IMG/VR virus record: IMGVR_UViG_3300028558_000016
Location: 418,157-482,156 of that record
Direction: 5' to 3' (one strand)
DNA length: 64,000 nucleotides
The notes under the pieces: generated by a model
The model's database searches: none
The model's input: the letters and a program-made list of their open reading frames with translations, nothing else
Told to the model about the DNA's origin: nothing
In this document: one piece after another, positions 1 to 64,000 of the stretch
Position numbering within the stretch: position 1 is the stretch's first letter
How the letters are laid out: every line of letters starts with the position of its first letter
Translations under genes and position numbers: made by a program

Positions 1-56
1 GACAGAGCGCCGGTCTTCGGAACCGGGCGTCGGGAGTTCGAATCTCTCCGTGGGTA
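1..56 (+). tRNA. tRNA-Arg(UCG), 5' end cut by window edge
   Basis: Anticodon arm ccggt-cttcgga-accgg; T arm gggag-ttcgaat-ctctc; 3' acceptor strand cgtgggt plus discriminator A; no encoded CCA. Confidence 0.9.
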
Positions 57-80
57 CTGAAGTAAAATGGAATTAAATAT

Positions 81-170
81 GCCCGTGTAGCCGAGGAAGT
101 TTTCTAAACTTTTATCCGTAATTGGAGCTGCGTCTCACGACTAATGGGGGTTCGAATCCCTCCACGGGTA
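81..170 (+). tRNA. Atypical tRNA-like element, apparent Arg(UCU) anticodon, no D-arm, 33-nt variable region
   Basis: Acceptor gcccgtg/cacgggt; T arm ggggg-ttcgaat-ccctc; arm gaagt-tttctaa-acttt has the same loop as the canonical Arg(UCU) gene at 4389; only 8 nt between acceptor and anticodon arm. Confidence 0.55.
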
Positions 171-185
171 CTTAAAATTAAAGTT

Positions 186-1349
186 ATGAAAATTGATATT
201 GATAAAATAAAACAGATCCCCAAAGAGATTTCGGAAGAATTTGGGATGTGCGTCTATGGACCAATCTCAGATGAGATTAAGGCATGGATGGAATTCCATG
301 GTATGCAATCGCAAAACATGGGAAATTATACAAACATCTATACAGATAAAAACATTATTGATCTGTTCAATAAACCAGAACCATTTGAATACATCGATGG
401 GTTCAGTCCAAACCTAAACAAGAATCTTCACATTGGACACTTCTCAAATTTAGTTCTTGCAAAGGCTTTCGTCTCTCTTGGAATAGCAAAGAAGACTGTG
501 GCAATATTGGGAGACACGTTAGAAGGGGATGTTTCAAAGGAAGATGCGTTGAACAACTACAATGAGATATGTGAGAAATTCTCATACCCCGTAGATAAGA
601 TGTTCATGGCTTCTGAAATGGAATCTGATTACAACCTCGTGGATGGTGTTCATGAATATGAAGGAACCAAAGTGTTCTATCTTGATACGCCATTAGTTGG
701 AATCAAAAGCGATGGGTCAACAACATATTTCTATCAGGACGTTGCATTGGCACAAAAATTAAATGCTCCAACATTATATCTTACAGGAAGCGAACAGAAC
801 GGACATTTCAACAGCTTAAAGGAAATGTTTCCTAAAATAAAGCACATTGGACTTGGACTTGTAAAAGCAAAAGGAGGAAAGATGTCAAGCAGACTCGGAA
901 ATGTTATTTGGATGCAAGATGTCATCGATGAAATGATGAGCAACTTTCAAGACGAAAAAGTGTGCTATAATGTTTTTGCAGGATTTATTTTGAAATCAAC
1001 TCCTAAGTCTGAAAAGAACATAGACATATATCAATTGGACAATCCATTGAATTCACCTGGATTGTACTTAAGCTATACGTTAGCAAAACTAAAAAGCGCT
1101 GGAGTGAAATGTGAAGGAAAAACATTCACCTCTCAAGATCTTCAATTCAAATACATGAAGGCCTTGAACTCTCTTTCTCCAAATATTTTGCTTGAAGGTT
1201 TAATTGATCATGCAAAGAAGATAAGCGGTTTATACATCACTCACAAGATAAAAGATAATGCGGTGAACCAGTCCATGTTTGAAATATTGGGTTCAGATTT
1301 ATTATTAGGAATGAGCCTCCTGGGTTTATTTGATGTTGACAAGGTTTAA
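186..1349 (+). CDS. argS: Arginyl-tRNA synthetase, shortened (about 387 aa)
   Basis: SPNLNKNLHIGH (HIGH motif), KSDGSTTY, KMSSRLGNVI and a DALR-like SPGLYLSYTLAKL segment; start moved to ATG 186 because the upstream ORF part overlaps the tRNA-like element. Confidence 0.9.
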   Translation: MKIDIDKIKQIPKEISEEFGMCVYGPISDEIKAWMEFHGMQSQNMGNYTNIYTDKNIIDLFNKPEPFEYIDGFSPNLNKNLHIGHFSNLVLAKAFVSLGIAKKTVAILGDTLEGDVSKEDALNNYNEICEKFSYPVDKMFMASEMESDYNLVDGVHEYEGTKVFYLDTPLVGIKSDGSTTYFYQDVALAQKLNAPTLYLTGSEQNGHFNSLKEMFPKIKHIGLGLVKAKGGKMSSRLGNVIWMQDVIDEMMSNFQDEKVCYNVFAGFILKSTPKSEKNIDIYQLDNPLNSPGLYLSYTLAKLKSAGVKCEGKTFTSQDLQFKYMKALNSLSPNILLEGLIDHAKKISGLYITHKIKDNAVNQSMFEILGSDLLLGMSLLGLFDVDKV

Positions 1350-1406
1350 TTAATTTTTCGTAAATTAGTCTTGCGCATCTATTTATAAACTGATAATCTA
1401 AATCAA

Positions 1407-2363
1407 ATGGCAACCAAAACATCTAAAGCCGCAACAGGAACCGTGAAAGCACGAACAGCAGGAAGAAAAGCAACGACATCAACAAAGACACCAATGAAAG
1501 CAGAAACTACATTGGAACCAAAAAAGGCCTCGAAGATTAAAATAAGTGGAAAAGAAGTTACATTGAACGGGTATTTTAAAATTGAATTGGGAACCTTTTC
1601 GATTTTAAAGCACAACATCCGAAACAACATAAGCACTCTTTTAATAGGTCCAACAGGACTTGGAAAAACAGATGTCGCAGTTAACATTGCGTCTGTGCTC
1701 GATGTTCCTATAACCATATTTGATATGGGAACGATGACTGACCCCATCATGGGACTTGTTGGAACTCACGTCATAGAGGTTAAAGATGGAAAAACATATT
1801 CTGAATTCAAGAAAAGCAGATTCTCTGACGTCATCCAAAAACCAGGAATAGTTTTATTGGATGAGGTCAATCGTGCTGCATCAGCCGCTAACAACTTATT
1901 ATTTCCTTGTTTAGATTTCAGAAGAGAGCTTCCAATGGAATATTCGTTTGGAGATACTAAGCCAATTCCAATTCATCCTAAATGTGTTTTCTTTGCAACG
2001 GCAAATATAGGATCTCAGTATACCGGAACTCACAAGCTTGACAGAGCATTAATCGATAGGTTCATGATTATTGCAGTTGATAGTCTCAACACTCAACAAA
2101 TTATGTCCACGTTAGAAGTGACTCATTCTAAATTAAGTGAGACTGACAGAAAAAAGATTGTTGACATTTACAACAAGATAAACAAAGAGCATGACGATTT
2201 CAAAATAGGTTTCAATTTGTCAATACGACATTTGAAAACTGTTGCGACACTTGTGCAAAACAAGTTCACGATATATGATGCGTATTATGCAATATGCAAA
2301 GGACTTGGTGGACCAGAAGGATTAAAAGCTATTGAATCGATCTTAAGCACCTCTAAAAAATGA
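1407..2363 (+). CDS. MoxR/CbbQ-NirQ-NorQ family AAA+ ATPase
   Basis: GPTGLGKT Walker A, LLDEVNR Walker B, ATAN sensor, LDRALIDRF. Confidence 0.9.
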   Translation: MATKTSKAATGTVKARTAGRKATTSTKTPMKAETTLEPKKASKIKISGKEVTLNGYFKIELGTFSILKHNIRNNISTLLIGPTGLGKTDVAVNIASVLDVPITIFDMGTMTDPIMGLVGTHVIEVKDGKTYSEFKKSRFSDVIQKPGIVLLDEVNRAASAANNLLFPCLDFRRELPMEYSFGDTKPIPIHPKCVFFATANIGSQYTGTHKLDRALIDRFMIIAVDSLNTQQIMSTLEVTHSKLSETDRKKIVDIYNKINKEHDDFKIGFNLSIRHLKTVATLVQNKFTIYDAYYAICKGLGGPEGLKAIESILSTSKK

Positions 2364-4099
2364 TAGGATTTGATATTACAGGAAAGAAATCAAAAAGCGT
2401 AACTAAATGGGAAGACTCATTGTTTGGAGGCTATTACAGAACTGTAATGGATTACCCGGACGTGAAAGTTCACAGCAACGTTGATTTTGATTTTGGAACC
2501 ATAGCGTATGGAAGTTACTTTTTAAAAGAGAAGATCTTGAAGATTTTCTTATCTAAGGTTAAAACACACGGTTACACTACAAAGCTTTTGGATAACTGTA
2601 CTGTCGAAAGAAAACGAGATGCATGGGGTGATGAAATCACTGAGGCCACCGTAGATAATAACAGCAAGCTCAGTACAATAAGAGCTGTGATTGCAAGAGA
2701 ACCAGAGTTTGCTCCTATGTTTTCCCATTATATGAAGTTTATAATGGACACCAGAATTTACTTTTACAAAAGCAATTCTAAAGCTCCAAGCAATGGGACT
2801 GGTTCTTCAGACGACGATTTTGAAGAATTTAAGGATGAAAACGAAAATGACGAATCATCCGGAAAATCAGAAGAAGAAAAATCTAAAAACGGAAACTCCG
2901 GTAAAGGCAAAGAGAAAGAGAAAGAAGAAGAGAAACCAGAAGAAACCAAGGATGAAAGCTCTGGTGATGGAGAAGGAGAAGAAAAAGAGGAGCCAGAAAA
3001 TTCCGAATCTGATGGTTCAAATTCTGAAGAAGAAAAGGAAGAAGAAAAAGGAGATGGAGAAGGAGAAGGAGAAGAAAAATCTCCAGAGGATAAGGCGTTG
3101 GAAGATAAATTAGAAAAAGAACTTGAGAAAAGGAAACAGGAAATAGAAGAACGAGAACAGAAGGCAAAACAAAAACCTGTCAAAAAATTAACTCAGGCTG
3201 AAATAAATCAAATCCAAGAATCTTTCAAAAAGGCCATTCAAAGTATAGTTGAAGAGTCCATTGTTCATAGCTACATTTCAGGATTTAAAAAACCTGTTAA
3301 AGTAATTTTTGAACGACCAAATGTTAGAGACACTGAGTTTAATTACGAAGACAAAAGAATAGCCGAGAATCTCGTTAAGATGCTCGACATTTCATTTGAC
3401 CCAGCGAAAGAAATAGTAAAGAACTTGCGTCTTGGCAAATTGGACATATCAAAGATTGCAGAGGTTCCAGCCGGAAATATTGCCATATACAAGCAGGATG
3501 TGGAAAATCAAACGACTAAACCATTTAGCATTGTAATATTATGTGATGAGTCAGGAAGCATGGGTTCTGGACATGAATACAAAGGACGTGGCGATAAATT
3601 GTATTCGCAATATAGAATAGTCAAACAATTGTACTTGGCATTTTCTGACATCATTCCACAGAATAAACTCTATGTGTATGGACATTCGGGATCAGAAGAA
3701 CCTGAGCTTTATGTTTATCAAGATTCTTATCGTCCAAATTTTACCAAGACGATTGATCACATGATCCACAACCATAATCACCATTCCAATTATGATGGAC
3801 CTGCAATAGAAGAAGTTTACAATCAGGTAAGAAATTCCACCGATGATAGAATAATTTTTATTTGTCTTTCTGATGGTCAACCTGCTGGAAATAATTATGG
3901 AGGTCACGATGATCAATTGAAAATGAAACAAATAATTGAAAAATGTAAGAGGGATGAATTCGTGACTGTTGGTGTTGGAATTCAATATTTCACCGTAAAG
4001 AATCTTTATCAATACAGCACGGTGGTAACTGATCTGGATGAAATGGCTAAGAAAGTGAGTCACATAGTCAATCACGTGGTCAAAAGTGAGTTTCAATAA
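2360..4099 (+). CDS. CobT-like vWA-domain protein with long acidic/charged linker; probable partner of the MoxR ATPase
   Basis: MIDAS-like ILCDESGSM and CLSDGQP; E/K/S/G-rich linker; ATGA overlap with the ATPase. Confidence 0.85.
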   Translation: MIGFDITGKKSKSVTKWEDSLFGGYYRTVMDYPDVKVHSNVDFDFGTIAYGSYFLKEKILKIFLSKVKTHGYTTKLLDNCTVERKRDAWGDEITEATVDNNSKLSTIRAVIAREPEFAPMFSHYMKFIMDTRIYFYKSNSKAPSNGTGSSDDDFEEFKDENENDESSGKSEEEKSKNGNSGKGKEKEKEEEKPEETKDESSGDGEGEEKEEPENSESDGSNSEEEKEEEKGDGEGEGEEKSPEDKALEDKLEKELEKRKQEIEEREQKAKQKPVKKLTQAEINQIQESFKKAIQSIVEESIVHSYISGFKKPVKVIFERPNVRDTEFNYEDKRIAENLVKMLDISFDPAKEIVKNLRLGKLDISKIAEVPAGNIAIYKQDVENQTTKPFSIVILCDESGSMGSGHEYKGRGDKLYSQYRIVKQLYLAFSDIIPQNKLYVYGHSGSEEPELYVYQDSYRPNFTKTIDHMIHNHNHHSNYDGPAIEEVYNQVRNSTDDRIIFICLSDGQPAGNNYGGHDDQLKMKQIIEKCKRDEFVTVGVGIQYFTVKNLYQYSTVVTDLDEMAKKVSHIVNHVVKSEFQ

Positions 4100-4116
4100 T
4101 TTTTTGTATATTAGCT

Positions 4117-4389
4117 ATGTTCTTTGACACGATACAAAATATTCTTCTCGCAAAGAGAAAGAGAAAAGAGTATGGATATACAGCAGTAGGAGAATTGCTT
4201 AGAAATGTTCATGGAACTGAAGCAAAAATAATAGATGTTATTTTTAATCCGGCTGGATCCATTATAAAATTTGCTTACGATGATGACATGTTCTATTATA
4301 CAACAATAGAGAAGCTCCAGACAAAATATTTTAAGATGATTGAATATTCTTCTGGTAGAATGTCAAATGAAGAATATGGAAATGAATAG
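4117..4389 (+). CDS. Hypothetical protein
   Basis: 90-aa ORF in the co-oriented block. Confidence 0.6.
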   Translation: MFFDTIQNILLAKRKRKEYGYTAVGELLRNVHGTEAKIIDVIFNPAGSIIKFAYDDDMFYYTTIEKLQTKYFKMIEYSSGRMSNEEYGNE

Positions 4390-4462
4390 GTCCCGTAGCT
4401 CAGCTGGATAGAGCACAGGTTTTCTAAACCTGCGGTCCTTGGTTCGAATCCAAGCGGGATCA
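4389..4462 (+). tRNA. tRNA-Arg(UCU)
   Basis: Full cloverleaf: ggtcccg/cgggatc; D arm gctc-agctggata-gagc with A20; caggt-tttctaa-acctg; T loop ttcgaat. Confidence 0.95.
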
Positions 4463-4466
4463 CAAA

Positions 4467-4706
4467 ATGGAGAAATTTTTTAGCGACATACAGAAACACA
4501 TCCTAATCGTCAGAAAAGGAAAGATGATGGGAAAGGAACTCAGCGATAAAATAAAAGATTTATCCTCAGTTACTGACAAAATGAGAAAAAATTTGTTGAA
4601 CGATCTTGAAACAAAATTTGGAATAAGGATTGAAGCAATGACAACAGTGACATTCGATAAAAATGGAAAAGTTAAAACGGAAAGAATAATAGATTTTAAG
4701 GAATAA
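4467..4706 (+). CDS. Hypothetical protein
   Basis: 79-aa ORF, stop/start coupled to the next gene. Confidence 0.65.
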   Translation: MEKFFSDIQKHILIVRKGKMMGKELSDKIKDLSSVTDKMRKNLLNDLETKFGIRIEAMTTVTFDKNGKVKTERIIDFKE

Positions 4707-5047
4707 TGGAAATAATAATGTTTATACTTGGAGCAGCCACGGTGCTGTTCATTCAGTTTTTAATGAAGAACAATTCTACAAAGAAGGTGATGAAAACTAT
4801 TTATAACCCAATAGTTGAAGCCACTTATGAGAAAGGAATTATGACTGTGAAATATCACAATGGACAAGTTTCTCGATACCAGGGAAGTTCCACAGTGTGG
4901 CATTCATATCCATTGATGCACAGGATAGGAACTTTGGGAGAAGGAAGATTGTGTGATATTTACCAATACATTAAAACTCATGGAAATCCTTATCCAACAG
5001 CACACAAGAAATTAGAAGAAGAAAAGAAAAACGCGTTTTACGAATAA
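4706..5047 (+). CDS. Hypothetical protein with N-terminal hydrophobic anchor
   Basis: MEIIMFILGAATVLFIQFLM; coupled ORF. Confidence 0.65.
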   Translation: MEIIMFILGAATVLFIQFLMKNNSTKKVMKTIYNPIVEATYEKGIMTVKYHNGQVSRYQGSSTVWHSYPLMHRIGTLGEGRLCDIYQYIKTHGNPYPTAHKKLEEEKKNAFYE

Positions 5048-5418
5048 TGTTCATGTACGGATTATATGCAAATGATGAAACCATGCGACAGTATGTGGAA
5101 TTCATCTGTGCTCAAATAAGCACACGCTGTGGAGCATCCGTTAATGCGACCAGCGGTTTTCCTATGAAAGGCTATTACGTTCCCGTTAAGTTGGAAATAA
5201 AAGAAAAGCTTTCAAGATCTGCTGAAATGAAAATGACCGTGTTTGGATATGAAAAAGAATTCATATTCTTCATGAGCAGACACAAGAGTCCTGATTCATT
5301 GTTGCATGAGCTCCAAAGAAAGATCGATGAATTGACTTTGGAAGTAATAAAAGAAAATAACATGGACCAAGACAAAATATACAATGACCATCATCCTTTA
5401 AAAAATTTAAAATTATAA
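5047..5418 (+). CDS. Hypothetical protein
   Basis: 123-aa coupled ORF. Confidence 0.6.
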   Translation: MFMYGLYANDETMRQYVEFICAQISTRCGASVNATSGFPMKGYYVPVKLEIKEKLSRSAEMKMTVFGYEKEFIFFMSRHKSPDSLLHELQRKIDELTLEVIKENNMDQDKIYNDHHPLKNLKL

Positions 5419-5419
5419 T

Positions 5420-6112
5420 ATGTCAGCATTTAATTTAGCAGTTCCACCACATCCACTATCCTCGTTATTACTAAGAGCAATTAACTGGGCACAGCCTGAT
5501 GATCCTGAAAAGAAATATCCTATTCTTGGAAGAATGAGATATGTTTGGATCGATGAAGAGAAAAATATTAAGATTCTGGTTAGAGATGCTCCTGACTCAT
5601 GGTCAGAGGAAAAGGACGAAGTGATGAAACAAATCAAAGGTCATGAAACTTTTGTGAGTGTTGAAGTTTCTGAAAAAGATTCTACACATCTAATTGCCAC
5701 ATTCAAGCCTGTAATGGAAACTTCTTATGACAGAAGCATTCCAATGGATGAATTCCTCGATAACATCCACATATTTGATGAGGGTGCTCAATCTAAAGGT
5801 TGGCCGTCTCTTCTTGTTGGACCATGGGAATTATTTGATATTGCTATGGAGAAAATGAAAAATGGAGAGATGAGTCCCAAGATGGAGAGATTTGGTGAGC
5901 AATTAAAAGAAATGCTAAATGAGTCGGAAGCGGAAGACAAGCTTGAAGAGATGACAAAGGAAGCTGGTATTGATGGATTTGAAACTAAGAAAATAAAAGT
6001 GATGACAGTCGACAGAGTAGGAAATTTGAGTGATGAGACTGAAAGATTCATGAAAGAAAATGACAATGGAAAAACTCCTGGACAAGATACAAGCCAAGAT
6101 ACTCGTTCTTAA
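5420..6112 (+). CDS. Hypothetical acidic protein
   Basis: 230-aa ORF. Confidence 0.7.
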   Translation: MSAFNLAVPPHPLSSLLLRAINWAQPDDPEKKYPILGRMRYVWIDEEKNIKILVRDAPDSWSEEKDEVMKQIKGHETFVSVEVSEKDSTHLIATFKPVMETSYDRSIPMDEFLDNIHIFDEGAQSKGWPSLLVGPWELFDIAMEKMKNGEMSPKMERFGEQLKEMLNESEAEDKLEEMTKEAGIDGFETKKIKVMTVDRVGNLSDETERFMKENDNGKTPGQDTSQDTRS

Positions 6113-6221
6113 GCGAAAGAAACTGGCTAACATTGCAGTTTATTCAAAAGCTGTAAATGAAAGGTTTTATGGAAACATTACGGTGAAAACATTCACAATT
6201 GAATTAAAAATAAAGGAATGA
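6066..6221 (+). CDS. Small hypothetical protein (51 aa, not in ORF track)
   Basis: MEKLLDKIQAKILVLKRKK resembles the start of 6547..6840 (MEKFANKITELLVLKRKN); TGA overlaps the ATG at 6218. Confidence 0.55.
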   Translation: MEKLLDKIQAKILVLKRKKLANIAVYSKAVNERFYGNITVKTFTIELKIKE

Positions 6222-6547
6222 AAATAATTGAAAAGGAAAATAAAGAGGTAAACGTATTAAAGGATGTCATCTGCGACTGCTGTGGGAAAAGCTGTAACAT
6301 ATTCTTGGAAAAAGATCACCTTGTATCAAATTTCGAGTGCATGACACTCAAAGCCAATTGGGGATATGGCACTAAGAAGGATATGGAAAGATGGACTGCT
6401 CAAATATGCGAAAAATGCGTGGATGAAAAATTAGTTCCATTAATTAAGTTTAAAAAGGAAGATCTCGATTTCAATACCGTTATAGGAACTCAATCAGATT
6501 ATGGAAATAGATTAGAAGAAGGTCCATATCCAGGAATAGAAGACTAA
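6218..6547 (+). CDS. Hypothetical zinc-finger-like protein
   Basis: CDCCGKSC and CEKC cysteine clusters. Confidence 0.65.
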   Translation: MKIIEKENKEVNVLKDVICDCCGKSCNIFLEKDHLVSNFECMTLKANWGYGTKKDMERWTAQICEKCVDEKLVPLIKFKKEDLDFNTVIGTQSDYGNRLEEGPYPGIED

Positions 6548-6840
6548 TGGAAAAATTTGCAAATAAAATAACCGAATTGCTCGTTTTAAAGAGAAAAAAT
6601 AACAAAATCTTTAAAAACGTTTCAGGAATGGAATTTATTTGGGAAATGGCAGCAAATTTTGGAATCCATAATATACAAACTGTTTCTATAATAGCAGAAA
6701 AAGATTTTATGACGCCGATGGTAGTTATAAATGGATTGGTTGTCGGAAACATATCGCGTGAAATGCTTCAGGATATTAAATCTAAAGGTTCACCGCCGGC
6801 ATGTTGGAATGAGGAAATAATGGAAATAATGGTCCCTTAG
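6547..6840 (+). CDS. Hypothetical protein
   Basis: 97-aa coupled ORF; last codons overlap the tRNA. Confidence 0.6.
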   Translation: MEKFANKITELLVLKRKNNKIFKNVSGMEFIWEMAANFGIHNIQTVSIIAEKDFMTPMVVINGLVVGNISREMLQDIKSKGSPPACWNEEIMEIMVP

Positions 6841-6904
6841 CTCAGTTGGTTAGAGCGCCTGACTCATAATCAGAGGGTCGCAGGTTCAAATCCTGCAGGG
6901 ACCA
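6831..6904 (+). tRNA. tRNA with CAU anticodon, probably Ile2 (lysidine-type)
   Basis: ggtccct/agggacc acceptor, loop ctcataa; overall sequence resembles recalled bacterial tRNA-Ile2 (GGCCCCTTAGCTCAGTGGTTAGAGC...GACTCATAATC) more than initiator Met. Confidence 0.9.
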
Positions 6905-6905
6905 C

Positions 6906-7493
6906 ATGATAACAATTGGTATAGCTGGTGGAATGGGTTCTGGTAAGAGCCACATAAGCAAAGCATTTGCAAAGAATGGAATTCCTGTTTATGACTGTGA
7001 TAGCCAAACTAAGGATTTGTTAAACAGGAATGAAAGATTAAAATCCAACATGATTTCCGCGTTTGGAGAAGGATGTTATGTTAACGGAAAATACAGCAGA
7101 GATTACATAGTCGAATTGGCATCTAAAAATCCTAATGTGGTAGATGATACTGGAAAAATAATAGGTCCGTATCTTATTGAAGACTTCAAAACATTTAAAG
7201 AAATTAATGAGTCTTTCCATACTCCATTCATTGCTATAGAATCTGCGATACTTACTAAATCAAAAAAGCTTATGAATGAAATCAATAAGCTTCTTGTGGT
7301 GACTGCCCCATTTGAAATAAGAATGGATAGAATTAAAAAGAGAGATCCATTTAGAACTGACGATGAAATCAAATTGTTATTAAGCAAACAGCCTGAGATC
7401 AAATTGTGTGAAATAGATTTTCTTATAGATAATGATGGAACTAAAAATGTGGATGATGCCGTTGTGACAATTATTAATGGACTTATTCCTTAA
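6906..7493 (+). CDS. coaE: Dephospho-CoA kinase
   Basis: ITIGIAGGMGSGKS P-loop, IPVYDCD, AIESAIL, LLVVTAPFEIRMDRIKKRD. Confidence 0.85.
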   Translation: MITIGIAGGMGSGKSHISKAFAKNGIPVYDCDSQTKDLLNRNERLKSNMISAFGEGCYVNGKYSRDYIVELASKNPNVVDDTGKIIGPYLIEDFKTFKEINESFHTPFIAIESAILTKSKKLMNEINKLLVVTAPFEIRMDRIKKRDPFRTDDEIKLLLSKQPEIKLCEIDFLIDNDGTKNVDDAVVTIINGLIP

Positions 7494-8022
7494 CTATCTG
7501 AATGCACTTAGGATTGAAAACGATATAGCTATAAATGTCATCTCCTTTTAAAACTGTTGCTCCATCATATTTTATGTGAACCATGTTCTTGGCAAATAAA
7601 TCAGGTTTCCCTTCGTAAAATTCATCAGCTAAAATCTTATAACAGTTGTGAGCACTTCCACCATTCATGATGTGATCAATGGCTTTGAAATATGCTTCCC
7701 TTGCATTGTGATCAAACTTCTTTAATGTCTCATCCTTGTCTGGCGCATAAGACAACATGTAAACGACGTCATCTCTTTTTGGAGGTCCTTGGTCAGAAAC
7801 CATTCTTCCTAATTTAAGTTGTGCTTTGGTAACATAGGCTCCATGTTTTCTTGCATCATTTTCCTTGGACAAAAATAATATTCCAGACACCTCATCTTTG
7901 TGTTCAAACATGTTATCAAACGTGAATCCTTTTTTCACTTCAATTCCACCATGATAGCCCACGATCATTTCAGGTCCTACCTTGTCAGGAAATCTTTCTT
8001 TGAAACGTTGAATGTATCCCAT
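7483..8022 (-). CDS. Putative ADP-ribosyltransferase-fold protein (ART-PolyVal-like)
   Basis: VGYHGG, ILFLSKE..A..HG, and terminal YDGATVL..DIYSYIVFNPKCIQIV pattern. Confidence 0.55.
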   Translation of the reverse strand: MGYIQRFKERFPDKVGPEMIVGYHGGIEVKKGFTFDNMFEHKDEVSGILFLSKENDARKHGAYVTKAQLKLGRMVSDQGPPKRDDVVYMLSYAPDKDETLKKFDHNAREAYFKAIDHIMNGGSAHNCYKILADEFYEGKPDLFAKNMVHIKYDGATVLKGDDIYSYIVFNPKCIQIVKE

Positions 8023-8339
8023 TACTTTTTAAATAATTTCTTTAAATCATTGATGCAAATCCTCTTCCATACCATGGCGTGCAATTTCAATTTTTTGAAA
8101 AAAGACTTCTCGCCAACTTTCTTAATTCTCATCCTTCTTACAAGCATTCGCTTCTCATTCAAAAGAGCATTCGACATTTCATATTCTTCAAACTGTGTGC
8201 AGCTTTTAATCCATCTGTTCAGTAATAAAATCTTTTGATTGTCGTTTAGCTTTTTTCTTTCAGCAGAGTACCAGGCAAGAATGAATTTAACTTTGTTGCG
8301 GCTATTATTTCTATCGTTATTGTTGCTCACGTTATCCAT
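8022..8339 (-). CDS. Hypothetical basic protein
   Basis: 105-aa ORF preceded by an AATATATA box. Confidence 0.6.
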   Translation of the reverse strand: MDNVSNNNDRNNSRNKVKFILAWYSAERKKLNDNQKILLLNRWIKSCTQFEEYEMSNALLNEKRMLVRRMRIKKVGEKSFFKKLKLHAMVWKRICINDLKKLFKK

Positions 8340-8426
8340 CTATTCTATATATTCGTGATTTTACGAAGTATTTTTCTATTATGAATATCATTTATTGAAT
8401 GGAAATTTGCATGGAAATGTCATTTT

Positions 8427-8453
8427 GTAACTATTTGATAATCAATAAGTTAC
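8427..8453. promoter_or_regulatory. 27-bp imperfect palindrome (operator-like)
   Basis: GTAACT-at-TTGAT-A-ATCAA-ta-AGTTAC in a divergent intergenic region; related copy at 15298-15324. Confidence 0.55.
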
Positions 8454-8518
8454 GCAATCATTTTTATATATGGAAAATAGTTAGTATATTTACATTGTAA
8501 ATCAAAACCAACCAAAAA

Positions 8519-8779
8519 ATGAGTGCAACCAAAGCGTACTATGAACAGTTCTTCCAGGAAGAACATCATGATTTTGTAGATGAATCCTCTTATGAAGATT
8601 TTCTTCGTATGGAAAGAGAACATCAACAACAAGAATTAAATCTTCTTGAAATGAGCGTCGAAGAACATGATGAAGAAATCATCGTTCAAAGAAGTCCAAA
8701 AACCCAAATAAATTGGGAAGAAAAAGCCAATGAGTTTTTGGCAGGAAGCAAAACTCCAATTCGTGACTTACCATTTTAA
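8519..8779 (+). CDS. Hypothetical acidic protein
   Basis: 86-aa ORF after an A-rich leader. Confidence 0.65.
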   Translation: MSATKAYYEQFFQEEHHDFVDESSYEDFLRMEREHQQQELNLLEMSVEEHDEEIIVQRSPKTQINWEEKANEFLAGSKTPIRDLPF

Positions 8780-8789
8780 AATTTAAAAC

Positions 8790-9254
8790 ATGAAATCATT
8801 ATTGACATTAAAAGATACGGATGTTATGCAAGGATATAACACCATCATGGAAAGAATCGAAAACGGTTTTTATGACCAATACATAGGAACCAAAACTTTC
8901 GGAAGAAAAAGCCATTATAAAAAACTAATCGATAGAACTGGAATTTCTCTTACTCAAATGGATTCGCTCCTTTCTGTAAAAGATTACACTACTATTCAAT
9001 TTCATTTTGAACAAAATTATAAACCAAAAGCTGTTAGCTTGGCTCAAGATGAATTGAAAGGAAAAAATGCAGAAATTCTAATGCAAAATAACATTGAAAA
9101 TTCTGAATTGGCCGATAAAGAAGAAAGAGAAAGAATCAATGGAATTCTTTCATCTATTCCAAGCGAAGATCTTAATGGATATGGTTATTCAGAAGGAGCA
9201 GAGATTGCAATAGCTCATATTCTGAAGAACTATAATTTAACTTTTAAAAATTAA
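8790..9254 (+). CDS. Hypothetical protein
   Basis: 154-aa ORF. Confidence 0.65.
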   Translation: MKSLLTLKDTDVMQGYNTIMERIENGFYDQYIGTKTFGRKSHYKKLIDRTGISLTQMDSLLSVKDYTTIQFHFEQNYKPKAVSLAQDELKGKNAEILMQNNIENSELADKEERERINGILSSIPSEDLNGYGYSEGAEIAIAHILKNYNLTFKN

Positions 9255-9884
9255 ATGAAAAACATAAAACCATTTTCGAAAGTTTCACTTAATGTGGAAC
9301 TTTCGTACGTTTCGCCGGGTGCCTTCAAAGAAGGAAGCAATTGTTGCGATTGGAATAATCCAACTGAAGTTGCACTCGTAAAAGCAGCTCACATGAACGA
9401 TGAAGCAAAAAAGGTTTTGAACTCAACAATCAGAGCTAATTTCCATGTTGAAATCAAAACAAAGGATAAAACAATGTTTGAAGTTGTTTCAGAAATGAAT
9501 AGATTAAACACAGATGAAAAAATTCAAAGGGTCATTCAGTTATCTAAAGAATTACAAGAATATATTCTGTCTGTGACAAAATCTGTTTTTCCAGACCATC
9601 CTGCAACATATCCAGAAATAGTTGAGAAAGATTGGATGGATAAAATGAAGTTCAACAAAAAGACTGTTGATTATAATACCAACATTTACAGATGGAGCAC
9701 CGACCATTCAATAGAAATAAAAATTCTTGATATTCTCCAAAAGTTCGTTGATGAAGGTTTAGAAAAACATATCAATCTTACAATGCACTATAATTGTTGG
9801 GCATATTTTTATAACAACAAACAAGTGTATGAGTCTCCGTTACAGGAAATAATTAACCACAGAAGAAAACAAATAACACTATGA
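9255..9884 (+). CDS. Hypothetical protein
   Basis: 209-aa ORF. Confidence 0.65.
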   Translation: MKNIKPFSKVSLNVELSYVSPGAFKEGSNCCDWNNPTEVALVKAAHMNDEAKKVLNSTIRANFHVEIKTKDKTMFEVVSEMNRLNTDEKIQRVIQLSKELQEYILSVTKSVFPDHPATYPEIVEKDWMDKMKFNKKTVDYNTNIYRWSTDHSIEIKILDILQKFVDEGLEKHINLTMHYNCWAYFYNNKQVYESPLQEIINHRRKQITL

Positions 9885-10075
9885 AAAAAACATCATTACA
9901 CCTTTCCGGATTTTGGTTTCACATCACTTGGGAAAACGATTGCGTTGGCCATGATCAGCATGGAACAAAGTGGAACAACATTAAAAATCCACAATGCAGC
10001 AATCCAGTCATCGCTCCTATATGCGAAATAATGCATGATACAATTATAAAATTAACTAAACTGCAATTACAATAA
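9881..10075 (+). CDS. Hypothetical protein
   Basis: 64-aa ORF coupled on both sides. Confidence 0.55.
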   Translation: MKKTSLHLSGFWFHITWENDCVGHDQHGTKWNNIKNPQCSNPVIAPICEIMHDTIIKLTKLQLQ

Positions 10076-10518
10076 TGGAAATTATATTAGATTTCGACGG
10101 AACAGTCGTAGAACACAATTACCCTAAAATGGGAAGATGCAACTTCGGTTGTTTTGAAGTTTTAAAGAAGCTGCAAGATGCAGGACATAAAATCATTCTG
10201 AATACATACAGGGCTGATTGTAACAATGGAACTCTCGAACAAGCTTTGAAATTGCTCAACGAACAATATTGGATGATGCTAAAAGACAGAAGCATGAGAG
10301 AAGATTTCGAAATGAAACCGATAACGGAATTTTATAAAAGCAAAGTTGATCCACACCCATTTGATTGGGAAGCCATCAAACGCGACAACAGAATATTCAT
10401 AGATGACATCGCATATAATATTCCATTGAAGAAAGCTTGCATGGTACAAAGCGATATGGTTGATTGGGATGAGCTTGATAAGCAGTTTGAAGAAAACGGA
10501 ATGTATGAAAAATTGTAG
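10075..10518 (+). CDS. HAD-superfamily hydrolase (BT0820-like)
   Basis: IILDFDGTVVEH motif I, IILNTYR motif II, IFIDD motif IV. Confidence 0.8.
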   Translation: MEIILDFDGTVVEHNYPKMGRCNFGCFEVLKKLQDAGHKIILNTYRADCNNGTLEQALKLLNEQYWMMLKDRSMREDFEMKPITEFYKSKVDPHPFDWEAIKRDNRIFIDDIAYNIPLKKACMVQSDMVDWDELDKQFEENGMYEKL

Positions 10519-10873
10519 AGGAGAATCAATAGGACAACCCATCGTCGGTTGTGATTGCGAATATTGCTATCCTCGTTTGAGGAAATGGTATAAGGAGAAA
10601 AGAGAAAAGGAAGCTCCACACAAAGCAAACAGATTCAAATTTGTGAAAGCTGTTGTTGAGTCTGGTATTCCTGTCGATGACAATAATTGTGAGATGATAG
10701 CTAAATGGAATCAAATCATTGGAGACGAATCAAGCTTAATGACCACAACTAATATCATGAAAGTTCCTGCGTTGCTGTCTCGATTGAAACTTTACATCCC
10801 ATTTGATGGAAGAAATTTAAAACAAGAAACCAAAGATAGAGTACGCGAAATATGGAACAGTCTAAAAAAATGA
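10505..10873 (+). CDS. Hypothetical protein
   Basis: GCDCEYCYP cysteine cluster; start placed at the second Met. Confidence 0.55.
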   Translation: MKNCRGESIGQPIVGCDCEYCYPRLRKWYKEKREKEAPHKANRFKFVKAVVESGIPVDDNNCEMIAKWNQIIGDESSLMTTTNIMKVPALLSRLKLYIPFDGRNLKQETKDRVREIWNSLKK

Positions 10874-11136
10874 AAAACAAGCAACTGGTAATAAACTTCT
10901 TTAATCATCTGGTTGAAGGAGGAATGCGCCAGGACGTTGCGGCAAGAAAGACTGCTAAAACATATTCTATTCCCGTAAAGAAGATCAGAGCGTTACTCCT
11001 GATTAAACCCAACAAAGTCACTGACCAAAGAAATGCCCTAATTAAATACCTTCATAAAGAACACAAAATGGGTGCCGACGAGATAGGAATTATCATAGGA
11101 ATGGCACCAGTTTACATTAAGAGATTTCTAAAGTAA
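10870..11136 (+). CDS. Small basic protein, possible double HTH
   Basis: Two short helical basic segments; ATGA overlap. Confidence 0.55.
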   Translation: MKNKQLVINFFNHLVEGGMRQDVAARKTAKTYSIPVKKIRALLLIKPNKVTDQRNALIKYLHKEHKMGADEIGIIIGMAPVYIKRFLK

Positions 11137-11162
11137 TAATTTTTTATTTGTCATAAAAATGT

Positions 11163-11170
11163 TATATTTG
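11163..11170 (+). promoter_or_regulatory. Bacteroidota-type -7 promoter box (TAnnTTTG)
   Basis: TATATTTG 38 nt upstream of ATG 11208; similar boxes at 29257-29264(-), 32120-32127(-), 61587-61594(+). Confidence 0.55.
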
Positions 11171-11207
11171 TGACAACTTATCTATTATTAACTAAAACAA
11201 ACACAAC

Positions 11208-11768
11208 ATGATCGGAATCTTATTATTTGGAACACTGTGGTTTTGGGTATTGGTTGCAGTGGCATCAATCCTCATTATCTTCTTCTTGGAAAGAGCACTT
11301 GACGATGAATATCACGACACTGGTGGAGGATTTCCATCAACAATCACCATCCTGATTTTTATTGCACTCTACTACTTCTTGGGATCAAAACAAGACGTAT
11401 ATGATTTCTTCGCATACATGCGAGATTACCCTTGGTTCACTATTGGCAGAGTGGCAGCTTACATTGGAATTGGAGTTATTTGGTCCATATTCAAATGGTA
11501 TTTCTTCTTGCAAAATAAGAAGTATCAATTGACGAAAAAAATGGAAGACAGAGAGATCGATGAAATAAACGAAAGCGATATTCCTCAAGCAAAGAAAAAC
11601 AAAGCAAGAATTATTTCTTGGATGTCATATTGGCCATTCTCCATGTTATGGACGTTGATCAACGAACCTGTAAAGAAAACATTCAGATTCATCTACTCGA
11701 AAATCGAAGGCATCTTCCAAAAGATGTCCGATCGTATTTTCAAGGATTTCAAAGTAAAAAAGAAATAA
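11208..11768 (+). CDS. Membrane protein
   Basis: Three to four hydrophobic segments; SWMSYWPFSMLWTLINEP. Confidence 0.7.
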   Translation: MIGILLFGTLWFWVLVAVASILIIFFLERALDDEYHDTGGGFPSTITILIFIALYYFLGSKQDVYDFFAYMRDYPWFTIGRVAAYIGIGVIWSIFKWYFFLQNKKYQLTKKMEDREIDEINESDIPQAKKNKARIISWMSYWPFSMLWTLINEPVKKTFRFIYSKIEGIFQKMSDRIFKDFKVKKK

Positions 11769-11795
11769 ACCCCATCAATTAAAATCATCATTAAT

Positions 11796-13514
11796 ATGAG
11801 CACTACCAGAAGCGAACGCAATGAGAGTTTCAAGAAGGCTTTTGTAATAAAAGCCATTCCATTTCTCAAATCAATTTTTGCAAAAACTCAACTCGGTTAC
11901 AATAGCATTGACGTCAAAAGCACTTGTGACAAACATGAAATCCCGACAAATGCCGTTCCAACGATGGTTGACCTCGGCATTTTAAAGATGCAAGGAGAAA
12001 AACGATCCGCAATGTACCATTGGAAAGGTGGTCTTATTAGTGATGATATGGCGGCAAGAATTTACGAAAGAATTCAGATGAACAAGCAACACGCCAAGAT
12101 TAAAAAGAAAATGGAAGAACAACACGATAATAAGCTATCGAGCAAAAAGCTTGTTAAAGTGATTGGTTCTAAAAGACCGGTTGAATTTAAAAACGATCAC
12201 GAAGCTGCCGCCATATTAAGATCAATGGTTGAAGTGTATGCTGGAACCAAGAACAAAGGAATGAAAACGGCAGGAATGATCCTCGAGATTATTAGAAAGG
12301 AAGTTAATAATGATACGTTGGCCGATAGAATTTTGAAAGGGCTTGTTGATGGAAATTACATTACGGTCAATAAGAATTTAAACACGATCGACTTATACAC
12401 CTGGAACGAAGATGAACCAAACGAGGAACATGCTCTATTTATGAAGGACATGATCAAGGAAACAGTAGGAGACGACAGACCAAACAGAATATTTAATTTC
12501 CTGATGTACCTCTATAAGTTTAAGACCTTCACACACGCTAAATTACGTTCAGAGGTTGTCAAGTTTAATTTGACTTATAATGACCAATCAGTCATCACGG
12601 CAGATGTTCTTGAATTCAGAGGTTCAAAAATCGATAGAGAGTATAAATGGAAATTGAGCGAAGCTCCATCAATACAGCTCGCAGAAGTGCTTGACCGAAA
12701 AGTAAAAGCATACGGAGCCAAATACAAAAAGGATTACACTCCTAAAAAGGAATCTCCTAAAATGGATAAACACGTCAAGGAAGAAAAGCCTAAAACAGTT
12801 GGTACAACCAACTATGGAGCTTCAACATTAACCGTGTTAGAATATCTTAAAACACACGATCAGATGACAACTGATGAAGCGTGTGAGCTTCTTAAGCAAG
12901 ACAAGCATACAATTTCCAATATATTCTGGAGATTGTGTAAGGATAAATTGACATACCGAGTTAAAATGAAAACCTATGCAATGGTTGGAAATTCAGCTCC
13001 TGTTAAAAAAGAAGAACCGGTTGTTGTAGTTCAACACGTAAACAAAGAAGTAATGACACATGATAATGATTTCTTAAGCAGTTTAAAATCTGCTTTGGAC
13101 ACCATGAGAGAGAAAGAGATTAAGCTTACAAGAGAATTGAATGATGTTAAGGAAAAGATTAAAGAAGGTGAGGATCTTCTCGCCCTTAAGGAAAGAGAAC
13201 ATTCTTACATGGCTTCAATAGGAAAGTTTATAGGAAAGAAGAAAAATCCTGTCATTGACCAAATATCGACAGCTCTTATAAAGAGCCAAGATAATGGAAG
13301 AAAGAGACACGCGCATGACAAACAAACGATACTTGATACTCTTAACAGAAAAGAACAAGTAACGCTTGATGAATTCATTGAAATATTTTATCCTGGAAAA
13401 GGTTTAAACTGGAACAGCGATGAAGTTAAATCACTATCTGCAATGATATATTCTTTGAAAAAGGATGGAAAAATTGAATCTCCGGAAAAAGCAATATACA
13501 AGTTGAAAAAGTAA
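11796..13514 (+). CDS. Large basic protein with several putative winged-helix domains and a coiled coil
   Basis: VLEYLKTHDQMTTDEACELL..ISNIFWRLCKDKLTYRV and ILDTLNRKEQVTLDE..SAMIYSLKKDGKIESPEKAIYKL patterns. Confidence 0.6.
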   Translation: MSTTRSERNESFKKAFVIKAIPFLKSIFAKTQLGYNSIDVKSTCDKHEIPTNAVPTMVDLGILKMQGEKRSAMYHWKGGLISDDMAARIYERIQMNKQHAKIKKKMEEQHDNKLSSKKLVKVIGSKRPVEFKNDHEAAAILRSMVEVYAGTKNKGMKTAGMILEIIRKEVNNDTLADRILKGLVDGNYITVNKNLNTIDLYTWNEDEPNEEHALFMKDMIKETVGDDRPNRIFNFLMYLYKFKTFTHAKLRSEVVKFNLTYNDQSVITADVLEFRGSKIDREYKWKLSEAPSIQLAEVLDRKVKAYGAKYKKDYTPKKESPKMDKHVKEEKPKTVGTTNYGASTLTVLEYLKTHDQMTTDEACELLKQDKHTISNIFWRLCKDKLTYRVKMKTYAMVGNSAPVKKEEPVVVVQHVNKEVMTHDNDFLSSLKSALDTMREKEIKLTRELNDVKEKIKEGEDLLALKEREHSYMASIGKFIGKKKNPVIDQISTALIKSQDNGRKRHAHDKQTILDTLNRKEQVTLDEFIEIFYPGKGLNWNSDEVKSLSAMIYSLKKDGKIESPEKAIYKLKK

Positions 13515-14011
13515 TGTCCTATGACGTCATATTAAAGGAAGTAGGTCGTGCTAAATTAGGAGTGGTTAAGACGATCATGGATCTAACTGGTCTTGGATTA
13601 AAAGACTCAAAGGACTTGGCAGATGATGTGGACCCTCGTGTTGGAAAAGGAAGAGTGATAAGAAGAACAGATTCGCTCGAAGAAGCAGAGTCAGTAAAAA
13701 TACCGCTTGAAAATGCTGGAGCAACAGTTGAAATCATGAATAATACTACATTGGAAACAATACAATCAACATTAACGAGTTTCAAAGTTGTCACCAGCGG
13801 TTCAATATTGCAATACACATCTTCCACGCCAAGTTTAACTGGAATATTTGAACCTATCGCTGGTACTGGGATTGGCGGGAAATCATTTCGCATTAATTAC
13901 AGATCTAAAGATGGCGAAGATAAAACAGAAACAATAGAAGCTCCTACTTTAGAAATTGCTAAAACAAAGATACTTGATTTAGATTATGTTAACTACCACA
14001 TGGGAGGTTGA
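13514..14011 (+). CDS. Ribosomal protein bL12 (L7/L12) C-terminal domain fused to an unknown domain
   Basis: YDVILKEVGRAKLGVVKTIMDLTGLGLKDSKDLAD...EEAESVKIPLENAGATVEI. Confidence 0.8.
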   Translation: MSYDVILKEVGRAKLGVVKTIMDLTGLGLKDSKDLADDVDPRVGKGRVIRRTDSLEEAESVKIPLENAGATVEIMNNTTLETIQSTLTSFKVVTSGSILQYTSSTPSLTGIFEPIAGTGIGGKSFRINYRSKDGEDKTETIEAPTLEIAKTKILDLDYVNYHMGG

Positions 14012-14042
14012 AACAAGTTAACATCTGTGCCATAAAATTGAT

Positions 14043-14753
14043 ATGGCATTATTACCACATTACAGACCTGTTATGGTCTCCTCCGAACTTGTAAAAGTTC
14101 AACCGATGTCTCCTCCCGATGGAACGGCCCTGTTAGCATATATGGATGTTAAATACGAATCAAAAATGGAAAAGAAAAGCAGAAGGAAAAGCACGATGAG
14201 ACGTTTTAAAATAAAATATACAAATACAAAAGGTGTTGTAAAAACTCGTAACATCAAAGCCACAAGCGAAGAGAGGGCAATGTCTGAAATTAAAGACATG
14301 GGTCAACATCATTATACTATCGTGGAATCTCTTGATGAGCCTGATCCTGTCAATCCATGCAAAGAAGTAAAACTTGATTTATCCAAGTTCACACGTCCCG
14401 GAATTTATTCAAGAGAAAATGATCAAAATCTTGGACGGTTGGAAAGATTAGAAAAATGGTCAACCGTTATCACTGGTTTAGCTGGTTCTGGGAAAAGTAA
14501 TCTTAGTGCTGAAAAAATAGGATGGCTTAGCGAATATGCAGCAAACCATGCACAATGGGAATCATCTTCAAATTCCATTTACACTCCATATTTAGATACT
14601 TGGGATGACAGTAGCCATGCTGCGATGAAAATAGCTGACAATTCATCGTATGGAATTTTTACTGAGTTACCTATTGCGAGACGAGTATTTTCATCACTTA
14701 CGCCGCAATCGGCAATTGATGTCTCTCCTTTGAACGCGGAGAAAAAGAACTAA
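14043..14753 (+). CDS. Hypothetical protein with gp23 (major capsid)-like fragments
   Basis: VKVQPMSPPDG..AYMDVKY at the N-terminus; LEKWSTVITG and LPIARRVFSSLTPQSAIDVSPL near the C-terminus. Confidence 0.45.
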   Translation: MALLPHYRPVMVSSELVKVQPMSPPDGTALLAYMDVKYESKMEKKSRRKSTMRRFKIKYTNTKGVVKTRNIKATSEERAMSEIKDMGQHHYTIVESLDEPDPVNPCKEVKLDLSKFTRPGIYSRENDQNLGRLERLEKWSTVITGLAGSGKSNLSAEKIGWLSEYAANHAQWESSSNSIYTPYLDTWDDSSHAAMKIADNSSYGIFTELPIARRVFSSLTPQSAIDVSPLNAEKKN

Positions 14754-15225
14754 CGATCCTGAATTCAATGTTTGGATTTTGTTCTTCCATTTTAGTTAAT
14801 CTACTTTCAAAATTTTCATCTTTTGGATTTCTTACGATCTCTATCGATGATATAAATCTTTTTATTCCTTTGATTTCTTTCTTAGTAATTCTTTCTTCTC
14901 TTTCATCTCCATATAATTCTCTTCTCTCCTTATAATCCATGTGTTCTGGATCATAAAACATTGGATCTTTTTCTGGGTCATAAAGGAATGGTTCAAAATG
15001 GAATTTATCACTCATGGCATCTCCGTCAAAAGTTATTCTACAATTTCTTCTATGGAATTTGAATAATGGATTTCGTGTGAATGAAATATAATCGAACATG
15101 GCAGATGATTCCATTCTATCTTCCTCGAGTATTCCCTCAAGCGAATCAAACAAAGTAAAATGGTAAATTGAACCTACTTGTTTTTTCTCACATACAAATG
15201 ACTCGAATGTTCTCAAATGCCTCAT
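14698..15225 (-). CDS. Putative ART-fold protein with capsid-targeting-like N-terminus
   Basis: Starts MRHLRTFESFVCE; IYHFT...ISFTRN...ITFDG...DEREERI (H-S-ExE). Confidence 0.55.
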   Translation of the reverse strand: MRHLRTFESFVCEKKQVGSIYHFTLFDSLEGILEEDRMESSAMFDYISFTRNPLFKFHRRNCRITFDGDAMSDKFHFEPFLYDPEKDPMFYDPEHMDYKERRELYGDEREERITKKEIKGIKRFISSIEIVRNPKDENFESRLTKMEEQNPNIEFRIVSSFSPRSKERHQLPIAA

Positions 15226-15297
15226 GGTCTATATATTCAAAATCATTTATCTATTCTCTATTATACAACAGCTTAATAGCCAGTTAGTTATGTACTT

Positions 15298-15324
15298 CTA
15301 ACTGCTTGATAATCAATAGATTAG
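15298..15324. promoter_or_regulatory. Second copy of the TTGATAATCAA palindrome
   Basis: CTAACT-gc-TTGAT-A-ATCAA-ta-GATTAG in a divergent intergenic region. Confidence 0.5.
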
Positions 15325-15405
15325 ATTTCCATTTATTAATGGAAATATTTTTTTATATGATAAAAATTTAGTAATTTTACTATGTAAATCATTATAAACC
15401 AACTT

Positions 15406-16413
15406 ATGAAAAAGCAAACTAAAAAAACAAGCAAACCTGCTGCAAAAAAACCTGCTGCAAAAAAATCAACAAAACCTGCAAAGAAAGTTACGGCTAAAAA
15501 ACCGGCAAAACCTTCTGCAAAGAAACCATCTGCTAAAAAACCAGCAAAAAAAGTTGTTGCTGCGAAACCAGCGAAACCGGTTTCTAAAAAACCATTTAAG
15601 CTGGATCCCAAAGTAGGTACAATCATTGTTTTAAGCAAACCTGTAACTGCACCAGTTAGCAAAAGCAAAAAACCACACATTTCTGGTTTTATTCCAACTG
15701 TGGCTGTTGACAAAAAACAAAAGTTTAAAAAACCTGCAATCGTTCAAACTGAACATGGTCTTGGTTTAGTTTATGAACATGAACCAAAAGTTTCTGTAAA
15801 ACAAGGTCCATTTAATTCAATTGAAAAAACCATTGTTCACTTGGTGAAAGATAACATGGAGCCAAGGACAATGAATGGTCAACCTAAAAAAATTCTGACC
15901 AATAATTTCTCAGTTATTAAACCTGCTGAAGAAATTAAAGTTGAAAGAACAAAACGTGTTAAAGGTGAACCTTCAAACAAGGATTTCAGCAAGTATAAAT
16001 TCCAAGGAAAACTTTTAAGCAAAGGAAGATTGATCCTTGCAGTTATCGCAAAATTCGCTGAAGACAACAATCCTTCAATGATTGAATTGAATACCGCATT
16101 CCCTCATGAATTAATTCGTCCTTACGGTAAAGGTTTATTCGTTTCTCTTGAAGAAGCTGAGAGAATTAACACTGAGTCAAAACGTACAAGGTTCTTCACA
16201 AACAAAGAAGATGTTGTGAAAATCAAAGGTGCTAAAGTTGCGGTGTCAAACCAAATCGATGGTGAACTTGTAAAACGTTTCTTACCTATCGCGGAAAAAC
16301 ATGGTTGCAAAATAACCATGGAGAATTCAACAGAAGTTAAACCTGTTGTCATCGGTGGCCCAAAGGTTACCAATAACATGGAAATCGGAAGCGAAGCTTA
16401 TATGAGTAACTAA
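15406..16413 (+). CDS. Histone-H1-like K/A/P-rich protein with a C-terminal domain paralogous to 61734..62135
   Basis: KKPAAKK repeats; C-terminal KDFSKYKFQGKLLSKGRLILAVI..RFF..VAVSNQ. Confidence 0.7.
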   Translation: MKKQTKKTSKPAAKKPAAKKSTKPAKKVTAKKPAKPSAKKPSAKKPAKKVVAAKPAKPVSKKPFKLDPKVGTIIVLSKPVTAPVSKSKKPHISGFIPTVAVDKKQKFKKPAIVQTEHGLGLVYEHEPKVSVKQGPFNSIEKTIVHLVKDNMEPRTMNGQPKKILTNNFSVIKPAEEIKVERTKRVKGEPSNKDFSKYKFQGKLLSKGRLILAVIAKFAEDNNPSMIELNTAFPHELIRPYGKGLFVSLEEAERINTESKRTRFFTNKEDVVKIKGAKVAVSNQIDGELVKRFLPIAEKHGCKITMENSTEVKPVVIGGPKVTNNMEIGSEAYMSN

Positions 16414-16739
16414 TGAAAGAATTATTAACTATATTGGAAACTGCTGCCAAATCGGTAGCATTTCCGCCGACGATAAAATACATTTGTGTTTGCCGTGCGA
16501 GTTTATGCGGTGCAGAAAGAGAACGCCAATTGCCATCGTTCATTCAATCTAAAAGTGCATTAACCATAAATTTGTGGTTGATGCCAGAAGTTGCCGCTGG
16601 ATTCAAATACAGAGAAGCGTGCAAAATCGCGTGTGAGGAACTCCAATCCCAATTGGGAGAAGGATATAACGTTGGAACATGTCCAACGAAAAGTGATCTA
16701 ATTATGTCAAATGACAATTTTATAACAATAAACAAATGA
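16413..16739 (+). CDS. Hypothetical protein
   Basis: 108-aa coupled ORF. Confidence 0.55.
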   Translation: MKELLTILETAAKSVAFPPTIKYICVCRASLCGAERERQLPSFIQSKSALTINLWLMPEVAAGFKYREACKIACEELQSQLGEGYNVGTCPTKSDLIMSNDNFITINK

Positions 16740-16879
16740 AAAAGTTTTGGAAAGAATACTCAGAAACATTTTGGGTAGTAACAATGATGCTGGGATGCCT
16801 TTGTGGATTATTTTTTGTTCAAGCGAGCAGAAATGAAAAAGCTGAAAAAAAGCCTTCTACATTAACCATTCCAAAATAA
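16736..16879 (+). CDS. Small membrane peptide (47 aa, not in ORF track)
   Basis: MKKFWKEYSETFWVVTMMLGCLCGLFFVQ; ATGA overlap; followed by a terminator. Confidence 0.45.
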   Translation: MKKFWKEYSETFWVVTMMLGCLCGLFFVQASRNEKAEKKPSTLTIPK

Positions 16880-16936
16880 TTCTCTTTGAGTAACATGGTT
16901 GGTTAACCTTGATTTACATACTCAAAGTTGAAGAGG

Positions 16937-16964
16937 AAGCCCCGAAAGGGGCTTTTTCTTTTTT
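16937..16964 (+). terminator. Rho-independent terminator
   Basis: aagcccc-GAAA-ggggctt followed by a T-rich tract. Confidence 0.85.
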
Positions 16965-17010
16965 AGAAACTTTTTGTTCTGACGGTGATATTATTTATGA
17001 TATTATTTAT

Positions 17011-17430
17011 ATGATCACTGCTTGCGGCATAATTGTTTTATACGAAAACAAAGTTCTTCTTTGTCACCCAACTAATTCTCGTTGGGAAGGAACTTATGGT
17101 GTTCCTAAAGGCAGAATAGAAGAAGGCGAAGAAACAATAGATTGTGCTGTAAGAGAATTTTTCGAAGAAACAGGCATCATAATAGATAAAGATAAATTGA
17201 ATGCCAAGACCATTATTGGTTATAAGAATTATCAGTCGGGCGAAGTCTACAAAGAACTTTGCTTATTCATACACAAAATCAATCACCTATCAGAGATAGG
17301 ACTCGATAATGAGGTTATCCCACAATCTCAATTACAGATAACAGAAATAGATTGGTGCGGATTCTTAACAAAAGATGAAGCAACACCAAAAATGTTTATC
17401 AAACAAATCCCAGTATTAAATTTTCTATAA
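17011..17430 (+). CDS. NUDIX hydrolase
   Basis: Nudix box PKGRIEEGEETIDCAVREFFEETG; start moved past the terminator. Confidence 0.9.
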   Translation: MITACGIIVLYENKVLLCHPTNSRWEGTYGVPKGRIEEGEETIDCAVREFFEETGIIIDKDKLNAKTIIGYKNYQSGEVYKELCLFIHKINHLSEIGLDNEVIPQSQLQITEIDWCGFLTKDEATPKMFIKQIPVLNFL

Positions 17431-17482
17431 TTTCTTTTTTACTATATTAGCTTCAACCATCAATCACTGATAACTGAGGCGT

Positions 17483-17932
17483 ATGAAATTGTTCCTGATA
17501 AAAGAGATTAAAAGCAAAGAAGGTGAATTACACTTTCGCAGATGGAGATTGCTTTCAACTCCTTGGTTCAATATCTACGTTCATGGAATTTATAAAGAGG
17601 ATGAAGATGCACATCTGCACGATCATCCGTGGAATTATCTCTCGATCGTGTTGAGAGGTTATTTCTCCGAGAAGACTTTGAACTATGATGTAATTACGGA
17701 CGAGAAAGCAAAGGAATGGAAAAGCAGAAGAATAGAAGAAATAGTTGTTGGACCAAGCTCTTTTATTTATAGAAAAGCCGAGTCATTTCACAAGATACAA
17801 AAATTGCATTCTAAATCAGTATACACTTTGTTCTTCACTGGAAAAAGAAAAAGAGAATGGGGATATGATGTTAATGGTCGTTGGATCGATAATGTCACAT
17901 ATAGGAAGATGAAGAACGAAAACAAGTTGTAA
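17483..17932 (+). CDS. Cupin-fold protein
   Basis: HLHDHPWNYLSIVLRGYFSE and ESFHKI cupin motifs. Confidence 0.7.
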   Translation: MKLFLIKEIKSKEGELHFRRWRLLSTPWFNIYVHGIYKEDEDAHLHDHPWNYLSIVLRGYFSEKTLNYDVITDEKAKEWKSRRIEEIVVGPSSFIYRKAESFHKIQKLHSKSVYTLFFTGKRKREWGYDVNGRWIDNVTYRKMKNENKL

Positions 17933-17947
17933 CCAAAATAAACAAAT

Positions 17948-18208
17948 ATGGCAAATCTAAGAAAAAACATCGCGCGAAAAAGACAACTCGCAAAAAGAAA
18001 TCACATCATTCGCAGAAATGCAGGTGAAGCGACAGAACTACAGGTTAAAAAGAACTACACCGTTAGAGCCGGTTCAAAGGTAGGTCTTATGGAAACTATC
18101 GAGAAAGTTAAGGTTGTTAGAAAGGATAACAATATCCCACCAACAAAACCTTCTTTTGTTTTCCACAAGTATGGGAAAAATAGCGTACGTAAATTTAAAG
18201 TTGCGTAA
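17948..18208 (+). CDS. Small basic hypothetical protein
   Basis: K/R-rich 86-aa ORF. Confidence 0.55.
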   Translation: MANLRKNIARKRQLAKRNHIIRRNAGEATELQVKKNYTVRAGSKVGLMETIEKVKVVRKDNNIPPTKPSFVFHKYGKNSVRKFKVA

Positions 18209-18209
18209 C

Positions 18210-18365
18210 ATGAAGAAATTTATGGATCTCCTTGACAAGGACAAAAAGAACATTGTACCAATCATCATGGTGACTATAATGTTCGCATGCGCGATAATCA
18301 TCTCATTGAAGAATGATCGTGAAGCAAAAACAAAAATGGAAAGTAAAATAAATATAAACAAATAA
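18210..18365 (+). CDS. Small membrane protein
   Basis: IVPIIMVTIMFACAIIISL. Confidence 0.5.
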   Translation: MKKFMDLLDKDKKNIVPIIMVTIMFACAIIISLKNDREAKTKMESKININK

Positions 18366-18377
18366 AAACAAAAACAA

Positions 18378-18569
18378 ATGAAAACAGCAGAAAGTTTAAA
18401 AGCTCTTGTTGAGACCTTAGCGTCAGACGAGCAAAAATTCAGTGATGGAAACAATTCAGCAGGTTCTCGCATGAGAAAAACCTTGCAGGAGATTAAGAAA
18501 CTCGCACAAGCCGGCCGTGTGGATGTTCTTGCTAAACAAAAAGCAAACAAGCCTGCAAAAGCGAAGTAA
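18378..18569 (+). CDS. Hc1-family histone H1-like protein
   Basis: EQKFSDGNNSAGSRMRKTLQEIKKLAQAGR pattern. Confidence 0.75.
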   Translation: MKTAESLKALVETLASDEQKFSDGNNSAGSRMRKTLQEIKKLAQAGRVDVLAKQKANKPAKAK

Positions 18570-18600
18570 TTAATTAACCGTTCGTAATCACAACAATTAA

Positions 18601-21117
18601 ATGATGACTCCAACTGAAAGAATCGGCGACCTCGTGTTGCCACAGGGAACTTACGTTCTCATTCAGGATGGATCAAACGGTCAGGTCGATGTCATTGTTG
18701 GTCCAAACAAGACTGCAATGCAGGAAACAGACAAACCTGTGATCTATAAACCTGAAACTGGTCGGTTTGAAAAAATCTCGAATGCGCTTGATGCGGTTCA
18801 GAGTTTTTCCACCGCAAACGAAGGACAGTACATCGTCCTTCATAATCCTTCCAAAGGAAACAAAGAACACCCTAACAAGGGAAGAAACACCGAGTCCACA
18901 GAATTAAGCATTGGAAATAAGATCAACATCACCGGTCCACAATCTTTCGCTTTATTTCCTGGACAACACGCGCAAATAATCGACGGACACCAACTCAAAT
19001 CAAACGAATACTTGGTTGTGAGAGTGTACAACGAGGAATCTGCAAAAGAAAACATCGCAAAAGCGATAGTTAAAGCGGCAGAAGGCGCTGAGAAAAAGAA
19101 AAGCGAAATCAAAAAGGAAGATCTTGTTAATGGAAAATTGTTCATTATCAAAGGTACTGAGATTTCGTTCTACATTCCTCCAACCGGTATTGAAGTAGTG
19201 AAAGAGCCAACAAGCAATTCTTACGTAAGGAAAGCTGTTACTCTTGAAAGACTTGAGTATTGCATTCTTCTTGAGCAAAATGGAAACAAACGTTACGTAA
19301 AAGGTCCTGATGTTGTGTTTCCTGAACCAACAGAAGAATTCATAGGACAAAACGGAAACAACAAGTTCAGAGCTCTTGAATTAAACGATAACATGGGTAT
19401 TTATATCAAGGTTATTGCGGACTACAAAGATGGAGACAATGAACACAAAGCAGGTGATGAAATGTTCATCACCGGAAAAGAACAAAAAATTTATTACCCA
19501 CAGCCTGAACATGCCATCATTAAATATGGCGATCAAATAATCCATTATGCAATTGCAATTCCTTCCGGAGAAGGTCGTTACATTCTTAACAAGAATAACG
19601 GAGCAGTTGAAATGGTTAAAGGTCCAAAAATGTTCTTGCCAGATCCACGTAAGGAAGTTGTTGTTAAGAGAATTCTTGATGACAAGACTGTGGAATTGTT
19701 CTATCCTGGAAATTCCGAAGCGGTGGAATACAACCGCGAACTTCAAGGAGTAATGGACACTCTTGAAGAAGATGAAAACTCACGCTCATTCTCAAATTCC
19801 GGAAGATACTTCTCTGCTGGAAATATGGGAGGAAGCAACAGAAGCCACGCACAATTAAATGAGTTCCTCGATCTTTCTGCACAAGGAAGCTTAGGATTAG
19901 AAGGTCCTTTAGGAAACTCAACACTTTCGAGATCTAAATCTGCTTCTTCGTCCACTATGAAGCGTTCAACCAAACACACCAAACCAAGAACCATCACCCT
20001 TGATACTAAATATGAGGGAGTTGTTTCCATGAACGTTTGGCCTGGTTACGCTATACAAGTGATTAAGAAGAATGGAGAACGCGAAGTAGTGTATGGCCCT
20101 AAGGTCGTATTGCTTGAATACGATGAGACGTTAGAAGTTCTTGAGCTTTCTACTGGAAAACCTAAGAGTGATGGAAACCTCATCAAAACAGTTTACCTGC
20201 AAACAAACAACAACATTGTTTCAGACATCATCGAGGTTGAGACCAAGGATTCTGTCACAGTGTCTATAAGATTGTCTTACAGAGTTAACTTCAAAGAAGA
20301 CGATGCGAAAAAATGGTTTACCGTATCCAACTACGTGAAGCTTCTAACACAACACCTGCGTTCAGTTGTAAGAAACAGCGTGAAGAAGAACACCATCGAA
20401 GAATTCAACAACGCGGCAACAGACATCATACGTAACATAATTCTCGGAGAACCAAAAGATGGTAAGCGCGAAGGAAAATACTTCGAGGAAAATGGAATGA
20501 ATGTGTATGACGTTGAAGTATTAAACATCAAAATCGGTGACGATAGAATCGCATCGATGTTAAAAGATGCTCAGTACAACACCGTTGAAAAGAATCTTCT
20601 CATCGCAAAAGAAAAGAAGAACCTGGAGTACGTTAAGGAAACAGAGGGATTCAAAAGAGAGAGGATCAAAGAGGAAGCAAGTACGGAAGAACAACGTATG
20701 GTAAGCTTACTCGAAAAAATACAGTCCGATGCAAAAGCTGAACTTGAGAAATTAAAGAACGAAGAAGCTGCACAAGCTTCTAAGAGCAAAATCGCCGATG
20801 ATGTTCTCGAAAGAGAAAGAAAATCGAAAGAAATGATCTTGAATTTCTTAAGCAAAGAAGCTGACATCGAGATTAAGAAAGTGAAAGAGAAGATGGAAGC
20901 AGTAACTCCAGGACTTATTGAAGCGATCACATCGCTTGGTACAGTTTCGTTATCAGAAATTCTTGCTAAGAACCTCAGAGCTCAAACGAGCGGATTGCAT
21001 GGAATATTCCCTGAAGGCGGAATGGATGGATTAATGCACACCATCAAAGGAACAGCTCTTGAAAAACAATTTACTGACTTGCTTAACAAGCATGCAAAAA
21101 CTCCAATAACCAACTAA
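18601..21117 (+). CDS. Major vault protein (MVP) homologue
   Basis: Vault-type beta repeats (AVTLERLEYCILL..RYVKGPDVVFPEPTEEF); VVYGPKVVLLEYDETLEVLELSTGKPK..SDIIEVETKDSVTVSIRLSYRVNF leading into an SPFH-like shoulder; C-terminal coiled coil. Confidence 0.85.
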   Translation: MMTPTERIGDLVLPQGTYVLIQDGSNGQVDVIVGPNKTAMQETDKPVIYKPETGRFEKISNALDAVQSFSTANEGQYIVLHNPSKGNKEHPNKGRNTESTELSIGNKINITGPQSFALFPGQHAQIIDGHQLKSNEYLVVRVYNEESAKENIAKAIVKAAEGAEKKKSEIKKEDLVNGKLFIIKGTEISFYIPPTGIEVVKEPTSNSYVRKAVTLERLEYCILLEQNGNKRYVKGPDVVFPEPTEEFIGQNGNNKFRALELNDNMGIYIKVIADYKDGDNEHKAGDEMFITGKEQKIYYPQPEHAIIKYGDQIIHYAIAIPSGEGRYILNKNNGAVEMVKGPKMFLPDPRKEVVVKRILDDKTVELFYPGNSEAVEYNRELQGVMDTLEEDENSRSFSNSGRYFSAGNMGGSNRSHAQLNEFLDLSAQGSLGLEGPLGNSTLSRSKSASSSTMKRSTKHTKPRTITLDTKYEGVVSMNVWPGYAIQVIKKNGEREVVYGPKVVLLEYDETLEVLELSTGKPKSDGNLIKTVYLQTNNNIVSDIIEVETKDSVTVSIRLSYRVNFKEDDAKKWFTVSNYVKLLTQHLRSVVRNSVKKNTIEEFNNAATDIIRNIILGEPKDGKREGKYFEENGMNVYDVEVLNIKIGDDRIASMLKDAQYNTVEKNLLIAKEKKNLEYVKETEGFKRERIKEEASTEEQRMVSLLEKIQSDAKAELEKLKNEEAAQASKSKIADDVLERERKSKEMILNFLSKEADIEIKKVKEKMEAVTPGLIEAITSLGTVSLSEILAKNLRAQTSGLHGIFPEGGMDGLMHTIKGTALEKQFTDLLNKHAKTPITN

Positions 21118-21177
21118 ATTGGAAAGATAGTAGAGTAGTGTAGTAGTTCATGTGTTAATGTTTATTTGGTTAGCTTG

Positions 21178-21207
21178 AAGGCCATTCGCGAGAATGGCTT
21201 TCTCGTT
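21178..21207 (+). terminator. Hairpin, probable terminator after the MVP gene
   Basis: aaggccattc-GCGA-gaatggcttt with a weak U tract. Confidence 0.55.
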
Positions 21208-21292
21208 TAACAACCCTGAGTCTTGAGGGGTAAATGCACCAGCAGAGAGATTACGGAGTCCAACCTCTGAGTGATACTGCTGGTTTTTTTGT

Positions 21293-21300
21293 GATATATA
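21293..21300 (+). promoter_or_regulatory. Putative late promoter (RATATATA)
   Basis: GATATATA 19 nt upstream of ATG 21320; motif recurs just upstream of many late genes. Confidence 0.5.
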
Positions 21301-21319
21301 CTTCATAATAACAAACACC

Positions 21320-21616
21320 ATGAAAGTATACCTCCTAATAAACGAAGAAGGAAAATATAAGATCGGTTTCACAGAACGAGAAACAAAGAAGCGAATAAAA
21401 GAATTACAGACAGGATCACCATCAGAAATGAGAGTCGTCCAAGAATATGAAAGCGACAATGCAAGGAAGATAGAAACAATCCTACACAGGTTCCTAAGGT
21501 CTAAACGAATAAGTGGAGAGTGGTTTGAATTGACGAATGAAGAGGTTGCAGACTTTAAGAACAGATGCGCCAAGATCGATTACAATATAAAATTTCTCGA
21601 AGAAAATAAAATATAA
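21320..21616 (+). CDS. T5orf172/MUG113-type GIY-YIG nuclease-family protein
   Basis: VYLLINEEGKYKIGFT..KRIKELQTGSP..ETILHRFL...SGEWFEL. Confidence 0.85.
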   Translation: MKVYLLINEEGKYKIGFTERETKKRIKELQTGSPSEMRVVQEYESDNARKIETILHRFLRSKRISGEWFELTNEEVADFKNRCAKIDYNIKFLEENKI

Positions 21617-21617
21617 T

Positions 21618-21893
21618 ATGGAAAACCTAAAGACATTTGAAAGCTTCAATGATCCAAACCAGAAAACGGTTGAGAAGATCCAGCTTTCTTCCTACATCAC
21701 AAAAAGTGATTTCTTTTCTATGAAGAAGAAAAATGAAAAGGATGCTATTAAGAAATTGATTGCTGTTGGCGAAGTGCTACCAGACAAATACAAGAAAGAC
21801 AGTGAAGGAAACTATGTTATAGAAACTGGAAATCCTGATGTCAAAGAATTGACAATCCCAAAGAAATTCATTTACGAAATTTTTAAGAAATAA
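21618..21893 (+). CDS. Motif-bearing small protein
   Basis: Starts MENLKTFESFND. Confidence 0.65.
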   Translation: MENLKTFESFNDPNQKTVEKIQLSSYITKSDFFSMKKKNEKDAIKKLIAVGEVLPDKYKKDSEGNYVIETGNPDVKELTIPKKFIYEIFKK

Positions 21894-22511
21894 TTAGAAT
21901 TTATTTGGAAACTCTTTTTCGAGAGTTTTTCCAATTGATTTTTGCCCAGGAGATGTTTCTACAAAAGTTTTTAGTTCTTCTGGAAACCATTCCTTGACGG
22001 CTCTATATGCAAAATCTTCCCACGAATCACCTACTTCATAAACTTTTCTAACAACCAAGATTTTCTTGACAAGCTTATTCCAATCAGGAATAGCTTTAAT
22101 ACGAATTTCTGCCTCGCTGTTATCCGTTAAATTGAGAACATCAAATTTTTCTAATAAATCTTTCATAGAAAAGACTAAACAAATGTTTGACTCTCCAGTG
22201 ACTCCAGCCGAAACGTAACTTGGATCTATTGTCAGACAAACTCCAGCTGCGGTAGAAATTCCAGAAGAAATTTCATTTGTTTCTGATCCAAGAATAAATT
22301 TTGGTTTAGGTAAAGCAGGCATCTCTACTTTTTTTCCTGTGTTTGGATTCTTTCTTAAAACGTAAGGACCTGTGTTAATGTCTGGTAATTCATATATTTG
22401 ACTAAAAAGATTTCCTTCATTTACCCAATGATAGGCATAATCAATAGTAGACAAGTCTTCTATCTTGCGTTGCTCATCTCTGAATTTTTCAAAAAGTTTT
22501 AAATATTTCAT
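21894..22511 (-). CDS. Putative ART-fold protein with motif N-terminus
   Basis: Starts MKYLKLFEKFRDE; YAYHWV..GVCLTID..CLVFS..SEAEIRI, similar layout to 14698..15225. Confidence 0.5.
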   Translation of the reverse strand: MKYLKLFEKFRDEQRKIEDLSTIDYAYHWVNEGNLFSQIYELPDINTGPYVLRKNPNTGKKVEMPALPKPKFILGSETNEISSGISTAAGVCLTIDPSYVSAGVTGESNICLVFSMKDLLEKFDVLNLTDNSEAEIRIKAIPDWNKLVKKILVVRKVYEVGDSWEDFAYRAVKEWFPEELKTFVETSPGQKSIGKTLEKEFPNKF

Positions 22512-22735
22512 TACAGGTTTGAAATAAGAGCCCTGAACAATACGTCTTTAGCATCTTCTACAGAAAGATTTCCGTATTCTGGTTTGTTGGCAATATCGTT
22601 AGCCAATATGTTCATGTTAATATCCTGATTGTCGGAATCATTAGCATAATCTGTAATTCTCCTTTTTACTTCAGGAGTTAATTTAGTTAAGTCGACAGAT
22701 TCAAATATTTGTGTATAAGTTCTAATATGTTTCAT
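22511..22735 (-). CDS. Motif-bearing small protein
   Basis: Starts MKHIRTYTQIFE. Confidence 0.65.
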   Translation of the reverse strand: MKHIRTYTQIFESVDLTKLTPEVKRRITDYANDSDNQDINMNILANDIANKPEYGNLSVEDAKDVLFRALISNL

Positions 22736-22736
22736 G

Positions 22737-23000
22737 TTATCTGCTTCTTCCGTTTTTTAAATCATTCCAAAACTGCATAGTTTTGTATGCCACTATAGAA
22801 GCGACAGTTGGAGCTAATCCATATCCAAGAATATCCATAACAAAATCAACTCCTGTGTCCGACTTAAAATGTCCTATCACAGAACCTATTGTTATTAGTT
22901 CATAAATCGTTATTCCGAATGCTACCAAAAATATTTGGATGAATGTGTTCTGCCACATTATCTTGAAGAAATTCTTAAAGCTGTTGTCAAATTGTTCCAT
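22737..23000 (-). CDS. Small membrane protein
   Basis: Two hydrophobic segments. Confidence 0.6.
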   Translation of the reverse strand: MEQFDNSFKNFFKIMWQNTFIQIFLVAFGITIYELITIGSVIGHFKSDTGVDFVMDILGYGLAPTVASIVAYKTMQFWNDLKNGRSR

Positions 23001-23284
23001 TAGTCGTTCTTAATTATTTGTGACACAGTGTGTTTTTTGTTAGCTTCTGCATCCTTTTTGATTTTAGGCCAAAGTGTTTCGCAGATGTATTGTAATTGTT
23101 CGAGAGACATTACTGCTGTTCCGCTTGTTGCAATGTCAATTCTCCAATCTGATGTAGCCATTTTCTGCAAACTGTTTCTTAATGTAACAGTACAATATCC
23201 AACATCTTTTGGTTTGATGTCGTAAGATTTTCTGATTGAATCTTGCCCCTTTAAAGCTTCATTTATGTCTTTAATGTGTTTCAT
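23000..23284 (-). CDS. Motif-bearing small protein
   Basis: Starts MKHIKDINE. Confidence 0.65.
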   Translation of the reverse strand: MKHIKDINEALKGQDSIRKSYDIKPKDVGYCTVTLRNSLQKMATSDWRIDIATSGTAVMSLEQLQYICETLWPKIKKDAEANKKHTVSQIIKND

Positions 23285-23745
23285 TAGAAATCGCTAAATT
23301 TTTTTATGTTCTTCAAACCATTTGATTTTTCAAATGTTGCGGGTTCTCCAGAAGTGTAATCCATGAGTCCAGTATCTACAGGTTCTCCTTTAACTCCAGA
23401 CTGATTTCCTTTATCACCGCCTTCAGCGAATTTAACGCTGCTTGGAGCCAATTCAATAACCTCACCGTCTTCTTCTATCTCAATGGATATGTTCTCTCCT
23501 TTTTCATCCTTCTGAACTCTAACAACACTACCTGTGTGTTCTTTAGAATCTTCAACACCTTTTCCAGTTATGAAATCTCCTTCTTCAATTCCATCGATAA
23601 CGTCATTGACAGGTTTATCAATAGAGTCTGGGGCTTTCTTGTTAGAAAGAGTATCCAATGAACGATAACGAATCTTAAAGATGTCATTAGCGTATGTTGG
23701 ATCCCACATGGATGGAAGATCTTCAAAAAGTTTTATGTGCTTCAT
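23284..23745 (-). CDS. Motif-bearing protein with an SH3-like beta segment
   Basis: Starts MKHIKLFED; IEEGDFITGK..HTGSVVRV..ELAPSSV. Confidence 0.65.
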   Translation of the reverse strand: MKHIKLFEDLPSMWDPTYANDIFKIRYRSLDTLSNKKAPDSIDKPVNDVIDGIEEGDFITGKGVEDSKEHTGSVVRVQKDEKGENISIEIEEDGEVIELAPSSVKFAEGGDKGNQSGVKGEPVDTGLMDYTSGEPATFEKSNGLKNIKKFSDF

Positions 23746-24258
23746 TTAGTATATACCATTCTTCTTGTTATCCTTAATGGCCTTGTCAAGCTTTTTTAAT
23801 CTTGAATGGATCACGGCTGAGAGTTCATAGTTTTCTTCCTTCACAGATTTCACGAGCATCTCTTTAAGAACATCTCTTTCAATCTCATCGGAATTTCCTA
23901 CTGGATCTTCTTCTTCTGGTGAATTATCATTCTCACACATAACAGCACGCGTCGGAGTGAATACGATTTCAAGTCTGTATCCACTTTCTTTGTTGGACCA
24001 AAAAATAATCCAATTGTTATGCTGCAATTCATTAAAATTGCTGTCAATAACAAACTTAACAAGGTCTCTTAATTCCTTCTTAATTGCAAAGACGCTCTTC
24101 GTGGTTACGCGTACTTTTTTACCCTTTTTACTCGTAGTGTCCTCGTAAGCATCTCCATGCTGCGTTTCAAAATACCTCATGATGTGGTCCCAATCTAAAC
24201 GTTTGAACACCTCATCTATCAACTTTGAATAGTTTTCCATTTTAAATTTTTCGTTCAT
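23746..24258 (-). CDS. Hypothetical protein with C-terminal UVR (UvrB/C) motif
   Basis: LKEMLVKSVKEENYELSAVIHSRLKKL; start placed downstream of the AATATATA box at 24294-24301. Confidence 0.6.
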   Translation of the reverse strand: MNEKFKMENYSKLIDEVFKRLDWDHIMRYFETQHGDAYEDTTSKKGKKVRVTTKSVFAIKKELRDLVKFVIDSNFNELQHNNWIIFWSNKESGYRLEIVFTPTRAVMCENDNSPEEEDPVGNSDEIERDVLKEMLVKSVKEENYELSAVIHSRLKKLDKAIKDNKKNGIY

Positions 24259-24369
24259 TTCTAATAAACGGAAAGCGCTTTCTATTCTTACTTTATATAT
24301 TTGATTTTGTATGGAAATCACCACATTTTCCTAAATAAAAACGCCTTACAAAGTAAGGCGTTAAGTATT

Positions 24370-24561
24370 TTAATCAAGTCTATTTGTGTGATGATGAGGG
24401 CTTTCCTTTCTCTCATCTTCAAGAACTTTTTTGTATGATTCAAAACAATCTTCCAAAAATTGCTTGTACTCACTTTCAGTAAATTTCGTCGAACGATCTT
24501 TACAAAAACCTTTGCTGTAGAAATAAGACGCAACATAATTTGTAAATTTATCCTGATCCAT
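24370..24561 (-). CDS. Hypothetical protein
   Basis: 63-aa ORF. Confidence 0.55.
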   Translation of the reverse strand: MDQDKFTNYVASYFYSKGFCKDRSTKFTESEYKQFLEDCFESYKKVLEDERKESPHHHTNRLD

Positions 24562-24577
24562 TTTACATTAAATTATT

Positions 24578-24922
24578 TTACAGAACAAAAGGATACTGTT
24601 GGTATCTAAATCCAATAAAGGAAGCTCCACCATCTGCAACAAGCTTTTTCAAGTACATGTAATAAACAACTCCTTGCTTGAAAGATCCAGCTGGATAAGA
24701 TACTGCGGCAGCATCACCAAGCAATTGAACTTGTGTAGTTCCTGTTGAAGTAACTGTACAGAACAATGCAAACACAGGAGAATTTAATCCTGCTGCTACA
24801 GTTGGACCTGGAGGAGATGTTGGTCCTAAATTTGGATCAACGTGTGTTGTTGTTTGCTGTGTTGGAGTGTAATCTGTTCCCACTGCAATTGCGATTTGCG
24901 AATAAGCTGAATTTGGATTCAT
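24578..24922 (-). CDS. Hypothetical protein, possibly virion-associated
   Basis: T/P/G-rich then beta-rich 114-aa ORF in the late block. Confidence 0.55.
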   Translation of the reverse strand: MNPNSAYSQIAIAVGTDYTPTQQTTTHVDPNLGPTSPPGPTVAAGLNSPVFALFCTVTSTGTTQVQLLGDAAAVSYPAGSFKQGVVYYMYLKKLVADGGASFIGFRYQQYPFVL

Positions 24923-24945
24923 TATATTTTTATTATTATTTTGTT

Positions 24946-25455
24946 TTAGTTGAATGCAAGTACTTTAACTCTCACATCAAAATTTAAGTGTGGATTAAAA
25001 ATCGTAATTCCACCTGGAGATTCATCGAGTCCCCAACCTGAACCTATCTTAGTTGTTCCTGACAACATCATTATCTTTCCAATGTTTAAGTAACCGCTAC
25101 CCATTGTTGGATATAAGAACTTAATGTATTTTTCTGTAGTCTCAACTATGATTTGATTTACGTCTGCCTGAGGATATTTTACTACCAATGCGATAAATTG
25201 TACTTCTCCAGCATCATTTAAAATGCTATCAATGTCTAACAACACAGAAGCATTTGCTTTCACAACATACTCTTGGCTCATCCATTGATCAGCAGGCATG
25301 AACACGTCCTTCAAAGAGAATTCAAGAAGCGTGTCAGCTCCTTTAACAATCGACATGCTTGGATTGTTATTGGTTCCATCAAATATAAATCCCTGAAACG
25401 ATGAACCATCGTCGCATTTAAGATTGTTATTTGGATTTTGATTAGGAAGTCCCAT
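24946..25455 (-). CDS. Hypothetical beta-rich protein, possibly virion-associated
   Basis: 169-aa ORF in the late block. Confidence 0.6.
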   Translation of the reverse strand: MGLPNQNPNNNLKCDDGSSFQGFIFDGTNNNPSMSIVKGADTLLEFSLKDVFMPADQWMSQEYVVKANASVLLDIDSILNDAGEVQFIALVVKYPQADVNQIIVETTEKYIKFLYPTMGSGYLNIGKIMMLSGTTKIGSGWGLDESPGGITIFNPHLNFDVRVKVLAFN

Positions 25456-25474
25456 TATTCTCTTTTAATTATTT

Positions 25475-26050
25475 TTACTGGTCGTGATTTGTATAAGGAG
25501 CAATGTCATCCTCATCTGTCTTATTTATCTTTTCAGACTCAACAATTTTAGGTTCTTCCACTTTTTCATTGGAGGATTCCTTCTGTCTAAGCTTATCACC
25601 AAATTTGATGTAGTAGTTTAATGCTATCAAAGACATCATAGGAATTGAACCTCCTTGTACTATAGCCAATAATCTCCTGTGATCTACAGGAGTCCAATCT
25701 TCAAAGAACGGTTGGACGAGTTCCATCCATGATTTAAACAACGAACCATTTTGGTCTATGTCGTTAAATTCAAAGAAGACGTTACCTATGATTTGAATGG
25801 AAGTTACAAGCGCAAATAGAAACCAAACTGACGCACGATTAATGTTTATGCTTGCTGCAGAAACAGAAGCCAATGCAAATATCTCAATTGCTATTGAAAG
25901 ATAAACTGCCCAGGCAAATGGGTTTCCTAAATCATACCAGCTCACAACGTGTGAAATGGACATTGCAACAACCAATAAAATTGGCAAAAGGAAAGAATTC
26001 TTTATAAGAACGTCTCTCCTCATGCCTTTCAACCAATTTAAAATTTTCAT
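25475..26050 (-). CDS. Multi-pass membrane protein
   Basis: About four hydrophobic segments. Confidence 0.75.
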   Translation of the reverse strand: MKILNWLKGMRRDVLIKNSFLLPILLVVAMSISHVVSWYDLGNPFAWAVYLSIAIEIFALASVSAASININRASVWFLFALVTSIQIIGNVFFEFNDIDQNGSLFKSWMELVQPFFEDWTPVDHRRLLAIVQGGSIPMMSLIALNYYIKFGDKLRQKESSNEKVEEPKIVESEKINKTDEDDIAPYTNHDQ

Positions 26051-26391
26051 TTACCAGAGCTTAATTTTTCTTGAAGCTCTTTGATCTTTTGATCGTATTC
26101 ATTCATCCTGTCGTCGGGTCTCACTGTGGTCCTGACGATTGCATTCTGGTCATAGAGCATTCTCTTCGAGATTTCATATCCCTCAATGGTCATTCTTGTG
26201 TCAAGCTCTTGCTTTCCATAAGTATTGTCCTTGAGAGCCTTAACTGTCGTACTCAAGCTGTCAACCTCCTTACGCAACTTAATGTTCTCTTTTTGGTGGC
26301 TGCAACTCTGACAGCTGTTTATGCCGGTCAAAATAAGCAATAAATATATTGCTATGACCACAAATCTGTTGAGTTTATCTAAGATGTTCAT
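26047..26391 (-). CDS. Putative lipoprotein with coiled coil
   Basis: Signal-like N-terminus ending INSC, then heptad pattern; ATGA overlap with the membrane gene. Confidence 0.6.
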   Translation of the reverse strand: MNILDKLNRFVVIAIYLLLILTGINSCQSCSHQKENIKLRKEVDSLSTTVKALKDNTYGKQELDTRMTIEGYEISKRMLYDQNAIVRTTVRPDDRMNEYDQKIKELQEKLSSGK

Positions 26392-26392
26392 T

Positions 26393-26923
26393 TTACTTTT
26401 CCGGAGTTTTTTCTATTTCAATTCCATTTTCAGCAGCTGCCAATTTGCTTTCAAGTGAATTAACTTTATCCGTATCCTGCTTGATTAATTTCAAAGCTTC
26501 ATCCAAAGGCTTCACAAACTTAATGTGTCTTTCTGCTCTTTGAAGTCCTTTGTCCTCAACCTTTGAAAGGAAGAAGCTTAATGCTTGGATTGGAAGAGAC
26601 TGTAGAAAAATGTTTCCAGATTTTAATCCTTTTGCTTTTTCTACGTGTAATGCTTTAGAAACTTCTATTATTCCAAGAGCTTCCATGTTCTTCCATGTTG
26701 CACCATTGTCGATGAAATCGATCAAAGCTATTAGAGAAATTTCGTCTTCCAATTTTATTGGATAAACCTTATTCTTCATGTCAGCATTTAATGCGTCAAG
26801 CTCCTTTGTGATGTCATCCACAAGCTTTTGGTCTATTGCAACCGGTTTTGATTCTGTTGGATTAGCTTCCACTGTATTTTCTGTTGATACGGCGGTTAAA
26901 TCTTTGTTGTCTTCTGTGCTCAT
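26393..26923 (-). CDS. Hypothetical helical protein
   Basis: 176-aa ORF preceded by an AATATATA box. Confidence 0.65.
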   Translation of the reverse strand: MSTEDNKDLTAVSTENTVEANPTESKPVAIDQKLVDDITKELDALNADMKNKVYPIKLEDEISLIALIDFIDNGATWKNMEALGIIEVSKALHVEKAKGLKSGNIFLQSLPIQALSFFLSKVEDKGLQRAERHIKFVKPLDEALKLIKQDTDKVNSLESKLAAAENGIEIEKTPEK

Positions 26924-26989
26924 TTTTATATGTTTTAAACGTTATACGGTTAATAAATTACATTGTTTCAGCTACTTTTCTATATATTC

Positions 26990-27934
26990 TTAAAATAGGA
27001 GAGGATCACCGAAATTAAGCAGATCTCCCATCTGGGTGGCCTTCTCTAATTGGTACTCTGGAATAGAAGGTCTCACATAAGGACGCACCTTAAACATGTC
27101 TGGGTTCTTCTCTTTGAACTCAAGCATCTTAAGAACTTCATTTGTCATATCTCTGCATTCTATTATCTGTGGGTCATCGTTATGCTCATTAAACCATACG
27201 ATGTACATTTTCTCATGAAGCTTAATGTTGGTGTTCTTTTCCAACAAATACTTGTAAGTGTAAAGCTGCAAAGAATAAGTGTTAAGCTCGCACGAGTCAA
27301 GATGACTTAAGCATTCCTTCATTTGGTACTTATTGGTCCATGCCAGTTTCCTGTTGGTCTTCCAATCGTAGAGTTGTAAGGCATTAAGCTGAGTGTTATA
27401 GAACAATTGATCAATCTGACCAGCAAGCTTCAGCTCCTTTGCTCCTACGACCAATTCTGATTTAACTGGAATTAGTATTCCAGTTTCAATGTATTTCTTG
27501 TAAAAGTTATTAGCAAGCTTCTTCATCATGAAGAAGGTTTTTTCGATGTCGTCGAAAGTAACAACGTCTTGGCCGGATTTATCTTCCATTACATCCTTGT
27601 TGGCCATTAGATTTTCGAGGTAGCTGTGGATCAATCTTCCTTCGTAAATTCCATGTCTGTTCTTGTAGGTCCACTCGGCTTTTAAATCTTTCTTGTGGCG
27701 TTCGAGAGCTTGATCATAAGTTTCCAATGAAAATTCGGTAATGCCTCCAGCTGCGTTTATTCTTTCGTCAGCTTTTATCTTGAGCCATTTCTCTTCATCA
27801 AATTCCTCTGTGAATCTGTGAATTAATCCTGTGACTGAAATGACTTGCTCGTCGTCTATGAAATAAACGTGAGGCTCATCGTAGAATTTAATGTTATTAA
27901 ACTTTGAAAATTCCTTAAAGATTTCGTAATTCAT
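26990..27934 (-). CDS. PD-(D/E)XK (Cas4-like/YqaJ-like) exonuclease
   Basis: EPHVY..SVTGLI..SELVV..AGQIDQLF..LYDWKTN..YSLQLYTY. Confidence 0.8.
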   Translation of the reverse strand: MNYEIFKEFSKFNNIKFYDEPHVYFIDDEQVISVTGLIHRFTEEFDEEKWLKIKADERINAAGGITEFSLETYDQALERHKKDLKAEWTYKNRHGIYEGRLIHSYLENLMANKDVMEDKSGQDVVTFDDIEKTFFMMKKLANNFYKKYIETGILIPVKSELVVGAKELKLAGQIDQLFYNTQLNALQLYDWKTNRKLAWTNKYQMKECLSHLDSCELNTYSLQLYTYKYLLEKNTNIKLHEKMYIVWFNEHNDDPQIIECRDMTNEVLKMLEFKEKNPDMFKVRPYVRPSIPEYQLEKATQMGDLLNFGDPLLF

Positions 27935-27973
27935 CGTTGGTTTTCTTTGTTATACCAACGACAATATTAAAAG

Positions 27974-28435
27974 TTACGGATGTATGAAATTGTATAACCA
28001 AGAGAAACCCATTCCGATTTTGTGTATTAAATCGAATTTAGATTCTGCCCACCACAATAACAATAATATTGCAGTCCACTTGATAATCCAATAGAGAGAA
28101 AGTTCTCTGAACAAAGGAATGTATTTAACACCAAACGCATAAACGCCAGCATCAGGATTGCATTGATCGTCGATCTTAACTGTGACAACTTCTTGCAAAT
28201 TCAAAGCAGCGAGATATTCGTTGATGGGTTTTAATTGCTCTATGACATAGAGCTGGTAGTATTGTTTTTCTGATTCATAAACTTCTGGTGGAAGATTTAT
28301 GACGGTGTACATTATTCCGAAATAACCAACTCTCAGATTTTTGGTTTTCCAATCTTCTGTGTTCTTGTTTTTCTTTATGGTCTTCCTAATGAAGAAGTAG
28401 TTACTGATTTCCTTTAGTATTCTGAATAATTTCAT
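27974..28435 (-). CDS. Hypothetical protein with C-terminal membrane anchor
   Basis: 153-aa ORF; WIIKWTAILLLLWW. Confidence 0.65.
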   Translation of the reverse strand: MKLFRILKEISNYFFIRKTIKKNKNTEDWKTKNLRVGYFGIMYTVINLPPEVYESEKQYYQLYVIEQLKPINEYLAALNLQEVVTVKIDDQCNPDAGVYAFGVKYIPLFRELSLYWIIKWTAILLLLWWAESKFDLIHKIGMGFSWLYNFIHP

Positions 28436-29231
28436 TTTGCATTACGTAATTTACGTACCCTTTAACGGACTCTGGTACTCGACCAAGTGCTCTCGGAAGT
28501 GAATCTCCCATTGCATAACATGCCAAAGCCATTTGCCATGCTTCTCCTTGATCCTTTTTTCTTTTATACCAATACTCATACTTTTGTTTCAGCAACAAAG
28601 AACCACAGATGAGATTGTTTAGAGATGTGTTTCCTCCTTTCAGAGAAAGGACATCGTAGAAATGTTTAAATGTGATAGGCATCATTTGCATGTAACCCAT
28701 TGCGCCAGAAGATGAATTGACTGCTGATGAATCAAATCTCGATTCGTGGTGAATAACCCTCACATAAATGGAGATAGGAATGTTCATCTTCTCAGCATTA
28801 TCTTTTATGGCCAACAAGTGATTGTCAGGAACTTTGCTTGGAACTAAAATTCCGCTCTTACTGTAAATCACAAATCTTATGTATGACTCGGTGTTCATCA
28901 GAGAATCCATGCATTCATCATACACGGTTTCCTTTGCGTTTGAATAGAGATTGGAAATTTCCTTATATGTTCCTTTGAGCTCTTGATCTTTGTTGTCTAT
29001 TGTATCCATCAAGACAAAGTTGTTTAAAAGGACAGCTCCCATAAAATAAATGACTGCCATGAAGGCAGTCACTTTAAAAAATCTTTTAATTGGAAATGTT
29101 TTAGTCCTGAATTCTGGATACAAAATGTACTCACAAAAAGAGATAGCGATCCTGTTGAACCGTGTATCCTTCTCATAACCCATTCTTAATCTTCTATAGA
29201 AATTTCTGATATTATTTTTCATCTTCTCCAT
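28401..29231 (-). CDS. Membrane-anchored lytic transglycosylase (SLT)
   Basis: VIHHESRF..AVNSSSGAMGYMQMMPIT..ALACYAMG. Confidence 0.85.
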   Translation of the reverse strand: MEKMKNNIRNFYRRLRMGYEKDTRFNRIAISFCEYILYPEFRTKTFPIKRFFKVTAFMAVIYFMGAVLLNNFVLMDTIDNKDQELKGTYKEISNLYSNAKETVYDECMDSLMNTESYIRFVIYSKSGILVPSKVPDNHLLAIKDNAEKMNIPISIYVRVIHHESRFDSSAVNSSSGAMGYMQMMPITFKHFYDVLSLKGGNTSLNNLICGSLLLKQKYEYWYKRKKDQGEAWQMALACYAMGDSLPRALGRVPESVKGYVNYVMQNEIIQNTKGNQ

Positions 29232-29292
29232 TTTAGTATCAATTGATTATCTAATACAAATATACTAAAAAAATGTCAAAAAAGGAAATAAA

Positions 29293-29430
29293 TTAGTTAC
29301 TTTTTTCTATAGACTTTATCTTATCCTCGATTTCCACGAGTTCTTCTGTAAGAACCTCTATTAGGTCATCCGATAGCTTTTTTAACAGCTCGTCGTTCAA
29401 GGATTCATTCATTGTAGGCATTGTGCTCAT
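29293..29430 (-). CDS. Small acidic protein (45 aa, not in ORF track)
   Basis: MSTMPTMNESLNDELLKKLSDDLIEVLTEELVEIEDKIKSIEKSN; ATGA overlap. Confidence 0.45.
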   Translation of the reverse strand: MSTMPTMNESLNDELLKKLSDDLIEVLTEELVEIEDKIKSIEKSN

Positions 29431-29897
29431 ATTTCTTGGTTGTTGTATAATATAGTGCTTGAATGTAAGTTCAATGTTATCTCTTTAGTTCTTGCAGCCT
29501 GCAGAAAATTATTTTCTTCCAGGTGTGTGAAAAAAAGAAGATCATCAAAGTCCACGCTCATGTTGCACTCCTTATATATCAAGGTGCCTATGATTTTACC
29601 CTTCTTACCATAATCATTATCCAAAATGGAAATTATGACGTCAGACTTCTTTTGGCTGTTTTTAAGCTTCAAAAGAGAATCGACAGGAACTATCTTCCTT
29701 GTGTCATTTTGGTAATAGAGTCCAAATGTTATCTCACGAGATGAAACAGACTTCACACAATCGTGCAAGATCTGTTTATCCTCGTCAGTTAAATCTACTG
29801 AAGTGAATTCAACATCAAAGTATGTCGAATAAATCGGTTCCAGCTTCTTCACATTTTCCTCTTGCTTCAATAATTGATTGCTCGAATTCGTCTTCAT
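29427..29897 (-). CDS. Hypothetical protein (start uncertain)
   Basis: Open frame that overlaps the end of the sigma gene. Confidence 0.55.
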   Translation of the reverse strand: MKTNSSNQLLKQEENVKKLEPIYSTYFDVEFTSVDLTDEDKQILHDCVKSVSSREITFGLYYQNDTRKIVPVDSLLKLKNSQKKSDVIISILDNDYGKKGKIIGTLIYKECNMSVDFDDLLFFTHLEENNFLQAARTKEITLNLHSSTILYNNQEI

Positions 29898-30843
29898 CGT
29901 TATGTTGGGTTTGTTTGTTTTTATTTCGTGACTGAACGAGCTTGAAGTATTCTGGATTGTTCTCAATGATCTGAGTTCTCGCCCTCTTTATTCTCGTCTT
30001 AACGCTGTTAATGTTTATGTTGTGCTTCTCAGCAATTGCTTTATACTTCATTCCATTTAATTCTCTGTCGATCATGATCTCCTTGTAAAATCTTGAAAGG
30101 CCATTTATCTCCTTTAAAACTTTTTCATAGACAACCTGATGAACATCTTCAGACTCATTGAGATCCCAATCAGGATCCACTTGCACCAATTCTTCGTCAG
30201 CACCACATCTTATCAAGTTGTGCTCGCTGTATTGCATTGCTTCCGAATGATTGCTTCCAGCATTTAATGAAACCAGCATCTTATTTTTTCTGATGTGTTG
30301 CATCGCCTCGTTGTGTACTATTCTATAAGCCCAAGTCGAAAAGTTCCAGTACTTGTTGTATTGATCTATCTTGCTCCAGATCTTTGTGAATGCAATAGAC
30401 ACAACATCTTCTGCAGAAGCTTCGTCTTTCAATATGTTCATTGCATGGAAAATCATTCCAGGTTTTAATCTTGCGTAAAGATTATTGAAATCTCTTTCTG
30501 ATCTGCTCTTGTAAAATTCAAGTGCTATCTTCTGTAATCCTTTTGCCTTGATGATGTCATCCTCGGTTACTATTAATTCCTTTGGAATTTCTACTTCTAT
30601 GTCTGCAACTTTTTCTGGTAAAGCAACAACTGCAGGAAGCTTTTGACAGTCGATGTAATTATCGAACTTCAATTCACCTTTCTTAAGTTTACCTTTGTAC
30701 CATGAAATATTTCCAGGTCCAGTCCTCGATCCCATTATTCTCATCACCTCATCCGCGATCTGCTTGTTCGTCCACTCCTTGTTGTAGAAGATCAAGTGCA
30801 TTGCACAATGTGCTATGCTTGGAAATTTTTGTTCTGTTGACAT
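29815..30843 (-). CDS. ECF-type sigma-70 family RNA polymerase sigma factor with N-terminal extension
   Basis: Region 2 AEDVVSIAFTKIW..FSTWAYRIVHNEAMQHIRK; region 4 LNGMKYKAIAEKHNININSVKTRIKRAR. Confidence 0.9.
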   Translation of the reverse strand: MSTEQKFPSIAHCAMHLIFYNKEWTNKQIADEVMRIMGSRTGPGNISWYKGKLKKGELKFDNYIDCQKLPAVVALPEKVADIEVEIPKELIVTEDDIIKAKGLQKIALEFYKSRSERDFNNLYARLKPGMIFHAMNILKDEASAEDVVSIAFTKIWSKIDQYNKYWNFSTWAYRIVHNEAMQHIRKNKMLVSLNAGSNHSEAMQYSEHNLIRCGADEELVQVDPDWDLNESEDVHQVVYEKVLKEINGLSRFYKEIMIDRELNGMKYKAIAEKHNININSVKTRIKRARTQIIENNPEYFKLVQSRNKNKQTQHNDEDEFEQSIIEARGKCEEAGTDLFDIL

Positions 30844-30879
30844 TGTTGTTACTTTTATTTTTACGTTCCGTTTATAATT

Positions 30880-31173
30880 TTACTTTAAATCTGACATCTT
30901 CGTTGTTGATCTTAACATCAATCTTATCATGATGACCAACAAATAAGTTTTGATATAAGACAGCGGATGTTCAGTGACTACGTAATTCCAAATCCACCAA
31001 ATTGCAATTGATTCTGCTGCGACAATTCCTGCCGCCCAAAATATGCTTGTCACCATTGACCTGACAGAATTTTTAACCTTATCTACTGGTGATATTTTTT
31101 CTTTTTTCTCTTCTCCAATCGGACCATCTTTTTCTATTCCTCTTCCTTGTTGGTAGTGTCTCATGTTATTCAT
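30880..31173 (-). CDS. Small membrane protein
   Basis: Two hydrophobic segments. Confidence 0.6.
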   Translation of the reverse strand: MNNMRHYQQGRGIEKDGPIGEEKKEKISPVDKVKNSVRSMVTSIFWAAGIVAAESIAIWWIWNYVVTEHPLSYIKTYLLVIMIRLMLRSTTKMSDLK

Positions 31174-31561
31174 TTTTAAATTGTTTTATCATTTCCACAA
31201 AAGCTGGATTCATCCAACCTCCAAAATCATCTCTCGCTTCTAACTTTAGAATTAAATCATAAGATTCTTTTTGTCCTATTTGAACTTGCATCTCTCTTGG
31301 TTCCATTCCAACTTGACTGTCCTCGAGTTCTCCCCAAGAATCTTGTCTTGCTTTTATGAAAGCATTTAATGGATCTGTTGGTCCGTTGCCGTTCATTCCA
31401 TAAGTCATGTTCATCATGAATGCTCTCATTCTTTCGTTTGAAGCCCTGCTGACATAAGCTTGTTTTTCTTCCTCGCTCATGTGTTTAATCATGTTGATCT
31501 TGTAATGCAAAGTTCCTATTGCACCTGGTTCAAGATCGTAAAATCCTGGTTCGGTATACAT
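31166..31561 (-). CDS. Hypothetical protein
   Basis: 131-aa coupled ORF. Confidence 0.6.
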   Translation of the reverse strand: MYTEPGFYDLEPGAIGTLHYKINMIKHMSEEEKQAYVSRASNERMRAFMMNMTYGMNGNGPTDPLNAFIKARQDSWGELEDSQVGMEPREMQVQIGQKESYDLILKLEARDDFGGWMNPAFVEMIKQFKNE

Positions 31562-31971
31562 TAATCAATGTTTATTTTTTCTACTAATAATCCCTGAGAC
31601 TTTAAGAAATCTATTCCAGTCGTGTCTCTGTATTCTTCACAATAAACAATTCGAGTTATCCCGGATTGGAGAATAAGCTTGCTGCACTCCTTGCACGGTG
31701 AAAGAGTGACGTATAACGTAGAACCTATAGATGATACTGGATTTTTTGCAAGCTTCGCAAGAGCGTTTGACTCAGCGTGTAGAACTTGCCAATTAGTATT
31801 ATTGTTTTCATCCTCACAACAGTTGTCCATTCCTGTTGGCATTCCATTGAAGCCATCAGAGATGATCACATTGTCTTTTACGACCAATGCGCCTACTTTA
31901 TTTCTATTGCAGTGAGAATTTTGGCCCCAAATGGAAGCCATTTTCATGTATGAAACATCAAACCTATTCAT
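31561..31971 (-). CDS. dCMP deaminase
   Basis: SHCNRNKVGA, HAESNAL, PCKECSK zinc motifs. Confidence 0.9.
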   Translation of the reverse strand: MNRFDVSYMKMASIWGQNSHCNRNKVGALVVKDNVIISDGFNGMPTGMDNCCEDENNNTNWQVLHAESNALAKLAKNPVSSIGSTLYVTLSPCKECSKLILQSGITRIVYCEEYRDTTGIDFLKSQGLLVEKINID

Positions 31972-32155
31972 CAGATATTCAGGGTCTGGTTATATGCAAA
32001 GATGACAGCAATGTTTCGCGGCATTTATGCAGACAACAATGTTTGGGCAATAGGGGATTTGATATGGATTGGAGGGCTTTTGACCCATCTGAACGAGAGT
32101 TCAGAATTTCCTGACGAGACAAATATAGATTAATTACTTGAAACAAAAAAATTAA

Positions 32156-35100
32156 TTATGCAACAGTTTGCACTTTTAACGTTCCTTGTAAAATCATTTT
32201 TATGTCCTTCAATGCGCCAGCCATACTCGCCATGTTTGTAGTTAAATCAGTCATCATCTGAGTTAACTGAGCATTATTTTGCTGAGCACCTGGTTTTGTT
32301 TGTGTAGCAACCTCAGCTGGTTTAACAGCAGTTTTTCCTGGTTCAGAATTTATTGCAGTTGTAGGAGTTGGCTCTGTAACAGGCGTTGCAGGTTTAGCAT
32401 TACCTTTTTCATAAATGAAATTGATGAGTGCTGCACCCTTATCCGTCAATGTACTGAACGCATTTGGATCAACCTTAGCAAAAGTAACTAATGATTGAAT
32501 CAACAAGTCAGAAGTCTTAACGGTCTTTCCGTCCATCTTCTTAAATGTTCCTGCAAACTTGTCCATGCTCTTAGCAATTCTCTCAAAAGAGTCTGCGAGC
32601 TTAGTTAATGGATCAGCAGTTGCAGCCATTCTCTCGAGATAACCAACGGCTTTATCAAGAGACGTCATGTCCATGTTAGGTTTTATTCCTGCGATGGTTG
32701 CCATTATTTTGGAAAGGCTTGATGACAATCCGCTTCCAGTTTTTTCTGTTATCTTCTTCTCTTCAACCTTAGCAAGAAGGTCAATGAAGTTTTTCAAAGG
32801 ATCCACGAGGGTTCCGAATATGTTTGTTACAGCCTCAAGTTTTTCTTTATTAGGCTCAATTATTTTCGCAGCATCCAAGAATGCTTGCGGAATGACCATC
32901 AACGTTAATTTAATTCTGTTTGCTACCTGAGAGAAATCTTTAACTGCAGCGACAGATGTAACCATCGCAGCAATTCCATTTAAGTCTGCAGAAATTCCTT
33001 GTATTGCAGCTTTACCTTTTTCAATGTCGCTGTCTCTGAACCAACCTGAATTTGCTGCTTCACCAGAACCAACATCAGCTAAAGCTCCAGTAACAGCCTT
33101 GATCATGTTGATGATGTTAGTTCTAACAGAACCACCTTCAGCCAACATGGAAGGATCAATTACAGTTACTCCGGTCTGTTTACCGTTTTTGTCGTAAATA
33201 GGGAAAGTTAAGTTTGCAGCCTTCTGAACGAAATCAGCAAGACCAACAAGATCACCACCAATTCCTCTAATTACTTCTGCACCTTTTTCTCCGTCAGATT
33301 TACTGAACCATCCTGTCTCACCTTGAGATTTTCCAACCTCAGTTAAAGTTCCTGCAATGGCAGTGATCAACATCTTCATGTTGGTCGTAACCTGCTGGAA
33401 TTGCTTGTCGCCTATTCCGAAATATCCTGTGATCTTTCCGTTCTTATCGTAAATAGGGAATTTCAAGTCTGCCATCTTGGCAACACCTTCAGCCATTCCC
33501 TTAATAATATTTCCTACACCTGAGACTGCATCAATACCATCCTCAACATCATCCCAATCAACTGCAGTTCCTTTTCCTCTGCTAACATCAACAAACGCAT
33601 TCAACACGCTCGTCAATACTGAATTGACAGATTTGCTTACGCCTTCTATTCCTCCAGGAATTCCTCTTTGGATTATGTTTGCAAATCCTGCTAAACCACC
33701 TGCGATGCTCATCAATGCAAAACCTGCCATCAACCAAGCTGGAACTGAAGCGTAGAATCCTAATAATTTTATTGGACCCATCACCATGCCATCGACTACT
33801 GAAGAAAGAGCTGCGTCTATATTTGTTCTTCCTTTATAAGCACTCATCGTTGATTCTTCAAACAACATAGCAGATTTCTTGTAAGCAAAATTGAATGCAA
33901 GAAGTCCACCAGTCAATGTGATCAACGCAACAGATGCTACTATCAATCCAGCGGCACCCAATAACATGAATGCACTCTTGATTGGATTTATTGTGAATGC
34001 GCTCACGATTCCTGTAATTACAGAATTCATCATGAGCTCCTCAGGATCGTTTGGATCTTGTTTTAAAATTCCGTCCTTAGCTTTATTGAACGCAAAATTT
34101 ATTGCGAGCAAACCGACAGACAACGTGATCATTGCTATTGAAGCAACGAGCAACGCAGCGGCTCCGGCAAGCATGAATACCGATTTGATTGGATTTATTG
34201 CAAACGCATCTGCAATTCCTCCGATCATTACTTCCATGTTAGATTCATCTGGATATTGCGTGCTTGGTGCGAGAAGTCCTGTCATCGCTTTTTGATAAAC
34301 CGCGTTCAACGTCAAAATTCCTAATGACAACGTGATCATTGCTATTGAAGCAACGAGCAACGCAGCGGCACCCAACAATATTGGAATTGCCATCAATCCT
34401 GCAAGGAACATGGCTCCACCAACCGCAACAACTGCTGCGCCAGCCATGAGAAAATCTTCTGAAGTAATCTTAAATAATTTGAATGAACCAATTCCAAGAG
34501 CAAGCGCAATCAATGCTAATCCTCCAAATGCGAGAGCCAATGCACCTTCTTCTATTTCGCTTGCAAACATTCCTACAAGACCCATTGCCAATCCTGTTAC
34601 TGCAACAGCGGCTCCGGCAATCAGGACAGATTTTATATCGATCTTTAATAATTGGAATGAAGCAATACCGAACGCAAGGGATATTAAAGCAAGTCCCATC
34701 CAAGCGGCTGCCTTTGCACCTTGCTCAATTGGATCTGCGAATTGTCCAAGGAAATAAAACGCGAGACTGAACACAGTCAATCCAGCAATAACTATCAAAG
34801 CTCCTTCGGCGTAGGCCTTCCAGGAACCTCCAGCTAATTCTTTTGTTGCGAATAAAGCGATGGAAAATCCTACGATTCCCAACGACATCCATCCTATGGA
34901 TTTTGCACCTTCTGTTATGTTCTCAGCCACCTCACCTATCTTTGAGAAGGTGTAAGCGTAAAGAGCCAACATTGGAATGATTATAAGAGATCCTATCGCG
35001 CCAATGACATAAAGAGGAGTTGCTAAAAATAAAACCAATCCAAGCTGTGCGATTCCTAAAGCCATCACGCTTAATCCTTCGCCACCTTCTTTTATTTTCT

Positions 35101-35515
35101 TCGTGTCAATGCTTTGAAATTGATCTGAGATTTTCTTTAAAAATTGTATTAAATTATCGACGGCATCCTCTGGGATTTTTGAATAAAATTTCAAAGCAAC
35201 GTTTAAAGATTTTAAACCTTCCGTCAATGCCTTGAATCCTTCTTTTAGTTTTGGACCTGCCTCAGCCAAATCAGAAAGACTGCTTGTTAAATTCTTAAAT
35301 TTATTTGCTATTCCTCCCAATGCGGCTTCCTCAGCTTTTCCACCAGATTTACCGCTTCCGCCTTTACCAATAGAGTCGAGCCTGTCAGCAAGTCTGTCCA
35401 ACGTGGCAGCTTGTTGTTCTGCAAGGGACTCCAACTTGTTAACTACGTGGTCCATCGATCTTGCCGAATCGACCAACATAGATGCGGCCATTAATAATGC
35501 TTTTTCTGATGCCAT
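32156..35515 (-). CDS. Tape measure protein
   Basis: 1119-aa A/G/hydrophobic helical protein with internal repeats, downstream of the baseplate hub genes and a late-promoter box. Confidence 0.75.
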   Translation of the reverse strand: MASEKALLMAASMLVDSARSMDHVVNKLESLAEQQAATLDRLADRLDSIGKGGSGKSGGKAEEAALGGIANKFKNLTSSLSDLAEAGPKLKEGFKALTEGLKSLNVALKFYSKIPEDAVDNLIQFLKKISDQFQSIDTKKIKEGGEGLSVMALGIAQLGLVLFLATPLYVIGAIGSLIIIPMLALYAYTFSKIGEVAENITEGAKSIGWMSLGIVGFSIALFATKELAGGSWKAYAEGALIVIAGLTVFSLAFYFLGQFADPIEQGAKAAAWMGLALISLAFGIASFQLLKIDIKSVLIAGAAVAVTGLAMGLVGMFASEIEEGALALAFGGLALIALALGIGSFKLFKITSEDFLMAGAAVVAVGGAMFLAGLMAIPILLGAAALLVASIAMITLSLGILTLNAVYQKAMTGLLAPSTQYPDESNMEVMIGGIADAFAINPIKSVFMLAGAAALLVASIAMITLSVGLLAINFAFNKAKDGILKQDPNDPEELMMNSVITGIVSAFTINPIKSAFMLLGAAGLIVASVALITLTGGLLAFNFAYKKSAMLFEESTMSAYKGRTNIDAALSSVVDGMVMGPIKLLGFYASVPAWLMAGFALMSIAGGLAGFANIIQRGIPGGIEGVSKSVNSVLTSVLNAFVDVSRGKGTAVDWDDVEDGIDAVSGVGNIIKGMAEGVAKMADLKFPIYDKNGKITGYFGIGDKQFQQVTTNMKMLITAIAGTLTEVGKSQGETGWFSKSDGEKGAEVIRGIGGDLVGLADFVQKAANLTFPIYDKNGKQTGVTVIDPSMLAEGGSVRTNIINMIKAVTGALADVGSGEAANSGWFRDSDIEKGKAAIQGISADLNGIAAMVTSVAAVKDFSQVANRIKLTLMVIPQAFLDAAKIIEPNKEKLEAVTNIFGTLVDPLKNFIDLLAKVEEKKITEKTGSGLSSSLSKIMATIAGIKPNMDMTSLDKAVGYLERMAATADPLTKLADSFERIAKSMDKFAGTFKKMDGKTVKTSDLLIQSLVTFAKVDPNAFSTLTDKGAALINFIYEKGNAKPATPVTEPTPTTAINSEPGKTAVKPAEVATQTKPGAQQNNAQLTQMMTDLTTNMASMAGALKDIKMILQGTLKVQTVA
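34119..34369. repeat. Exact 44-nt direct repeat inside the tape measure gene
   Basis: gacaacgtgatcattgctattgaagcaacgagcaacgcagcggc at 34119-34162 and 34326-34369 (period 207 nt = 69 codons). Confidence 0.9.
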
Positions 35516-35550
35516 TTAATAAGAGAATTCTATTCATCCTATATATTTGG

Positions 35551-35582
35551 AAAAAAAGAAGCCCCGAATCTCTTCGGGGCTT
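35551..35582 (-). terminator. Rho-independent terminator
   Basis: aagccccgaa/ttcggggctt stem; U tract on the - strand. Confidence 0.85.
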
Positions 35583-35588
35583 AAAAGT

Positions 35589-35716
35589 AAGAATGCAGAG
35601 TTATTCTATTGTTTCCAATTCTTTATTAACCTTACGGTCGCAGTTTTGAGCTTTTATAAGCGGACTAATTCCTGTTATTCCAGCACCTCCATCAGATTTT
35701 CCCTGATTGCATTCTT
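35589..35716 (-). ncRNA. Candidate structured RNA
   Basis: 9-bp closing stem aagaatgca/tgcattctt enclosing several short hairpins, two with GNRA loops; no ORF. Confidence 0.35.
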
Positions 35717-36473
35717 ATTTATTGTCTGTATCTTTTTTCAAGTCCTTGTTCAATTCTTCCTCTTTTTCTGCACCGTTGTCAGCTATCAAAGAATCCAATG
35801 AAGCAGAATACATCCTTGAATTTGAATTAGAAGATCTCAGTTTAGAAACTGAAGCGCTCATGTTCATATATGCGGTGTTGACACCTTTTCCTGTATTGGA
35901 ATAAGATAGAGTGTTTCCTGCAGAAACTCCCATGCTTCCACCTGCCTGCATAGTATCAATGTTTGCTCCAATGAATACGAAAGCCCATTTGTCTTCGTCC
36001 TGTCTTTTCTTGATGGACTCAAACACGGCTTTTTGGGTGTATTCCCTGCTGGAATTTTCCTCACCGTCTGTCATGATTAATACCACAACCTTATCCGATT
36101 TGTCTGCTGCGTCCTTCCATTGATTATAGACTGTATCGATTGTAGAACCGATTGCATCATACATCGCTGTCATTCCTTTAGGAACGTAAGTTTCTTTGGT
36201 CAATTGAGGAATGCTTTGAATGTCAGCACGATCGTGGATTATCTCGTAAGTTTTTCCACCACCAGCAGCATCACCGTATCCGCCGTCAAATAAGCAAAGA
36301 GTCAAAGTCGCTTTGCCGACGGCTTTCTTTTGTTCTCCAAGAAATGCGTTAAATCCTTCAATTGTTTTTTCTACCAATCCAGACGTTTGGATAGAAGTAG
36401 ACCTGTCGAGAATACAGATGATGTCTGTAGTTTCGTCTTCGGCATTTTTGATTGTTTTGTGTTCCGTTGTCAT
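35715..36473 (-). CDS. Stand-alone vWA-domain protein
   Basis: IICILDRSTSI, GMTAMYDAIG, LIMTDGEENSS. Confidence 0.85.
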   Translation of the reverse strand: MTTEHKTIKNAEDETTDIICILDRSTSIQTSGLVEKTIEGFNAFLGEQKKAVGKATLTLCLFDGGYGDAAGGGKTYEIIHDRADIQSIPQLTKETYVPKGMTAMYDAIGSTIDTVYNQWKDAADKSDKVVVLIMTDGEENSSREYTQKAVFESIKKRQDEDKWAFVFIGANIDTMQAGGSMGVSAGNTLSYSNTGKGVNTAYMNMSASVSKLRSSNSNSRMYSASLDSLIADNGAEKEEELNKDLKKDTDNK

Positions 36474-36480
36474 TTTTATT

Positions 36481-36741
36481 TTAGTTAAAGTTTTTTGCAG
36501 ATTCTAATAATTTTTTTGCTATTTCCTTGTGCTCTTCCGGCGTATGTTCGATGGTTAACAAATGCTTGTTTTCCGTCAAAAATTCCAAACATTTATCATA
36601 TTCTCCGGAATGAAAATTCTGGTAATAATCAATATGTTCTGGATTCAGATAAATATTTGTATTTATCAATGCAATTTCTGACGGTTTAAATGTTGCCATT
36701 ATTTTTTCCGTCAATTCTTCCTTCGTTTTTAAAATTTCCAT
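36481..36741 (-). CDS. Hypothetical protein
   Basis: 86-aa ORF. Confidence 0.6.
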   Translation of the reverse strand: MEILKTKEELTEKIMATFKPSEIALINTNIYLNPEHIDYYQNFHSGEYDKCLEFLTENKHLLTIEHTPEEHKEIAKKLLESAKNFN

Positions 36742-36790
36742 TTGGTTTGGTTTTAATTGTTATTAGATAATTATAGCAATATACTAAAAG

Positions 36791-36821
36791 AATATCCCAC
36801 CTTTTTTATCAGTGGGATATT
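36791..36821 (-). terminator. Probable terminator
   Basis: aatatcccac/gtgggatatt stem after the gp51-like gene. Confidence 0.65.
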
Positions 36822-36823
36822 TA

Positions 36824-37180
36824 TTATTTAAACTTAGATGGCATGTTTGGCATTTTAGCTGATGGCATCTTCACGCCTTTCATAAATTTGCCTGCCTCTT
36901 GACTCGGATTCATCGAACCTGATTGAGAGCTTGTGTCTTTTTCTGCTGCCTGTTTCTTTTTAAGAACGTCAGTTAAAAGTTCCACATATTCCTCGTATTC
37001 CCAATAGGGCCAATTGTCTATTTGTTCCGGAGAGATCTGCATGTGGTACATGAAGGCAAATTTAACCTTGATGTAGTTCTCGAGATTTACTTGGAATAAT
37101 CCAAACAATCCCTGCACTTCAGATTCTTCCATCAAACCTTCATCACTCTCCTCCAAGTATGTCTGCGAGAGGGTCGCCAT
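36824..37180 (-). CDS. gp51: T4 gp51-like baseplate hub assembly protein (start uncertain)
   Basis: LENYIKVKFAFMYHMQISPEQIDNWPYWEYEEYVELL; follows the gp26-like gene. Confidence 0.6.
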   Translation of the reverse strand: MATLSQTYLEESDEGLMEESEVQGLFGLFQVNLENYIKVKFAFMYHMQISPEQIDNWPYWEYEEYVELLTDVLKKKQAAEKDTSSQSGSMNPSQEAGKFMKGVKMPSAKMPNMPSKFK

Positions 37181-38180
37181 AAAGGAAGAGGGATCGAACT
37201 CCTCCGGGAAAGCTCAGAGGTGCAGAGACCTCAGCTCCGCATTTGTTACATTGTCTCGTCAATTTCGTCTTAACTCCGAATCTTATTAATTCTACAAGCT
37301 TCAACATTGCTGAAAGCTTTTTGGTGTTCCAACCAAAAGAATCCTGTTCAGCTTTCTTGTAAGAAGCATCTGTCATTGTTCTCCAATCGGCGAACGCAAA
37401 CGAAGCAACCTTTGCAAAAGTTCTGTCAAAGAATTCTTGTTTTCTTCCCTTGTCTCTCAGGTAATTCTTAATGAAAGTCGTCACTCCAAGAGATGGAATA
37501 TAGAGCTTTAAAGTTCCAACTTCTTTTGAGGGAATCACGAAGCATCTTTCAGAAGGAGAATAGAATCTCATCAGCTTAGGATCTATCGTGTAGTATTCAA
37601 AATTGTCGTTGTTCAATTCGATCTTCTCGTTGTAAGAACCGTCTCCAAGGCAGGTCTGTCCGCATTTTAAATTCACGAAAAGCTTGTTCTCTCCATTCTT
37701 AAATGTCAAGGCTCTTATCGCGAAAATCAAACAGAATCTGTCCTCTTCTTTTAGGTCCTTCCAGTTTGCGTGTCTGTCTGGAAATTTAACCTGAAGACAT
37801 TTGTCAACAACCATGTTAAGCTTGTCGTCCAAATCCAACGGGTCATTCTCGTCAATCGTAGAGAAGTGTCTCACCTCTGCAACGGATGCCGCTCTGATGT
37901 TGAACGTTGTTCCGTCTGGGTAGAACATGCCTCTTGATGGAAGGTTCTCTGATGGGAAAGGCTTCCATCCTATCTCAACTCCTGCAGCTTCTTCCTGAAT
38001 GGTTTGCTGCTGTTTCCAACCTTCTGATTTTCCGAGTGGAGCAACCGTTTCGGCAACTTCTTCCTTGGTCAAATCTTCTGGCTGTCCTTGCGGTTCATCG
38101 TATACTATACCTGAAGCCGCTTCCTTTTGCTTGAGAAGCTTTGCAGCATCCTCGTCGCTTATTTTCTTATTGTTATCCAT
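37143..38180 (-). CDS. gp26: T4 gp26-like baseplate hub subunit
   Basis: LPSRGMFYP..IRAASVAE..LKCGQTC..CNKCGAEV..GVRSLF. Confidence 0.7.
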   Translation of the reverse strand: MDNNKKISDEDAAKLLKQKEAASGIVYDEPQGQPEDLTKEEVAETVAPLGKSEGWKQQQTIQEEAAGVEIGWKPFPSENLPSRGMFYPDGTTFNIRAASVAEVRHFSTIDENDPLDLDDKLNMVVDKCLQVKFPDRHANWKDLKEEDRFCLIFAIRALTFKNGENKLFVNLKCGQTCLGDGSYNEKIELNNDNFEYYTIDPKLMRFYSPSERCFVIPSKEVGTLKLYIPSLGVTTFIKNYLRDKGRKQEFFDRTFAKVASFAFADWRTMTDASYKKAEQDSFGWNTKKLSAMLKLVELIRFGVKTKLTRQCNKCGAEVSAPLSFPGGVRSLFLYGDPLADILGGE

Positions 38181-38203
38181 TTGAATCTATTATCGTTTTG
38201 TAG

Positions 38204-39001
38204 TTATACATCTGAATCATCAGATTGTTCCTCTTGGTCATTTTCGAGGATCCTTCTTATCTTGTCTCGTACCCTTGCCGCTTCCTCATAGTCTTCATTC
38301 TCAATCAGATTCTGAAGCTCTTTCTTTAGCTTTTCTATGTCATCTCTGTCTTTGAGTTTAAATGCTTCTATCTTTTCCACGCCAAGCGATTCAAGAACCT
38401 CATCAAGGACTTTCTTCCTTGCTTCAGGATCTCCGTAATAGCTCATCTCAAAAAGAATGGAATGGATCACCTCGAATAGCGTGAAGGCCTTCGTGCAGGA
38501 GAGAACAATCGACTCTTTTTCTGCGGAGTTTACCTTTCGTACTATGTAATTTTCGTTCAACCTAACTTCCATTTTCCTGTATGATGATACCGGAGAGAAT
38601 TCGACGCTAAACAGTTCTCTGTCCTTACCAACACCTCTCATTCTTGCGACGCTGTACAATGTCATGTCGTCATCCGTAACCGGATCTATCTCATGCGCAA
38701 TCTCCATCCAGGAGAGCGTTTGATCTTGTGGGGATTCTATGTTCATTTCGTTCCAGAACTTGATGAAGCTTTGCCCTGCAAGAGACGAATCGAAAATATA
38801 ATCGGTCGTCTCGGGATTCAACGCAAGTAAAAACATGATGTCTTCCACTAAGACTCCCTCGTCAACCGTCACCGGAAAGGTGAGGTATGACACTATTCCG
38901 AGGCTTGTGCCAAGTACATCCAATGATTGTCTCGTCTCGTTTCCCTCTTCATCAATCTCAACGAATTCGAAAAAGACTCCTTCCTTTGAAATTCTTATCA
39001 T
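38204..39001 (-). CDS. Hypothetical protein with C-terminal UVR motif
   Basis: LKKELQNLIENEDYEEAARVRDKIRR. Confidence 0.7.
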   Translation of the reverse strand: MIRISKEGVFFEFVEIDEEGNETRQSLDVLGTSLGIVSYLTFPVTVDEGVLVEDIMFLLALNPETTDYIFDSSLAGQSFIKFWNEMNIESPQDQTLSWMEIAHEIDPVTDDDMTLYSVARMRGVGKDRELFSVEFSPVSSYRKMEVRLNENYIVRKVNSAEKESIVLSCTKAFTLFEVIHSILFEMSYYGDPEARKKVLDEVLESLGVEKIEAFKLKDRDDIEKLKKELQNLIENEDYEEAARVRDKIRRILENDQEEQSDDSDV

Positions 39002-39081
39002 GAGGTTCGTATTATTTGAGGCGGTAACAGAATATCTGTGGCCGTCAAATTATATATTTTCTGGAAAATTTAGGCAAAATC

Positions 39082-39615
39082 CTACTTGTCCATCAAGGAC
39101 AGATTGTGCAACTCTATCTTAGCGATGAGCTTTTTAGAATAACCTGGATCTGTTGCATATCCAGCTTTAAGCAATCCCTCGGCCCAACCCTTATAGTCGC
39201 ATGGGTCCAGTTTGAAAAGGAAAGCGTATCGTTTTGCGCCTGCAAGGAAAACTGAATGGTCTCTGTAAGAATCGAGAACCGTCGGATATTTTCTAAAGCA
39301 TTCGTCTTTTAAATCGTCAGTGTATTTGTAGGTTTCTCCCCACCAATCTCCCTTGCATTTTATTCCAAAGTGGTTGTTGGCCTTTGTGGCAAGGTCGCTC
39401 TTTCCAGCAGCACTTTCTAACAATGCCTGAGCGAGAGTTATGCTTGCCGGAATTTTGAAGATCTTCATCTCAAGTATGGCAGCATCTCTGTATTTAGAAA
39501 TGTATTCGCTCTCGGTTTTAAATTCTATCTCAGCCGAAACGGCAGGTGAAAATTCTCTATAAATGAAGAAAATAACTATGAAAGAGAAGAATAATCCTAT
39601 TAATAAATTTTTCAT
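39082..39615 (-). CDS. Glucosaminidase (GH73/FlgJ-type muramidase), N-terminally anchored
   Basis: IPASITLAQALLES..SDLATKANNHFGIKC..GYATDPGY. Confidence 0.9.
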   Translation of the reverse strand: MKNLLIGLFFSFIVIFFIYREFSPAVSAEIEFKTESEYISKYRDAAILEMKIFKIPASITLAQALLESAAGKSDLATKANNHFGIKCKGDWWGETYKYTDDLKDECFRKYPTVLDSYRDHSVFLAGAKRYAFLFKLDPCDYKGWAEGLLKAGYATDPGYSKKLIAKIELHNLSLMDK

Positions 39616-39887
39616 TTTTTCTTGTAGAAATCAAATAAATCCTGCCACATGTGCTGGTTGGTTCCAGTCTTAATGTCTTCCAAATAGGCATCAAACATTC
39701 CTCTGTCCTGTCTGTATAAGTAATCACCGGCTAAACTCTTTCTTGCTCCTGTCGCTCTGCTGCTTGCGGTCTTGTTGTCTTTTCCATAAACCTCGTTCAT
39801 GAGTTTTCTCAATAAAGGAGCCGTGATAATCTTTTTAAAATTCTCAAGTTCTTGGTCAAATCCCTCGAATATTTTTAGGTATTTCAT
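39612..39887 (-). CDS. Motif-bearing small protein
   Basis: Starts MKYLKIFEGF. Confidence 0.7.
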   Translation of the reverse strand: MKYLKIFEGFDQELENFKKIITAPLLRKLMNEVYGKDNKTASSRATGARKSLAGDYLYRQDRGMFDAYLEDIKTGTNQHMWQDLFDFYKKK

Positions 39888-40237
39888 TTGATGTTATTCT
39901 TCTTGAGAACCGCTCTGTACATCTTGGCGATGTCATTGAGCTGAGGAATTCCGTCAAATTCCATTCTCGCCTGAGTCACTCGGTCTTTCTTAAGTTTATC
40001 CTTTCCAGAACCATCATATTCAGTGTATTCTATGAAAAGATTCTTGTTCTTGTAAACTACCGGCTTATATTTCATTGGAGCTTCCCATGTGCTCGATTTG
40101 TCGATTACTTCCAAAGGATCTCCATCAATATCAATCGCTTTAGCAATCAAAGCATTTACCTCTGCAACCTTCTTTTGAATTGCTGCGTCTGACATCCCCT
40201 CATTTAGGAAGTTCTCATATAGTTTTATGTGTTTCAT
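39884..40237 (-). CDS. Motif-bearing small protein
   Basis: Starts MKHIKLYENFLNE. Confidence 0.75.
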   Translation of the reverse strand: MKHIKLYENFLNEGMSDAAIQKKVAEVNALIAKAIDIDGDPLEVIDKSSTWEAPMKYKPVVYKNKNLFIEYTEYDGSGKDKLKKDRVTQARMEFDGIPQLNDIAKMYRAVLKKNNIK

Positions 40238-40842
40238 GTAATGGAAGCTTCTACGGTAGCTTTAATTATTTTTGGCATTTCGTCTTCAAAATTCTTTGCG
40301 AGATTAACGGTATCTATATTAGACAATTCGGCAATGACATCATGCGTTGACAAGAAAGAATCCAATAATTCATCAGAAAGCTTTCCAGCAACAATGCAAA
40401 TCATTACTGTTAGAGCAACGTTACCGAATGTTTTCTTTTGTTCTCCGTTCAACGAATCTATGAAATTCTTCAAAAGAGGAATCTTATTAGAAATTCTTAA
40501 AATCAATTTGAAAATTCCTGCCGTGTATATGTCTCCTTTGTGCTTCAACCATTCAGCCATTTTAAATGTGACTCTGCCAACCTTCTCGCTTGATTCCATT
40601 CCAATATATGTCAATGCAGCACTCGCGAGATGTGCTACTTTTCCAAGACTCAATGCTGCACCTATTGCTAATGTGGCCAAAACGGCTTCATTATTTCCGT
40701 CAAGCTTTGCTACAAGCACTCCGTCTTTTTTAATCTCTTTCTCGGTATCGGAAGCGATCTTATCGTCATCAACGATTTTTAATATCTCGTCGAAGATGTT
40801 TACGTCGATCTCAAATTCCTCAAACAGTTTTATGTGTCGCAT
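40234..40842 (-). CDS. Motif-bearing protein with hydrophobic helices
   Basis: Starts MRHIKLFEEF. Confidence 0.7.
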   Translation of the reverse strand: MRHIKLFEEFEIDVNIFDEILKIVDDDKIASDTEKEIKKDGVLVAKLDGNNEAVLATLAIGAALSLGKVAHLASAALTYIGMESSEKVGRVTFKMAEWLKHKGDIYTAGIFKLILRISNKIPLLKNFIDSLNGEQKKTFGNVALTVMICIVAGKLSDELLDSFLSTHDVIAELSNIDTVNLAKNFEDEMPKIIKATVEASIT

Positions 40843-41099
40843 TACTTTTCTTCTTTATCTGTTTCTTCCCATTCTCTTATGGTGCCTTCAGCATCCCATA
40901 GAGCACAACACATTCTCTCAGAAACCTTCTGGTCAACCTGAGGATGCTTGCACATCTTTTCTTTTAGATCTATGAATTTACAATTAGCACAGTTTGTGCC
41001 TTCAACATTTTCTGGAAGCGTGACAAGATCTGCCGCTTTTGCTCTATCGAGACGGCTTGGTTTGTCCTCTTCATTCTCGTAAATCTTTAAGTGTTTCAT
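40842..41099 (-). CDS. Motif-bearing HiPIP-like Cys protein
   Basis: Starts MKHLKIYENE; CANC-x8-C-x13-CCALW. Confidence 0.6.
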   Translation of the reverse strand: MKHLKIYENEEDKPSRLDRAKAADLVTLPENVEGTNCANCKFIDLKEKMCKHPQVDQKVSERMCCALWDAEGTIREWEETDKEEK

Positions 41100-41101
41100 T
41101 G

Positions 41102-41431
41102 TTATCCGAGTAATTTTTCAAGCTTTTTAACGAGCGTTTCTACGGTAGTTGAATATCCGTATAAACCATTAATGTCTGTTCCAAGACTTACTCCTCTGTT
41201 TGACATTGTAATTTTGAAATTGGTTCCAAGATAGGAACATTCAAAATAATCATTGGTAAAAAAGTCTATGTCATCATTTTTAATGACAGTCTTCTTTATT
41301 CTTATTCCAGCGGCCTTCAATTGAGTAGCAACAGCGCTCATGTATTCTTTCTTTGCTTCGCTGTAGATTCCACGTTTGACGTCCATAAGATTTCCAGCAG
41401 ATGCAGCCTCAAATAATTGTAAGTGTTTCAT
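41102..41431 (-). CDS. Motif-bearing small protein
   Basis: Starts MKHLQLFE. Confidence 0.7.
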   Translation of the reverse strand: MKHLQLFEAASAGNLMDVKRGIYSEAKKEYMSAVATQLKAAGIRIKKTVIKNDDIDFFTNDYFECSYLGTNFKITMSNRGVSLGTDINGLYGYSTTVETLVKKLEKLLG

Positions 41432-41432
41432 A

Positions 41433-41741
41433 TTATGCTTTAGCTCTTTTTATGTGCAAGTAAACAAACTCATCCACGTCTTCCAAGCTTCCCTTTACTT
41501 TCTTTGGAAATTTGTCAGTCACCAACTTATAAATACGTCTTGCTTCTGTCTTATCTTTATCACCTGGAGTTTCATCTCCTGTGTTACCATTTTCTCTTGT
41601 AGTCAATAGGATCTCATCATCGTCTTCCTCTTCAATGTCAAACCAACTATGTTCTTTCTTTACGAAATCACATATTTCTTTCCATTCAGTCGAGGTTGTT
41701 TCTTCGTTCAAGAATCCCTCAAATAGTTTAATGTGTTTCAT
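41433..41741 (-). CDS. Motif-bearing small acidic protein
   Basis: Starts MKHIKLFEGFLNE. Confidence 0.75.
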   Translation of the reverse strand: MKHIKLFEGFLNEETTSTEWKEICDFVKKEHSWFDIEEEDDDEILLTTRENGNTGDETPGDKDKTEARRIYKLVTDKFPKKVKGSLEDVDEFVYLHIKRAKA

Positions 41742-41743
41742 AT

Positions 41744-42139
41744 TTAAGATTTTTTAGTTTGGTCGCTGATGTCTCCAGGTTCTACGTCTGCTGGAATTTC
41801 TTCCACGATGTCAACCATAGTTCTGTTATACAAAGCTGCTTCCTTTTCTGAAAAAGAATCAGATAAAGCTTTGATGAAAGCCTTTGGAGTTTTTGGATTT
41901 AAGTTGATGCTTCTCTTATGTGAGTGTCCAATCTCAAGAGTGTAACCGAAATATCCGATCATGTCCTCAACTGTTCCCTTCACATATTTAATTCTTGTTC
42001 TTCCTTGACCCTTGTCGTAGGTTACTTTAACGATGAAAGCTTTTCCAGGTTTTGCTGGCTTTGCAGCTGATTCAGGATTAGGTGCATCAGTGAATTTATT
42101 CTCGTTGATAAATCCTTCAAACAATTTAATGTGTTTCAT
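41744..42139 (-). CDS. Motif-bearing small protein
   Basis: Starts MKHIKLFEGFINE. Confidence 0.75.
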   Translation of the reverse strand: MKHIKLFEGFINENKFTDAPNPESAAKPAKPGKAFIVKVTYDKGQGRTRIKYVKGTVEDMIGYFGYTLEIGHSHKRSINLNPKTPKAFIKALSDSFSEKEAALYNRTMVDIVEEIPADVEPGDISDQTKKS

Positions 42140-43124
42140 TCTTCTTGATTATTATTTCTCTGTTACCAGGTATAACGTTGTATTCTTTTCCTAAAACATC
42201 CTGTATCATTTTGATCTTGCTCGTCATGTCACCGGTTTGTTTAACCGTAAATCTTCCAGTAGCATCGAAGGTCTTGCTGTATGTTATAGGTTTCCATGTG
42301 CTGTCTGTTCCGAAATTATGTCCAAAGCTATCTCCAAGTTTTGCTCTTAATAATTTTAATACCTCTTTATATGGATGTGTTTCTGCCGTTTTTACTATTT
42401 TTACTGGAACTTTTAATCTCGATTTTATCTTCAGCATGTTAGTGTTCTCGCTCTCGTCTGGAGTGCTTAATGCTTCCAAATAAATTTTTTCTGTAAATTT
42501 CTTAGCATCTTCTATTTGGTCCTTTTCAAATCTTTTATTCATAACCATGTTTGGACCGCTGGTAGTTTGAAATGAAATCTTCCATTGGTCAAGACCGTCT
42601 CCTCCAAGATTTGAAGCTAAAAAACCAGAATTGTATAATGATGCAACAGTCTCTCCGTGAATGGTCAAATGCCAAGCTCTTAATTCATTGTCATGGCCTA
42701 TTGAAGATTTTCCATATTCTTTGGCATTCTGCTTCCAAGAAAATTTAACGGATTCTTCAGCTTCATCCAATTCCTCGTTGGATTTTCTGTCTCCCATTAT
42801 GGTGTAATAAGTTCCTTCACCGTTCATGCCTTCGCCAATAATGTCAAGCTTGTAATCGCTTTTTTGTAATGCTTCTATGGCATCCCATGCGTGACCTTCT
42901 GAATCGAAGTAGTCATCGGTTCCATCAAATCCTTCATAATCGTCATCAACGGTCAACTCGTGGATGTAAAGAGTCTCACCTGCTTTCAACCTCTCTTTTA
43001 CTTCTTTAACCTCTTCCTTATCGAAATATTCTTCATAATCAGAAAAACTCTGTGAAGTTAATTTTTCAAAATCTGGGCCGAGATCATTAGGATCGAAATT
43101 TTCAAATAGCTTAATGTGTTTCAT
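42126..43124 (-). CDS. Motif-bearing multidomain protein
   Basis: Starts MKHIKLFENF at the second Met; about 332 aa. Confidence 0.75.
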   Translation of the reverse strand: MKHIKLFENFDPNDLGPDFEKLTSQSFSDYEEYFDKEEVKEVKERLKAGETLYIHELTVDDDYEGFDGTDDYFDSEGHAWDAIEALQKSDYKLDIIGEGMNGEGTYYTIMGDRKSNEELDEAEESVKFSWKQNAKEYGKSSIGHDNELRAWHLTIHGETVASLYNSGFLASNLGGDGLDQWKISFQTTSGPNMVMNKRFEKDQIEDAKKFTEKIYLEALSTPDESENTNMLKIKSRLKVPVKIVKTAETHPYKEVLKLLRAKLGDSFGHNFGTDSTWKPITYSKTFDATGRFTVKQTGDMTSKIKMIQDVLGKEYNVIPGNREIIIKKNETH

Positions 43125-43126
43125 TA

Positions 43127-43387
43127 TTATGCTTTGCTTGCTTTTACCCATTCATCCCAAAAGTCTTCACCGTCCATTAAATAATAACCTATGAAGTCGG
43201 CTATCTTTTCTGGAAAATCTTCGATGCCTTTTATTTTTTTAGGATCAATTCCAAATCTTTTAGCGTTATCAAACACGAATTTACCCAAAGGCTCTTTCAT
43301 GTGTCCTCTGTTTCCAAGCTCTTTTGTAACTTTTTCTACAGTGTTTAATTCTGTATGGAAGTTCTCGAATAATTTAATGTGCTTCAT
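43127..43387 (-). CDS. Motif-bearing small protein
   Basis: Starts MKHIKLFENFHTE. Confidence 0.75.
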   Translation of the reverse strand: MKHIKLFENFHTELNTVEKVTKELGNRGHMKEPLGKFVFDNAKRFGIDPKKIKGIEDFPEKIADFIGYYLMDGEDFWDEWVKASKA

Positions 43388-43397
43388 AATTATAAAT

Positions 43398-43694
43398 TTA
43401 TTTTACCCAATCCTTAGATCTTCCGGCGTTGTCATCTCCTAAATTATTCTTGTATTGCTCGTGTTCTTTCTTGTCTTCAGGTTTAAGCAAAGGTTCAACC
43501 TCTTTATAAGTTGCATCCTGACAATCGTCAAGACTCTTTCCAATCTTATACTTGATCATGTAATTGGTTTCTCCAGCCATGTCACCAAACGGTTCTTCCC
43601 AAAAGAACACTTTCTTTCCGTTAGTTAAGTCGTAATAGTCTGGACCCATGTTTGAATCCTGATCGAAATCCTCAAATAATTTAATGTGATTCAT
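43398..43694 (-). CDS. Motif-bearing small protein
   Basis: Starts MNHIKLFEDF. Confidence 0.75.
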   Translation of the reverse strand: MNHIKLFEDFDQDSNMGPDYYDLTNGKKVFFWEEPFGDMAGETNYMIKYKIGKSLDDCQDATYKEVEPLLKPEDKKEHEQYKNNLGDDNAGRSKDWVK

Positions 43695-44104
43695 TATTTA
43701 AAACTTTTAGTTAAAAAATTCCATGCAGCGTTTGCTTCAGACTCTTTCTTAATATCTACTGATGCTATAGTTCCAGCCATTGGATCGTCGTATAGAATAG
43801 AAAATTTTCCTTCTTCATTAAAGAAGAATAGTTGTCTTTCTGACTTATCTTCGTTCTCAAGGAAATATCCATCAATAGAATTACCCTGTTTAATTTCCAT
43901 ATCAGATGCTTCAGAGACAGTCCATTTTCCTTTTTTTGATTTTACATCATTAGAAAAATCTTCTAAAAATTTCTTGAAGCTCTCATACTCTTCATCATAA
44001 GTAAGAACGTCCAATGCGAACTTTCCAACTTTTTCTATAGCGTTAGCAACGTCAACGAGGATCCCCTCGTTTGTAAATTGCTCAAATAGTTTAATGTGCT
44101 TCAT
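43694..44104 (-). CDS. Motif-bearing small protein
   Basis: Starts MKHIKLFEQFTNE. Confidence 0.75.
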   Translation of the reverse strand: MKHIKLFEQFTNEGILVDVANAIEKVGKFALDVLTYDEEYESFKKFLEDFSNDVKSKKGKWTVSEASDMEIKQGNSIDGYFLENEDKSERQLFFFNEEGKFSILYDDPMAGTIASVDIKKESEANAAWNFLTKSFK

Positions 44105-44286
44105 TATTTCTTATTAAGGATTTCTTCTATTTTTGTCCTCTGTTCAACAGACAAAGCAATTGGTTTGCCCATGTGAATGAACGAATAAACGGTTTCGCCT
44201 GAATTTTTACCTTCAGCTCTTTCTATTCTTATTTGTTCTGGGTTAAGATAGTTTGTATCTTTTTCGAAAATTTTAATGTGTTTCAT
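44104..44286 (-). CDS. Motif-bearing small protein
   Basis: Starts MKHIKIFE. Confidence 0.7.
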   Translation of the reverse strand: MKHIKIFEKDTNYLNPEQIRIERAEGKNSGETVYSFIHMGKPIALSVEQRTKIEEILNKK

Positions 44287-44287
44287 G

Positions 44288-44773
44288 TTACTTGTTCTTT
44301 AAATATGTATCAAGCAATTTCTTGCCGCTTTTCGTCCACTTCTGTTTGTATAGGTCTATGTCCTTCCAACGTTTCAGAGCTTCCTTAAATAATTCCATAC
44401 CAGTTCCCTTTGATTGTTCTTTTGGATCGACCATGACATTTATGTTTCCCTTGTCCTCGTATGGTGGAAAATCGAACGGGTAATGATTTAAAACACCTAT
44501 GAGCTTTCCTGATTTATTTCTATATAAAAGACAGTCAACCCATTTGTCTCCAACCTCACCTTTGAAATAACTTATTCCAGGTTCTCCTTTTTTATCATAT
44601 TGTCCAATCTGGTGATCCCAGAATTCCTTGAAGTTTTCAATGTCTGGAATCTCAATGACCTTCTTCTTTGAATTCGCTTTTTCCACGTTTGCTCTAACGT
44701 GAGCCAAATCATGAGACTTTGCGTATTGGTCGTCCTTGTTTTCAAATAACTTAAAAGACGTTAGGTGTTTCAT
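44288..44773 (-). CDS. Motif-bearing GNAT-family acetyltransferase
   Basis: Starts MKHLTSFKLFEN; acetyl-CoA motif A VMVDPKEQSKGTGMELF. Confidence 0.7.
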   Translation of the reverse strand: MKHLTSFKLFENKDDQYAKSHDLAHVRANVEKANSKKKVIEIPDIENFKEFWDHQIGQYDKKGEPGISYFKGEVGDKWVDCLLYRNKSGKLIGVLNHYPFDFPPYEDKGNINVMVDPKEQSKGTGMELFKEALKRWKDIDLYKQKWTKSGKKLLDTYLKNK

Positions 44774-44997
44774 AAAGATGCAATACTTTTTTTAAATGAA
44801 TCAACATCAGATTGAGACTCAGATATAAAATACTTTACGCCTGAATGTGAAGCTAATAAAAACATTTTGTGTTCTTTTGCCAGCTTGGTGATTTTCTTGT
44901 TAGTTTCTGAATCTTTCGACCATATCTTAACACCTAAAAAATCCTTTAAAAATTCAATATTTGAGTTTTCACCCTCAAAAAGCTTTATGTGTTTCAT
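44770..44997 (-). CDS. Motif-bearing small protein
   Basis: Starts MKHIKLFEGE at 44997, just after an AATATATA box. Confidence 0.7.
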   Translation of the reverse strand: MKHIKLFEGENSNIEFLKDFLGVKIWSKDSETNKKITKLAKEHKMFLLASHSGVKYFISESQSDVDSFKKSIASL

Positions 44998-45076
44998 TAT
45001 CGTATATATTTGGTTATAAAACAAAAACAGCAGGTTTCCCTGCTGTTCCGTTAATTTTATTGAAGTAAACCGAATA

Positions 45077-45646
45077 TTAGACGAAAGTGTCCTCCCAGTA
45101 GTCAGCTGCAAATGTCAGCGACAGAATCCAAACGTCAGTAGATTGGTAATCTAATTCCATTGGATTGATAGGAGTGATAGGCCACATTACCGGTAGTCTC
45201 ACTTTTCTGTGAATGTCTCCAGCTTTGTTGAATATTGTTATTAAACCTGAACCAACGTAATCCTTCTTTAATCCCATACCACCGGTATTTGGATTGTAGA
45301 TAAGGTCGCTCCATTGTCTCAAAGTCTTGAAGGTGTACATGCTGTTTGCATCGTTTAAGTTAACCTCGAAATCGATTGCTACATCGATCGTGGTTGTCTC
45401 TGGACGAGCACCTGCATACCTTCTCTTAGCGAACTTGTAGTATTGTTCCACAGTTCCAGGGTTCTTGTCTATCTCTAAACCAGATACCTTCTTAACGTGT
45501 TCCAACAATAGGTTCTGCCCGTTGTTTCCTGTTCCAGCATCAATTCCAGAGGGTGGAATCAATGTGACTTCGAACTGATTCAAAAATACAGGTTCGAAAT
45601 TTTTCATCGAAGCCTTACTATTCTTATAATGCGATAAACCTGCCAT
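45077..45646 (-). CDS. gp19: Tail tube protein (T4 gp19-like)
   Basis: EPVFLNQFEV..QYYKFAKRRYAG..LRQWSDLIYNPNTG..KKDYVG..WPITPINPMELDY..TFAADYW. Confidence 0.85.
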   Translation of the reverse strand: MAGLSHYKNSKASMKNFEPVFLNQFEVTLIPPSGIDAGTGNNGQNLLLEHVKKVSGLEIDKNPGTVEQYYKFAKRRYAGARPETTTIDVAIDFEVNLNDANSMYTFKTLRQWSDLIYNPNTGGMGLKKDYVGSGLITIFNKAGDIHRKVRLPVMWPITPINPMELDYQSTDVWILSLTFAADYWEDTFV

Positions 45647-45682
45647 TATTATAAAGTGTTATTTTTCTCTTTTATTATATAT

Positions 45683-45815
45683 CTAAACAGTTTCGAATTT
45701 CCACTTAAACCCATGAGCTGTCTTTCTTTTTGTTCCAGCACAACATTCACGTATGTTTCTGTGATTATAACCTGTTTCTCTATATATCTCGTATCTTGTA
45801 TATGACAGACTTCAT
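45683..45815 (-). pseudogene. Collapsed GIY-YIG/NUMOD1 homing endonuclease remnant
   Basis: MKSVIYKIRDI* followed in another frame by RETGYNHRNIRECCAGTKRKTAHGFKWKFETV*. Confidence 0.7.
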
Positions 45816-46067
45816 TTACTTTATATTCCCGTCTTTATCCCAAGTTTTTTCTCCAGCCAAATTATTATCAGGTTTTATTGTCTTTAGAATGTCTTGGTAT
45901 TTGATCTTGTATTGTTTAGCTATTTCTTTCGCTGCCTTTATAGTTCTTGTATTGGAACCTAAAACCTTTTTGTATAATTCCTTTTTCAAGGAATAAAAAT
46001 CTCTAAGGACTTCATCCATAACAACCTCTTCGTTCAGAAAATTTTCGTATAATTTAATATGTTTCAT
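45816..46067 (-). CDS. Motif-bearing small protein
   Basis: Starts MKHIKLYENFLNE. Confidence 0.75.
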   Translation of the reverse strand: MKHIKLYENFLNEEVVMDEVLRDFYSLKKELYKKVLGSNTRTIKAAKEIAKQYKIKYQDILKTIKPDNNLAGEKTWDKDGNIK

Positions 46068-46405
46068 TATTCTGTTCTTAAAGGCCAATTCTTCTTTATT
46101 CCTTCTATGTTAGCATTAAGCCATTCCTTTGCAGCCTCTAACGTCTCAGACTCATGTTTCAATGTAATCCACTTCCACTTGCAATTAGGATTGTCATCCG
46201 TTATGGTTGTCCCGTTCTTCATGACCATGAACCTAATCTTAAATGGCTTCTCTGGGTTAATACTTCCAACTTCAAAACCTTTAAGCTTAATATGATGACT
46301 TGAACTATAGAATGATCTGTAACGTCCGGTAGGTTTTTCAGTTTTGAACGTGAACTTTTCAACTGCTTCATTCAAGAAGTTTTCATATAGTTTTACGTGT
46401 TTCAT
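46067..46405 (-). CDS. Motif-bearing small protein
   Basis: Starts MKHVKLYENFLNE. Confidence 0.75.
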   Translation of the reverse strand: MKHVKLYENFLNEAVEKFTFKTEKPTGRYRSFYSSSHHIKLKGFEVGSINPEKPFKIRFMVMKNGTTITDDNPNCKWKWITLKHESETLEAAKEWLNANIEGIKKNWPLRTE

Positions 46406-46695
46406 TATTTAAAGTCTTTCAGCCAGCCTTTTTGCTCTGCATATTTTGCATGTTCTGTGTCAAGCTGTGTTGTATCTCCTTCAACATCGTTCACCATCAA
46501 TTGAAGCGCATCATCTATGGTTGCAGGAGTTATTTCTCCTCTTAACATTCCGAAGAAGAAATATTCTGTTCCAGCTTGCATGTCATCTAAAACTTTCTTT
46601 TGTTCTGGAGTTGCAACTGACATAACCTTCTTTGCCTTTTCTGTATTATCGGTTTTCTCGTTTAAGAAACCTTCAAACAATTTAATGTGCTTCAT
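46405..46695 (-). CDS. Motif-bearing small protein
   Basis: Starts MKHIKLFEGFLNE. Confidence 0.75.
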   Translation of the reverse strand: MKHIKLFEGFLNEKTDNTEKAKKVMSVATPEQKKVLDDMQAGTEYFFFGMLRGEITPATIDDALQLMVNDVEGDTTQLDTEHAKYAEQKGWLKDFK

Positions 46696-46702
46696 ATATT
46701 TA

Positions 46703-46999
46703 TTAATCTATTCTTAATGCACCTTGCATGTGGCCAAACAGGTAAACCCCGTAAGCTGATGTGAACTCAATCGTATAACCAACAAGATCTCCTCCTTTGG
46801 TGTTTCTAAATTGCTTGAATTCAGATACGTGTTTCTGGTCCTTCATTTTTGTAAGAATGTTCTCTACGTTGGAAACCTGATCCTGACCAAATGAAACATC
46901 CAGTGTTACTGGAACTTTTTCTTTTGGAAATCCATCTCTGAATTTTGTCGTATCATTTTCTGAAGCACCAAAATTTTCAAATAATTTTATGTTTTTCAT
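46703..46999 (-). CDS. Motif-bearing small protein
   Basis: Starts MKNIKLFENF. Confidence 0.75.
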   Translation of the reverse strand: MKNIKLFENFGASENDTTKFRDGFPKEKVPVTLDVSFGQDQVSNVENILTKMKDQKHVSEFKQFRNTKGGDLVGYTIEFTSAYGVYLFGHMQGALRID

Positions 47000-47280
47000 T
47001 ATTTAATTTTTTCTATTTGTGAAATAATATCCTTCTTCAAAGCGGCTTTTATTCCAGGAGACAAAGCATCTCCAGCTTCATCCAATGCAGCCTTTGCTTT
47101 CTTGGTGAATTCATCAAGAGCTTTAATAAGATCTTCCACGGCTTTCTTTGGTTTACCGTATTTGTAATCATCGTACGTCAACCAATGGCTCAATTCAGCT
47201 TCATTGATTCCGCTAATTTGTGCTAATCTTGCTTTTAATTCGCTGGTATCGAATTTTTCAAATTGTTTGATGTTCTTCAT
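46999..47280 (-). CDS. Motif-bearing small protein
   Basis: Starts MKNIKQFEKF. Confidence 0.75.
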   Translation of the reverse strand: MKNIKQFEKFDTSELKARLAQISGINEAELSHWLTYDDYKYGKPKKAVEDLIKALDEFTKKAKAALDEAGDALSPGIKAALKKDIISQIEKIK

Positions 47281-47573
47281 TACAATTTCTTTATTTCTTG
47301 TGCTAAGTCATCGAAGTTTGAATCTTCCAATGCGTATGAAGCAACATCTATAATCTTGTCGCCATCCCACTCACAAAACTTAGATACGATTATTCCAAGA
47401 ACCTGTTCGTCAGTTATCTTTCCAGACTTCTGTGCTTCAGGCGTGAATATCACACTCTTGCAATAAGCTATAATCGGAGTTAAATGTTCCTTGATATAAG
47501 CTTCTGTGTTCTCAGGAACCTTTGTGAAAGGAGCTGAAACCTCATTTAAGAATTCGTCGAATTTCTTTATCAT
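47280..47573 (-). CDS. Motif-bearing small protein
   Basis: Starts MIKKFDEFLNE. Confidence 0.75.
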   Translation of the reverse strand: MIKKFDEFLNEVSAPFTKVPENTEAYIKEHLTPIIAYCKSVIFTPEAQKSGKITDEQVLGIIVSKFCEWDGDKIIDVASYALEDSNFDDLAQEIKKL

Positions 47574-48097
47574 TATGCTGCTTGTTTAAATTTACCTGCT
47601 TTCATCTGTTCTTTCCATTCCTTCCATAAATCGAAATAAGATCTCTTGAAGTAATCCTTGCCATAATCCTTAAGGAGGTCAAGGTCCTTCAACATCTGCA
47701 ATTTCTCATTAGCAATCTTTGCCGTTGCAGCAAACATTACTCCTGAGCTTTGTCCTATCATCCATTCCCAATTTGCAATTCCTTTTGTGTAACCATACTT
47801 GTCAACACAAACGTAAGAAGCTTCATCTTGTAAATACAAATCAAAATACTTTGAACCTTCTGATGCCATCATGCCAACCGGTTTTGGAGCCGGAGCCATT
47901 CTTGGTCTTACCTCATCTACGTCTTTTATTTTGTCTGCATATCTTTTCTTTTCTGAATCATCTTCATTGACAGGTGCCTTTTCCGATTTTGCATCGAATA
48001 AATCTCCAAATGCATCATCATCCCAAGTTGTGTCAGGTTTAGTTTCTCCTGGATCTTGCTCGTTGAGGAAAGCCTCATATAGTTTTACGTGTTTCAT
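47573..48097 (-). CDS. Motif-bearing protein
   Basis: Starts MKHVKLYEAFLNE. Confidence 0.75.
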   Translation of the reverse strand: MKHVKLYEAFLNEQDPGETKPDTTWDDDAFGDLFDAKSEKAPVNEDDSEKKRYADKIKDVDEVRPRMAPAPKPVGMMASEGSKYFDLYLQDEASYVCVDKYGYTKGIANWEWMIGQSSGVMFAATAKIANEKLQMLKDLDLLKDYGKDYFKRSYFDLWKEWKEQMKAGKFKQAA

Positions 48098-48098
48098 A

Positions 48099-48434
48099 TT
48101 ATTCGTCTTTTTTCATTAATTGAGCTACCTGAGATCTTTCTACTTTCACTGTGTCTCCAATTTTCACATTGTGCACGACAGCAGGATCGTTATCAAGCTT
48201 TCCTTCAAAATGATCTGCGTCAACAACCTTCTCAATGTTAACCCACATCCATTCGACTTCCTCATCTTCTATGAAAGCAATCTTAACCCAATCTCCAATT
48301 TCTACAGGAGTCTTTGCGTTATCGTCTTGCCATTTTTTAAGTCTTGCATATCCTGCATCCTTATGAAGAATTCCAAGATTTTCAATTGGTTCTCTTTCTT
48401 CGTTAAATTCTCCGAATTGTTTAATGCGGTTCAT
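48099..48434 (-). CDS. Motif-bearing DUF2314 (YegJ-like) protein
   Basis: Starts MNRIKQFGEFNE; EWMWVNI..FEGKLDNDP..VKIGDTV. Confidence 0.7.
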   Translation of the reverse strand: MNRIKQFGEFNEEREPIENLGILHKDAGYARLKKWQDDNAKTPVEIGDWVKIAFIEDEEVEWMWVNIEKVVDADHFEGKLDNDPAVVHNVKIGDTVKVERSQVAQLMKKDE

Positions 48435-48435
48435 A

Positions 48436-48807
48436 TTATTTTCTTTGGTTTTTGAAATGATTATTAAACTTCATCTGTTGAATAAAATCTTGTCTCTTCA
48501 ATGATTTGAGAACCGCACCATACGCTTCCCACGCATCTCCAAGGTTAATGTGTTGTAAAGTGATATTATCTCCACCATTATCTTTGGTAACTCTGTATTG
48601 TGCACGTCCGTCACCCATAGGCATCTCCCAAATAAAACCAACGAGATTTTGTTCTGTTGCTTTATCAGAAGCTTCTTCCAATTCCTTTTCTACTTTGTTA
48701 TATTCAGCTTCATCTTTATCCCAACCTATGAGAGTTTCTTTAGGATACGATTCCTTTTCAAGCTTTGCTTCTCCCAAGAAGCTTTCAAATAATTTTAATC
48801 TTTTCAT
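48436..48807 (-). CDS. Motif-bearing small protein
   Basis: Starts MKRLKLFESFLGE. Confidence 0.75.
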   Translation of the reverse strand: MKRLKLFESFLGEAKLEKESYPKETLIGWDKDEAEYNKVEKELEEASDKATEQNLVGFIWEMPMGDGRAQYRVTKDNGGDNITLQHINLGDAWEAYGAVLKSLKRQDFIQQMKFNNHFKNQRK

Positions 48808-49415
48808 TTCTTAATTTCTTTTACTTTTGGAAGAGCTAATACTTTCTTTAAATCGTCTTCGGTGATATAGAATTTTCCTCTTGCTTCTATTCCTCCACCA
48901 AGTACAATATTCCCATCAGCATCGATCTTTGACCATGAATACATTGGAAAATGCATGTTCATTGCTTCAGTTTCTTCTTCAGTTAAATCTCTCTTTATAG
49001 GTTCTTTAGGAAGTGTTGGCTTGTCAAATTGCTTTACCAACTTCATTGCTTCAGTTGATTCGTTTACAAACGAAACCTCAGACTCATTTATTCTTACAGT
49101 CTTTTCAAAATCGTCAAAGCTTTTCATGTTGTATATATTTTGATTATTCTCGAACAATCCAGGATATAAATGAACCATGTCAGGCATTGGAAGGGGATCA
49201 ACCTCTTGCAATAAATTCAAGATGTCATCACCTATTTCCTTTGTAGGAAAACTAACTTCGTATGTGACATCCTTGCCACTTCTGCTTTCTTCCTTAACTG
49301 AAGCTCCAAGAACTTCAAGTCTCATTATGATATTGTCATCAAGATTATACATCGTGATTATTCCTGAATTAGCAACATTGTACTCGTTAAGGAAATCTTC
49401 AAATAGCTTTATCAT
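48804..49415 (-). CDS. Motif-bearing protein, apparent fusion of two cassettes
   Basis: Starts MIKLFEDFLNE; internal in-frame MKSFDDFE..INE at 49127 preceded by AATATATA. Confidence 0.7.
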   Translation of the reverse strand: MIKLFEDFLNEYNVANSGIITMYNLDDNIIMRLEVLGASVKEESRSGKDVTYEVSFPTKEIGDDILNLLQEVDPLPMPDMVHLYPGLFENNQNIYNMKSFDDFEKTVRINESEVSFVNESTEAMKLVKQFDKPTLPKEPIKRDLTEEETEAMNMHFPMYSWSKIDADGNIVLGGGIEARGKFYITEDDLKKVLALPKVKEIKK

Positions 49416-49460
49416 TTTTTAGGTTTGGTTTTAGGTTTTTTAGGAAAGCAACACATGTTA

Positions 49461-49763
49461 TTATTTGTTTATGTCTAATAGTTCTTTGATGATGTACTTC
49501 TTATTCTTCTCATACATTTTCTTTTCATCTTCGGTGAACGATGGAGCACACATTCTTTTGTACACATCTTCAATGACTTGTATCTTTGTCTTCTCTTCAA
49601 GAAACTTAAACAGCTTATTACCCTTCATTAACCCTGAAATATCATCGTTAATGTCTTTGATTAGTTTTTCTTTAGAATCTTCCACATCATTTTTTCCAAT
49701 CGCATATTTACTGTGCGTTGCATAATGAGCATCCAATCCCTCGAAAGTTTTTAGGTTTTTCAT
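49461..49763 (-). CDS. Motif-bearing small protein
   Basis: Starts MKNLKTFEG. Confidence 0.7.
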   Translation of the reverse strand: MKNLKTFEGLDAHYATHSKYAIGKNDVEDSKEKLIKDINDDISGLMKGNKLFKFLEEKTKIQVIEDVYKRMCAPSFTEDEKKMYEKNKKYIIKELLDINK

Positions 49764-50170
49764 TTGTTTTTCTTTTTTAGTTCATCTTTTATCTCGATCA
49801 CAAGTCTCTCTACGTTATTCAATTGCTTCTTTATTTGTCTTATCTCTTTCTCAGCCTTCATGTCAATATCCAAATCCTGCATGGATCTCTTTCTGTCTCG
49901 CTCCTCAACTCTTCTTTGGCTCATCATAATTATGGGAGCCTGTAATGCTGCCACTGTTGATAATATCAAATTCAGTAATATGAATGGATATGGATCAAAC
50001 GGCTTCCAAAGAAATTGAACAGAATTTATTATCATCCACAAGAACAAAAATCCAAGGAACGATAATATGAATGCCCAGCTTCCACCAAACTTCGATATTT
50101 TGTCAGAGACTCTATCTGCAAATGAAAGAATTTCTTCTTCGTTTCCTATTGTAGAATTTTGGTCTTTCAT
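49760..50170 (-). CDS. DUF1003-family membrane protein
   Basis: FGGSWAFI..FDPYPFILLNLILSTVAALQAPIIMMSQ. Confidence 0.9.
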   Translation of the reverse strand: MKDQNSTIGNEEEILSFADRVSDKISKFGGSWAFILSFLGFLFLWMIINSVQFLWKPFDPYPFILLNLILSTVAALQAPIIMMSQRRVEERDRKRSMQDLDIDMKAEKEIRQIKKQLNNVERLVIEIKDELKKKNK

Positions 50171-50385
50171 TAAATACCTTCTTTTATTGATTTAGCATCT
50201 TTTTTCGTGAGATATTGATTTATGTAAACAACCAATAAATCCGCCTTAGGATTAACACCATCAACTTCTTCTGCGTTTGATGTTAATTGTTCCAACAAAT
50301 TGTCTAATTCTTTTGTATGAAAATAAGCATCATCACCATGTGGACCTGCTTCATTTAATTCGTTAAATCCTTTTATGTTTTTCAT
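50170..50385 (-). CDS. Motif-bearing small protein
   Basis: Starts MKNIKGFNELNE. Confidence 0.7.
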   Translation of the reverse strand: MKNIKGFNELNEAGPHGDDAYFHTKELDNLLEQLTSNAEEVDGVNPKADLLVVYINQYLTKKDAKSIKEGI

Positions 50386-50386
50386 G

Positions 50387-50875
50387 TTAGTCAAGTCTTA
50401 TATCTATTATAGATGGAATTTGTTTGTGCAATGCACCTAAAGTTCCATTGTGTCCATACATCATACTGCTCGTGTTTCTGAACGGTTTAGGTAGATCTTC
50501 ATACGCATCTGACGGATTTAATTCATCATCCAATTTAATGAAAACAGTATTAACACCACCAGTTGATTCTCCGTCTTCGAATATATCGTATCCTTCAACA
50601 AAAATATCCAATTCTGGAATGTATCCTAAATAAGACTCTTGTCCATCAACTTCTCCTGAATCTCCTTTTAATTGGTTATCGGCAAATTCCATTAAAACTT
50701 TCATATAGATCTTATCAAAGAATTCATTTCCTCTGTATGTCAACTTATCATGGTAGTGATCGTTGATCACCTTTGTTGCTTCTGCGTGATTCATGCCTTT
50801 AGTTGCAGTAATCTCAAACTTTTCTTTTCCAACTTTTTCACCAAGGAACGACTCAAATAATTTAATATGTTTCAT
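50387..50875 (-). CDS. Motif-bearing protein
   Basis: Starts MKHIKLFESFLGE. Confidence 0.75.
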   Translation of the reverse strand: MKHIKLFESFLGEKVGKEKFEITATKGMNHAEATKVINDHYHDKLTYRGNEFFDKIYMKVLMEFADNQLKGDSGEVDGQESYLGYIPELDIFVEGYDIFEDGESTGGVNTVFIKLDDELNPSDAYEDLPKPFRNTSSMMYGHNGTLGALHKQIPSIIDIRLD

Positions 50876-50881
50876 AAGATA

Positions 50882-51193
50882 TTAGTTTTTTGGAATTCCA
50901 TAATCATTTTGAGCTGCCTCAATGTCAGATATAATAAGATCTTTTAATTGAGAAGCAATCTTCTGGTATTCTTCATGAAGCTTGATCATCTTATCAAACG
51001 CAGATCCATTATGTTTTCTTGCTTCGATGTATTCATCGAAGTCACCGCCAAATAATCCTTCTTCTTGTGCTATTTCAAATGCACCATAGAAATTATATTT
51101 CTCGCAAGCAGCATCAAAAAGTTTTAAACCTTCTAAGTTGATTTCGTTTTCGTCATTCTCATTGAGCTCATCAAATCTTTTTATATTCTTCAT
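50882..51193 (-). CDS. Motif-bearing small protein
   Basis: Starts MKNIKRFDELNE. Confidence 0.75.
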   Translation of the reverse strand: MKNIKRFDELNENDENEINLEGLKLFDAACEKYNFYGAFEIAQEEGLFGGDFDEYIEARKHNGSAFDKMIKLHEEYQKIASQLKDLIISDIEAAQNDYGIPKN

Positions 51194-51205
51194 GTTAGTT
51201 ATTGT

Positions 51206-51490
51206 TTATTTCAATTCAAATAATTTTACGAACTTTTTAAGTTCTCCTGAATCTCCTTCAGAATTTTTGCTTATTACAAGTACCATATTATCCGTAACGA
51301 ATTGTGCATCACAGTTTGCTTGTTCAGCAACGGATCTAATCCATTTTACTTTATTTGGAATGTTCTTATTGTTAGACAAGTAAAGAACTATAGCATTATC
51401 GTATCCTGAAATCTCTTCAGATGTTTGATAACTGTTTTGTGAACCTTCATTTAGTTCATTTAGTTCATTGAAGTTCTTAATGTTTTTCAT
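51206..51490 (-). CDS. Motif-bearing small protein
   Basis: Starts MKNIKNFNELNELNE. Confidence 0.75.
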   Translation of the reverse strand: MKNIKNFNELNELNEGSQNSYQTSEEISGYDNAIVLYLSNNKNIPNKVKWIRSVAEQANCDAQFVTDNMVLVISKNSEGDSGELKKFVKLFELK

Positions 51491-51740
51491 AGTTCTTCAT
51501 TTTATTTTCGTAATCATTGATTTGCTCCATTGACAACCATTCAGGCTTTTCTTTTAAAGCATTCCATATCTTTTTCATTTCAGCGATCTGTTTTTCAACA
51601 GACCCTTGATGTAAAACTCTTTCAGAACCTTTTCCATAATTCAAGAAATATTCACAATCTGATTGTAATCTATTAAGCATCATGTAATCAAATTCTGTAC
51701 CTTCGTTTAAAAATGCTTCGTATAATTTTATATTCTTCAT
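51477..51740 (-). CDS. Motif-bearing small protein
   Basis: Starts MKNIKLYEAFLNE. Confidence 0.75.
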   Translation of the reverse strand: MKNIKLYEAFLNEGTEFDYMMLNRLQSDCEYFLNYGKGSERVLHQGSVEKQIAEMKKIWNALKEKPEWLSMEQINDYENKMKNYEKH

Positions 51741-51761
51741 GGATGTCAATTTATTTCTATC

Positions 51762-51796
51762 AAAAAAGGCGAAGAGAATTCTCCCCTCGCCTTTTT
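51762..51796 (-). terminator. Terminator after the tail sheath gene
   Basis: ggcgagggg/ctcttcgcc stem with G-U pairs and a U tract on the - strand. Confidence 0.75.
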
Positions 51797-51818
51797 AGCT
51801 TTTTTGTTAGTTATGTGA

Positions 51819-54527
51819 TTACGCGATTGTAAATCCACCAGATGCAATTGCACCTGTTTTCGCGATCGTGATTCTGTTGATGAACTTGTGAATTCCTCTT
51901 GCAGGCTCTACAACGATGTCGATTATTCCCATGTTGTTGTCGATAATCTCTGGCGTGTTGTTTGAGCTGTCCATGATGGTCACGAAGTTGAAGATACCAC
52001 CAGCTGATTGTACACCTTCTAAGTAGCTATCCACTTTAGATTTTATTTCCAATCTGATTGAAGGATCGTTGAACTCAAATAAGTAGTTACTTAAGATTGT
52101 TTCAGTATCCTCTTCGATTGTGATTAACAAATCACGTACGTGCAAGTTGTTCAATGCTGAGTTCACTCTTTGGAAACCTGTTTGGTTAGCGAAGATCATG
52201 ACACCAACACCTCTTCTTCTGATGATCGGATTGATACCGAATGGCTCAAGGAATGCTCTGTCATCGTCAGTGAAGTCGTATTCAACTCCAACTAAGTTTG
52301 GATCAGAGATTAAACCTCTTCTTGAACCTGCAACGATTGCGAATGGAGTTCCGTTCAAGAATTTCTGAACGAAAAGATTCGATACCAATGCAGATGGAGG
52401 AACAGAAATATTCTTATTGTTCTCTCTCAAGATGATGAACGGTGCGAAGTATCCAACGTATTTAGAACCTAAAGTCTCGTCGACAAGCGTGTATGAGAAG
52501 CTTGGATTCAAGTCTTGGTTACCACCGTCAGGAATAAATCTGATGTCCAATATCGGTTTTGGATTGCTTGCTGTTGGTGCATCAGTAAATTTAGGGTCTG
52601 TGCTGTCTGTAAATTGCTTCATTGATGGAGCATTTAATAACGCAAGACATTTCTTTCTACCAACTGCAATTTGTGCAAGTCTGTTTTTAGAGTTCGGCTC
52701 AAGACCACCCCAGAATGTATCAACGATATATCTGAACGTGATGATGTCCTTGCTTTGAAGCGATGTTGCAATGTTAGTGTTGAACATTACATCTAAGATC
52801 TCATTCATTCTAAGGTCTGAACCATTAGGCATGTGAGTGTCTTTCAAAGTGAAACCTTTTAGGTAATTGAATTGTAATTCAGTTACGAAATCCTGAAGTC
52901 TTTGGAATTTCTGAACTCTGTTCGAAGAATAGAATTTAATTGAAACTCCGCAAGTGATCTTCACATTTCCAATAAGGTCGTATTGTGATTTCTTAATTAC
53001 TCTTGTTAATCTTGCACCTGAAGCGTCAACAAGTAAGTCACCGATGTTGATGCTCTTTGCATCAGCGTTAGTAACGATACACTCGTTGTTTGTGATAGGC
53101 TTCTGAGGATCTGCAGAGATTGTAGAGAAGAATTCGTTGTATGTTCCATAAAGAGAAACGATGTCCCATTTAGAACCTGTAACTAAAGCTCCTGCTGAGC
53201 TGTAAGTTGTTCCAGATGAAACGATGTTTTCTTGCGATGCGAATGTGTCGTCATCGTAAGCTCTAACTTCTACGTATGGATCTCCAAAGCTGTCTGTGAA
53301 TGGGAAGAACTTCAAGAACTGTTTTGTTCCGATGTTATTCTTGATGATGTAGTCACCGTCAGTGATCACACCAGATTTCCAGTCATTATAAACGTCAGTT
53401 CCATTTGGGAAACCACCGCTTGGTCCGTATGCAACAAAGATGTCGAACGGAGAAGAGTAAGTAAGATACGATGGCGAAATGTCATCATACACTTGGTCAT
53501 TCTTCAATGGAGCCTTGTAAGAAATTAAATCGATGTGATCTTGTCCACCAACTAAAGCTGCGATCAAGTTGTGACCAACTAAATCTATTTTGCTTGAATT
53601 GTTTTCTAAGTTATCGAGAGCAAGCTTATTAACAGCACAGAATAATCCTGTGATTGCTGTTGAGTTGTTCACGAGAGTTTCTATAGATTGGTTAGAACCG
53701 TTTGCGTCTCTTAAATCAGGGATGATGCAACCTGTGATGGAAGCAACAAGACTAATTTCAGGACGTGAAGTAAATTCATCTAAAAGATCTTTCTTGAAAC
53801 CTTTTACATCAAAATATTTGCTGTAAATAGGATCGATGGAAAGATTTGCGTAATCTGTCCAATCACCTGCAACTGCTACCACGTCAACGAAGAAATCGCT
53901 GATGTAATCGTTGTCATCTAAGAAATCAGGTTTTGGAGTTCCTAAGCTGCTGTACCATTCTTTTGCAGTAAGGTCGTAACCTTTAACCGCAGATTTTCTC
54001 ACTATCAAAGATAATGGAGTTTTTCCAAGGTTAACGAAATCGAAAAGCTTTGGCTCATCGATAACAGAAACTGTTGCTAAGAAATATTCAGGATCTGGGA
54101 ACCAGAATTTTTGCTTGTTGTAGAACGAGCTTGCAAGTCTTGGAGTAAGAACTCCGTTGAATTCAGCTGTGTCAATTGAGAAAGCTCTATAATTTACTTT
54201 GTCAGAATTATCTGGCGAAGTTGTTGTGTCGTCGTTAAGAGCGAGAAGATTCAGTGCAAACACTGGACCTGTTGATAAACAGGTGAACAAACTTCTGTGG
54301 AAAAATGATCCTTTTCTTTCGAGAGATGTGTCAATGTCGCCGAATACTGTTCTTGCAGTTTTGATGTCAGGACAGAAAACAGGTGCATTGAAAGGTCCTT
54401 GTTTAGAGAAACCTACAACAAGTCTAACCGTTTGTGGGGTCAGCGTAATGTTTTCTGATTGATCAAATTCGAGCGTGTAAATTCCCGAAGCTTTAAATTT
54501 GTTCAAATCTAATCTGATAGTTGCCAT
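51819..54527 (-). CDS. gp18: Contractile tail sheath protein (T4 gp18-like)
   Basis: ASGIYTLEFDQS..LVVGFSKQGPFNAPV; C-terminal VPPSALV..AGSRRG..INPI..LNNLHVRDLLITIE..DSSNNTPEIIDNN..VEPAR. Confidence 0.95.
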   Translation of the reverse strand: MATIRLDLNKFKASGIYTLEFDQSENITLTPQTVRLVVGFSKQGPFNAPVFCPDIKTARTVFGDIDTSLERKGSFFHRSLFTCLSTGPVFALNLLALNDDTTTSPDNSDKVNYRAFSIDTAEFNGVLTPRLASSFYNKQKFWFPDPEYFLATVSVIDEPKLFDFVNLGKTPLSLIVRKSAVKGYDLTAKEWYSSLGTPKPDFLDDNDYISDFFVDVVAVAGDWTDYANLSIDPIYSKYFDVKGFKKDLLDEFTSRPEISLVASITGCIIPDLRDANGSNQSIETLVNNSTAITGLFCAVNKLALDNLENNSSKIDLVGHNLIAALVGGQDHIDLISYKAPLKNDQVYDDISPSYLTYSSPFDIFVAYGPSGGFPNGTDVYNDWKSGVITDGDYIIKNNIGTKQFLKFFPFTDSFGDPYVEVRAYDDDTFASQENIVSSGTTYSSAGALVTGSKWDIVSLYGTYNEFFSTISADPQKPITNNECIVTNADAKSINIGDLLVDASGARLTRVIKKSQYDLIGNVKITCGVSIKFYSSNRVQKFQRLQDFVTELQFNYLKGFTLKDTHMPNGSDLRMNEILDVMFNTNIATSLQSKDIITFRYIVDTFWGGLEPNSKNRLAQIAVGRKKCLALLNAPSMKQFTDSTDPKFTDAPTASNPKPILDIRFIPDGGNQDLNPSFSYTLVDETLGSKYVGYFAPFIILRENNKNISVPPSALVSNLFVQKFLNGTPFAIVAGSRRGLISDPNLVGVEYDFTDDDRAFLEPFGINPIIRRRGVGVMIFANQTGFQRVNSALNNLHVRDLLITIEEDTETILSNYLFEFNDPSIRLEIKSKVDSYLEGVQSAGGIFNFVTIMDSSNNTPEIIDNNMGIIDIVVEPARGIHKFINRITIAKTGAIASGGFTIA

Positions 54528-54551
54528 CCTTATTAGTGGTTATATTTTATT

Positions 54552-54559
54552 TATATATT
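54552..54559 (-). promoter_or_regulatory. Putative late promoter upstream of the sheath gene
   Basis: - strand aaATATATAAATA, which also contains the T4 late consensus TATAAATA. Confidence 0.6.
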
Positions 54560-54596
54560 TTTTACCGAGCCAAAAATTCCCGTTAAAACAGCAATC

Positions 54597-56411
54597 TTAT
54601 TGCATTAATCCTCTCAAAAATCCCATATCAAACCCATCGTCACTTCCACCGACATCTCCGGCCTTAAGTTTTTCCGCAATTGCTTTTTTGTACTTATCTT
54701 CGAGCGTATCGTATATATCCTCTACCATCTCGAAATATTGACTTGACGTGAAAAAAGAACTCATGTTCACAATGGTCATTGCAATATCATCGTGTCCAAT
54801 CTGTGAAGAGTATGAGCCACGCTTGTTTATGCCAAACGAAGTGAGCTCGTTGAACGTTATTTTCTCGTTGGGAATTATTTTTCCACCCTTAACGAGCCTT
54901 CTCATTTCCATGCAATACTGAAGCTTGTTCTTAGGATTAAGTTTTAATCCTGGTCGTAACTGCTTTGCATTTTCAGAATGTTTGGTATGTATGAATATGT
55001 CATCATAAAATTCCTTATGCCTTGACATTCTCTCAAACACGAGATTTCCTTTGAAATCCATCTCAAGAACTATCCTAACGTTGTCAGAATCGAAGGTCCT
55101 ATATAAGAGAGTCTCTATTATAGGAACAAGAATTTCCAAATCAGTTGAATTGCTTCTGTACATTCCTATTTGTAATAGACTAAAGAAATCACTTTCGTCC
55201 GTGAATGATGTTGCTTTTTCAACTGCAAACAATGGCATTGGAATCATTTTAAAAATGTTTACGACTGAGAAGTCGCTTTTTCCACCACCACCACCAGCAG
55301 TATCCACAGCAAACACGAACTTATCGGTTGGTCTCACGTTCTCAAAAGAGAATTTAGGATGCCATCTCAATCCGTCATAGTCTAATCCAACGTCTCCAAG
55401 ATCCTCTATTTCTCTCCATTCATATTCAACAGTCAAACTTTTTGTTTGAGCAAGTGTTCTTGAGTCGAGAAGCAATTTGGACGACGCAAGAAATTGACAG
55501 CCAAACTCTTGGTTGAAATCTTCTTCCGATCCGAGGTTGGAAATTTCTTTTAATCTCCATGCTTCATCTCTTCCTGGAACCTGCCACCAGTCAACTCTTA
55601 TCGCTCTGAATTCATTATGACCTTCAAGGGCTCCAAGATAAATCTCGTAGAATTTGTTTTGTCCATTAGGCGTCGACGTTATTACACAACGTGAGATCTT
55701 CGATGAAGAAAGCGTTGGATAAACAGACCTCCAAAACGGATCGATGAAGTTTGCATGTATGTGAGCAAACTCATCACAGTATAAGAAGTGGACCGCGAAA
55801 CCGATTGCGGCAGTCTTTGTGGTGTTTCTACCAAATAACCTGCAACCGTTGTCAAACTTCATTGTCATTTGATTATTAACTATAACACCAGGCTTCAAGA
55901 AGAATGGAAGATTTGATAAAATTACTTTTATCTTGTCTATGATCTCTATTGTTGTTGCTCCTGTATTTGACAGGATCATTAAGTTCTTGTCTGTATTAAA
56001 CAGAAGGTACCATGTCAAGAATATTCCTGTAACAATTGTTTTACCAACCTGTCTTGGTGACACGAAGGCACAGAACCTGTTTTCTTGAAATTCTCTTAGG
56101 ATGTCTTCTTGATAATCTCTTAGTTGAATGTTTGCAATTCCATCATCGGTCATTGCGAACACATATTTATTAGCGAAGTAAATTACGTCTCGAGAACATT
56201 TCTCGATTTCCTGTAATTCTTCTGGAGTGTATTCAAACACTATGTTAGCGGCCTTCCACTCAGGTTTACCGTCCCAGAACGGGGTCTCATACGGTTCTAT
56301 TCCTGATTCAAGCTGATTGAGTAATTCTTCTACTCGCTCTGACGTCCAAACGAGAGATTCCTTGGAGTCTTTTGAAGGTGCCGCAGGTTTATTAAATTTT
56401 TTATCTGCCAT
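54597..56411 (-). CDS. gp17: Terminase large subunit (T4 gp17-like)
   Basis: SPRQVGKT Walker A, LYCDEFAH Walker B, ITSTPNG, RNase-H-like FAVDTAGG..DFS and GHDD. Confidence 0.95.
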   Translation of the reverse strand: MADKKFNKPAAPSKDSKESLVWTSERVEELLNQLESGIEPYETPFWDGKPEWKAANIVFEYTPEELQEIEKCSRDVIYFANKYVFAMTDDGIANIQLRDYQEDILREFQENRFCAFVSPRQVGKTIVTGIFLTWYLLFNTDKNLMILSNTGATTIEIIDKIKVILSNLPFFLKPGVIVNNQMTMKFDNGCRLFGRNTTKTAAIGFAVHFLYCDEFAHIHANFIDPFWRSVYPTLSSSKISRCVITSTPNGQNKFYEIYLGALEGHNEFRAIRVDWWQVPGRDEAWRLKEISNLGSEEDFNQEFGCQFLASSKLLLDSRTLAQTKSLTVEYEWREIEDLGDVGLDYDGLRWHPKFSFENVRPTDKFVFAVDTAGGGGGKSDFSVVNIFKMIPMPLFAVEKATSFTDESDFFSLLQIGMYRSNSTDLEILVPIIETLLYRTFDSDNVRIVLEMDFKGNLVFERMSRHKEFYDDIFIHTKHSENAKQLRPGLKLNPKNKLQYCMEMRRLVKGGKIIPNEKITFNELTSFGINKRGSYSSQIGHDDIAMTIVNMSSFFTSSQYFEMVEDIYDTLEDKYKKAIAEKLKAGDVGGSDDGFDMGFLRGLMQ

Positions 56412-56472
56412 GCATTTATTTGATTAGTTACGAGATATATACCAAAAGAAGTCTAAAAGAAAGCAATTCAAC

Positions 56473-57180
56473 ATGAAGAGAATTAAATTGTTTGAAGCAT
56501 TCATCAACGAAACTGATGATCTCGATAAGGATTTTTACACTCCAAAAGATATGGAAGAATTCAAGAAGTTTCTTGTCGATGAAATGGGCGTTAAAGCTGA
56601 TCTCATAGACAAATGCATCATGAAGACAACCAAGGGACATTCAAGAGAAATCGGTCTCATGGCAATGTGGTTAAATCACAAAGCAACAGCTGAAGGAAAA
56701 GAAATCATCGAGAAATACATTCAAGATAAAATAGTTCCTAACTTTCCTGAACTCGCTTATTTAAAAGGAGAATCAGTTAAAGAATCCAATACTCTGTTTT
56801 CTTTAAAAGAAAACAAAGCAGAAGTAAAAGTTCCAGAATCAATCGATGGTGTTGCAGTTCAACAAGTAGGATTTTATGATTTCAAAAAAGCTGTCATCAA
56901 GAAAGAAGGAATAGTTCTTCTTGGAACAGGTGGTGATATTGCTGAATGGGTCAATGGAGTAACAAAGGTTCTCAATGATGAAGGAATCGCAAAAGGAACT
57001 ACAAAAGATCTTTGGTCTGAAATTTATGTCATGAAAACAACAGGTGGAAGATCTGACACTGCATTGGTATTCGCCGAAGGAGATCACATCAATGTTGGAA
57101 AGATGGCAATGTGGAGATTGAAATTCGGTGATTGCTCATGGATCAGCGATTATTTAGATAATTACGCAAAACAACACTAA
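56473..57180 (+). CDS. Motif-bearing two-domain protein
   Basis: Starts MKRIKLFEAFINE; GATATATA box upstream. Confidence 0.75.
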   Translation: MKRIKLFEAFINETDDLDKDFYTPKDMEEFKKFLVDEMGVKADLIDKCIMKTTKGHSREIGLMAMWLNHKATAEGKEIIEKYIQDKIVPNFPELAYLKGESVKESNTLFSLKENKAEVKVPESIDGVAVQQVGFYDFKKAVIKKEGIVLLGTGGDIAEWVNGVTKVLNDEGIAKGTTKDLWSEIYVMKTTGGRSDTALVFAEGDHINVGKMAMWRLKFGDCSWISDYLDNYAKQH

Positions 57181-57202
57181 TTAAAAAACAACACTAATTA
57201 AT

Positions 57203-57478
57203 ATGAACCACATTAAATTGTTTGAAGACTTTCAAGGTAAACCAGATGCTTTACAAGCATTCCTTATAAAAATCAATGCTTTGCCTGAAAATGTAATCAG
57301 AGATATAATGGGAGATGCTGAATATATTGACACTCCTGGAAATTACGATGAAGAAAAGAAAGACTACGATGACGTTGAAGACTACATGCAACAAAACATG
57401 GGAACTGAATCGTATAAAAAATTGATTGATTGGTATCACGAAAACCCGGACAAGGTAGAGAAAATCATGTCCAAGTAA
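57203..57478 (+). CDS. Motif-bearing small protein
   Basis: Starts MNHIKLFEDF. Confidence 0.75.
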   Translation: MNHIKLFEDFQGKPDALQAFLIKINALPENVIRDIMGDAEYIDTPGNYDEEKKDYDDVEDYMQQNMGTESYKKLIDWYHENPDKVEKIMSK

Positions 57479-57507
57479 ATATATACATAAATTAACCCAA
57501 ACACAAG

Positions 57508-57810
57508 ATGAATATCTTCGACATCAAACAAAGAAAGACTATGTCTTTCGAAGAATGGATGAAAAACCGTAAGGTTGCTGAAAAAGGTAGCCAAACCGAA
57601 AAAGGTGCAGCTGAAATCACCAAAGATGGTGGAGCTTTAAATCCTGAAAAAGGAAAAGCAGGTTATGACAATGCAATGGATGCTGAAAAAGCAGACCTTG
57701 ACAAAGCAAAACACGCTGCAACAAAAGCTACTTACGACGGACCAGCTAAAGGTGAAGCAGGTTACGACAACGCAATGGATGATCCTAAGACGATCAACAT
57801 CAAGAAGTAA
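57508..57810 (+). CDS. Low-complexity protein with AGYDNAMD repeat
   Basis: KGKAGYDNAMD and KGEAGYDNAMD; N-terminus paralogous to the next gene. Confidence 0.7.
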   Translation: MNIFDIKQRKTMSFEEWMKNRKVAEKGSQTEKGAAEITKDGGALNPEKGKAGYDNAMDAEKADLDKAKHAATKATYDGPAKGEAGYDNAMDDPKTINIKK

Positions 57811-57844
57811 TTTCAAATTTTCTAAAAAGTAATTCCTAACTCAC

Positions 57845-58261
57845 ATGAACACGTTTGATGTAAGCAAGAGATGTATCTGGACCTATGAGGAATTCCTCAA
57901 AGACAGAAAAAAAGCTGCCGATGCAGATCACACCGAAAAAGGTGAAAATGACATTGTGAAAAAATCAATGGGCGGCGAAGTTGAAGGCAAGAAAGGTTAT
58001 GCAACTCTTTCTGAAAAACACATCAAACCTTTCGAGAACTTTTTGAATGAGAAGGAATTTTCAAAAGAGAAAAGAGAAAAACTCGCAGATAAAGGTGAAG
58101 CAATGAAAGACGGATCTTTTCCTATTGAATCTCCAGAAGATTTAAGAAATGCCATCAAGGCAGCAGGAAGAGCTAAGGACAAAGAAGCAGCTCACAAGCA
58201 CATCAAGAAGAGAGCTAAAGAACTTCAGATGGGTCACCTAATTCCAAAAGATTGGAAATAA
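57845..58261 (+). CDS. Protein with an internal motif copy and a C-terminal phage head-associated-type domain
   Basis: Internal KHIKPFENFLNE; REKLADKGEAMKDGSFPIESPEDLRNAIKAAGRAKD. Confidence 0.7.
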   Translation: MNTFDVSKRCIWTYEEFLKDRKKAADADHTEKGENDIVKKSMGGEVEGKKGYATLSEKHIKPFENFLNEKEFSKEKREKLADKGEAMKDGSFPIESPEDLRNAIKAAGRAKDKEAAHKHIKKRAKELQMGHLIPKDWK

Positions 58262-58656
58262 TGAAACACTTAAAACTTTTCGAAGGATTCTTAAATGAAT
58301 CATCTTACACAGACTTCTTAATGAAGCGCAGTGATGAGATCAAAGAAGCTATCAAAAAGCTTTCTATTTTAGGAAAACATTTTGGCGATGTAACTGGAAA
58401 CATTGACGGCTTAGATGACGATACAGTTAATAAGTTAATGGATAAACTTAAAGTATACGATTCAAATGTTCCACAACAAATAGAACATTGGGTCGCTTTA
58501 TCAAAACACCATCCAGTAGATGCTGACACGATTGCTAAATTTGCATTGGATAACATGAACAGATATGGAACAGAAATGCAAATGGTTCTATATGCTATAG
58601 ACGATTACTTTGATATTATTGATAGAAAATATAACATAAGTCCAGAAGAGGAATAA
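58261..58656 (+). CDS. Motif-bearing small protein
   Basis: Starts MKHLKLFEGFLNE. Confidence 0.75.
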   Translation: MKHLKLFEGFLNESSYTDFLMKRSDEIKEAIKKLSILGKHFGDVTGNIDGLDDDTVNKLMDKLKVYDSNVPQQIEHWVALSKHHPVDADTIAKFALDNMNRYGTEMQMVLYAIDDYFDIIDRKYNISPEEE

Positions 58657-58667
58657 TCTAACCCGCC

Positions 58668-60809
58668 ATGAACAAAAATCAATTCTTTGCAAAATTTCAA
58701 AATCTAAATCTAAGACGTGAAGAATTAGAAAGACAATGGAAAGTGCATCTCGAAGAACAAGAAGAGATGAATAGAAGATGGCAGATGTTACGTGAAGCTG
58801 AAGATGCTGAAGGTAAACAAAATTCATCGACAACTACAACTACATCTAATTCTTCGTCTTCTGCTGCATCAGCGGGTTCAGGTGGAGCTGGCGGTGGCGG
58901 AGGTAGTATAGTTATTTTGGAAGACGAAACATTTTTAGAATTTTTTAAGATAGATGGTTCTGATACTTGGAAATACTTCTTGATGAATGTTTCAGGAATC
59001 AAATCAGAACTTTTAGATAGCGGGATCTCCGCAGATTGGAGCATTGATTGGTATTTTCCTCCGGTTCAAAAGAAAGGTTATGCAGCCGTTTTTCGCGGTC
59101 CAGACACATACACTTTCATCATGATCAACACTGATGGTACTTTATTGGGATCATTTACTACGGAAACAAACTGGTGGAATGGCGATGATTTAGACGGAAG
59201 AGCAATTGCATTTTATTATACAATAGGTTCAGATTATAACTTCATTTATTATGATGGAGAAAATTATAGACAAACTTTGTTCACTGGAAGTTTTTCAACA
59301 GGAAATATACAAAATTTTAATATAGGTACAGACTGGGATTACACGACAATAGACAATAAAACATTGGTTACCATTGAATATTCTAATGGAGATCAAAGCT
59401 ACAGAATACTTGATATACACGGCAACAACGAATTTTATTACTTGGTAAGTGGAAATATACGTGCTTCAGTTGCCTTTTACTCATTTGGAAATTTTATTTT
59501 ATTATTTCTTTATGATAACAACACTAACCAATACACCAGATTACAGCTATATAATACAAGCGGAATTCTTCTCAGCGTAGACATTGATTTAACTGCTGTA
59601 AATATTTTTGACAATTTAGATTATAATTTTTACGGAACAAATAAACTCCAAGCCATATTTTCAAATAGTGGAAATAATGCCATTGATTATTACATAGTAA
59701 ATTACAATGGCACAACAACTAATGCAATAATAACTTCACAAATAAGAGGACCGTTCGTTTCGATTATTACTCAGACTGAAAATAAATATCCATTCAATAA
59801 TTTATCTTTTGATCCAGAAGGAATATTAAACACATTTTACAGTTGGGATGGATATGATGGTTTTATAAGAACAGGATATGCCAAATTTACATTTTTGTTT
59901 GAAGGTGATTCTGCGTATGGAGAATATTTGTTTACAAATTCAGGAGTTCCTGATAAAGGCGTTATTCCTTGGATTCAAAGTTCAACATCTGATTCAGCTG
60001 GTGTAATAGTTGACGGTCTTAACGGAAGCCTAACTAATCTTTTATTTTTTCCAGGAGGTTCTACATCTTCAATTCCGTTAGCGTTAACGTCTGACATGGA
60101 CAGCATAAACAATTTTTCTTATTCTAACTGTGGAAGTAAAAAGCTTTTTTCCTATCCAGTAACTGGGTCAACCGGAACAAGATGGAAATTGTATTCAGCG
60201 GTTGGTTCTCTCTTGGGTTCTATTTTTACAACCACCAATTCATATTCAGATACGAGATATAATTCATTTTATGTAAGACAGTATGACAGTGGGAATGAGA
60301 GATTTTGGTATTTTAATAATTCAGTAACTTCATTCACTGAAATATCTCCAGCTTTTGTTATTGATAATGTTTATCAACCTTTTTACGAGATTCCAGATAA
60401 CATTGATAAGGGTCCTTTTTTATTCTTTAATATTGCAACTCCATGCGCAAGAATTCTTTCAATTGATAACACTCCTGGAACTTTGGATCTTCCACCAACA
60501 TCTAATGATTATAGAATAGGACTTGCTATCGAAAATTTCTTTTATGTTTACCAAGACATTGATAGCAAAGTAATAATAAATCTTTATGATTTAGCAGGAA
60601 CACTTTTGAACACAATATCAACTGAATTTACTTCTGTAGCTTCTCTTAACGATTATATCTCAGTTGAACATAGATTTGTATTCGTATTTGTGGAAGGTTC
60701 AACATACACTACTTACATGATGACTCCAACTTCAGTTGAAACGGATGTTACAACGGATGTATTAGATCGAGGAAGAATGGTTAACGACTTTGCTTATTAC
60801 GATGATTAA
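58668..60809 (+). CDS. Large beta-rich protein, possibly virion-associated
   Basis: Helical N-terminus, S/T/G linker, then about 600 aa rich in N/S/T/Y/F. Confidence 0.7.
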   Translation: MNKNQFFAKFQNLNLRREELERQWKVHLEEQEEMNRRWQMLREAEDAEGKQNSSTTTTTSNSSSSAASAGSGGAGGGGGSIVILEDETFLEFFKIDGSDTWKYFLMNVSGIKSELLDSGISADWSIDWYFPPVQKKGYAAVFRGPDTYTFIMINTDGTLLGSFTTETNWWNGDDLDGRAIAFYYTIGSDYNFIYYDGENYRQTLFTGSFSTGNIQNFNIGTDWDYTTIDNKTLVTIEYSNGDQSYRILDIHGNNEFYYLVSGNIRASVAFYSFGNFILLFLYDNNTNQYTRLQLYNTSGILLSVDIDLTAVNIFDNLDYNFYGTNKLQAIFSNSGNNAIDYYIVNYNGTTTNAIITSQIRGPFVSIITQTENKYPFNNLSFDPEGILNTFYSWDGYDGFIRTGYAKFTFLFEGDSAYGEYLFTNSGVPDKGVIPWIQSSTSDSAGVIVDGLNGSLTNLLFFPGGSTSSIPLALTSDMDSINNFSYSNCGSKKLFSYPVTGSTGTRWKLYSAVGSLLGSIFTTTNSYSDTRYNSFYVRQYDSGNERFWYFNNSVTSFTEISPAFVIDNVYQPFYEIPDNIDKGPFLFFNIATPCARILSIDNTPGTLDLPPTSNDYRIGLAIENFFYVYQDIDSKVIINLYDLAGTLLNTISTEFTSVASLNDYISVEHRFVFVFVEGSTYTTYMMTPTSVETDVTTDVLDRGRMVNDFAYYDD

Positions 60810-60827
60810 TCTCACAATATATAGTAA

Positions 60828-61118
60828 ATGAAATACATAATAAATGCAGACTGTTATCTTGTAGATAATGATGGAAATATTTCTAATCTGACTAATCCTA
60901 CATTTGATGTTAATTTTGGAAGTAGCACAGATGCTTCTTTAATAAAAACAGAAATAAAGAAGAGACTCGTCGCTACATTTCCATATATTAAAATCAAAGA
61001 AAGTTTAAAAAACAGAGAAGATAAAGAAGTAGCCGGAGCTGTTTCGGAAAACAGTTTATACTACGAATTATATGTAGGAAAAACTGGAACAGAAGTAATT
61101 AAAGATAAAACAAAGTAA
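60828..61118 (+). CDS. Hypothetical protein
   Basis: 96-aa ORF after an AATATATA box. Confidence 0.6.
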   Translation: MKYIINADCYLVDNDGNISNLTNPTFDVNFGSSTDASLIKTEIKKRLVATFPYIKIKESLKNREDKEVAGAVSENSLYYELYVGKTGTEVIKDKTK

Positions 61119-61120
61119 TC

Positions 61121-61474
61121 ATGATAAAGAAATTCAATGATTTTAAATTAGACGAAGCAGCTGACGTAAATTGGAGAGCTGAAAATGGCGCCAACACTTT
61201 TACATTTGAATATCCTGCGAAAGAAGGCAGCTTAATAAATCAATTCGTTGATTTTGTTTACAACAACCCAGGAAAAACAGTAAAGGATTTCTACAAATCT
61301 ATCAATAGAGAATACAGACCAGGAAACAACTCCTCCTTCTTTGCTGCAATAAACCAATCAGGAATAGTTGAATTGGTAACAGGAAAATATTACATTGGAC
61401 CTAATTTTGGTAAGTGGACACAAGGACTCTTAAAGAGAGACCGATCTCCAAGAAAATCAAATCTCGTACAATAA
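61121..61474 (+). CDS. Motif-bearing protein, possible winged helix
   Basis: Starts MIKKFNDFKLDE; FVYNNPGKTV..FFAAINQSGIVE..YYIG. Confidence 0.65.
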   Translation: MIKKFNDFKLDEAADVNWRAENGANTFTFEYPAKEGSLINQFVDFVYNNPGKTVKDFYKSINREYRPGNNSSFFAAINQSGIVELVTGKYYIGPNFGKWTQGLLKRDRSPRKSNLVQ

Positions 61475-61477
61475 TTC

Positions 61478-61508
61478 AATCCCTCCTTCCTGGAGGGATT
61501 TTTGTTTT
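61478..61508 (+). terminator. Rho-independent terminator
   Basis: aatccctcc/ggagggatt plus T tract. Confidence 0.85.
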
Positions 61509-61733
61509 ACATAATTCATGTTAAAACACTGATAATTATGTAACATTTTATGAACATTATGTAACAATTAACAACAAGAATGTTCGTAAATTTGTACACG
61601 ATTATACCCAATATGCTTACTAAAATACACATTTAAGTTGAACGGATGCATTAACCTGTTGAAACTCAATAAGTAACATTGCCGGCATAATTTTAACTAC
61701 GTAATCAATATAAACCAATAAATAAATAAAACC

Positions 61734-62135
61734 ATGAAAACCACGAGAACGTCAAACATCAGAAACAAAAAGAAAACAAAGAAAAACAGAGATTACTCTA
61801 AGTACCTATTCAAAGGTGAACAGTACGGTAAAGGAACTCTTGTTCATGCAGTAATCAGCGACTATGCTAAAGAGCATCCACGCACAACGGCTGAAAAACT
61901 GCAAAGCATCTTTCCAAGGAAAGTAATTCATTCAACATTTGAAGTTGTTGAAACAGTTAAGAAAGCAACAAAGGGACGTTTCTTCTTAAATCCCGATCTT
62001 CTAATTAAAACCGCAAACTCTAAAGTGGCTGTAACAAGTCAATGGAGCAAAAACAACATCGACTCATTCATCGATTTTGTGAAGAAAAACCTCCACATGC
62101 GGATACAGCACAGGTCATACAAAATGGCCGCTTAA
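61734..62135 (+). CDS. Basic-tailed protein, paralogue of the C-terminal domain of 15406..16413
   Basis: RDYSKYLFKGEQYGKGTLVHAVI..RFF..VAVTSQW. Confidence 0.75.
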   Translation: MKTTRTSNIRNKKKTKKNRDYSKYLFKGEQYGKGTLVHAVISDYAKEHPRTTAEKLQSIFPRKVIHSTFEVVETVKKATKGRFFLNPDLLIKTANSKVAVTSQWSKNNIDSFIDFVKKNLHMRIQHRSYKMAA

Positions 62136-62139
62136 AATT

Positions 62140-62172
62140 AAATCCCCTTCTAATTAGAAGGGGATTTTTTAT
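62140..62172 (+). terminator. Rho-independent terminator
   Basis: aaatccccttct/agaaggggattt plus T tract. Confidence 0.85.
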
Positions 62173-62216
62173 TTAACTAAACTTTACTAACTAAACTTTT
62201 AAAAAATGGAATAGAT

Positions 62217-62501
62217 ATGAACAAAATACAATCGGAAGAAAAAAGATTAATATTGACAATTGCTTTGAAACAAGAATTGATAAAGATCGATCCATCACAC
62301 TACGTGCCAATTGAAGAATGTTACATCAAACTTGATGATGCTAAAAAAGCCTGCCCATCTTATACCCCCACCGAAAAATTTCACTTTGATGTAGTAGAAC
62401 ACGGAAGAACTTCAAAAGTTCATTTCGTTAAATGTCATGATGTGTTGAATACGATAATAATGAAAAATAATCTAATGCACTACGATTGGTATAAATTATA
62501 A
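62217..62501 (+). CDS. Hypothetical protein
   Basis: 94-aa ORF. Confidence 0.55.
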   Translation: MNKIQSEEKRLILTIALKQELIKIDPSHYVPIEECYIKLDDAKKACPSYTPTEKFHFDVVEHGRTSKVHFVKCHDVLNTIIMKNNLMHYDWYKL

Positions 62502-63302
62502 TTAGAAATTATCTTCATCTATTTGAAAACCATTTTCATCCTCGAACTTATCGTGGACGTCATCAGCGGAATCCATTGGATTAGCAGGTCTGTTATGCGG
62601 ATCTGTTAATCTTGGTTTCGTTTCTTCCTCTTTGGTTTCTTCCTTTGCATCTTCTATTTTGCTCTTGATGGATAACATCAAACCCTTAGTTCCTCTTATC
62701 TTTAAAGAATCACCTTCACCAAGAGTTTTCATCTCATCTGGTTCATCTTTGCTTTTATCAAGACTCTTTTGATATTCAACTCTGTCATGATCATCTTTGA
62801 TCTTCTTGTAACCTTCTTCAAGAGTTATCATGTAAGCTGCTTGATGTTTTACAACAACCATCATTTGATTTTGTAATTGTGCAAGAACCTCAAATATCCT
62901 TGGGTGAATGTTTCCCATATCAATTTCTTCCATCAACTTAATGATGGCATGCTGTGTTGTCTTCAATGAGAATATGATGTTAGATAACGTCATCTCATCA
63001 ACTGCCTTCTTGTACTTAAGGTAATCGTTTTTCTTTATGATCTTAGCATCGAGGTAGAAGTCTATAACACTCTTCAAGAGTTTTTTAGATTCTCCTTCAA
63101 TCTCGTCCTTGACGCTATAGAAGTCCATGTTCTTTGTTTGAGGATGTTGCACCTTAGCAAGAGGTCCTTGCTCTTCACCATTGGCGATAGGTTTATCTTC
63201 CTTCATGCTTTTCTCATTGATCTGTTCTCCTCCGAGAAGCATGTCTTCGAGCTGCTTTCTAATATTGTCTTGTGCAGCCTTTTCTTTTTTATCTTCAGCC
63301 AT
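62502..63302 (-). CDS. gp16: Terminase small subunit (T4 gp16-like)
   Basis: HPRIFEVLAQLQ helix and IRGTKGLM segment resemble gp16-family patterns. Confidence 0.6.
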   Translation of the reverse strand: MAEDKKEKAAQDNIRKQLEDMLLGGEQINEKSMKEDKPIANGEEQGPLAKVQHPQTKNMDFYSVKDEIEGESKKLLKSVIDFYLDAKIIKKNDYLKYKKAVDEMTLSNIIFSLKTTQHAIIKLMEEIDMGNIHPRIFEVLAQLQNQMMVVVKHQAAYMITLEEGYKKIKDDHDRVEYQKSLDKSKDEPDEMKTLGEGDSLKIRGTKGLMLSIKSKIEDAKEETKEEETKPRLTDPHNRPANPMDSADDVHDKFEDENGFQIDEDNF

Positions 63303-63819
63303 TTAATTCTATTTGTGTTTTTTCTCCATTCGGCATTGAATACGTTGCATCAGTTAGAAGCATGCTAAGAGGAAAATCAACTTGAAGTCCCTCATACTTC
63401 TTTGCAGCACCCTTTTTGACGTATGAAATAGTCGTATGCGGTCTGTAATTTGGAAATGTTTCTTCATTTGGCAATACTGAAAGAGCAAGATTCATCTTTG
63501 CGAGATCTTCGCTCTCAACAGTTATCATCACAATGTCGAAATCCGGATGGTCTTCGAAAATACCAATGCTTCCAAAATTTGCTTTTGGTGGTGAGAATGT
63601 ATTTAAAATTTCTGATACGTCTTCGGGTTTAACGAAGGAATAGAAACCATAAAGGACTGTTACGTGTGGTTCGTCTTCAATTCCATGATCTTCATCAATG
63701 TCATAGACATCTTCTGGTTTGATTATCGAACAGACTTCGTCCCACTGTGGAACTTCCATCTTCATCATAACGCATCCTCGTTTTCTCACTTTGAAATCTT
63801 TGAATGTTTCAATTGCCAT
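63295..63819 (-). CDS. 2H phosphoesterase (2'-5' RNA ligase/cyclic phosphodiesterase family)
   Basis: Two HxT motifs: PHVTVLYG and PHTTISY. Confidence 0.9.
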   Translation of the reverse strand: MAIETFKDFKVRKRGCVMMKMEVPQWDEVCSIIKPEDVYDIDEDHGIEDEPHVTVLYGFYSFVKPEDVSEILNTFSPPKANFGSIGIFEDHPDFDIVMITVESEDLAKMNLALSVLPNEETFPNYRPHTTISYVKKGAAKKYEGLQVDFPLSMLLTDATYSMPNGEKTQIELNG

Positions 63820-63842
63820 CTATTCTATATATCTCCATAAAC

Positions 63843-63872
63843 AAAAAGAGGGCAAGTTTTAATTGCCCTCTT
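63843..63872 (-). terminator. Probable terminator
   Basis: aagagggcaa/ttgccctctt stem with a U tract on the - strand. Confidence 0.65.
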
Positions 63873-64000
63873 CTAAATCTAAGAATTTGTTCCAGGACCT
63901 AATAAGTCCCTCTATGTTGTCCTTGCCGACACTGTTTGCACTATGGACGTTTATGTCCACGTTCCTGAGATCGTATTTCATCTCATAGATCATCCACTTG
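63859..64000 (-). CDS. Partial CDS: C-terminus of a cyclic-phosphate-processing receiver-like (cREC) protein
   Basis: KWMIYE..INVHSANSVGKDNIEGLI; 5' part lies beyond the window. Confidence 0.6.
   Translation of the reverse strand, partial: KWMIYEMKYDLRNVDINVHSANSVGKDNIEGLIRSWNKFLDLEEGN

What the first reader, a model, noticed from the sequence alone, without database searches (positions are those of the whole stretch)
1..4462. Shortened ArgRS embedded among three Arg tRNA genes: possible self-contained arginylation module
Seen: tRNA-Arg(UCG), an atypical Arg(UCU)-like RNA ending 15 nt before the ArgRS start, a 387-aa ArgRS, and a canonical tRNA-Arg(UCU) 3 kb downstream. Only about 70 aa precede the SPN..HIGH strand. 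Known: bacterial ArgRS is roughly 550-590 aa, and its N-terminal domain reads A20 in the tRNA D-loop. Inference: the reduced N-domain and the neighbouring D-arm-less RNA may be a co-evolved orthogonal pair, either sustaining AGA decoding independently of the host or donating Arg to a non-ribosomal reaction.
Basis: partly seen in the sequence, partly recalled or inferred. Interest (0 to 1): 0.8.

Follow-up and report, generated by a model that had tools for sequence, protein, structure and literature searches.

The report
Compact phage ArgRS beside rewired tRNA-Arg
A huge phage carries a stripped-down arginyl-tRNA synthetase inside a cluster of arginine tRNA genes, and one of these tRNAs belongs to a widespread, apparently undescribed phage tRNA family whose D-arm is rewired, although this odd tRNA also occurs in many phages that lack the enzyme, so the two are not an exclusive pair.

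Summary
Window 1-56 is the 3' part of tRNA-Arg(UCG). Window 81-170 is an atypical tRNA-like RNA with a UCU anticodon that ends 15 nt before a 387-aa ArgRS gene (186-1349). A canonical tRNA-Arg(UCU) lies at 4389-4463. The enzyme belongs to a conserved compact ArgRS family of about 390 aa found on huge-phage contigs. It keeps HIGH, KMSSR, the arginine-binding residues, a C-terminal helical domain aligned with that of ArgRS, and a miniature N-domain. Its model matches solved ArgRS structures at Z about 30. Genes of this family sit next to tRNA-Arg genes far more often than chance predicts. The atypical RNA is not a one-off. More than 80 distinct phage sequences share its fold, and 77 of 83 carry Arg anticodons. 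Covariation shows that the four D-stem pairs enclose the anticodon arm, and that a D-loop-like UAAYUGGA bulge interrupts the 3' strand. This family also occurs in cultured 45-93 kb phages with no detected homologue of this ArgRS. In Pseudomonas phage PA11 it is the only tRNA gene detected. Most ArgRS homologues have no such RNA within 6 kb. The same fold also carries Ile anticodons. The "co-evolved orthogonal pair" idea is therefore not supported. The best reading is an arginine-decoding supplement in a genome where AGA makes up 70% of Arg codons. The rewired tRNA fold is the real novelty.

The parts
1..56 (+). 3' two-thirds of a canonical tRNA-Arg(UCG), cut by the window edge
   Evidence: Rfam tRNA 33.7 bits, 5'-truncated. 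The complete gene is at L010 5799-5872. tRNA-Arg(ACG) and tRNA-Arg(CCU) lie just upstream, outside the window.
81..170 (+). Rewired (non-cloverleaf) tRNA-Arg(UCU), 90 nt. Acceptor stem: 81-87 with 163-169. U8A9: 88-89. D-stem 5' strand: 90-93, paired with 117-118 and 127-128. Anticodon arm: 96-112, with anticodon 103-105. D-loop-like bulge UAAUUGGA: 119-126. Small variable hairpin: 132-134 with 139-141. T-arm: 146-162. Discriminator A: 170.
   Evidence: Rfam tRNA 34.7 bits. Own covariance models score it 109.8 bits (R1) and 82.6 bits (R2). The helices are supported by covariation over 83 distinct homologues. The alternative local hairpin is not supported.
186..1349 (+). Compact arginyl-tRNA synthetase, 387 aa (stop codon included in the range). 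Mini N-domain about residues 1-62, Rossmann core with HIGH at 82-85 and KMSSR at 232-236, C-terminal helical anticodon-binding-type domain about residues 290-387.
   Evidence: Pfam PF00750. AF2 model pLDDT 93. Top 20 Foldseek and top VIA matches are ArgRS, Z up to 30.3. Motif mapping to yeast ArgRS. At least 728 homologues of about 390 aa.
4389..4463 (+). Canonical tRNA-Arg(UCU)
   Evidence: ARAGORN. Rfam 68 bits.

Best explanation
The region is the end of an arginine-rich tRNA array in a roughly 482-kb phage, followed by the phage's own compact ArgRS.

The enzyme is a minimised but probably active class Ia arginyl-tRNA synthetase. It has lost about 75 N-terminal residues and about 85 residues between HIGH and the KSDG strand of the catalytic domain. 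It keeps the active site, a small N-domain and the C-terminal helical domain. I infer that it charges the phage's (and probably the host's) tRNA-Arg, so that an AT-rich genome dominated by AGA codons can be translated when host capacity is limiting or shut down.

The RNA at 81-170 is one of the substrates, not a private partner. It belongs to a widespread phage tRNA family in which the anticodon arm is nested inside the D-stem (pairs 10-25, 11-24, 12-23 and 13-22 all kept). The D-loop is moved to an 8-nt bulge, UAAYUGGA, between positions 23 and 24. The acceptor/T minihelix, U8, the GG-A motif, C35 and U/G36 are all retained. This makes it plausible that ordinary bacterial ArgRS, RNase P, the CCA-adding enzyme and EF-Tu still accept it.

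Shown: the gene content, the protein fold and motifs, the RNA pairing scheme, the distribution of both elements and the codon usage.

Inferred: aminoacylation, ribosomal use, and the reason the fold was selected.
For: Enzyme:
- Pfam ArgRS catalytic domain in 105 of 121 family members and DALR in 11 of 121.
- Model pLDDT 93, pTM 0.91.
- ArgRS structures are the best matches: 1f7u_A Z 30.3 over model residues 6-387, and E. coli 5yym_B Z 28.1 over 5-387. CysRS and MetRS reach at most 23.8 and align only from about residue 60.
- The profile alignment to yeast ArgRS equates D71/E148, N76/N153, Y181/Y347, D185/D351, Q204/Q375, KMSSR/MSTR, GLYLSY/GPYLQY and the C-terminal LGLF.IDKV/LGLTPVERM.
- These residues are invariant or nearly so in 121 sequences.
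- tRNA-Arg genes are enriched next to the gene: odds ratio 13, Fisher p = 6e-9, not corrected for phylogeny.

RNA:
- 93.9% of cells pair, against 62.3% in shuffles.
- Pair counts: 10-25 is GC 40 / AU 27. 13-22 is GC 63 / AU 8 / CG 4 / UA 2. 11-24 is CG 66. 12-23 is CG 78.
- These D-stem pairs were not part of the model used to build the alignment.
- Anticodons: UCU 50, ACG 11, UCG 9, CCU 6, GCG 1 of 83.
- At least 71 of 83 bulges end in GGA.
- Copies sit 5-7 nt from canonical tRNAs inside arrays.

Context:
- AGA is 70.5% of Arg codons and GC is 36%.
- PA11 (GC 45%) has this RNA as its only tRNA gene detected by ARAGORN or model R2, and no aaRS gene. By general knowledge, not checked here, its host is GC-rich and rarely uses AGA or AGG.
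Against: - No expression, processing or charging data exist for either element.
- The enzyme scores far below the curated argS cut-off (48 vs 262 bits). Its N-domain is not recognised by Pfam PF03485, so recognition of A20 is unproven.
- The bulge has only one nucleotide after GG. It could correspond to A21 rather than A20.
- The phage also has a canonical tRNA-Arg(UCU), so a plain codon-supply role does not explain why a second, rewired copy is kept.
- The three-dimensional shape of the rewired RNA was not modelled.
Confidence: 0.6

Rival explanations
1. Co-evolved orthogonal pair. The shortened ArgRS has lost the ability to read a normal D-loop and is specialised for the D-hairpin-less RNA, which host ArgRS cannot charge.
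For: The RNA ends exactly 15 nt before the ArgRS start in two lineages whose enzymes are only about 49% identical (window and L022). In L027 two rewired Arg tRNAs lie about 300-400 nt downstream of the gene. The N-domain is reduced and is not recognised by Pfam.
Against: The RNA family occurs in 11 cultured phage genomes in which no homologue of this ArgRS was detected. Of the 101 fetched loci holding the RNA pattern, only 4 also hold the ArgRS, and two of these duplicate contigs already counted (the window's own contig and the L026 contig). Only 4 of 44 distinct ArgRS loci hold the RNA within 6 kb. Many ArgRS genes are instead flanked by canonical tRNA-Arg. LR756504 has the enzyme but no blastn-detectable copy of the RNA. 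The fold is shared with Ile anticodons. The mini N-domain still aligns structurally with the ArgRS N-domain.
Confidence: 0.07
2. The rewired tRNA-Arg is a dedicated arginine donor for a non-ribosomal reaction (aminoacyl-tRNA transferase chemistry), by analogy with the staphylococcal cell-wall tRNA-Gly.
For: It duplicates a canonical isoacceptor in the same genome, as dedicated non-proteinogenic tRNAs do.
Against: Pfam recognises no transferase-type domain near it in the window or among nine of the recurrent neighbour families elsewhere. The T-arm, the GG motif and a 7-nt anticodon loop with U33 are kept, and the commonest loops have A at position 37. Five different Arg anticodons occur, which makes sense for decoding different codons but is unnecessary for a donor. 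It is the only detected tRNA of PA11, a phage that uses AGA and AGG for 43% of its Arg codons.
Confidence: 0.05
3. The RNA at 81-170 is a tRNA-mimic leader that lets ArgRS control its own mRNA, in the manner of the thrS operator or a T-box.
For: It lies immediately upstream of the start codon (15 nt) in two lineages.
Against: Most family members lie in tRNA arrays or in phages without ArgRS. The full acceptor stem, T-arm and discriminator are maintained by covariation, which an operator would not need. The 15-nt spacers are unrelated in sequence.
Confidence: 0.05
4. The rewired RNA is a decaying tRNA pseudogene or a chance tRNA-like sequence, and the short ORF is a degenerate, inactive ArgRS remnant.
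For: ARAGORN does not call the RNA. The enzyme misses the curated argS threshold.
Against: 83 distinct RNA sequences keep every helix through compensatory changes. At least 728 enzyme homologues keep the same length, with 40 invariant columns that include the catalytic motifs. The structure model is very confident.
Confidence: 0.02

Closest known systems
Class Ia arginyl-tRNA synthetase (argS; Pfam PF00750 catalytic, PF05746 DALR, PF03485 N-terminal; structures 1f7u, 5b63, 5yym, 1iq0)
   Same: Rossmann core with HIGH and an MSxR-type second motif. All five arginine-binding positions are equated by profile alignment. The C-terminal helical domain has the G.Y.sY signature and the conserved C-terminus. 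Overall fold matches at Z 28-30.
   Different: 387 aa instead of 530-610. It lacks about 75 N-terminal residues, about 85 residues between HIGH and the KSDG strand, and about 40 more in the C-terminal half. From memory, the missing 85 residues correspond to the insertion domains of yeast ArgRS. Sequence identity to solved ArgRS is 16-20%. It falls below the NCBIfam equivalog cut-off. Full-length ArgRS appear only at E about 1e-9 to 1e-11 in an exhaustive search.
aaRS and tRNA arrays of huge (over 200 kb) phages and giant viruses
   Same: The enzyme occurs on contigs of up to 727 kb and sits next to tRNA arrays. A compact class II aaRS neighbours the homologue in LR745206.
   Different: I found no description of this compact ArgRS family or of its linkage to tRNA-Arg genes. 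Some JGI records simply label it arginyl-tRNA synthetase.
D-armless mitochondrial tRNAs (e.g. mt-tRNA-Ser(AGY), nematode mt-tRNAs; review PMC7609411)
   Same: There is no D hairpin. The acceptor/T arm and the anticodon arm are joined by a three-way junction.
   Different: Here the four D-stem base pairs and a GG-containing D-loop-like segment are kept but rewired around the anticodon arm. The T-arm is fully canonical. The setting is bacterial translation, where all known tRNAs are stated to be cloverleaf (abstract of PMC11551756).
Other non-canonical bacterial or phage tRNAs (tRNA-Sec, allo-tRNAs with 8/4 or 9/3 acceptor/T stems; PMC5389517)
   Same: They are natural departures from the standard cloverleaf, found by metagenome mining and missed or mis-scored by standard tRNA finders.
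   Different: Those classes alter helix lengths and the variable arm. This class keeps the 7/5 acceptor/T arrangement and changes the connectivity of the D and anticodon arms.
Phage tRNA genes that supplement rare codons or replace host tRNAs destroyed by defence nucleases (T4 and T5 tRNA regions with homing endonucleases)
   Same: Position in tRNA arrays. Homing endonucleases are recurrent neighbours. The match to phage codon usage is shown by AGA in the window and by AGA/AGG in PA11.
   Different: Known examples are canonical cloverleaf tRNAs with, at most, changes in the anticodon loop.

Membership tests
Arginyl-tRNA synthetase (class Ia) | Rossmann-fold catalytic domain with the HIGH signature | tested here: met
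   LHIGH at residues 81-85. H82, G84 and H85 are invariant in 121 homologues. Pfam PF00750 hit.
Arginyl-tRNA synthetase (class Ia) | Second class I motif (KMSKS, MSTR-type in ArgRS) | tested here: met
   KMSSR at 232-236 aligns with yeast MSTRK. K232, M233 and S235 are at least 90% conserved.
Arginyl-tRNA synthetase (class Ia) | Arginine-binding residues (yeast E148, N153, Y347, D351, Q375; residue roles recalled from the yeast structure papers) | tested here: met
   The profile alignment equates D71, N76, Y181, D185 and Q204 with these residues. All five are invariant in the family.
Arginyl-tRNA synthetase (class Ia) | C-terminal helical anticodon-binding (DALR) domain | tested here: met
   Structural alignment runs to residue 387 of the model and to the C-terminus of ArgRS chains. 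DALR_1 is detected by sequence in 11 of 121 members, but not in the window protein itself.
Arginyl-tRNA synthetase (class Ia) | N-terminal D-loop-reading domain (Arg_tRNA_synt_N) | tested here: inconclusive
   PF03485 is not detected in any member. Residues 5-62 are nevertheless included in the structural alignments to the N-terminal parts of yeast and E. coli ArgRS. Residue-level contacts with A20 could not be checked.
Arginyl-tRNA synthetase (class Ia) | Curated equivalog score (NCBIfam TIGR00456) | tested here: not met
   48.2 bits against a cut-off of 261.65. It is a divergent, compact clade.
Arginyl-tRNA synthetase (class Ia) | tRNA-dependent arginylation activity | not testable with these tools
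   Needs an enzyme assay.
tRNA (Rfam RF00005) | Score at or above the family gathering threshold | tested here: met
   34.7 bits against 29.
tRNA (elongator) | 7-bp acceptor stem, 5-bp T-stem with a GTTCGAAT-type loop, and a 7-nt anticodon loop with U33 and a purine at position 37 | tested here: met
   Acceptor stem 98.6% paired and T-stem 97.6% paired, both with many compensatory changes. The commonest loops are CUUCUAA, CUUCUAC and CUACGAA.
tRNA (elongator) | D hairpin (stem 10-13/22-25 closed by the D-loop) placed before the anticodon arm | tested here: not met
   The D-stem pairs exist but enclose the anticodon arm. The D-loop-like segment is a bulge between positions 23 and 24. ARAGORN fails to call the gene.
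Bacterial tRNA-Arg identity set (A20, C35, U/G36, A/G73; PMC9976931) | C35 and U/G36 in the anticodon | tested here: met
   77 of 83 distinct sequences have NCU or NCG anticodons.
Bacterial tRNA-Arg identity set (A20, C35, U/G36, A/G73; PMC9976931) | A20 following G18G19 in the D-loop | tested here: inconclusive
   At least 71 of 83 bulges end in GGA. With only one nucleotide after GG, it cannot be told from sequence whether this A is equivalent to A20 or to A21.
Orthogonal aaRS/tRNA pair | Strict co-occurrence of the enzyme and the RNA | tested here: not met
   The RNA occurs without the enzyme in 11 cultured phage genomes and in most viral loci. The enzyme occurs without the RNA within 6 kb in 40 of 44 loci.

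The most novel reading that the evidence does not exclude
The rewired D-arm tRNAs (Arg and Ile) are fully functional elongator tRNAs. That would make them the first natural non-cloverleaf architecture used in bacterial translation. They would be kept alongside canonical isoacceptors and spread with homing endonucleases because the altered core escapes host tRNA-targeting immunity or host-specific processing. They would still be chargeable through the retained GG-A bulge and C35. The compact phage ArgRS would be one of the enzymes adapted to accept them.
Probability: 0.3. Interest if true: 0.9.

Novelty: new variant of a known kind. Interest (0 to 1): 0.7.

Why it matters
Two things would interest specialists.

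First, the compact enzyme. A 387-aa ArgRS that keeps every catalytic signature defines a natural minimal scaffold for a class Ia synthetase. It also shows that huge phages place the enzyme physically next to its tRNAs.

Second, and more important, the tRNA fold. Current reviews and engineering papers treat the cloverleaf as universal for bacterial tRNAs (abstract of PMC11551756). Here a covariation-supported alternative wiring of the D and anticodon arms is found in more than 80 distinct phage sequences, including cultured Pseudomonas and Maribacter phages. There it is unannotated or overlapped by hypothetical or homing-endonuclease CDS annotations.

If these RNAs are charged and used by the ribosome, they would do three things:
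- They would relax assumed structural requirements for RNase P, ArgRS/IleRS, EF-Tu and the ribosome.
- They would give ready-made candidates for orthogonal tRNA engineering.
- They would expose a blind spot in tRNA annotation of phage genomes.

The question is directly testable in culturable systems such as PA11, Panino and Boevelstad.

Tried and rejected
- Megablast of the region against 50,697 phage records found nothing. Only tblastn found relatives.
- I first considered that the UCU hairpin was an insertion in a D-loop, with the true anticodon arm downstream. I rejected this because the 80-nt family members have no room for another arm, and because the hairpin loop is restricted to Arg anticodons.
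- I considered a local hairpin, UCCG-UAAU-UGGA, which is the RNAfold minimum-energy solution. I rejected it because it is 66.7% paired with almost no compensatory change, against 82-96% paired with 72 double-sided changes for the nested D-stem.
- I considered simple removal of an intron to restore a cloverleaf. I rejected it because the D-loop-like segment and the anticodon arm are swapped in order, which no single excision can fix.
- I checked whether the second 392-aa ORF next to the homologue in LR745206 is an ArgRS paralogue. It is not. It is a class II Asp/Asn/Lys-type enzyme.
- I checked whether the AAA+/vWA genes between the ArgRS and tRNA-Arg(UCU) belong to a conserved module. They do not, because they are absent from every related locus.
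- I looked for RNA-repair or transferase genes as recurrent neighbours of the rewired tRNA. I found homing endonucleases and replication genes instead.
- Seven literature searches found no description of the fold or of the compact ArgRS.
- RNAalifold on the model-fitted alignment only returned the three helices already in the model. The extra pairs came from my own mutual-information scan.


Full report
**Observation**

ARAGORN finds only two tRNAs in the window: tRNA-Arg(UCU) at 4389-4463 and tRNA-Met at 6831-6905. Rfam's tRNA model adds two more matches above its gathering score. One is a 5'-truncated match at 1-56. The other is a 90-nt match at 81-170 in which five nucleotides stand in for the D-arm and about 30 extra nucleotides precede the T-arm.

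- The loop of the first match reads CUUCGGA, giving anticodon UCG. The loop of the second reads UUUCUAA, giving UCU.
- The ORF that follows runs 144-1349 from the first ATG. Every homologue begins MKI(D/N)..., which corresponds to ATG 186, so the protein is 387 aa and starts 15 nt after the atypical RNA.
- The window comes from IMG/VR contig 3300028558_000016 (482,156 bp; locus L010).
- On that contig the truncated gene is a complete tRNA-Arg(UCG). It is preceded by tRNA-Arg(ACG) and tRNA-Arg(CCU).

The cluster therefore holds five Arg tRNA genes around one ArgRS gene.

**The enzyme**

Sequence searches identify the protein only weakly as ArgRS. Pfam PF00750 matches at E = 3.6e-8 over residues 155-252. 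NCBIfam argS gives 48 bits against a cut-off of 262. Solved ArgRS chains match at E about 0.03.

It is nevertheless a member of a large and uniform family.

- At least 728 clusters at 90% identity belong to it. The best 120 are 366-412 aa long and lie on contigs of up to 727 kb.
- An exhaustive HMMER scan of 1.84 billion representatives returns 434 relatives. Most full-length hits are 360-420 aa. Canonical ArgRS of 520-590 aa appear only at E of about 1e-9 to 1e-11.
- In 121 aligned members, 40 columns are invariant. They include D71, S74-P75-N76, H82, G84, H85, Y181, D185, E203, Q204, H207 and F208.
- A profile of the family aligns with yeast ArgRS so that D71, N76, Y181, D185 and Q204 fall on E148, N153, Y347, D351 and Q375. 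From memory of the yeast structure papers, these are the arginine-binding residues.
- In the same alignment KMSSR falls on MSTRK, GLYLSY on GPYLQY, and the C-terminus LGLF.IDKV on LGLTPVERM.
- The AlphaFold model is very confident, with pLDDT 93 and pTM 0.91.
- The 20 best Foldseek matches are all ArgRS. In the re-alignment the best are yeast ArgRS with tRNA (1f7u_A, Z 30.3, model 6-387 against chain 56-607) and E. coli ArgRS (5yym_B, Z 28.1, model 5-387 against chain 4-577). CysRS and MetRS reach at most Z 23.8 and align only from about residue 60.

The protein thus keeps a miniature N-domain, the catalytic core and the C-terminal helical domain that binds the anticodon in ArgRS.

- About 75 N-terminal residues are missing.
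- About 85 residues between HIGH and the KSDG strand are also missing. From memory, these are the insertion domains of the Rossmann fold.
- About 40 residues are missing from the C-terminal half.
- Pfam's N-terminal ArgRS domain is not detected in any member, and DALR is detected in 11 of 121.

Whether the mini N-domain still reads the D-loop could not be decided.

**Linkage to Arg tRNAs**

I examined 44 distinct loci that encode a homologue, with 6 kb on either side. Within 1 kb of the gene, 22 of 44 tRNAs are tRNA-Arg. Farther away, 8 of 115 are (odds ratio 13, p = 6e-9). This count is not corrected for shared ancestry.

The AAA+/MoxR-like and vWA/CobT-like genes at 1407-4099 are not conserved neighbours. 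Pfam recognises nothing in the small ORFs up to position 6112. The conserved unit is therefore ArgRS plus tRNA-Arg genes and nothing else.

**The atypical RNA**

A covariance model built from the window copy and a copy in the 635-kb phage LR745206 found further copies.

- One lies in L022, again ending 15 nt before the ArgRS start.
- Two lie in L026/L027, with anticodons UCG and UCU, just downstream of the ArgRS and two canonical Arg tRNAs.

I then scanned IMG/VR with a pattern taken from the conserved 3' half of the RNA, which does not include the anticodon. It matched 101 stretches. Nearly all scored 55-91 bits with the model.

- Of 83 distinct sequences, 77 carry Arg anticodons: UCU 50, ACG 11, UCG 9, CCU 6 and GCG 1.
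- A mutual-information scan revealed pairs that were not in the model. Position 10 pairs with the Y of G-Y-U-G (GC 40, AU 27). Position 13 pairs with the base before GUAA (GC 63, AU 8, CG 4, UA 2). Positions 11 and 12 pair with invariant Gs.
- These are the four canonical D-stem pairs: 10-25, 11-24, 12-23 and 13-22. The difference is that the anticodon arm lies between 13 and 22, where the D-loop should be. An 8-nt segment, UAAYUGGA, which resembles a D-loop (A-R-Y-Y-G-G-A), is a bulge between 23 and 24.
- The whole structure is 93.9% paired, against 62.3% in shuffles and 41-47% when partners are slid.
- The minimum-energy alternative, a local hairpin in this segment, is only 66.7% paired and shows almost no compensatory change.
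- A 90-nt subclass that includes the window copy adds a 3-bp variable hairpin that also covaries: GUC/GAC, GCA/UGC and GAU/AUC.

The RNA is therefore neither a decayed tRNA nor simply D-armless. It is a conserved, rewired tRNA. It keeps U8, the D-stem, a GG-A motif, a normal anticodon loop, a canonical T-arm and a 7-bp acceptor stem.

**Distribution and the pairing hypothesis**

The same RNA occurs in cultured phages:

- Pseudomonas phage PA11 and its relatives IME180, TC6, PSA11, Ty, FBPa8, PP21 and HHBS10_2 (45-50 kb).
- Pseudomonas phage Boevelstad (93 kb).
- Maribacter phage Panino (77 kb).

In all three fetched records (PA11, Panino and Boevelstad) it scores 73-88 bits and has a UCU anticodon. 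It is unannotated, or overlapped by a hypothetical or HNH-endonuclease CDS.

None of these genomes has a detected homologue of this ArgRS. Only LR745206 and LR756504 do among 50,697 phage records, plus one weak partial hit in an Enterococcus phage.

- PA11's complete genome has no aaRS gene, no ARAGORN-detectable tRNA and exactly one hit of the refined model.
- PA11 has 45% GC and uses AGA and AGG for 43% of its Arg codons. By general knowledge, not checked here, its host is GC-rich and rarely uses these codons. If the RNA is functional, a host ArgRS must charge it.
- Conversely, only 4 of 44 distinct ArgRS loci hold the RNA within 6 kb. LR756504 has no blastn-detectable copy.
- Only 4 of the 101 pattern loci hold the ArgRS, and two of these duplicate contigs already counted.
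- A sister group with the same wiring carries Ile anticodons, UAU and GAU. Two copies lie on the window's own contig, at L010 3595-3676 and 5055-5135.
- In 596 Gb of bacterial and archaeal genomes the pattern occurs only 15 times. The model confirms 10 of these, all on MAG contigs. The family is essentially viral.
- Recurrent neighbours in small phage contigs are homing endonucleases and replication genes, not RNA-repair enzymes or synthetases.

Together these results remove the basis for an exclusive, co-evolved enzyme-RNA pair. The repeated close linkage follows most simply from both being parts of arginine tRNA clusters.

**Most likely function**

The window has 36% GC, and AGA makes up 70.5% of Arg codons in its long ORFs. 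The contig supplies anticodons ACG, CCU, UCG and UCU, with UCU present twice (once canonical, once rewired), together with its own ArgRS.

The best-supported reading is a translation supplement. The compact ArgRS charges tRNA-Arg in general, and the rewired tRNA is an additional AGA decoder.

Bacterial arginine identity rests on A20, C35, U/G36 and A/G73 (PMC9976931). The family keeps C35 and U/G36, has A or G at the discriminator position in 57 of 83 sequences, and has an A directly after GG in at least 71 of 83 bulges.

Why a rewired copy is kept beside a canonical one is not explained. Escape from host tRNA-targeting defences, or from host-specific processing, is an attractive but untested idea. 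Only the homing-endonuclease neighbourhood speaks for it, and only by analogy with the T4 and T6 tRNA regions.

**Comparison and novelty**

- The enzyme is a divergent, minimal member of the ArgRS family. It is a new variant, not a new kind. Some JGI records already label it arginyl-tRNA synthetase.
- The RNA is a tRNA by Rfam's threshold and by every feature except the D hairpin.
- Known non-canonical tRNAs (tRNA-Sec, allo-tRNAs, D-armless mitochondrial tRNAs) differ from it in the ways listed under Closest known systems.
- Seven full-text searches found no description of this wiring.

I therefore rate the finding as a new variant of a known kind. Its interest is substantial, and it comes from the tRNA fold, not from the proposed orthogonal pair.

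Noticed in passing
L010 3595-3676 and 5055-5135 (same contig, upstream of the window); also L027 2365-2441, 2447-2537 and 2673-2752; L008 1346-1424; L001 2210-2288: The same rewired D-arm architecture occurs with Ile anticodons (UAU and GAU). Model R2 scores these copies 37-65 bits (six at 48-65, L001 2210-2288 at 36.9), against at most 33 bits for canonical tRNAs. Only Arg and Ile versions were seen.
   Followed up: partly
L010 5487-5632 (just upstream of the window): A tRNA-Ile(GAU)-like gene (Rfam 48.7 bits over 146 nt) carries an insert of about 72 nt after the anticodon loop. The insert contains a second perfect anticodon-type hairpin, CACGG-CUCAUAA-CCGUG (CAU). It could be an intron-like insertion or a composite tRNA. 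ARAGORN does not call it.
   Followed up: no
L010 1574-1657 and 2034-2123; also L001 2631-2717, L002 4323-4503, L008, L026, L039 and L042: Long tRNAs of 84-93 nt with type-II-like bodies and long variable arms carry anticodons that normally belong to short tRNAs (His, Trp, Asn, Thr, Met, Cys, Val, Ile). They often sit directly beside a canonical tRNA with the same anticodon.
   Followed up: no
L001 4755-5933: A compact 392-aa class II Asp/Asn/Lys-type aminoacyl-tRNA synthetase (PF00152, E = 1e-61) lies immediately upstream of the ArgRS homologue in the 635-kb phage LR745206. Miniaturised synthetases may be a general trait of these phages.
   Followed up: partly
window 1407-4099: An AAA_5/MoxR-CobS-GvpN-like ATPase (1407-2363) overlaps by 4 nt a 579-aa vWA/CobT-like protein (2360-4099). 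The vWA protein has a long acidic and lysine-rich low-complexity insert at about residues 135-280. The pair is not conserved next to ArgRS homologues.
   Followed up: partly
L022 794-865; whole window: A related huge phage encodes a tRNA with anticodon CUA, an amber suppressor that ARAGORN labels Pyl. In the window, TAG ends only 1 of 45 long ORFs (TAA 34, TGA 10). No in-frame TAG problem was seen in the ORFs examined.
   Followed up: no
L150 2072-2577 (PA11), L151 2431-2577 (Panino), L152 1062-2580 (Boevelstad): In cultured phage records the rewired tRNA-Arg is unannotated. It is overlapped by an HNH-endonuclease CDS in PA11 and by a 'hypothetical protein' CDS in Panino. In Boevelstad it lies about 300 nt downstream of an RNA ligase gene. 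These annotations probably need correcting.
   Followed up: partly
window 6831-6905: A canonical tRNA-Met(CAT) lies 2.4 kb downstream of the Arg cluster. A tRNA-Met is also the nearest tRNA, about 500 nt upstream, to the ArgRS homologue in L004, L007 and L009.
   Followed up: no

Follow-up and report, generated by a model that had tools for sequence, protein, structure and literature searches.

The tRNA-like element and its surroundings

We analysed a stretch of 64,000 nucleotides (the window), which is the last 64 kb of a 482,156-bp viral record, IMGVR_UViG_3300028558_000016, from rhizosphere metagenomes. The genome is 36.8% GC, and AGA makes up 71% of Arg codons in its long open frames. The features considered here are the following (window coordinates; + denotes the plus strand).

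1..56 (+), 3' part of the canonical tRNA-Arg(UCG) that precedes the element in the tRNA array
81..170 (+), the tRNA-like element, composed of the next ten segments
81..87 (+), acceptor stem, 5' strand (GCCCGTG), pairing with 163-169
88..91 (+), 5' strand of helix P1 (TAGC: U8/A9-like T88 A89, then G90 C91), pairing with 127-130
92..94 (+), 5' strand of helix P2 (CGA); C92:G118 and G93:C117 pair, A94.C116 is unpaired in this copy
96..112 (+), anticodon arm, stem 96-100 with 108-112, loop 101-107 TTTCTAA, anticodon TCT at 103-105 (reads AGA)
116..118 (+), 3' strand of P2 (CCG)
119..126 (+), D-loop-like bulge TAATTGGA; A120 like A14, A121 like R15, G124 G125 like G18 G19, A126 like A20/A21
127..130 (+), 3' strand of P1 (GCTG)
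131..145 (+), variable region with an optional hairpin, 132-134 with 139-141 (GTC/GAC, loop TCAC), then CTAAT; T145 is the Y48-like base
146..162 (+), T arm, stem 146-150 with 158-162, loop TTCGAAT
163..170 (+), acceptor stem, 3' strand (163-169), and discriminator A170; no encoded CCA in this copy
186..1349 (+), short, divergent ArgRS-like gene (387 aa, HIGH and KMSSR motifs), 16 nt downstream of the element
1407..4099, MoxR-type AAA+ ATPase gene followed by a VWA-domain gene, directly downstream of the ArgRS-like gene
4389..4463 (+), canonical tRNA-Arg(UCU) of the same phage

The preliminary description had reported an intact acceptor stem and T arm, a UCU anticodon arm only 8 nt after the acceptor, and a 33-nt stretch with two mini-hairpins in place of a D-arm. 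This observation holds, as all these features are present in the sequence. The acceptor stem has 7 bp (G81.T169 is a wobble), 8 nt (88-95) separate it from the anticodon stem, and the 33 nt between the anticodon and T arms (113-145) contain TAATTGGAGC. The loop of the anticodon arm matches that of the canonical tRNA-Arg(UCU) at 4389-4463. There is no hairpin D-arm, that is, no 3-4 bp stem closing a 7-11 nt loop, between position 9 and the anticodon arm. The Rfam tRNA model (RF00005) matches the element at 34.7 bits against a gathering score of 29. It skips the D-arm (5 nt in place of 15 model positions) and inserts 30 nt after the anticodon arm. The two canonical tRNAs of the window score 68 (4389-4463) and 74 bits, and the partial tRNA at 1-56, cut off at the 5' end, scores 33.7 bits. 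ARAGORN does not call the element. The single-sequence fold is not unusually stable (z = -1.5), but it pairs 88-91 with 127-130. An independent rhizosphere metagenome contig covers the element and its flanks with 0 differences (3,090 letters).

The element closes a run of tRNA-Arg genes, called by ARAGORN as ACG, CCU and UCG at genome positions 417983-418213. The downstream ArgRS-like gene matches Pfam tRNA-synt_1d (E=3.6e-8) and NCBIfam argS at 48 bits, far below the cut-off of 261. It aligns to the argS profile from about profile position 300 at protein residue 169, which suggests a missing N-terminal domain. A search of PDB gave no sequence match for this protein, and its AlphaFold model is poor (mean pLDDT 57.7), thus anything said of its domains rests on profile offsets only. 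Other cut-down synthetase-like genes, HisRS-like (242 aa, genome 414457-415185) and TrpRS-like (243 aa, genome 415182-415913), lie beside tRNA-His and near tRNA-Trp, respectively; both also score far below the NCBIfam equivalog cut-offs. Three tRNA(CUA) amber-suppressor-like genes are called at genome 358020-358092 (-), 368276-368349 and 374278-374351. However, open-frame cover is already 90.7% in code 11 and rises only to 93.1% if TAG is read through. Thus there is no sign of recoding, and code 11 was used throughout.

Homologues and covariation

Megablast of window positions 1-3000 against GenBank phages found nothing, and neither did a search of viral contigs with the ArgRS-like protein. 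Patterns built on the RNA itself were more successful. Searching viral contigs for the anticodon loop at an abnormal distance from the T loop gave the same layout in other phages. About 75% of the hits of the first, loose pattern were unrelated, mostly a neighbouring tRNA downstream of a chance TTTTCTAA, and were discarded by structure parsing and model score. In the same search, loci L018, L021, L024 and L036 (same sequence), and also L051 and L055 (L-numbers denote the retrieved loci), contain a T arm and the TTTTCTAA motif but fit neither the canonical nor the present layout; they may be further unusual tRNA-like genes or chance matches. A second scan, not fixing the anticodon (GGAGCTG close to the T loop), gave many more members. 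In total, at least 63 distinct homologues were collected from about 45 viral contigs, the window's own genome and cultured phages. As most members were found with patterns that fix the T loop or a D-like motif, the true diversity is probably larger.

A covariance model (R1) built from 39 distinct sequences separates the family cleanly. Family members score 47-92 bits, apart from two borderline UAU copies with variable-loop inserts at 42.5 and 43.8 bits, while canonical tRNAs score about 42 bits or less. The window copy scores 80 bits, canonical tRNAs of the same genome reach at most 36 bits, and the tRNA-Arg(UCU) at 4389-4463 scores only 28.6 bits; the match is thus far more than chance. The model found two more members just upstream of the window, Ile(UAU) at genome 415936-416017 (L176:1501-1582) and Ile(GAU) at genome 417396-417476 (L175:660-740), both followed by CCA and both missed by ARAGORN. 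A canonical tRNA-Ile(GAU) lies at 417751-417825. A tRNA-Cys(GCA)-like sequence with an oversized D loop of about 18 nt, also not called by ARAGORN, was seen at genome 126308-126390.

Covariation in homologues had been proposed beforehand as a test of the element, and it was found. On a structure-blind MAFFT alignment, 95.2% of cells of the proposed structure are paired against 66.7% in shuffles, and the covariation score is 0.77 against 0.21 (0 of 500 shuffles reach it), with slid controls giving 0.08-0.15. The model-based alignment of 63 sequences gives 95.8% and 0.80. In the acceptor stem all 7 pairs change on both sides, with 97.7% of cells paired. All 5 pairs of the anticodon stem covary. 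In the T stem 98.4% of cells are paired and 4 of 5 pairs change on both sides.

Two further helices are supported. In P2 (92-94 with 116-118) the first pair is CG 56 and UA 7, and the second pair is GC 43, CG 12 and AU 8, both without mispairs in 63 sequences; mutual information for the middle pair is in the range of the classical stems. The third P2 pair forms in about half of the members. In P1 (88-91 with 127-130) the G90:C128 column pair is GC 33, AU 7, UA 3, CG 1, other 4, the C91:G127 pair is CG 37, UG 3, AU 2, whereas T88.G130 and A89:T129 are nearly invariant. The 5' connector is therefore one strand of a D-stem-like helix, whose other strand, 3' of the anticodon arm, is split by the 8-nt bulge TAATTGGA, and this helix continues into the anticodon stem across a small internal loop. 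The anticodon arm is nested within the D-stem-like pairs, and the four-way junction of the cloverleaf becomes a three-way junction.

However, P1 and P2 are short, and in the window copy P2 has only two Watson-Crick pairs. Unconstrained RNAalifold recovers only the three classical stems, thus P1 and P2 rest on pair counts rather than on energy. On a tree built without the tested columns, the two sides of the middle P2 pair (13-40; the other mispair-free pair is 12-41) change together in all 17 inferred changes, and the R/Y pair described below changes in 10-11. The tree of such 80-nt sequences is poorly resolved, and the strict independent-pairs test had only 1-3 supported contrasts, too few to reach significance.

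The first of the two previously drawn hairpins (115-118 with 123-126) is not supported, although the minimum-energy fold of the single sequence includes it: 61.1% of cells are paired against 59.7% in shuffles, and there is no covariation. The second (132-134 with 139-141) is a lineage-specific insert in what is a 5-nt variable loop in most members (for example AAAAT); hairpins of different sequence occur at the same site in L014, L131 and L171.

The bulge retains signatures of a tRNA core. Its T, A and GG are invariant or nearly so, and the U8-like T88 is conserved. The strongest covarying column pair outside the helices joins the purine after the invariant TA (A121) and the last base before the T stem (T145), with AU 51, GC 11, other 1, which is the pattern of the R15:Y48 Levitt pair. 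That these bases make the tertiary contacts is inferred. The base after GG is A in 46 of 50 sequences with C35 (Arg) and U in three of the four members with A35 (Ile). The main ArgRS determinants are C35, U/G36 and A20 in the D loop, and the window copy has the corresponding bases, with anticodon TCT and A126 after GG.

Distribution among phages and anticodons

The family anticodons are Arg UCU (30), UCG (8), ACG (7), CCU (6) and GCG (2), Ile UAU (4) and GAU (3), Met or Ile CAU (1), and Lys CUU (1). The UCU count is inflated, as the first searches favoured it, and one further CAU sequence, a canonical tRNA of 42.6 bits, was not counted as a member. U33 and purine 37 are kept. By our count, 32 of the 64 family sequences listed have CCA directly after the discriminator. 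The members are 75-91 nt long and lie in tRNA arrays or intergenic gaps, on the strand of their neighbours. L077, L085, L094, L134 and L156 carry three or four Arg isoacceptors of this type, and L004 combines canonical CCU and ACG with UCU and UCG of this type. One phage (L007 and L097, both from the 211-kb contig IMGVR_UViG_3300037087_000760) carries two subtypes, a TAATGGC type with UCU and a TAGCCGAC type with ACG. ARAGORN calls the L027 copy as tRNA-Asp(atc), but this rests on an alternative anticodon arm that the window copy cannot form.

The element is present in cultured phages, none of whose records annotates it as a tRNA. In Pseudomonas phage PA11 (R1 score 87.9 bits) it is intergenic, overlapping the end of an HNH gene, and seven PA11-like phages, found by blastn only, have no feature or an ORF there. 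Pseudomonas phage Boevelstad (L185, 80.8 bits) and Microbacterium phage Pumpernickel (L303, 75.1 bits) have no feature at this place. Maribacter phage Panino (83.3 bits) has a "hypothetical protein" inside the tRNA array, and Microbacterium phage Zooman (L304, 78.3 bits) also has a "hypothetical protein". A 735-kb uncultured phage, LR756501, has one as well (58.3 bits). The Ile-type member has no blastn match in cultured phages. In prokaryote genome assemblies, a scan with one subtype pattern gave about 9 true members among the first 80 loci inspected, all on MAG contigs, which may or may not be viral, and none in an isolate chromosome.

Two cases argue that the gene is needed. PA11 (44.8% GC) has no other tRNA by ARAGORN or in its record, while 244 of 628 Arg codons in its long genes are AGA or AGG; the paper on its relative TC6 reports "no intact tRNA genes" and 45% GC against 66% in the host (PMC6209634). 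The 41 annotated tRNAs of Pumpernickel include Arg ACG (twice), CCG and CCU but not UCU, which only this element supplies. On the other hand, the phage of the window has a canonical tRNA-Arg(UCU) 4.2 kb downstream, so here the gene is formally redundant.

The ArgRS-like gene is next to a tRNA-Arg of this type in the window, L014 and L164 (homologues of about 49% identity). The link to phage argS thus holds in three phages but is not general. Given the HisRS-like and TrpRS-like genes described above, it may reflect clustering by amino acid rather than a special pairing.

Possible function and comparison with other tRNAs

The interpretation given in the preliminary description is partly supported. 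A novel cloverleaf variant is supported, and the remark that D-loop sequence lies on the wrong side of the anticodon arm was the key insight. The absence of a D-arm needs refining, as a D-stem-like helix exists, and the two-hairpin variable region is wrong for the first hairpin. A decayed tRNA is contradicted by the conservation, by encoded CCA ends and by the diversity of anticodons.

The most likely explanation, in which we have fair but not full confidence, is that the element encodes a working tRNA-Arg(UCU) of a previously undescribed structural class found in phages. The sequence features, the conserved layout with compensatory changes, the covarying R/Y columns and the distribution of anticodons and CCA ends are results of the analysis, whereas expression, processing, charging, decoding and the three-dimensional arrangement are inferred; all sequencing runs in which this phage was found are DNA runs. 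In this view, the strand 90-94 runs straight into the anticodon stem and pairs with 116-118 and with 127-128, possibly extending to 130. The composite D/anticodon arm of up to 4 + 3 + 5 base pairs plus the internal loop is close to the roughly 12 stacked layers of a normal tRNA (the anticodon stem, the 26-44 pair, the D stem, and the 8-14 and 15-48 pairs), and the overall L-shape could therefore be kept. This, as well as the ability of the bulge to reach both the junction and the T loop, is argued from layer counts only. The bulge would act as the D-loop, with GG docking on the T loop, A121 pairing with T145, and A126 serving as the A20 determinant for arginyl-tRNA synthetase. The RNA would be transcribed with the tRNA array, trimmed at G81 and A170, given CCA after transcription, charged with arginine and used to read AGA.

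An unlikely alternative is a decoy or sponge that mimics tRNA-Arg to soak up a host anticodon nuclease or another tRNA-directed defence factor, one of the readings offered initially. In the window's genome and in L006, L007, L008, L012, L014 and L027 the element sits beside a canonical tRNA-Arg(UCU), and so is not needed there as the only decoder. RNA ligase or RtcB-like repair ligase genes, and in Pumpernickel also a homing endonuclease gene, lie about 0.3-2.2 kb upstream of the element in Boevelstad, Pumpernickel and Zooman; the tRNA region of Pumpernickel also contains genes for a Ro-like RNA-binding protein and a peptidyl-tRNA hydrolase. Phage tRNAs can counter tRNA-targeting defences (PMC10264068). 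However, a decoy would not need five different Arg anticodons plus Ile and Lys, encoded CCA ends, or an identity base that tracks the anticodon, and it fits poorly with PA11 and Pumpernickel.

Somewhat less likely still is an aminoacyl carrier delivering arginine to a non-ribosomal transferase, or a signalling tRNA-like RNA. There is a precedent for phage enzymes using aminoacyl-tRNA for DNA modification (Mom, PMC13219725), PA11 encodes amidoligase and glutamine amidotransferase genes, and an altered body could keep the RNA off EF-Tu or the ribosome. However, the anticodon loop is fully canonical, the set of anticodons follows codon families, the acceptor/T minihelix that EF-Tu binds is unchanged, and no transferase gene is consistently linked. 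An ordinary type II-like tRNA with a cryptic D-arm and two variable-region hairpins is very unlikely, since hairpin 115-126 pairs no more often than shuffles, most members have only 5 nt at the second hairpin, and 116-118 instead covaries with 92-94. A pseudogene, although compatible with the low Rfam score, the silence of ARAGORN and the statement on TC6, is contradicted by the same architecture being kept, with compensatory changes, in phages of Pseudomonas, Maribacter and Microbacterium and in soil, gut and aquatic viral contigs.

As to why the core was rewired, the leading guess is escape from host factors that recognise a normal D-arm, a reasonable idea given the nearby ligase genes and the counter-defence role of phage tRNAs, but a hypothesis only. 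A more far-reaching version, which we consider doubtful, is that the fold is adaptive, defining a translationally active tRNA class that phages evolved so that their Arg, Ile and Lys decoders escape host nucleases, modification enzymes or sensors that read a normal D-arm or tRNA core. In the megaphages it would pair with the cut-down ArgRS, which by its profile offset appears to lack the N-terminal D-loop-binding domain, to form a phage-private synthetase/tRNA pair.

Outside organelles tRNA shape is treated as almost invariant, and a 2024 paper states that all known bacterial tRNAs are canonical (PMC11551756). The present family is natural and widespread in bacterial viruses, and several carriers are cultured on tractable hosts. 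If it is charged and decodes, it shows how much freedom the bacterial translation apparatus, RNase P and ArgRS allow in the tRNA body, gives a natural scaffold for orthogonal tRNA design, and exposes a blind spot in phage annotation, as genomes reported as having no tRNA or no AGA decoder, such as PA11/TC6 and Pumpernickel, do have one. Literature searches on non-canonical or D-arm-lacking phage tRNAs, novel cloverleaves, long-variable-arm phage tRNAs and the tRNAs of PA11 gave no description of this layout, although a subscription-only or very recent report cannot be excluded; the 2020 review of non-canonical tRNAs (PMC7609411) and the allo-tRNA paper (PMC5389517) do not contain it.

With canonical bacterial and phage tRNA-Arg(UCU) the family shares the 7/5 acceptor/T minihelix, T loop TTCGAAT, an anticodon loop with U33 and A37, the U8 A9 G10 C11 start, GG and a following A in D-loop-like sequence, R15/Y48-type covariation, a 5-nt variable loop, the discriminator and frequent encoded CCA. 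It differs in the anticodon arm lying inside the D-arm instead of after it, in D-stem partners split by the bulge, in the three-way junction, and in an Rfam score of about half the normal value. The closest analogues are D-armless mitochondrial tRNAs, such as animal mt-tRNA-Ser(AGY) and nematode mt-tRNA-Ser(UCU) (PMC7609411, PMC4013460), which also have no hairpin D-arm 5' of the anticodon arm. In the Steinberg/Cedergren models, connector and variable-region bases are thought to lengthen the anticodon helix so that the distance from anticodon to acceptor end is kept. Those tRNAs are shrunken, lack the GG/T-loop lock and depend on adapted mitochondrial factors, whereas the phage family keeps full length, a bulge with GG, R15/Y48-like covariation and a normal T arm, and occurs in bacterial viruses. 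The laboratory-evolved non-canonical tRNA in E. coli (PMC11551756) shows that bacterial translation can use a non-cloverleaf body; that tRNA is engineered, and the present family would be a natural counter-example in bacterial viruses. Phage tRNAs that resist host nucleases through anticodon-loop changes (PMC10264068) likewise duplicate host or phage isoacceptors and may be shaped by defence pressure, but they keep the cloverleaf and vary only the loop, whereas here the loop is canonical, the body is rewired and any link to a nuclease is hypothetical. The element is not a permuted or split gene, as the two acceptor strands are the ends of one 90-nt gene.

Class II tRNAs (Leu/Ser/Tyr) and allo-tRNAs with 8/4 or 9/3 branches (PMC5389517) also have extra sequence between the anticodon and T arms, and were also found in phage tRNA clusters by metagenome mining. 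However, they have a normal D-arm, with a 3-7 bp variable arm between positions 44 and 48 in class II, and the 8/4 or 9/3 acceptor/T split of allo-tRNAs (and of tRNA-Sec-like molecules) differs from the 7/5 split observed here and throughout the family. In most members the extra sequence is not a variable arm but the displaced D-loop and D-stem strands; the window copy and a few others carry a small hairpin there. Elsewhere in the window's genome, eight tRNAs of isotypes that normally lack a variable arm (Asn x2, Met, Lys, Glu, Gln, Trp, His; genome 5778-5869, 6974-7059, 7373-7464, 124757-124843, 386605-386692, 387507-387591, 413915-413998, 414375-414464) carry a 4-5 bp variable-arm hairpin. 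Most of them sit next to a normal-length isoacceptor, and the hairpins share no motif. Related phages (L006, L012, L014, L049) show the same habit.

What the first reader, a model, noticed from the sequence alone, without database searches (positions are those of the whole stretch)
14698..15225. ART-fold cargo with targeting motif, inserted against the early-gene direction with its own late box
Seen: MRHLRTFESFVCE start; H (IYHFT), S (ISFTR) and ExE (EREE) pattern; AATATATA at 15230-15237; orientation opposite to all neighbours. Known: T4 Alt is a capsid-packaged, injected ADP-ribosyltransferase. Inference: an injected ART acting on host protein or nucleic acid.
Basis: partly seen in the sequence, partly recalled or inferred. 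Interest (0 to 1): 0.62.

Follow-up and report, generated by a model that had tools for sequence, protein, structure and literature searches.

The report
Leader-tagged ADP-ribosyltransferase of a huge phage
A small gene in a 482-kb soil phage encodes an ADP-ribosyltransferase-fold enzyme that carries the same 13-residue N-terminal tag as about 35 unrelated genes of the phage; the tag resembles phage T4's capsid-loading signal, so the enzyme is probably packed into the head and shot into the next host with the DNA.

Summary
Window 14698-15225 (-) is a real 175-aa gene. It is the only minus-strand gene in its block, and AATATATA sits 4 nt before its ATG.

AlphaFold models (pLDDT 75 and 87) match only ADP-ribosyltransferase (ART) folds. 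The best matches are the NAD+ lobe of Tpt1 (Z 12.7) and DarT (Z about 9).

The gene belongs to a large family with no Pfam or PHROG model: 1243 clusters, invariant H22, S48, R51 and E110. All nine large viral records tested that carry it also have a T4-type capsid protein.

The N-terminal motif is a genome-wide tag. It opens 35 of 708 genes and 0 of 2919 internal Met positions. It is conserved at the peptide level on otherwise unrelated proteins, and it has the spacing of T4's capsid targeting sequence. Its core heptad recurs 12 times in the phage's gp21-type protease/scaffold protein.

ATATATA is the phage's strongest upstream motif (81% intergenic). It precedes the protease, sheath, baseplate and fibre genes. 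An A lies 5 nt after the box, so this mRNA is probably leaderless.

Not supported: "inserted cargo", because orientation and synteny are conserved in relatives and GC is ordinary. Untested: NAD+ turnover, the target, cleavage and packaging. The gene is an analogue of T4 Alt, not a homologue.

The parts
14698..15225 (-). Gene for a 175-aa leader-tagged ART-fold protein
   Evidence: ORF. 16 homologues at 48-94% identity. 1243 cluster representatives found by profile search. AlphaFold models with pLDDT 75 and 87.
15187..15225 (-). Codons 1-13: N-terminal leader MRHLRTFESFVCE, a candidate capsid-targeting propeptide ending in V-x-E
   Evidence: The same 13-aa leader opens 35 of 708 genes and matches 0 of 2919 internal Met. 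Synonymous codons vary freely and the mature parts are unrelated. The spacing matches the T4 CTS MKTYQEFIAE (PMC9026906). The core heptad is repeated 12 times in the protease/scaffold protein.
14746..15186 (-). ART-fold domain (residues about 14-160)
   Evidence: VIA-align Z 12.7, rmsd 2.1 over 109 residues, to the yeast Tpt1 C-lobe 7yw4. Z 9.1-9.4 to archaeal Tpt1 and DarT. Foldseek E 2.8e-4.
15160..15162 (-). Codon of H22 (in YHFT, strand beta1), invariant
   Evidence: Invariant in 79 diverse family members. Aligns with the HFTH of E. coli DarT1 in a weak profile match.
15073..15084 (-). Codons of S48-F-T-R51 (strand beta2 and after); S48 and R51 are invariant
14893..14904 (-). Codons of E108-R-E110-E111: an ExE motif at the start of a strand. 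E110 is invariant; E108 and E111 are conserved in at least 90%
   Evidence: The motif fits phi-x-x-E-x-E as in ARTT loops (PMC11281641).
15230..15237 (-). Promoter-like box AATATATA (genome consensus R-ATATATA-V-NNN-A). The conserved A 5 nt downstream is here the A of the ATG at 15225, so the mRNA is predicted to be leaderless
   Evidence: The box is conserved 5-6 nt before the ATG of homologues in L004 and L005. It is also the top upstream motif in the relative G001.
14698..14753 (.). Convergent 56-nt overlap of the 3' ends of this gene and the + strand gene 14043-14753; no terminator lies between them
   Evidence: Overlaps of 4-41 nt are seen in relatives.
15226..15405 (.). Divergent intergenic region shared with the Lys-rich gene 15406-16413. 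It holds conserved blocks and the palindrome TTCCATTAATAAATGGAA at 15327-15344
8483..8496 (+). Second promoter class, TTAGTATATTTACA (holds TAnnTTT, like the -7 element of Bacteroidota). It heads the + strand block in which the ART gene lies inverted
   Evidence: TAGTATATTT is intergenic in 17 of 18 copies.
16909..17430 (+). NUDIX hydrolase gene, a possible functional partner
   Evidence: Pfam NUDIX E 4.7e-13. It is kept in the syntenic block of a relative. NUDIX is fused to ART modules of this family in P0018 and P0027.

Best explanation
The gene encodes a minimal, free-standing ADP-ribosyltransferase of an undescribed viral family. The family signature is h-x-E-[AG]-KQVG-x-LYH[FY]T ... ISFTR[ND] ... 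E-x-E-E-R. Its fold is closest to the NAD+-binding lobe of Tpt1/KptA and to DarT.

Proposed course, with each step marked shown or inferred:
1. The gene is read from its own R-ATATATA box, the promoter class that also drives the head protease, tail sheath, baseplate and fibre genes. Transcription probably starts at the A of the ATG, giving a leaderless mRNA. The motif and its spacing are shown; the timing and the start site are inferred.
2. The 13-residue leader, shared by about 35 otherwise unrelated proteins, brings the protein into the prohead core. Its heptad (aromatic-x-x-aromatic-[LIV]-x-E) is the unit repeated 12 times in the protease/scaffold protein, and it equals the functional core of the T4 capsid targeting sequence. 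The shared motif is shown; docking is inferred.
3. The gp21-type (S77) prohead protease cuts after E13 (inferred).
4. The mature enzyme of about 162 aa stays in the head and enters the next host with the DNA (inferred).
5. There it uses NAD+ to ADP-ribosylate a host macromolecule, with H22, S48 and R51 holding NAD+ and E110 (in the ExE motif) acting as the catalytic acid (inferred from conservation and fold).

The target is unknown. The nearest folds act on nucleic acids, while an ExE motif in other ARTs goes with arginine acceptors.
For: Fold:
- Every one of the top 50 solved-structure matches is an ART.
- The best are the yeast Tpt1 C-lobe (Z 12.4 and 12.7, rmsd 2.1 over 109 aa) and DarT and archaeal Tpt1 (Z 8.5-9.4).

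Conservation:
- H22, S48, R51 and E110 are the only invariant columns in 79 diverse members.
- Long relatives reach the Pfam cut-off for Tox-ART-HYD1 (39.9 and 31.6 bits against 25).

Leader:
- It opens 35 of 708 genes and matches 0 of 2919 internal Met.
- Leu is coded by 5-6 different codons and Phe by both, and the mature parts are unrelated.
- In the T4 CTS, residues 4 and 7 target and residues 8 and 10 direct processing, with cleavage after L/I-x-E (PMC9026906). The leader has the same spacing.

Machinery:
- Gp23-family capsid protein at 147.8 bits.
- Next to it lies a 681-aa protein with Peptidase_S77 (28.8 bits against 27) and phrog_207 at 1.7e-35.
- That protein holds 12 tandem Y-x-x-Y-[LI]-A-E units and is the only protein with more than 2 internal hits.

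Independent replicate in G001 (373 kb, GC 50%):
- The same protein with 11 such units.
- 5 leader genes.
- The same box.

Family range: 9 of 9 large viral records that carry a family member also have a Gp23-type capsid protein.

Box:
- 94 copies, 81% of them intergenic, in a genome that is 7% intergenic.
- A at +5 in 54 of 65 cases.
- It sits in front of the protease, baseplate wedge, two fibre genes and the sheath.
- 14 of 65 box genes are 500 aa or longer, against 0 of 30 for the other promoter class.
- Leader genes lie in box-headed gene runs in 32 of 35 cases, against 385 of 673 for other genes (p 2.5e-5).
- Box, leader and ART are kept together in relatives.
Against: - No expression, proteomic or enzymatic data exist. 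The phage is known only from rhizosphere metagenomes and no RNA run holds it.
- The h-x-E-[AG]-K junction before KQVG is a signature of the ART family itself. It is present when the N-terminus is only 4-7 residues long, and when the domain is internal (29 of 30 modules in long proteins). So E13 may be structural rather than, or as well as, a cleavage site.
- The box also precedes a ribonucleotide reductase gene and an ATP-grasp gene, so it is not strictly a structural-gene promoter.
- No homologue of T4 gp55 or gp45 was found by single-sequence search.
- The second triad position is Ser, not the Tyr or His of the nearest folds.
- Residue-level superposition on NAD+-bound structures could not be done with these tools.
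- The target protein itself has no Pfam ART hit.
Confidence: 0.5

Rival explanations
1. The enzyme is not packaged. It works inside the infected cell on nucleic acid. It might ADP-ribosylate RNA or DNA ends or bases, as Tpt1/KptA does in RNA repair and 5'-phosphate capping, or as DarT does on ssDNA bases. The nearby NUDIX enzyme would then process ADP-ribose products. In this reading the leader has another role, such as assembly, stability or timing.
For: - The nearest folds are Tpt1 and DarT, both nucleic-acid ARTs.
- There are many invariant or near-invariant Arg residues (R51, R63, R102, R109, R112 in close homologues).
- A NUDIX gene lies 1.7 kb away, is kept in a relative, and is fused to modules of this family elsewhere.
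- The genome's paralogue joins this domain to a weak Tpt1-like C-terminal domain (PF01885 E 0.03).
- Phage KptA-based RNA repair is a known theme (PMC9503650).
Against: - The protein lacks the N-terminal lobe that carries the RNA-binding and catalytic residues of Tpt1. It aligns only to residues 106-230 of yeast Tpt1.
- It has no PF01885 or PF14487 hit.
- This reading does not explain why the gene carries a tag shared with 34 unrelated proteins and with the scaffold repeats, nor why it uses the structural-gene promoter class.
Confidence: 0.25
2. It is an NAD+-consuming or NAD+/ADP-ribose-binding protein rather than a transferase. It could be an NADase, or a decoy that interferes with NAD+-based host defence signals. 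It may or may not be packaged.
For: The ART fold includes NADases and binding-only members (PMC9503650). The second triad position is atypical (Ser48). No target can be named.
Against: An invariant H ... S ... R ... E core with a conserved ExE in front of a strand is the pattern of active transferases. Tandem arrays of 3-5 modules in long proteins fit effector enzymes better than sensors.
Confidence: 0.12
3. The shared N-terminal 13 residues are not a capsid-targeting propeptide. They could be a common assembly or interaction helix, or a degradation tag, for a set of small phage proteins. The resemblance to the T4 CTS would then be convergence of a short amphipathic motif.
For: The motif is short. 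AlphaFold gives it only moderate confidence (pLDDT 68 for residues 1-10). None of the other nine leader proteins tested has a recognisable domain. No proteomics is available.
Against: - 0 of 2919 internal Met match.
- The invariant hydrophobic-x-E end equals the gp21 cleavage logo.
- The same heptad is repeated 12 times in the protease/scaffold protein next to the capsid gene, in two divergent genomes.
- A cluster of 13 leader genes lies directly downstream of the tail sheath gene.
Confidence: 0.2

Closest known systems
T4 Alt (capsid-packaged, injected ADP-ribosyltransferase)
   Same: A phage ART made with head components. It carries propeptide(s) removed by the gp21 protease and is delivered with the DNA (PMC9503650; PMC9026906). 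This is the life history proposed here.
   Different: Alt is a 76-kDa member of the R-S-E (Alt/VIP2) clade. This protein is 175 aa, has His in strand beta1, and is closest in fold to Tpt1 and DarT. It shows no sequence or family match to Alt-type models, and the family profile finds nothing in T4. It is an analogue, not a homologue.
T4 internal proteins IPI, IPII, IPIII and their capsid targeting sequence (CTS)
   Same: A short N-terminal tag on otherwise unrelated small proteins. Two aromatic residues lie 3 apart, followed by [LI]-x-E and cleavage by a gp21-type protease. T4: Y4, F7, I8, E10. Here: F7, F10, L/V11, E13.
   Different: The tag is 13 residues rather than 10, with a conserved K-H-I-K-L start. 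It is found on about 35 genes instead of 3-4. The cargo includes an enzyme of the ART fold. Cleavage and packaging have not been shown.
Tpt1/KptA RNA 2'-phosphotransferase
   Same: The best structural match: Z 12.7, rmsd 2.1 A over 109 of 120 residues of the yeast C-terminal NAD+ lobe. Both have the YH-x-T type beta1 motif.
   Different: There is no N-terminal RNA-binding lobe and no PF01885 match. The family has Ser where Tpt1 has His in beta2, and a conserved ExE that Tpt1 lacks (the last point is from my own knowledge of the H-H-h triad).
DarT (ssDNA base ADP-ribosyltransferase of DarTG)
   Same: Fold match at Z about 9 over 130-140 residues. A weak profile match covers the N-terminal LFHFTH segment of DarT1. 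Both have a catalytic Glu in an x-E motif before a strand (Q-x-E in DarT, PMC11281641).
   Different: There is no PF14487 match anywhere in the genome. The motif is ExE, not QxE. The protein is smaller, has no DarG-like macrodomain partner, and is viral rather than part of a toxin-antitoxin pair.
Pfam PF15633 Tox-ART-HYD1 (polymorphic-toxin ART, H-Y-[DE] clade)
   Same: The only Pfam family that members of this family touch. 6 of 79 standalone members match at E of 0.01 or better, and long relatives score 31.6 and 39.9 bits against a cut-off of 25. The matches cover profile positions 1-49.
   Different: The target itself does not match at E up to 1. Tox-ART-HYD1 domains are bacterial C-terminal toxin domains with immunity proteins (PMC3482391). 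These are viral, free-standing or tandem, with a Ser at the second triad position.
Head-packaged ARTs and polyvalent proteins of phages (Iyer, Burroughs, Aravind and co-workers)
   Same: These authors predict that many myovirus ARTs are packed in the head and injected, often as parts of multi-domain proteins (PMC9503650). Long relatives here carry 3-5 tandem ART modules plus NUDIX.
   Different: Here the route to the head would be a short cleavable leader, not fusion to portal or MuF domains. Whether this family is among the 16 ART families those authors list could not be checked.

Membership tests
ADP-ribosyltransferase (ART) superfamily | The split beta-sheet ART fold | tested here: met
   Two AlphaFold models (pLDDT 75 and 87). 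All top-50 matches among solved structures are ARTs, with best Z 12.4 and 12.7. Foldseek E 2.8e-4.
ADP-ribosyltransferase (ART) superfamily | A conserved three-position NAD+ and catalytic core (beta1 H/R, beta2 Y/H/S, beta5 E/D/Q) | tested here: inconclusive
   H22 (strand 19-24), S48 (strand 47-50) and E110 (strand 110-113) are invariant in 79 members. Their position relative to NAD+ was not checked by superposition, because no model coordinates were available.
ADP-ribosyltransferase (ART) superfamily | NAD+-dependent transfer of ADP-ribose | not testable with these tools
   This needs an enzyme assay.
Tpt1/KptA (PF01885) | Two-lobe architecture with an N-terminal RNA-binding lobe carrying the catalytic Arg/His residues | tested here: not met
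   The protein is 175 aa and aligns only to residues 106-230 of yeast Tpt1. It has no PF01885 hit. In the whole genome PF01885 touches only the paralogue's C-terminal domain, at E 0.03.
DarT (PF14487) | A match to the DarT family model, and the Q-x-E catalytic motif | tested here: not met
   No PF14487 match in the genome at E up to 10. The motif here is E-x-E, against Q158-x-E160 and Q150-x-E152 in DarT2 and DarT1. Only the fold is similar, at Z about 9.
T4 Alt / VIP2 (R-S-E clade) | Arg in beta1, an S-T-S type motif in beta2, and [QE]-x-E | tested here: not met
   Beta1 has His22, not Arg. S48-F-T50 and E108-x-E110 are present. There is no Pfam hit to any ART exotoxin or Alt model. The family profile finds nothing in T4.
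Tox-ART-HYD1 (PF15633) | A match to the family model over the cut-off; conserved H, [RK], [FY], [DE] | tested here: inconclusive
   The target has no hit. 6 of 79 family members match weakly. The long relatives P0018 and P0027 are over the cut-off. H, R and E are conserved here, but the aromatic position is Ser.
T4-type CTS-bearing internal (ejected) proteins | An N-terminal tag of about 10 aa, with aromatic residues 3 apart followed by [LI]-x-E, shared by otherwise unrelated proteins | tested here: met
   35 genes and 0 of 2919 internal Met. Unrelated mature parts and free synonymous variation. T4 rules from PMC9026906 and the CTS sequence.
T4-type CTS-bearing internal (ejected) proteins | The genome encodes a gp23-type capsid protein and a gp21-type (S77) prohead protease | tested here: met
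   PF07068 at 147.8 bits. PF03420 at 28.8 bits against a cut-off of 27, and phrog_207 at E 1.7e-35, in the adjacent gene.
T4-type CTS-bearing internal (ejected) proteins | Incorporation into the prohead, removal of the tag, presence in virions and ejection | not testable with these tools
   The phage is uncultured. No proteomics or RNA data exist.
T4-type late genes | The TATAAATA late promoter and the gp55/gp33/gp45 machinery | tested here: not met
   The box is R-ATATATA. TATAAATA has 38 copies, only 26% of them intergenic. T4 gp55 and gp45 find nothing in the genome; single-sequence searches are weak tests.

The most novel reading that the evidence does not exclude
The 13-residue leader is a general loading ticket. 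This 482-kb phage would then pack some 35 different, mostly orphan, proteins into its head by mimicry of the Y-x-x-Y-L-A-E repeats of its protease/scaffold protein, and eject them as an effector arsenal. One of them is a new, widespread (over 1200 clusters) nucleic-acid-type ART family restricted to phages with T4-type capsids. In long relatives the same h-x-E-[AG] junction would let the prohead protease cut tandem ART modules out of polyproteins. If so, ejected-effector repertoires of uncultured huge phages could be read directly from sequence.
Probability: 0.35. Interest if true: 0.8.

Novelty: new variant of a known kind. Interest (0 to 1): 0.62.

Why it matters
Head-packaged ARTs (T4 Alt) and capsid targeting sequences are known, but only from T4 and its close kin.

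This work adds three things.

1. An ART family with no Pfam or PHROG model and no match in deposited phage genomes. It has more than a thousand sequence clusters in metagenomes. Its fold points to nucleic-acid ARTs (Tpt1, DarT) rather than to Alt.

2. A leader that marks about 5% of the genes of a huge phage. The leader is mirrored in the scaffold repeats, which gives a sequence-only way to list candidate ejected proteins in uncultured huge phages.

3. A simple promoter grammar (R-ATATATA, then A at +5) that predicts leaderless mRNAs and separates two gene classes.

Each of these can be tested with ordinary biochemistry: a NAD+ labelling assay, a protease cleavage assay, and virion proteomics of a cultured relative.

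Tried and rejected
- Pfam and PHROGs on the target gave nothing useful. PHROGs on 79 family members gave 2 stray hits.
- megablast and tblastn of the target and of two distant members (P0110, P0038) against 50,697 deposited phage records found no match.
- The family profile against T4 found no match.
- A profile search of solved-structure sequences gave only a marginal DarT1 N-terminal match, E 0.51.
- T4 gp55 and gp45 as single queries against the genome found nothing. This is not evidence of absence.
- The sequencing-run search found DNA runs from rhizosphere metagenomes only and no RNA. Read laying was therefore not used, because contigs cannot show starts or strands.
- Contigs of the distant members P0110 and P0038 were too short to give context.
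- Pfam on nine other leader proteins of the window, and on the 86-aa gene 17948-18208, found no domains.
- Complex prediction of the scaffold repeats (residues 290-480 of the protease protein) with the ART returned no verdict (score 0.00, controls not run, collected). It counts neither for nor against binding.
- The generic sigma-70 scan around the gene found no more sites than in shuffles.
- 'Recent insertion of foreign cargo' is rejected, because of conserved synteny and orientation and ordinary GC (33% against 33-38% in the neighbours).
- 'Not a gene' is rejected, because of the homologues and the confident fold.
- No other genetic code was needed.
Full report
**What is there.** Window 14698-15225 (minus strand) is an intact 175-aa ORF that begins MRHLRTFESFVCE. 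The window is the last 64 kb of a 482,156-bp virus record from IMG/VR. The record has GC 36.8% and is seen in rhizosphere metagenomes.

The phage has a T4-type head and packaging module:
- a Gp23-family major capsid protein (147.8 bits);
- an adjacent gene with a Peptidase_S77 (gp21-type) domain;
- a gp17-type large terminase, whose nearest relatives are 460-640-kb uncultured phages and the Lak megaphages at 32-36% identity.

The standard genetic code reads it without trouble.

**It is a gene, and a member of a large unnamed family.** A word search found 16 homologues at 48-94% identity, all unnamed metagenomic proteins (alignment A1). Pfam, PHROGs and the deposited phage genomes left the protein open, so I ran the exhaustive profile search.

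That search found 1243 cluster representatives at E of 1e-3 or better, 380 of them at 1e-10 or better. Most are free-standing proteins of 140-200 aa. Some are proteins of 600-2000 aa with 3-5 tandem copies of the domain. A scan of IMG/VR found 196 relatives. All nine large viral records (155-675 kb) that I tested and that carry a member also encode a Gp23-family capsid protein above the Pfam cut-off. T4 itself has no member. The window's genome has two: the target, and the N-terminal domain of a 402-aa paralogue at genome position 268755-269963.

**Fold.** The AlphaFold model built on the close homologues has pLDDT 75. The model built on 79 diverse members has pLDDT 87 and pTM 0.79. Both give the same result.

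- The best solved match is the C-terminal, NAD+-binding lobe of yeast Tpt1 (7yw4; Z 12.4 and 12.7, rmsd 2.1 A over 109 of its 120 residues).
- Next come archaeal Tpt1/KptA and the DarT DNA ADP-ribosyltransferases (Z 8.5-9.4).
- Then come Scabin, the diphtheria-toxin group, pertussis-like toxins and PARPs.
- Every one of the top 50 matches is an ART.

The language-model search and the predicted-structure libraries agree. The nearest named clusters are DarT/PARP-like and Arr, a DarT cluster appears in the Atlas, and there are uncharacterised proteins of jumbo phages (Atu_ph07, SP-15, JA11, G) and of giant viruses.

**Active-site reading.** In the alignment of 79 diverse members (identity to the target down to 23%), the only invariant columns are H22, S48, R51 and E110. 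E13, K15, G18, Y21, T24, I32, G68, S72, P79, E108 and E111 are kept in at least 90%.

In the model, H22 lies in the first strand (19-24), S48 in the second (47-50), and E110 at the start of strand 110-113. These are the places where ARTs carry their three core residues. The stretch Y105-G-D-E108-R-E110 fits the phi-x-x-E-x-E shape of ARTT loops (PMC11281641).

That supports an active enzyme but does not prove one. The combination is unusual: His as in the H-Y-E clade, with Ser and ExE as in the R-S-E clade.

At the sequence level the family only brushes Pfam Tox-ART-HYD1. 6 of 79 members match weakly, and two long relatives score 31.6 and 39.9 bits against a cut-off of 25. I could not superpose the model on NAD+-bound structures, because no coordinates are exposed to the scripts.

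**The N-terminal motif is a genome-wide tag.** A crude gene call gives 708 genes. Thirty-five of them begin with M-K-H-I-K-L-[FY]-E-x-F-[LIV]-N-E, and the same pattern matches none of 2919 internal Met positions.

Positions that the search pattern did not demand are also conserved: K2 24/27, K5 24/27, L6 22/27, E8 24/27 and N12 20/27. Synonymous codons vary freely, with five or six Leu codons at each Leu position and both Phe codons. Selection therefore acts on the peptide, not on the DNA. After the leader the proteins are unrelated: the only BLASTP pair among the 35 is the target and its paralogue. Nine other leader proteins tested have no Pfam domain.

Fifteen of the 35 lie in this window. 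Thirteen of those form a run on the minus strand from 51740 down to 39884, directly downstream of the tail sheath gene.

This is the pattern described for T4's internal proteins: diverse proteins that share only a capsid targeting sequence (PMC3012670). The T4 CTS is MKTYQEFIAE. Residues 4 and 7 matter for targeting and residues 8 and 10 for processing, and gp21 cuts after L/I-x-E (PMC9026906). The leader here has the same spacing: aromatic 7, aromatic 10, L/I/V 11, E 13.

**Independent support from the scaffold.** The 681-aa protein encoded just upstream of the capsid gene has the S77 protease domain at its N-terminus. This is followed by 12 tandem 14-residue repeats, each containing Y-[SGA]-x-Y-[LI]-A-E. 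That is the same heptad as the leader core, and it is nearly the T4 CTS core Y-Q-E-F-I-A-E. The protein holds 12 of the 57 internal occurrences of the heptad in the whole proteome, and no other protein has more than two.

A relative with very different composition (G001: 373 kb, GC 50%, ART 46% identical) has the same features:
- the same 681-aa protein with 11 YSEYLAE units next to its capsid gene;
- five leader genes, against 2 of 2203 internal Met;
- the same promoter box.

A 168-kb phage (G006) that carries a family member has none of these features.

I infer that the leader docks on, or co-assembles with, the scaffold repeats and is cut by the same protease. A structure-prediction test of that contact gave no verdict (collected) and counts neither way.

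**A caveat on the leader.** The last three leader residues plus the next two (h-x-E-[AGRS]-K, before QVG) are also a signature of the ART family itself. The junction is there in members whose N-terminus is only 4-7 residues long. It is also there in front of internal modules in long proteins, in 29 of 30 modules. Either the family is generally released by an L/I-x-E protease, including from tandem polyproteins, or this junction is structural. Some members do carry near-canonical T4-like leaders; for example, P0110 begins MKPYKQFIAE. The case for targeting in the window's gene therefore rests on the genome-wide tag and the scaffold repeats, not on E13 alone.

**The box.** ATATATA is the most enriched 7-mer in the 35 nt before genes: 53 genes against 2.0 expected. 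The genome has 94 copies, 76 of them in the 7% of the genome that is intergenic, oriented towards the gene. T4's TATAAATA has 38 copies, only 26% of them intergenic.

The consensus is R-ATATATA-V-NNN-A. The A five bases after the box is present in 54 of 65 cases, which is what a start site would look like.

The distance from the box to the ATG is bimodal: 4-7 nt (16 genes at exactly 4) and 19-31 nt. With a 4-nt spacing, as in the target, the conserved A is the A of the ATG. These mRNAs are therefore predicted to be leaderless (inference).

The box precedes the protease/scaffold gene (and, behind it, the capsid gene), a baseplate wedge gene, two tail fibre genes, the tail sheath gene and several proteins of 1000-1270 aa. 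It also precedes a ribonucleotide reductase large subunit and an ATP-grasp gene.

A second class, TTAGTATATTTG[TC]A, is intergenic in 17 of 18 copies. It contains TAnnTTTG, the -7 element of Bacteroidota promoters (my own knowledge). It precedes only small genes: 0 of 30 are 500 aa or longer, against 14 of 65 for the box class. One copy, at window 8483-8496, heads the + strand block that surrounds the ART gene.

So the ART gene does carry a different promoter class from its neighbours, the class used by structural genes. 'Late' is a reasonable reading but remains an inference. Leader genes lie in box-headed, same-strand gene runs more often than other genes: 32 of 35 against 385 of 673, Fisher p 2.5e-5.

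**Orientation and 'cargo'.** Three relatives share a conserved block: a 570-aa gene, an L7/L12-like gene, a 190-236-aa gene, a Lys-rich gene of about 300 aa, NUDIX, a histone-like gene and an 840-aa vault-like gene. In each, the ART gene is likewise the single gene on the opposite strand, convergent with and overlapping the 190-236-aa gene by 4-41 nt (56 nt in the window).

Within the 6.6-kb and 12.4-kb loci whose DNA could be read, the only ATATATA box lies 5-6 nt before the ART start. In the 12.4-kb locus the ART gene is the only one with the leader; the L005 homologue opens MKHLQTFESFLFE, which the search pattern missed.

The gene's GC (33%) is like that of its neighbours (33-38%). The inverted gene is therefore an old, stable part of this lineage, not a recent insertion. 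In a fourth, more distant contig it is co-oriented with two upstream genes.

**Mechanism and rivals.** The best-supported account is this. The gene is read from the structural-gene promoter class. The protein is carried into the prohead by the leader and trimmed after E13 by the S77 protease. It is kept in the head and ejected into the next host, where it ADP-ribosylates a host macromolecule. I give the whole chain about 0.5, the fold about 0.95, and catalytic activity about 0.7.

The main rival is an intracellular nucleic-acid ART working with the neighbouring NUDIX enzyme. NUDIX is fused to modules of this family in distant relatives. The rival is supported by the Tpt1 and DarT fold matches, but it does not explain the tag or the promoter class. 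Binding-only or NADase roles cannot be excluded.

**Comparison with what is known, and novelty.** In proposed function this works like T4 Alt and like the CTS-tagged internal proteins. It is not a member of the Alt family, nor of Tpt1 or DarT; defining features of each were tested and not met.

Head-packaged ARTs in myoviruses have been predicted broadly (PMC9503650). I found no paper in the held library that links capsid targeting sequences to huge phages or megaphages.

What appears to be new:
- the family itself, which has no model in Pfam or PHROGs and no match in deposited phage genomes;
- the scale of the leader set (about 5% of genes);
- the identity of the leader core with the scaffold repeat;
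- the R-ATATATA leaderless promoter grammar.

I rate this a new variant of a known kind.

Noticed in passing
window 39884-51740 (-), 56473-57180 (+), 58261-58656 (+): Fourteen further genes of the window begin with the same leader (MKHIKL[FY]ExFLNE). Thirteen form a run directly downstream of the tail sheath gene (51819-54527). Their mature parts are orphans with no Pfam domain.
   Followed up: yes
genome position 68283-70328 (-) (L008), outside the window: The head protease gene encodes an S77 domain fused to 12 tandem 14-residue repeats (Y-S-E-Y-L-A-E-N-V-D-K-x-I-x) and a C-terminal part, next to the capsid gene. An internal ATG at MKYLAEN could give a separate scaffold protein, as with nested protease/scaffold genes in other phages. 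The same protein is found in the 373-kb relative G001.
   Followed up: partly
window 18601-21117 (+): An 838-aa protein with major-vault-protein shoulder, vault repeat and SPFH/Band-7 domains (PF11978 E 1.1e-27). It is conserved in relatives as an 822-840-aa gene. A vault-like protein in a phage is unusual.
   Followed up: no
window 13514-14011 (+): A 165-aa protein whose N-terminus matches the C-terminal domain of ribosomal protein L7/L12 (PF00542 E 5.4e-15). It is kept in a relative (L005).
   Followed up: no
window 14043-14753 (+): The convergent neighbour has, at residues 9-74, a weak match to the N-terminal part of Gp23 capsid proteins (PF07068 E 0.017, below the cut-off), including a VQPM-like segment. 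The rest of the protein is unrelated. Its 3' end overlaps the ART gene by 56 nt.
   Followed up: no
window 15406-16413 (+): A 335-aa protein with a long Lys/Ala/Pro-rich, histone-H1-like N-terminal tail. Relatives have an Hc1 histone-like gene (PF07432) in the same block. This hints at phage-encoded DNA-coating proteins.
   Followed up: no
window 15327-15344: A perfect palindrome, TTCCATTAATAAATGGAA, lies in the divergent intergenic region between the ART gene and the Lys-rich gene. It is conserved in L005 and L006 but absent from L004. It may be an operator.
   Followed up: partly
genome position 268755-269963 (+) (L002), outside the window: The 402-aa paralogue has the leader, an N-terminal domain of this ART family (E 2.4e-21), and a C-terminal domain with a weak Tpt1 match (PF01885 E 0.03; FYHAT ... 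VYLS). It sits in a run of four leader-tagged genes.
   Followed up: partly
window 8483-8496 (+) and about 30 other sites in the genome: A second promoter-like class, TTAGTATATTTG[TC]A, contains the Bacteroidota -7 consensus TAnnTTTG. Together with the Lak-like terminase, this points to a Bacteroidota host (inference only).
   Followed up: partly
P0017, P0018, P0027, P0053 (metagenomic relatives): These proteins of 1200-1985 aa have 3-5 tandem modules of this ART family. Each module is preceded by h-x-E-[AGS]. Some of the proteins also carry NUDIX and DUF5661 domains. They may be polyproteins cut by a head protease.
   Followed up: partly
window 8352 and 8471 (-), 21294 (+): Three more R-ATATATA boxes in this part of the window. 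Two head the minus-strand genes 8339-7483, and one heads the + gene at 21320.
   Followed up: no
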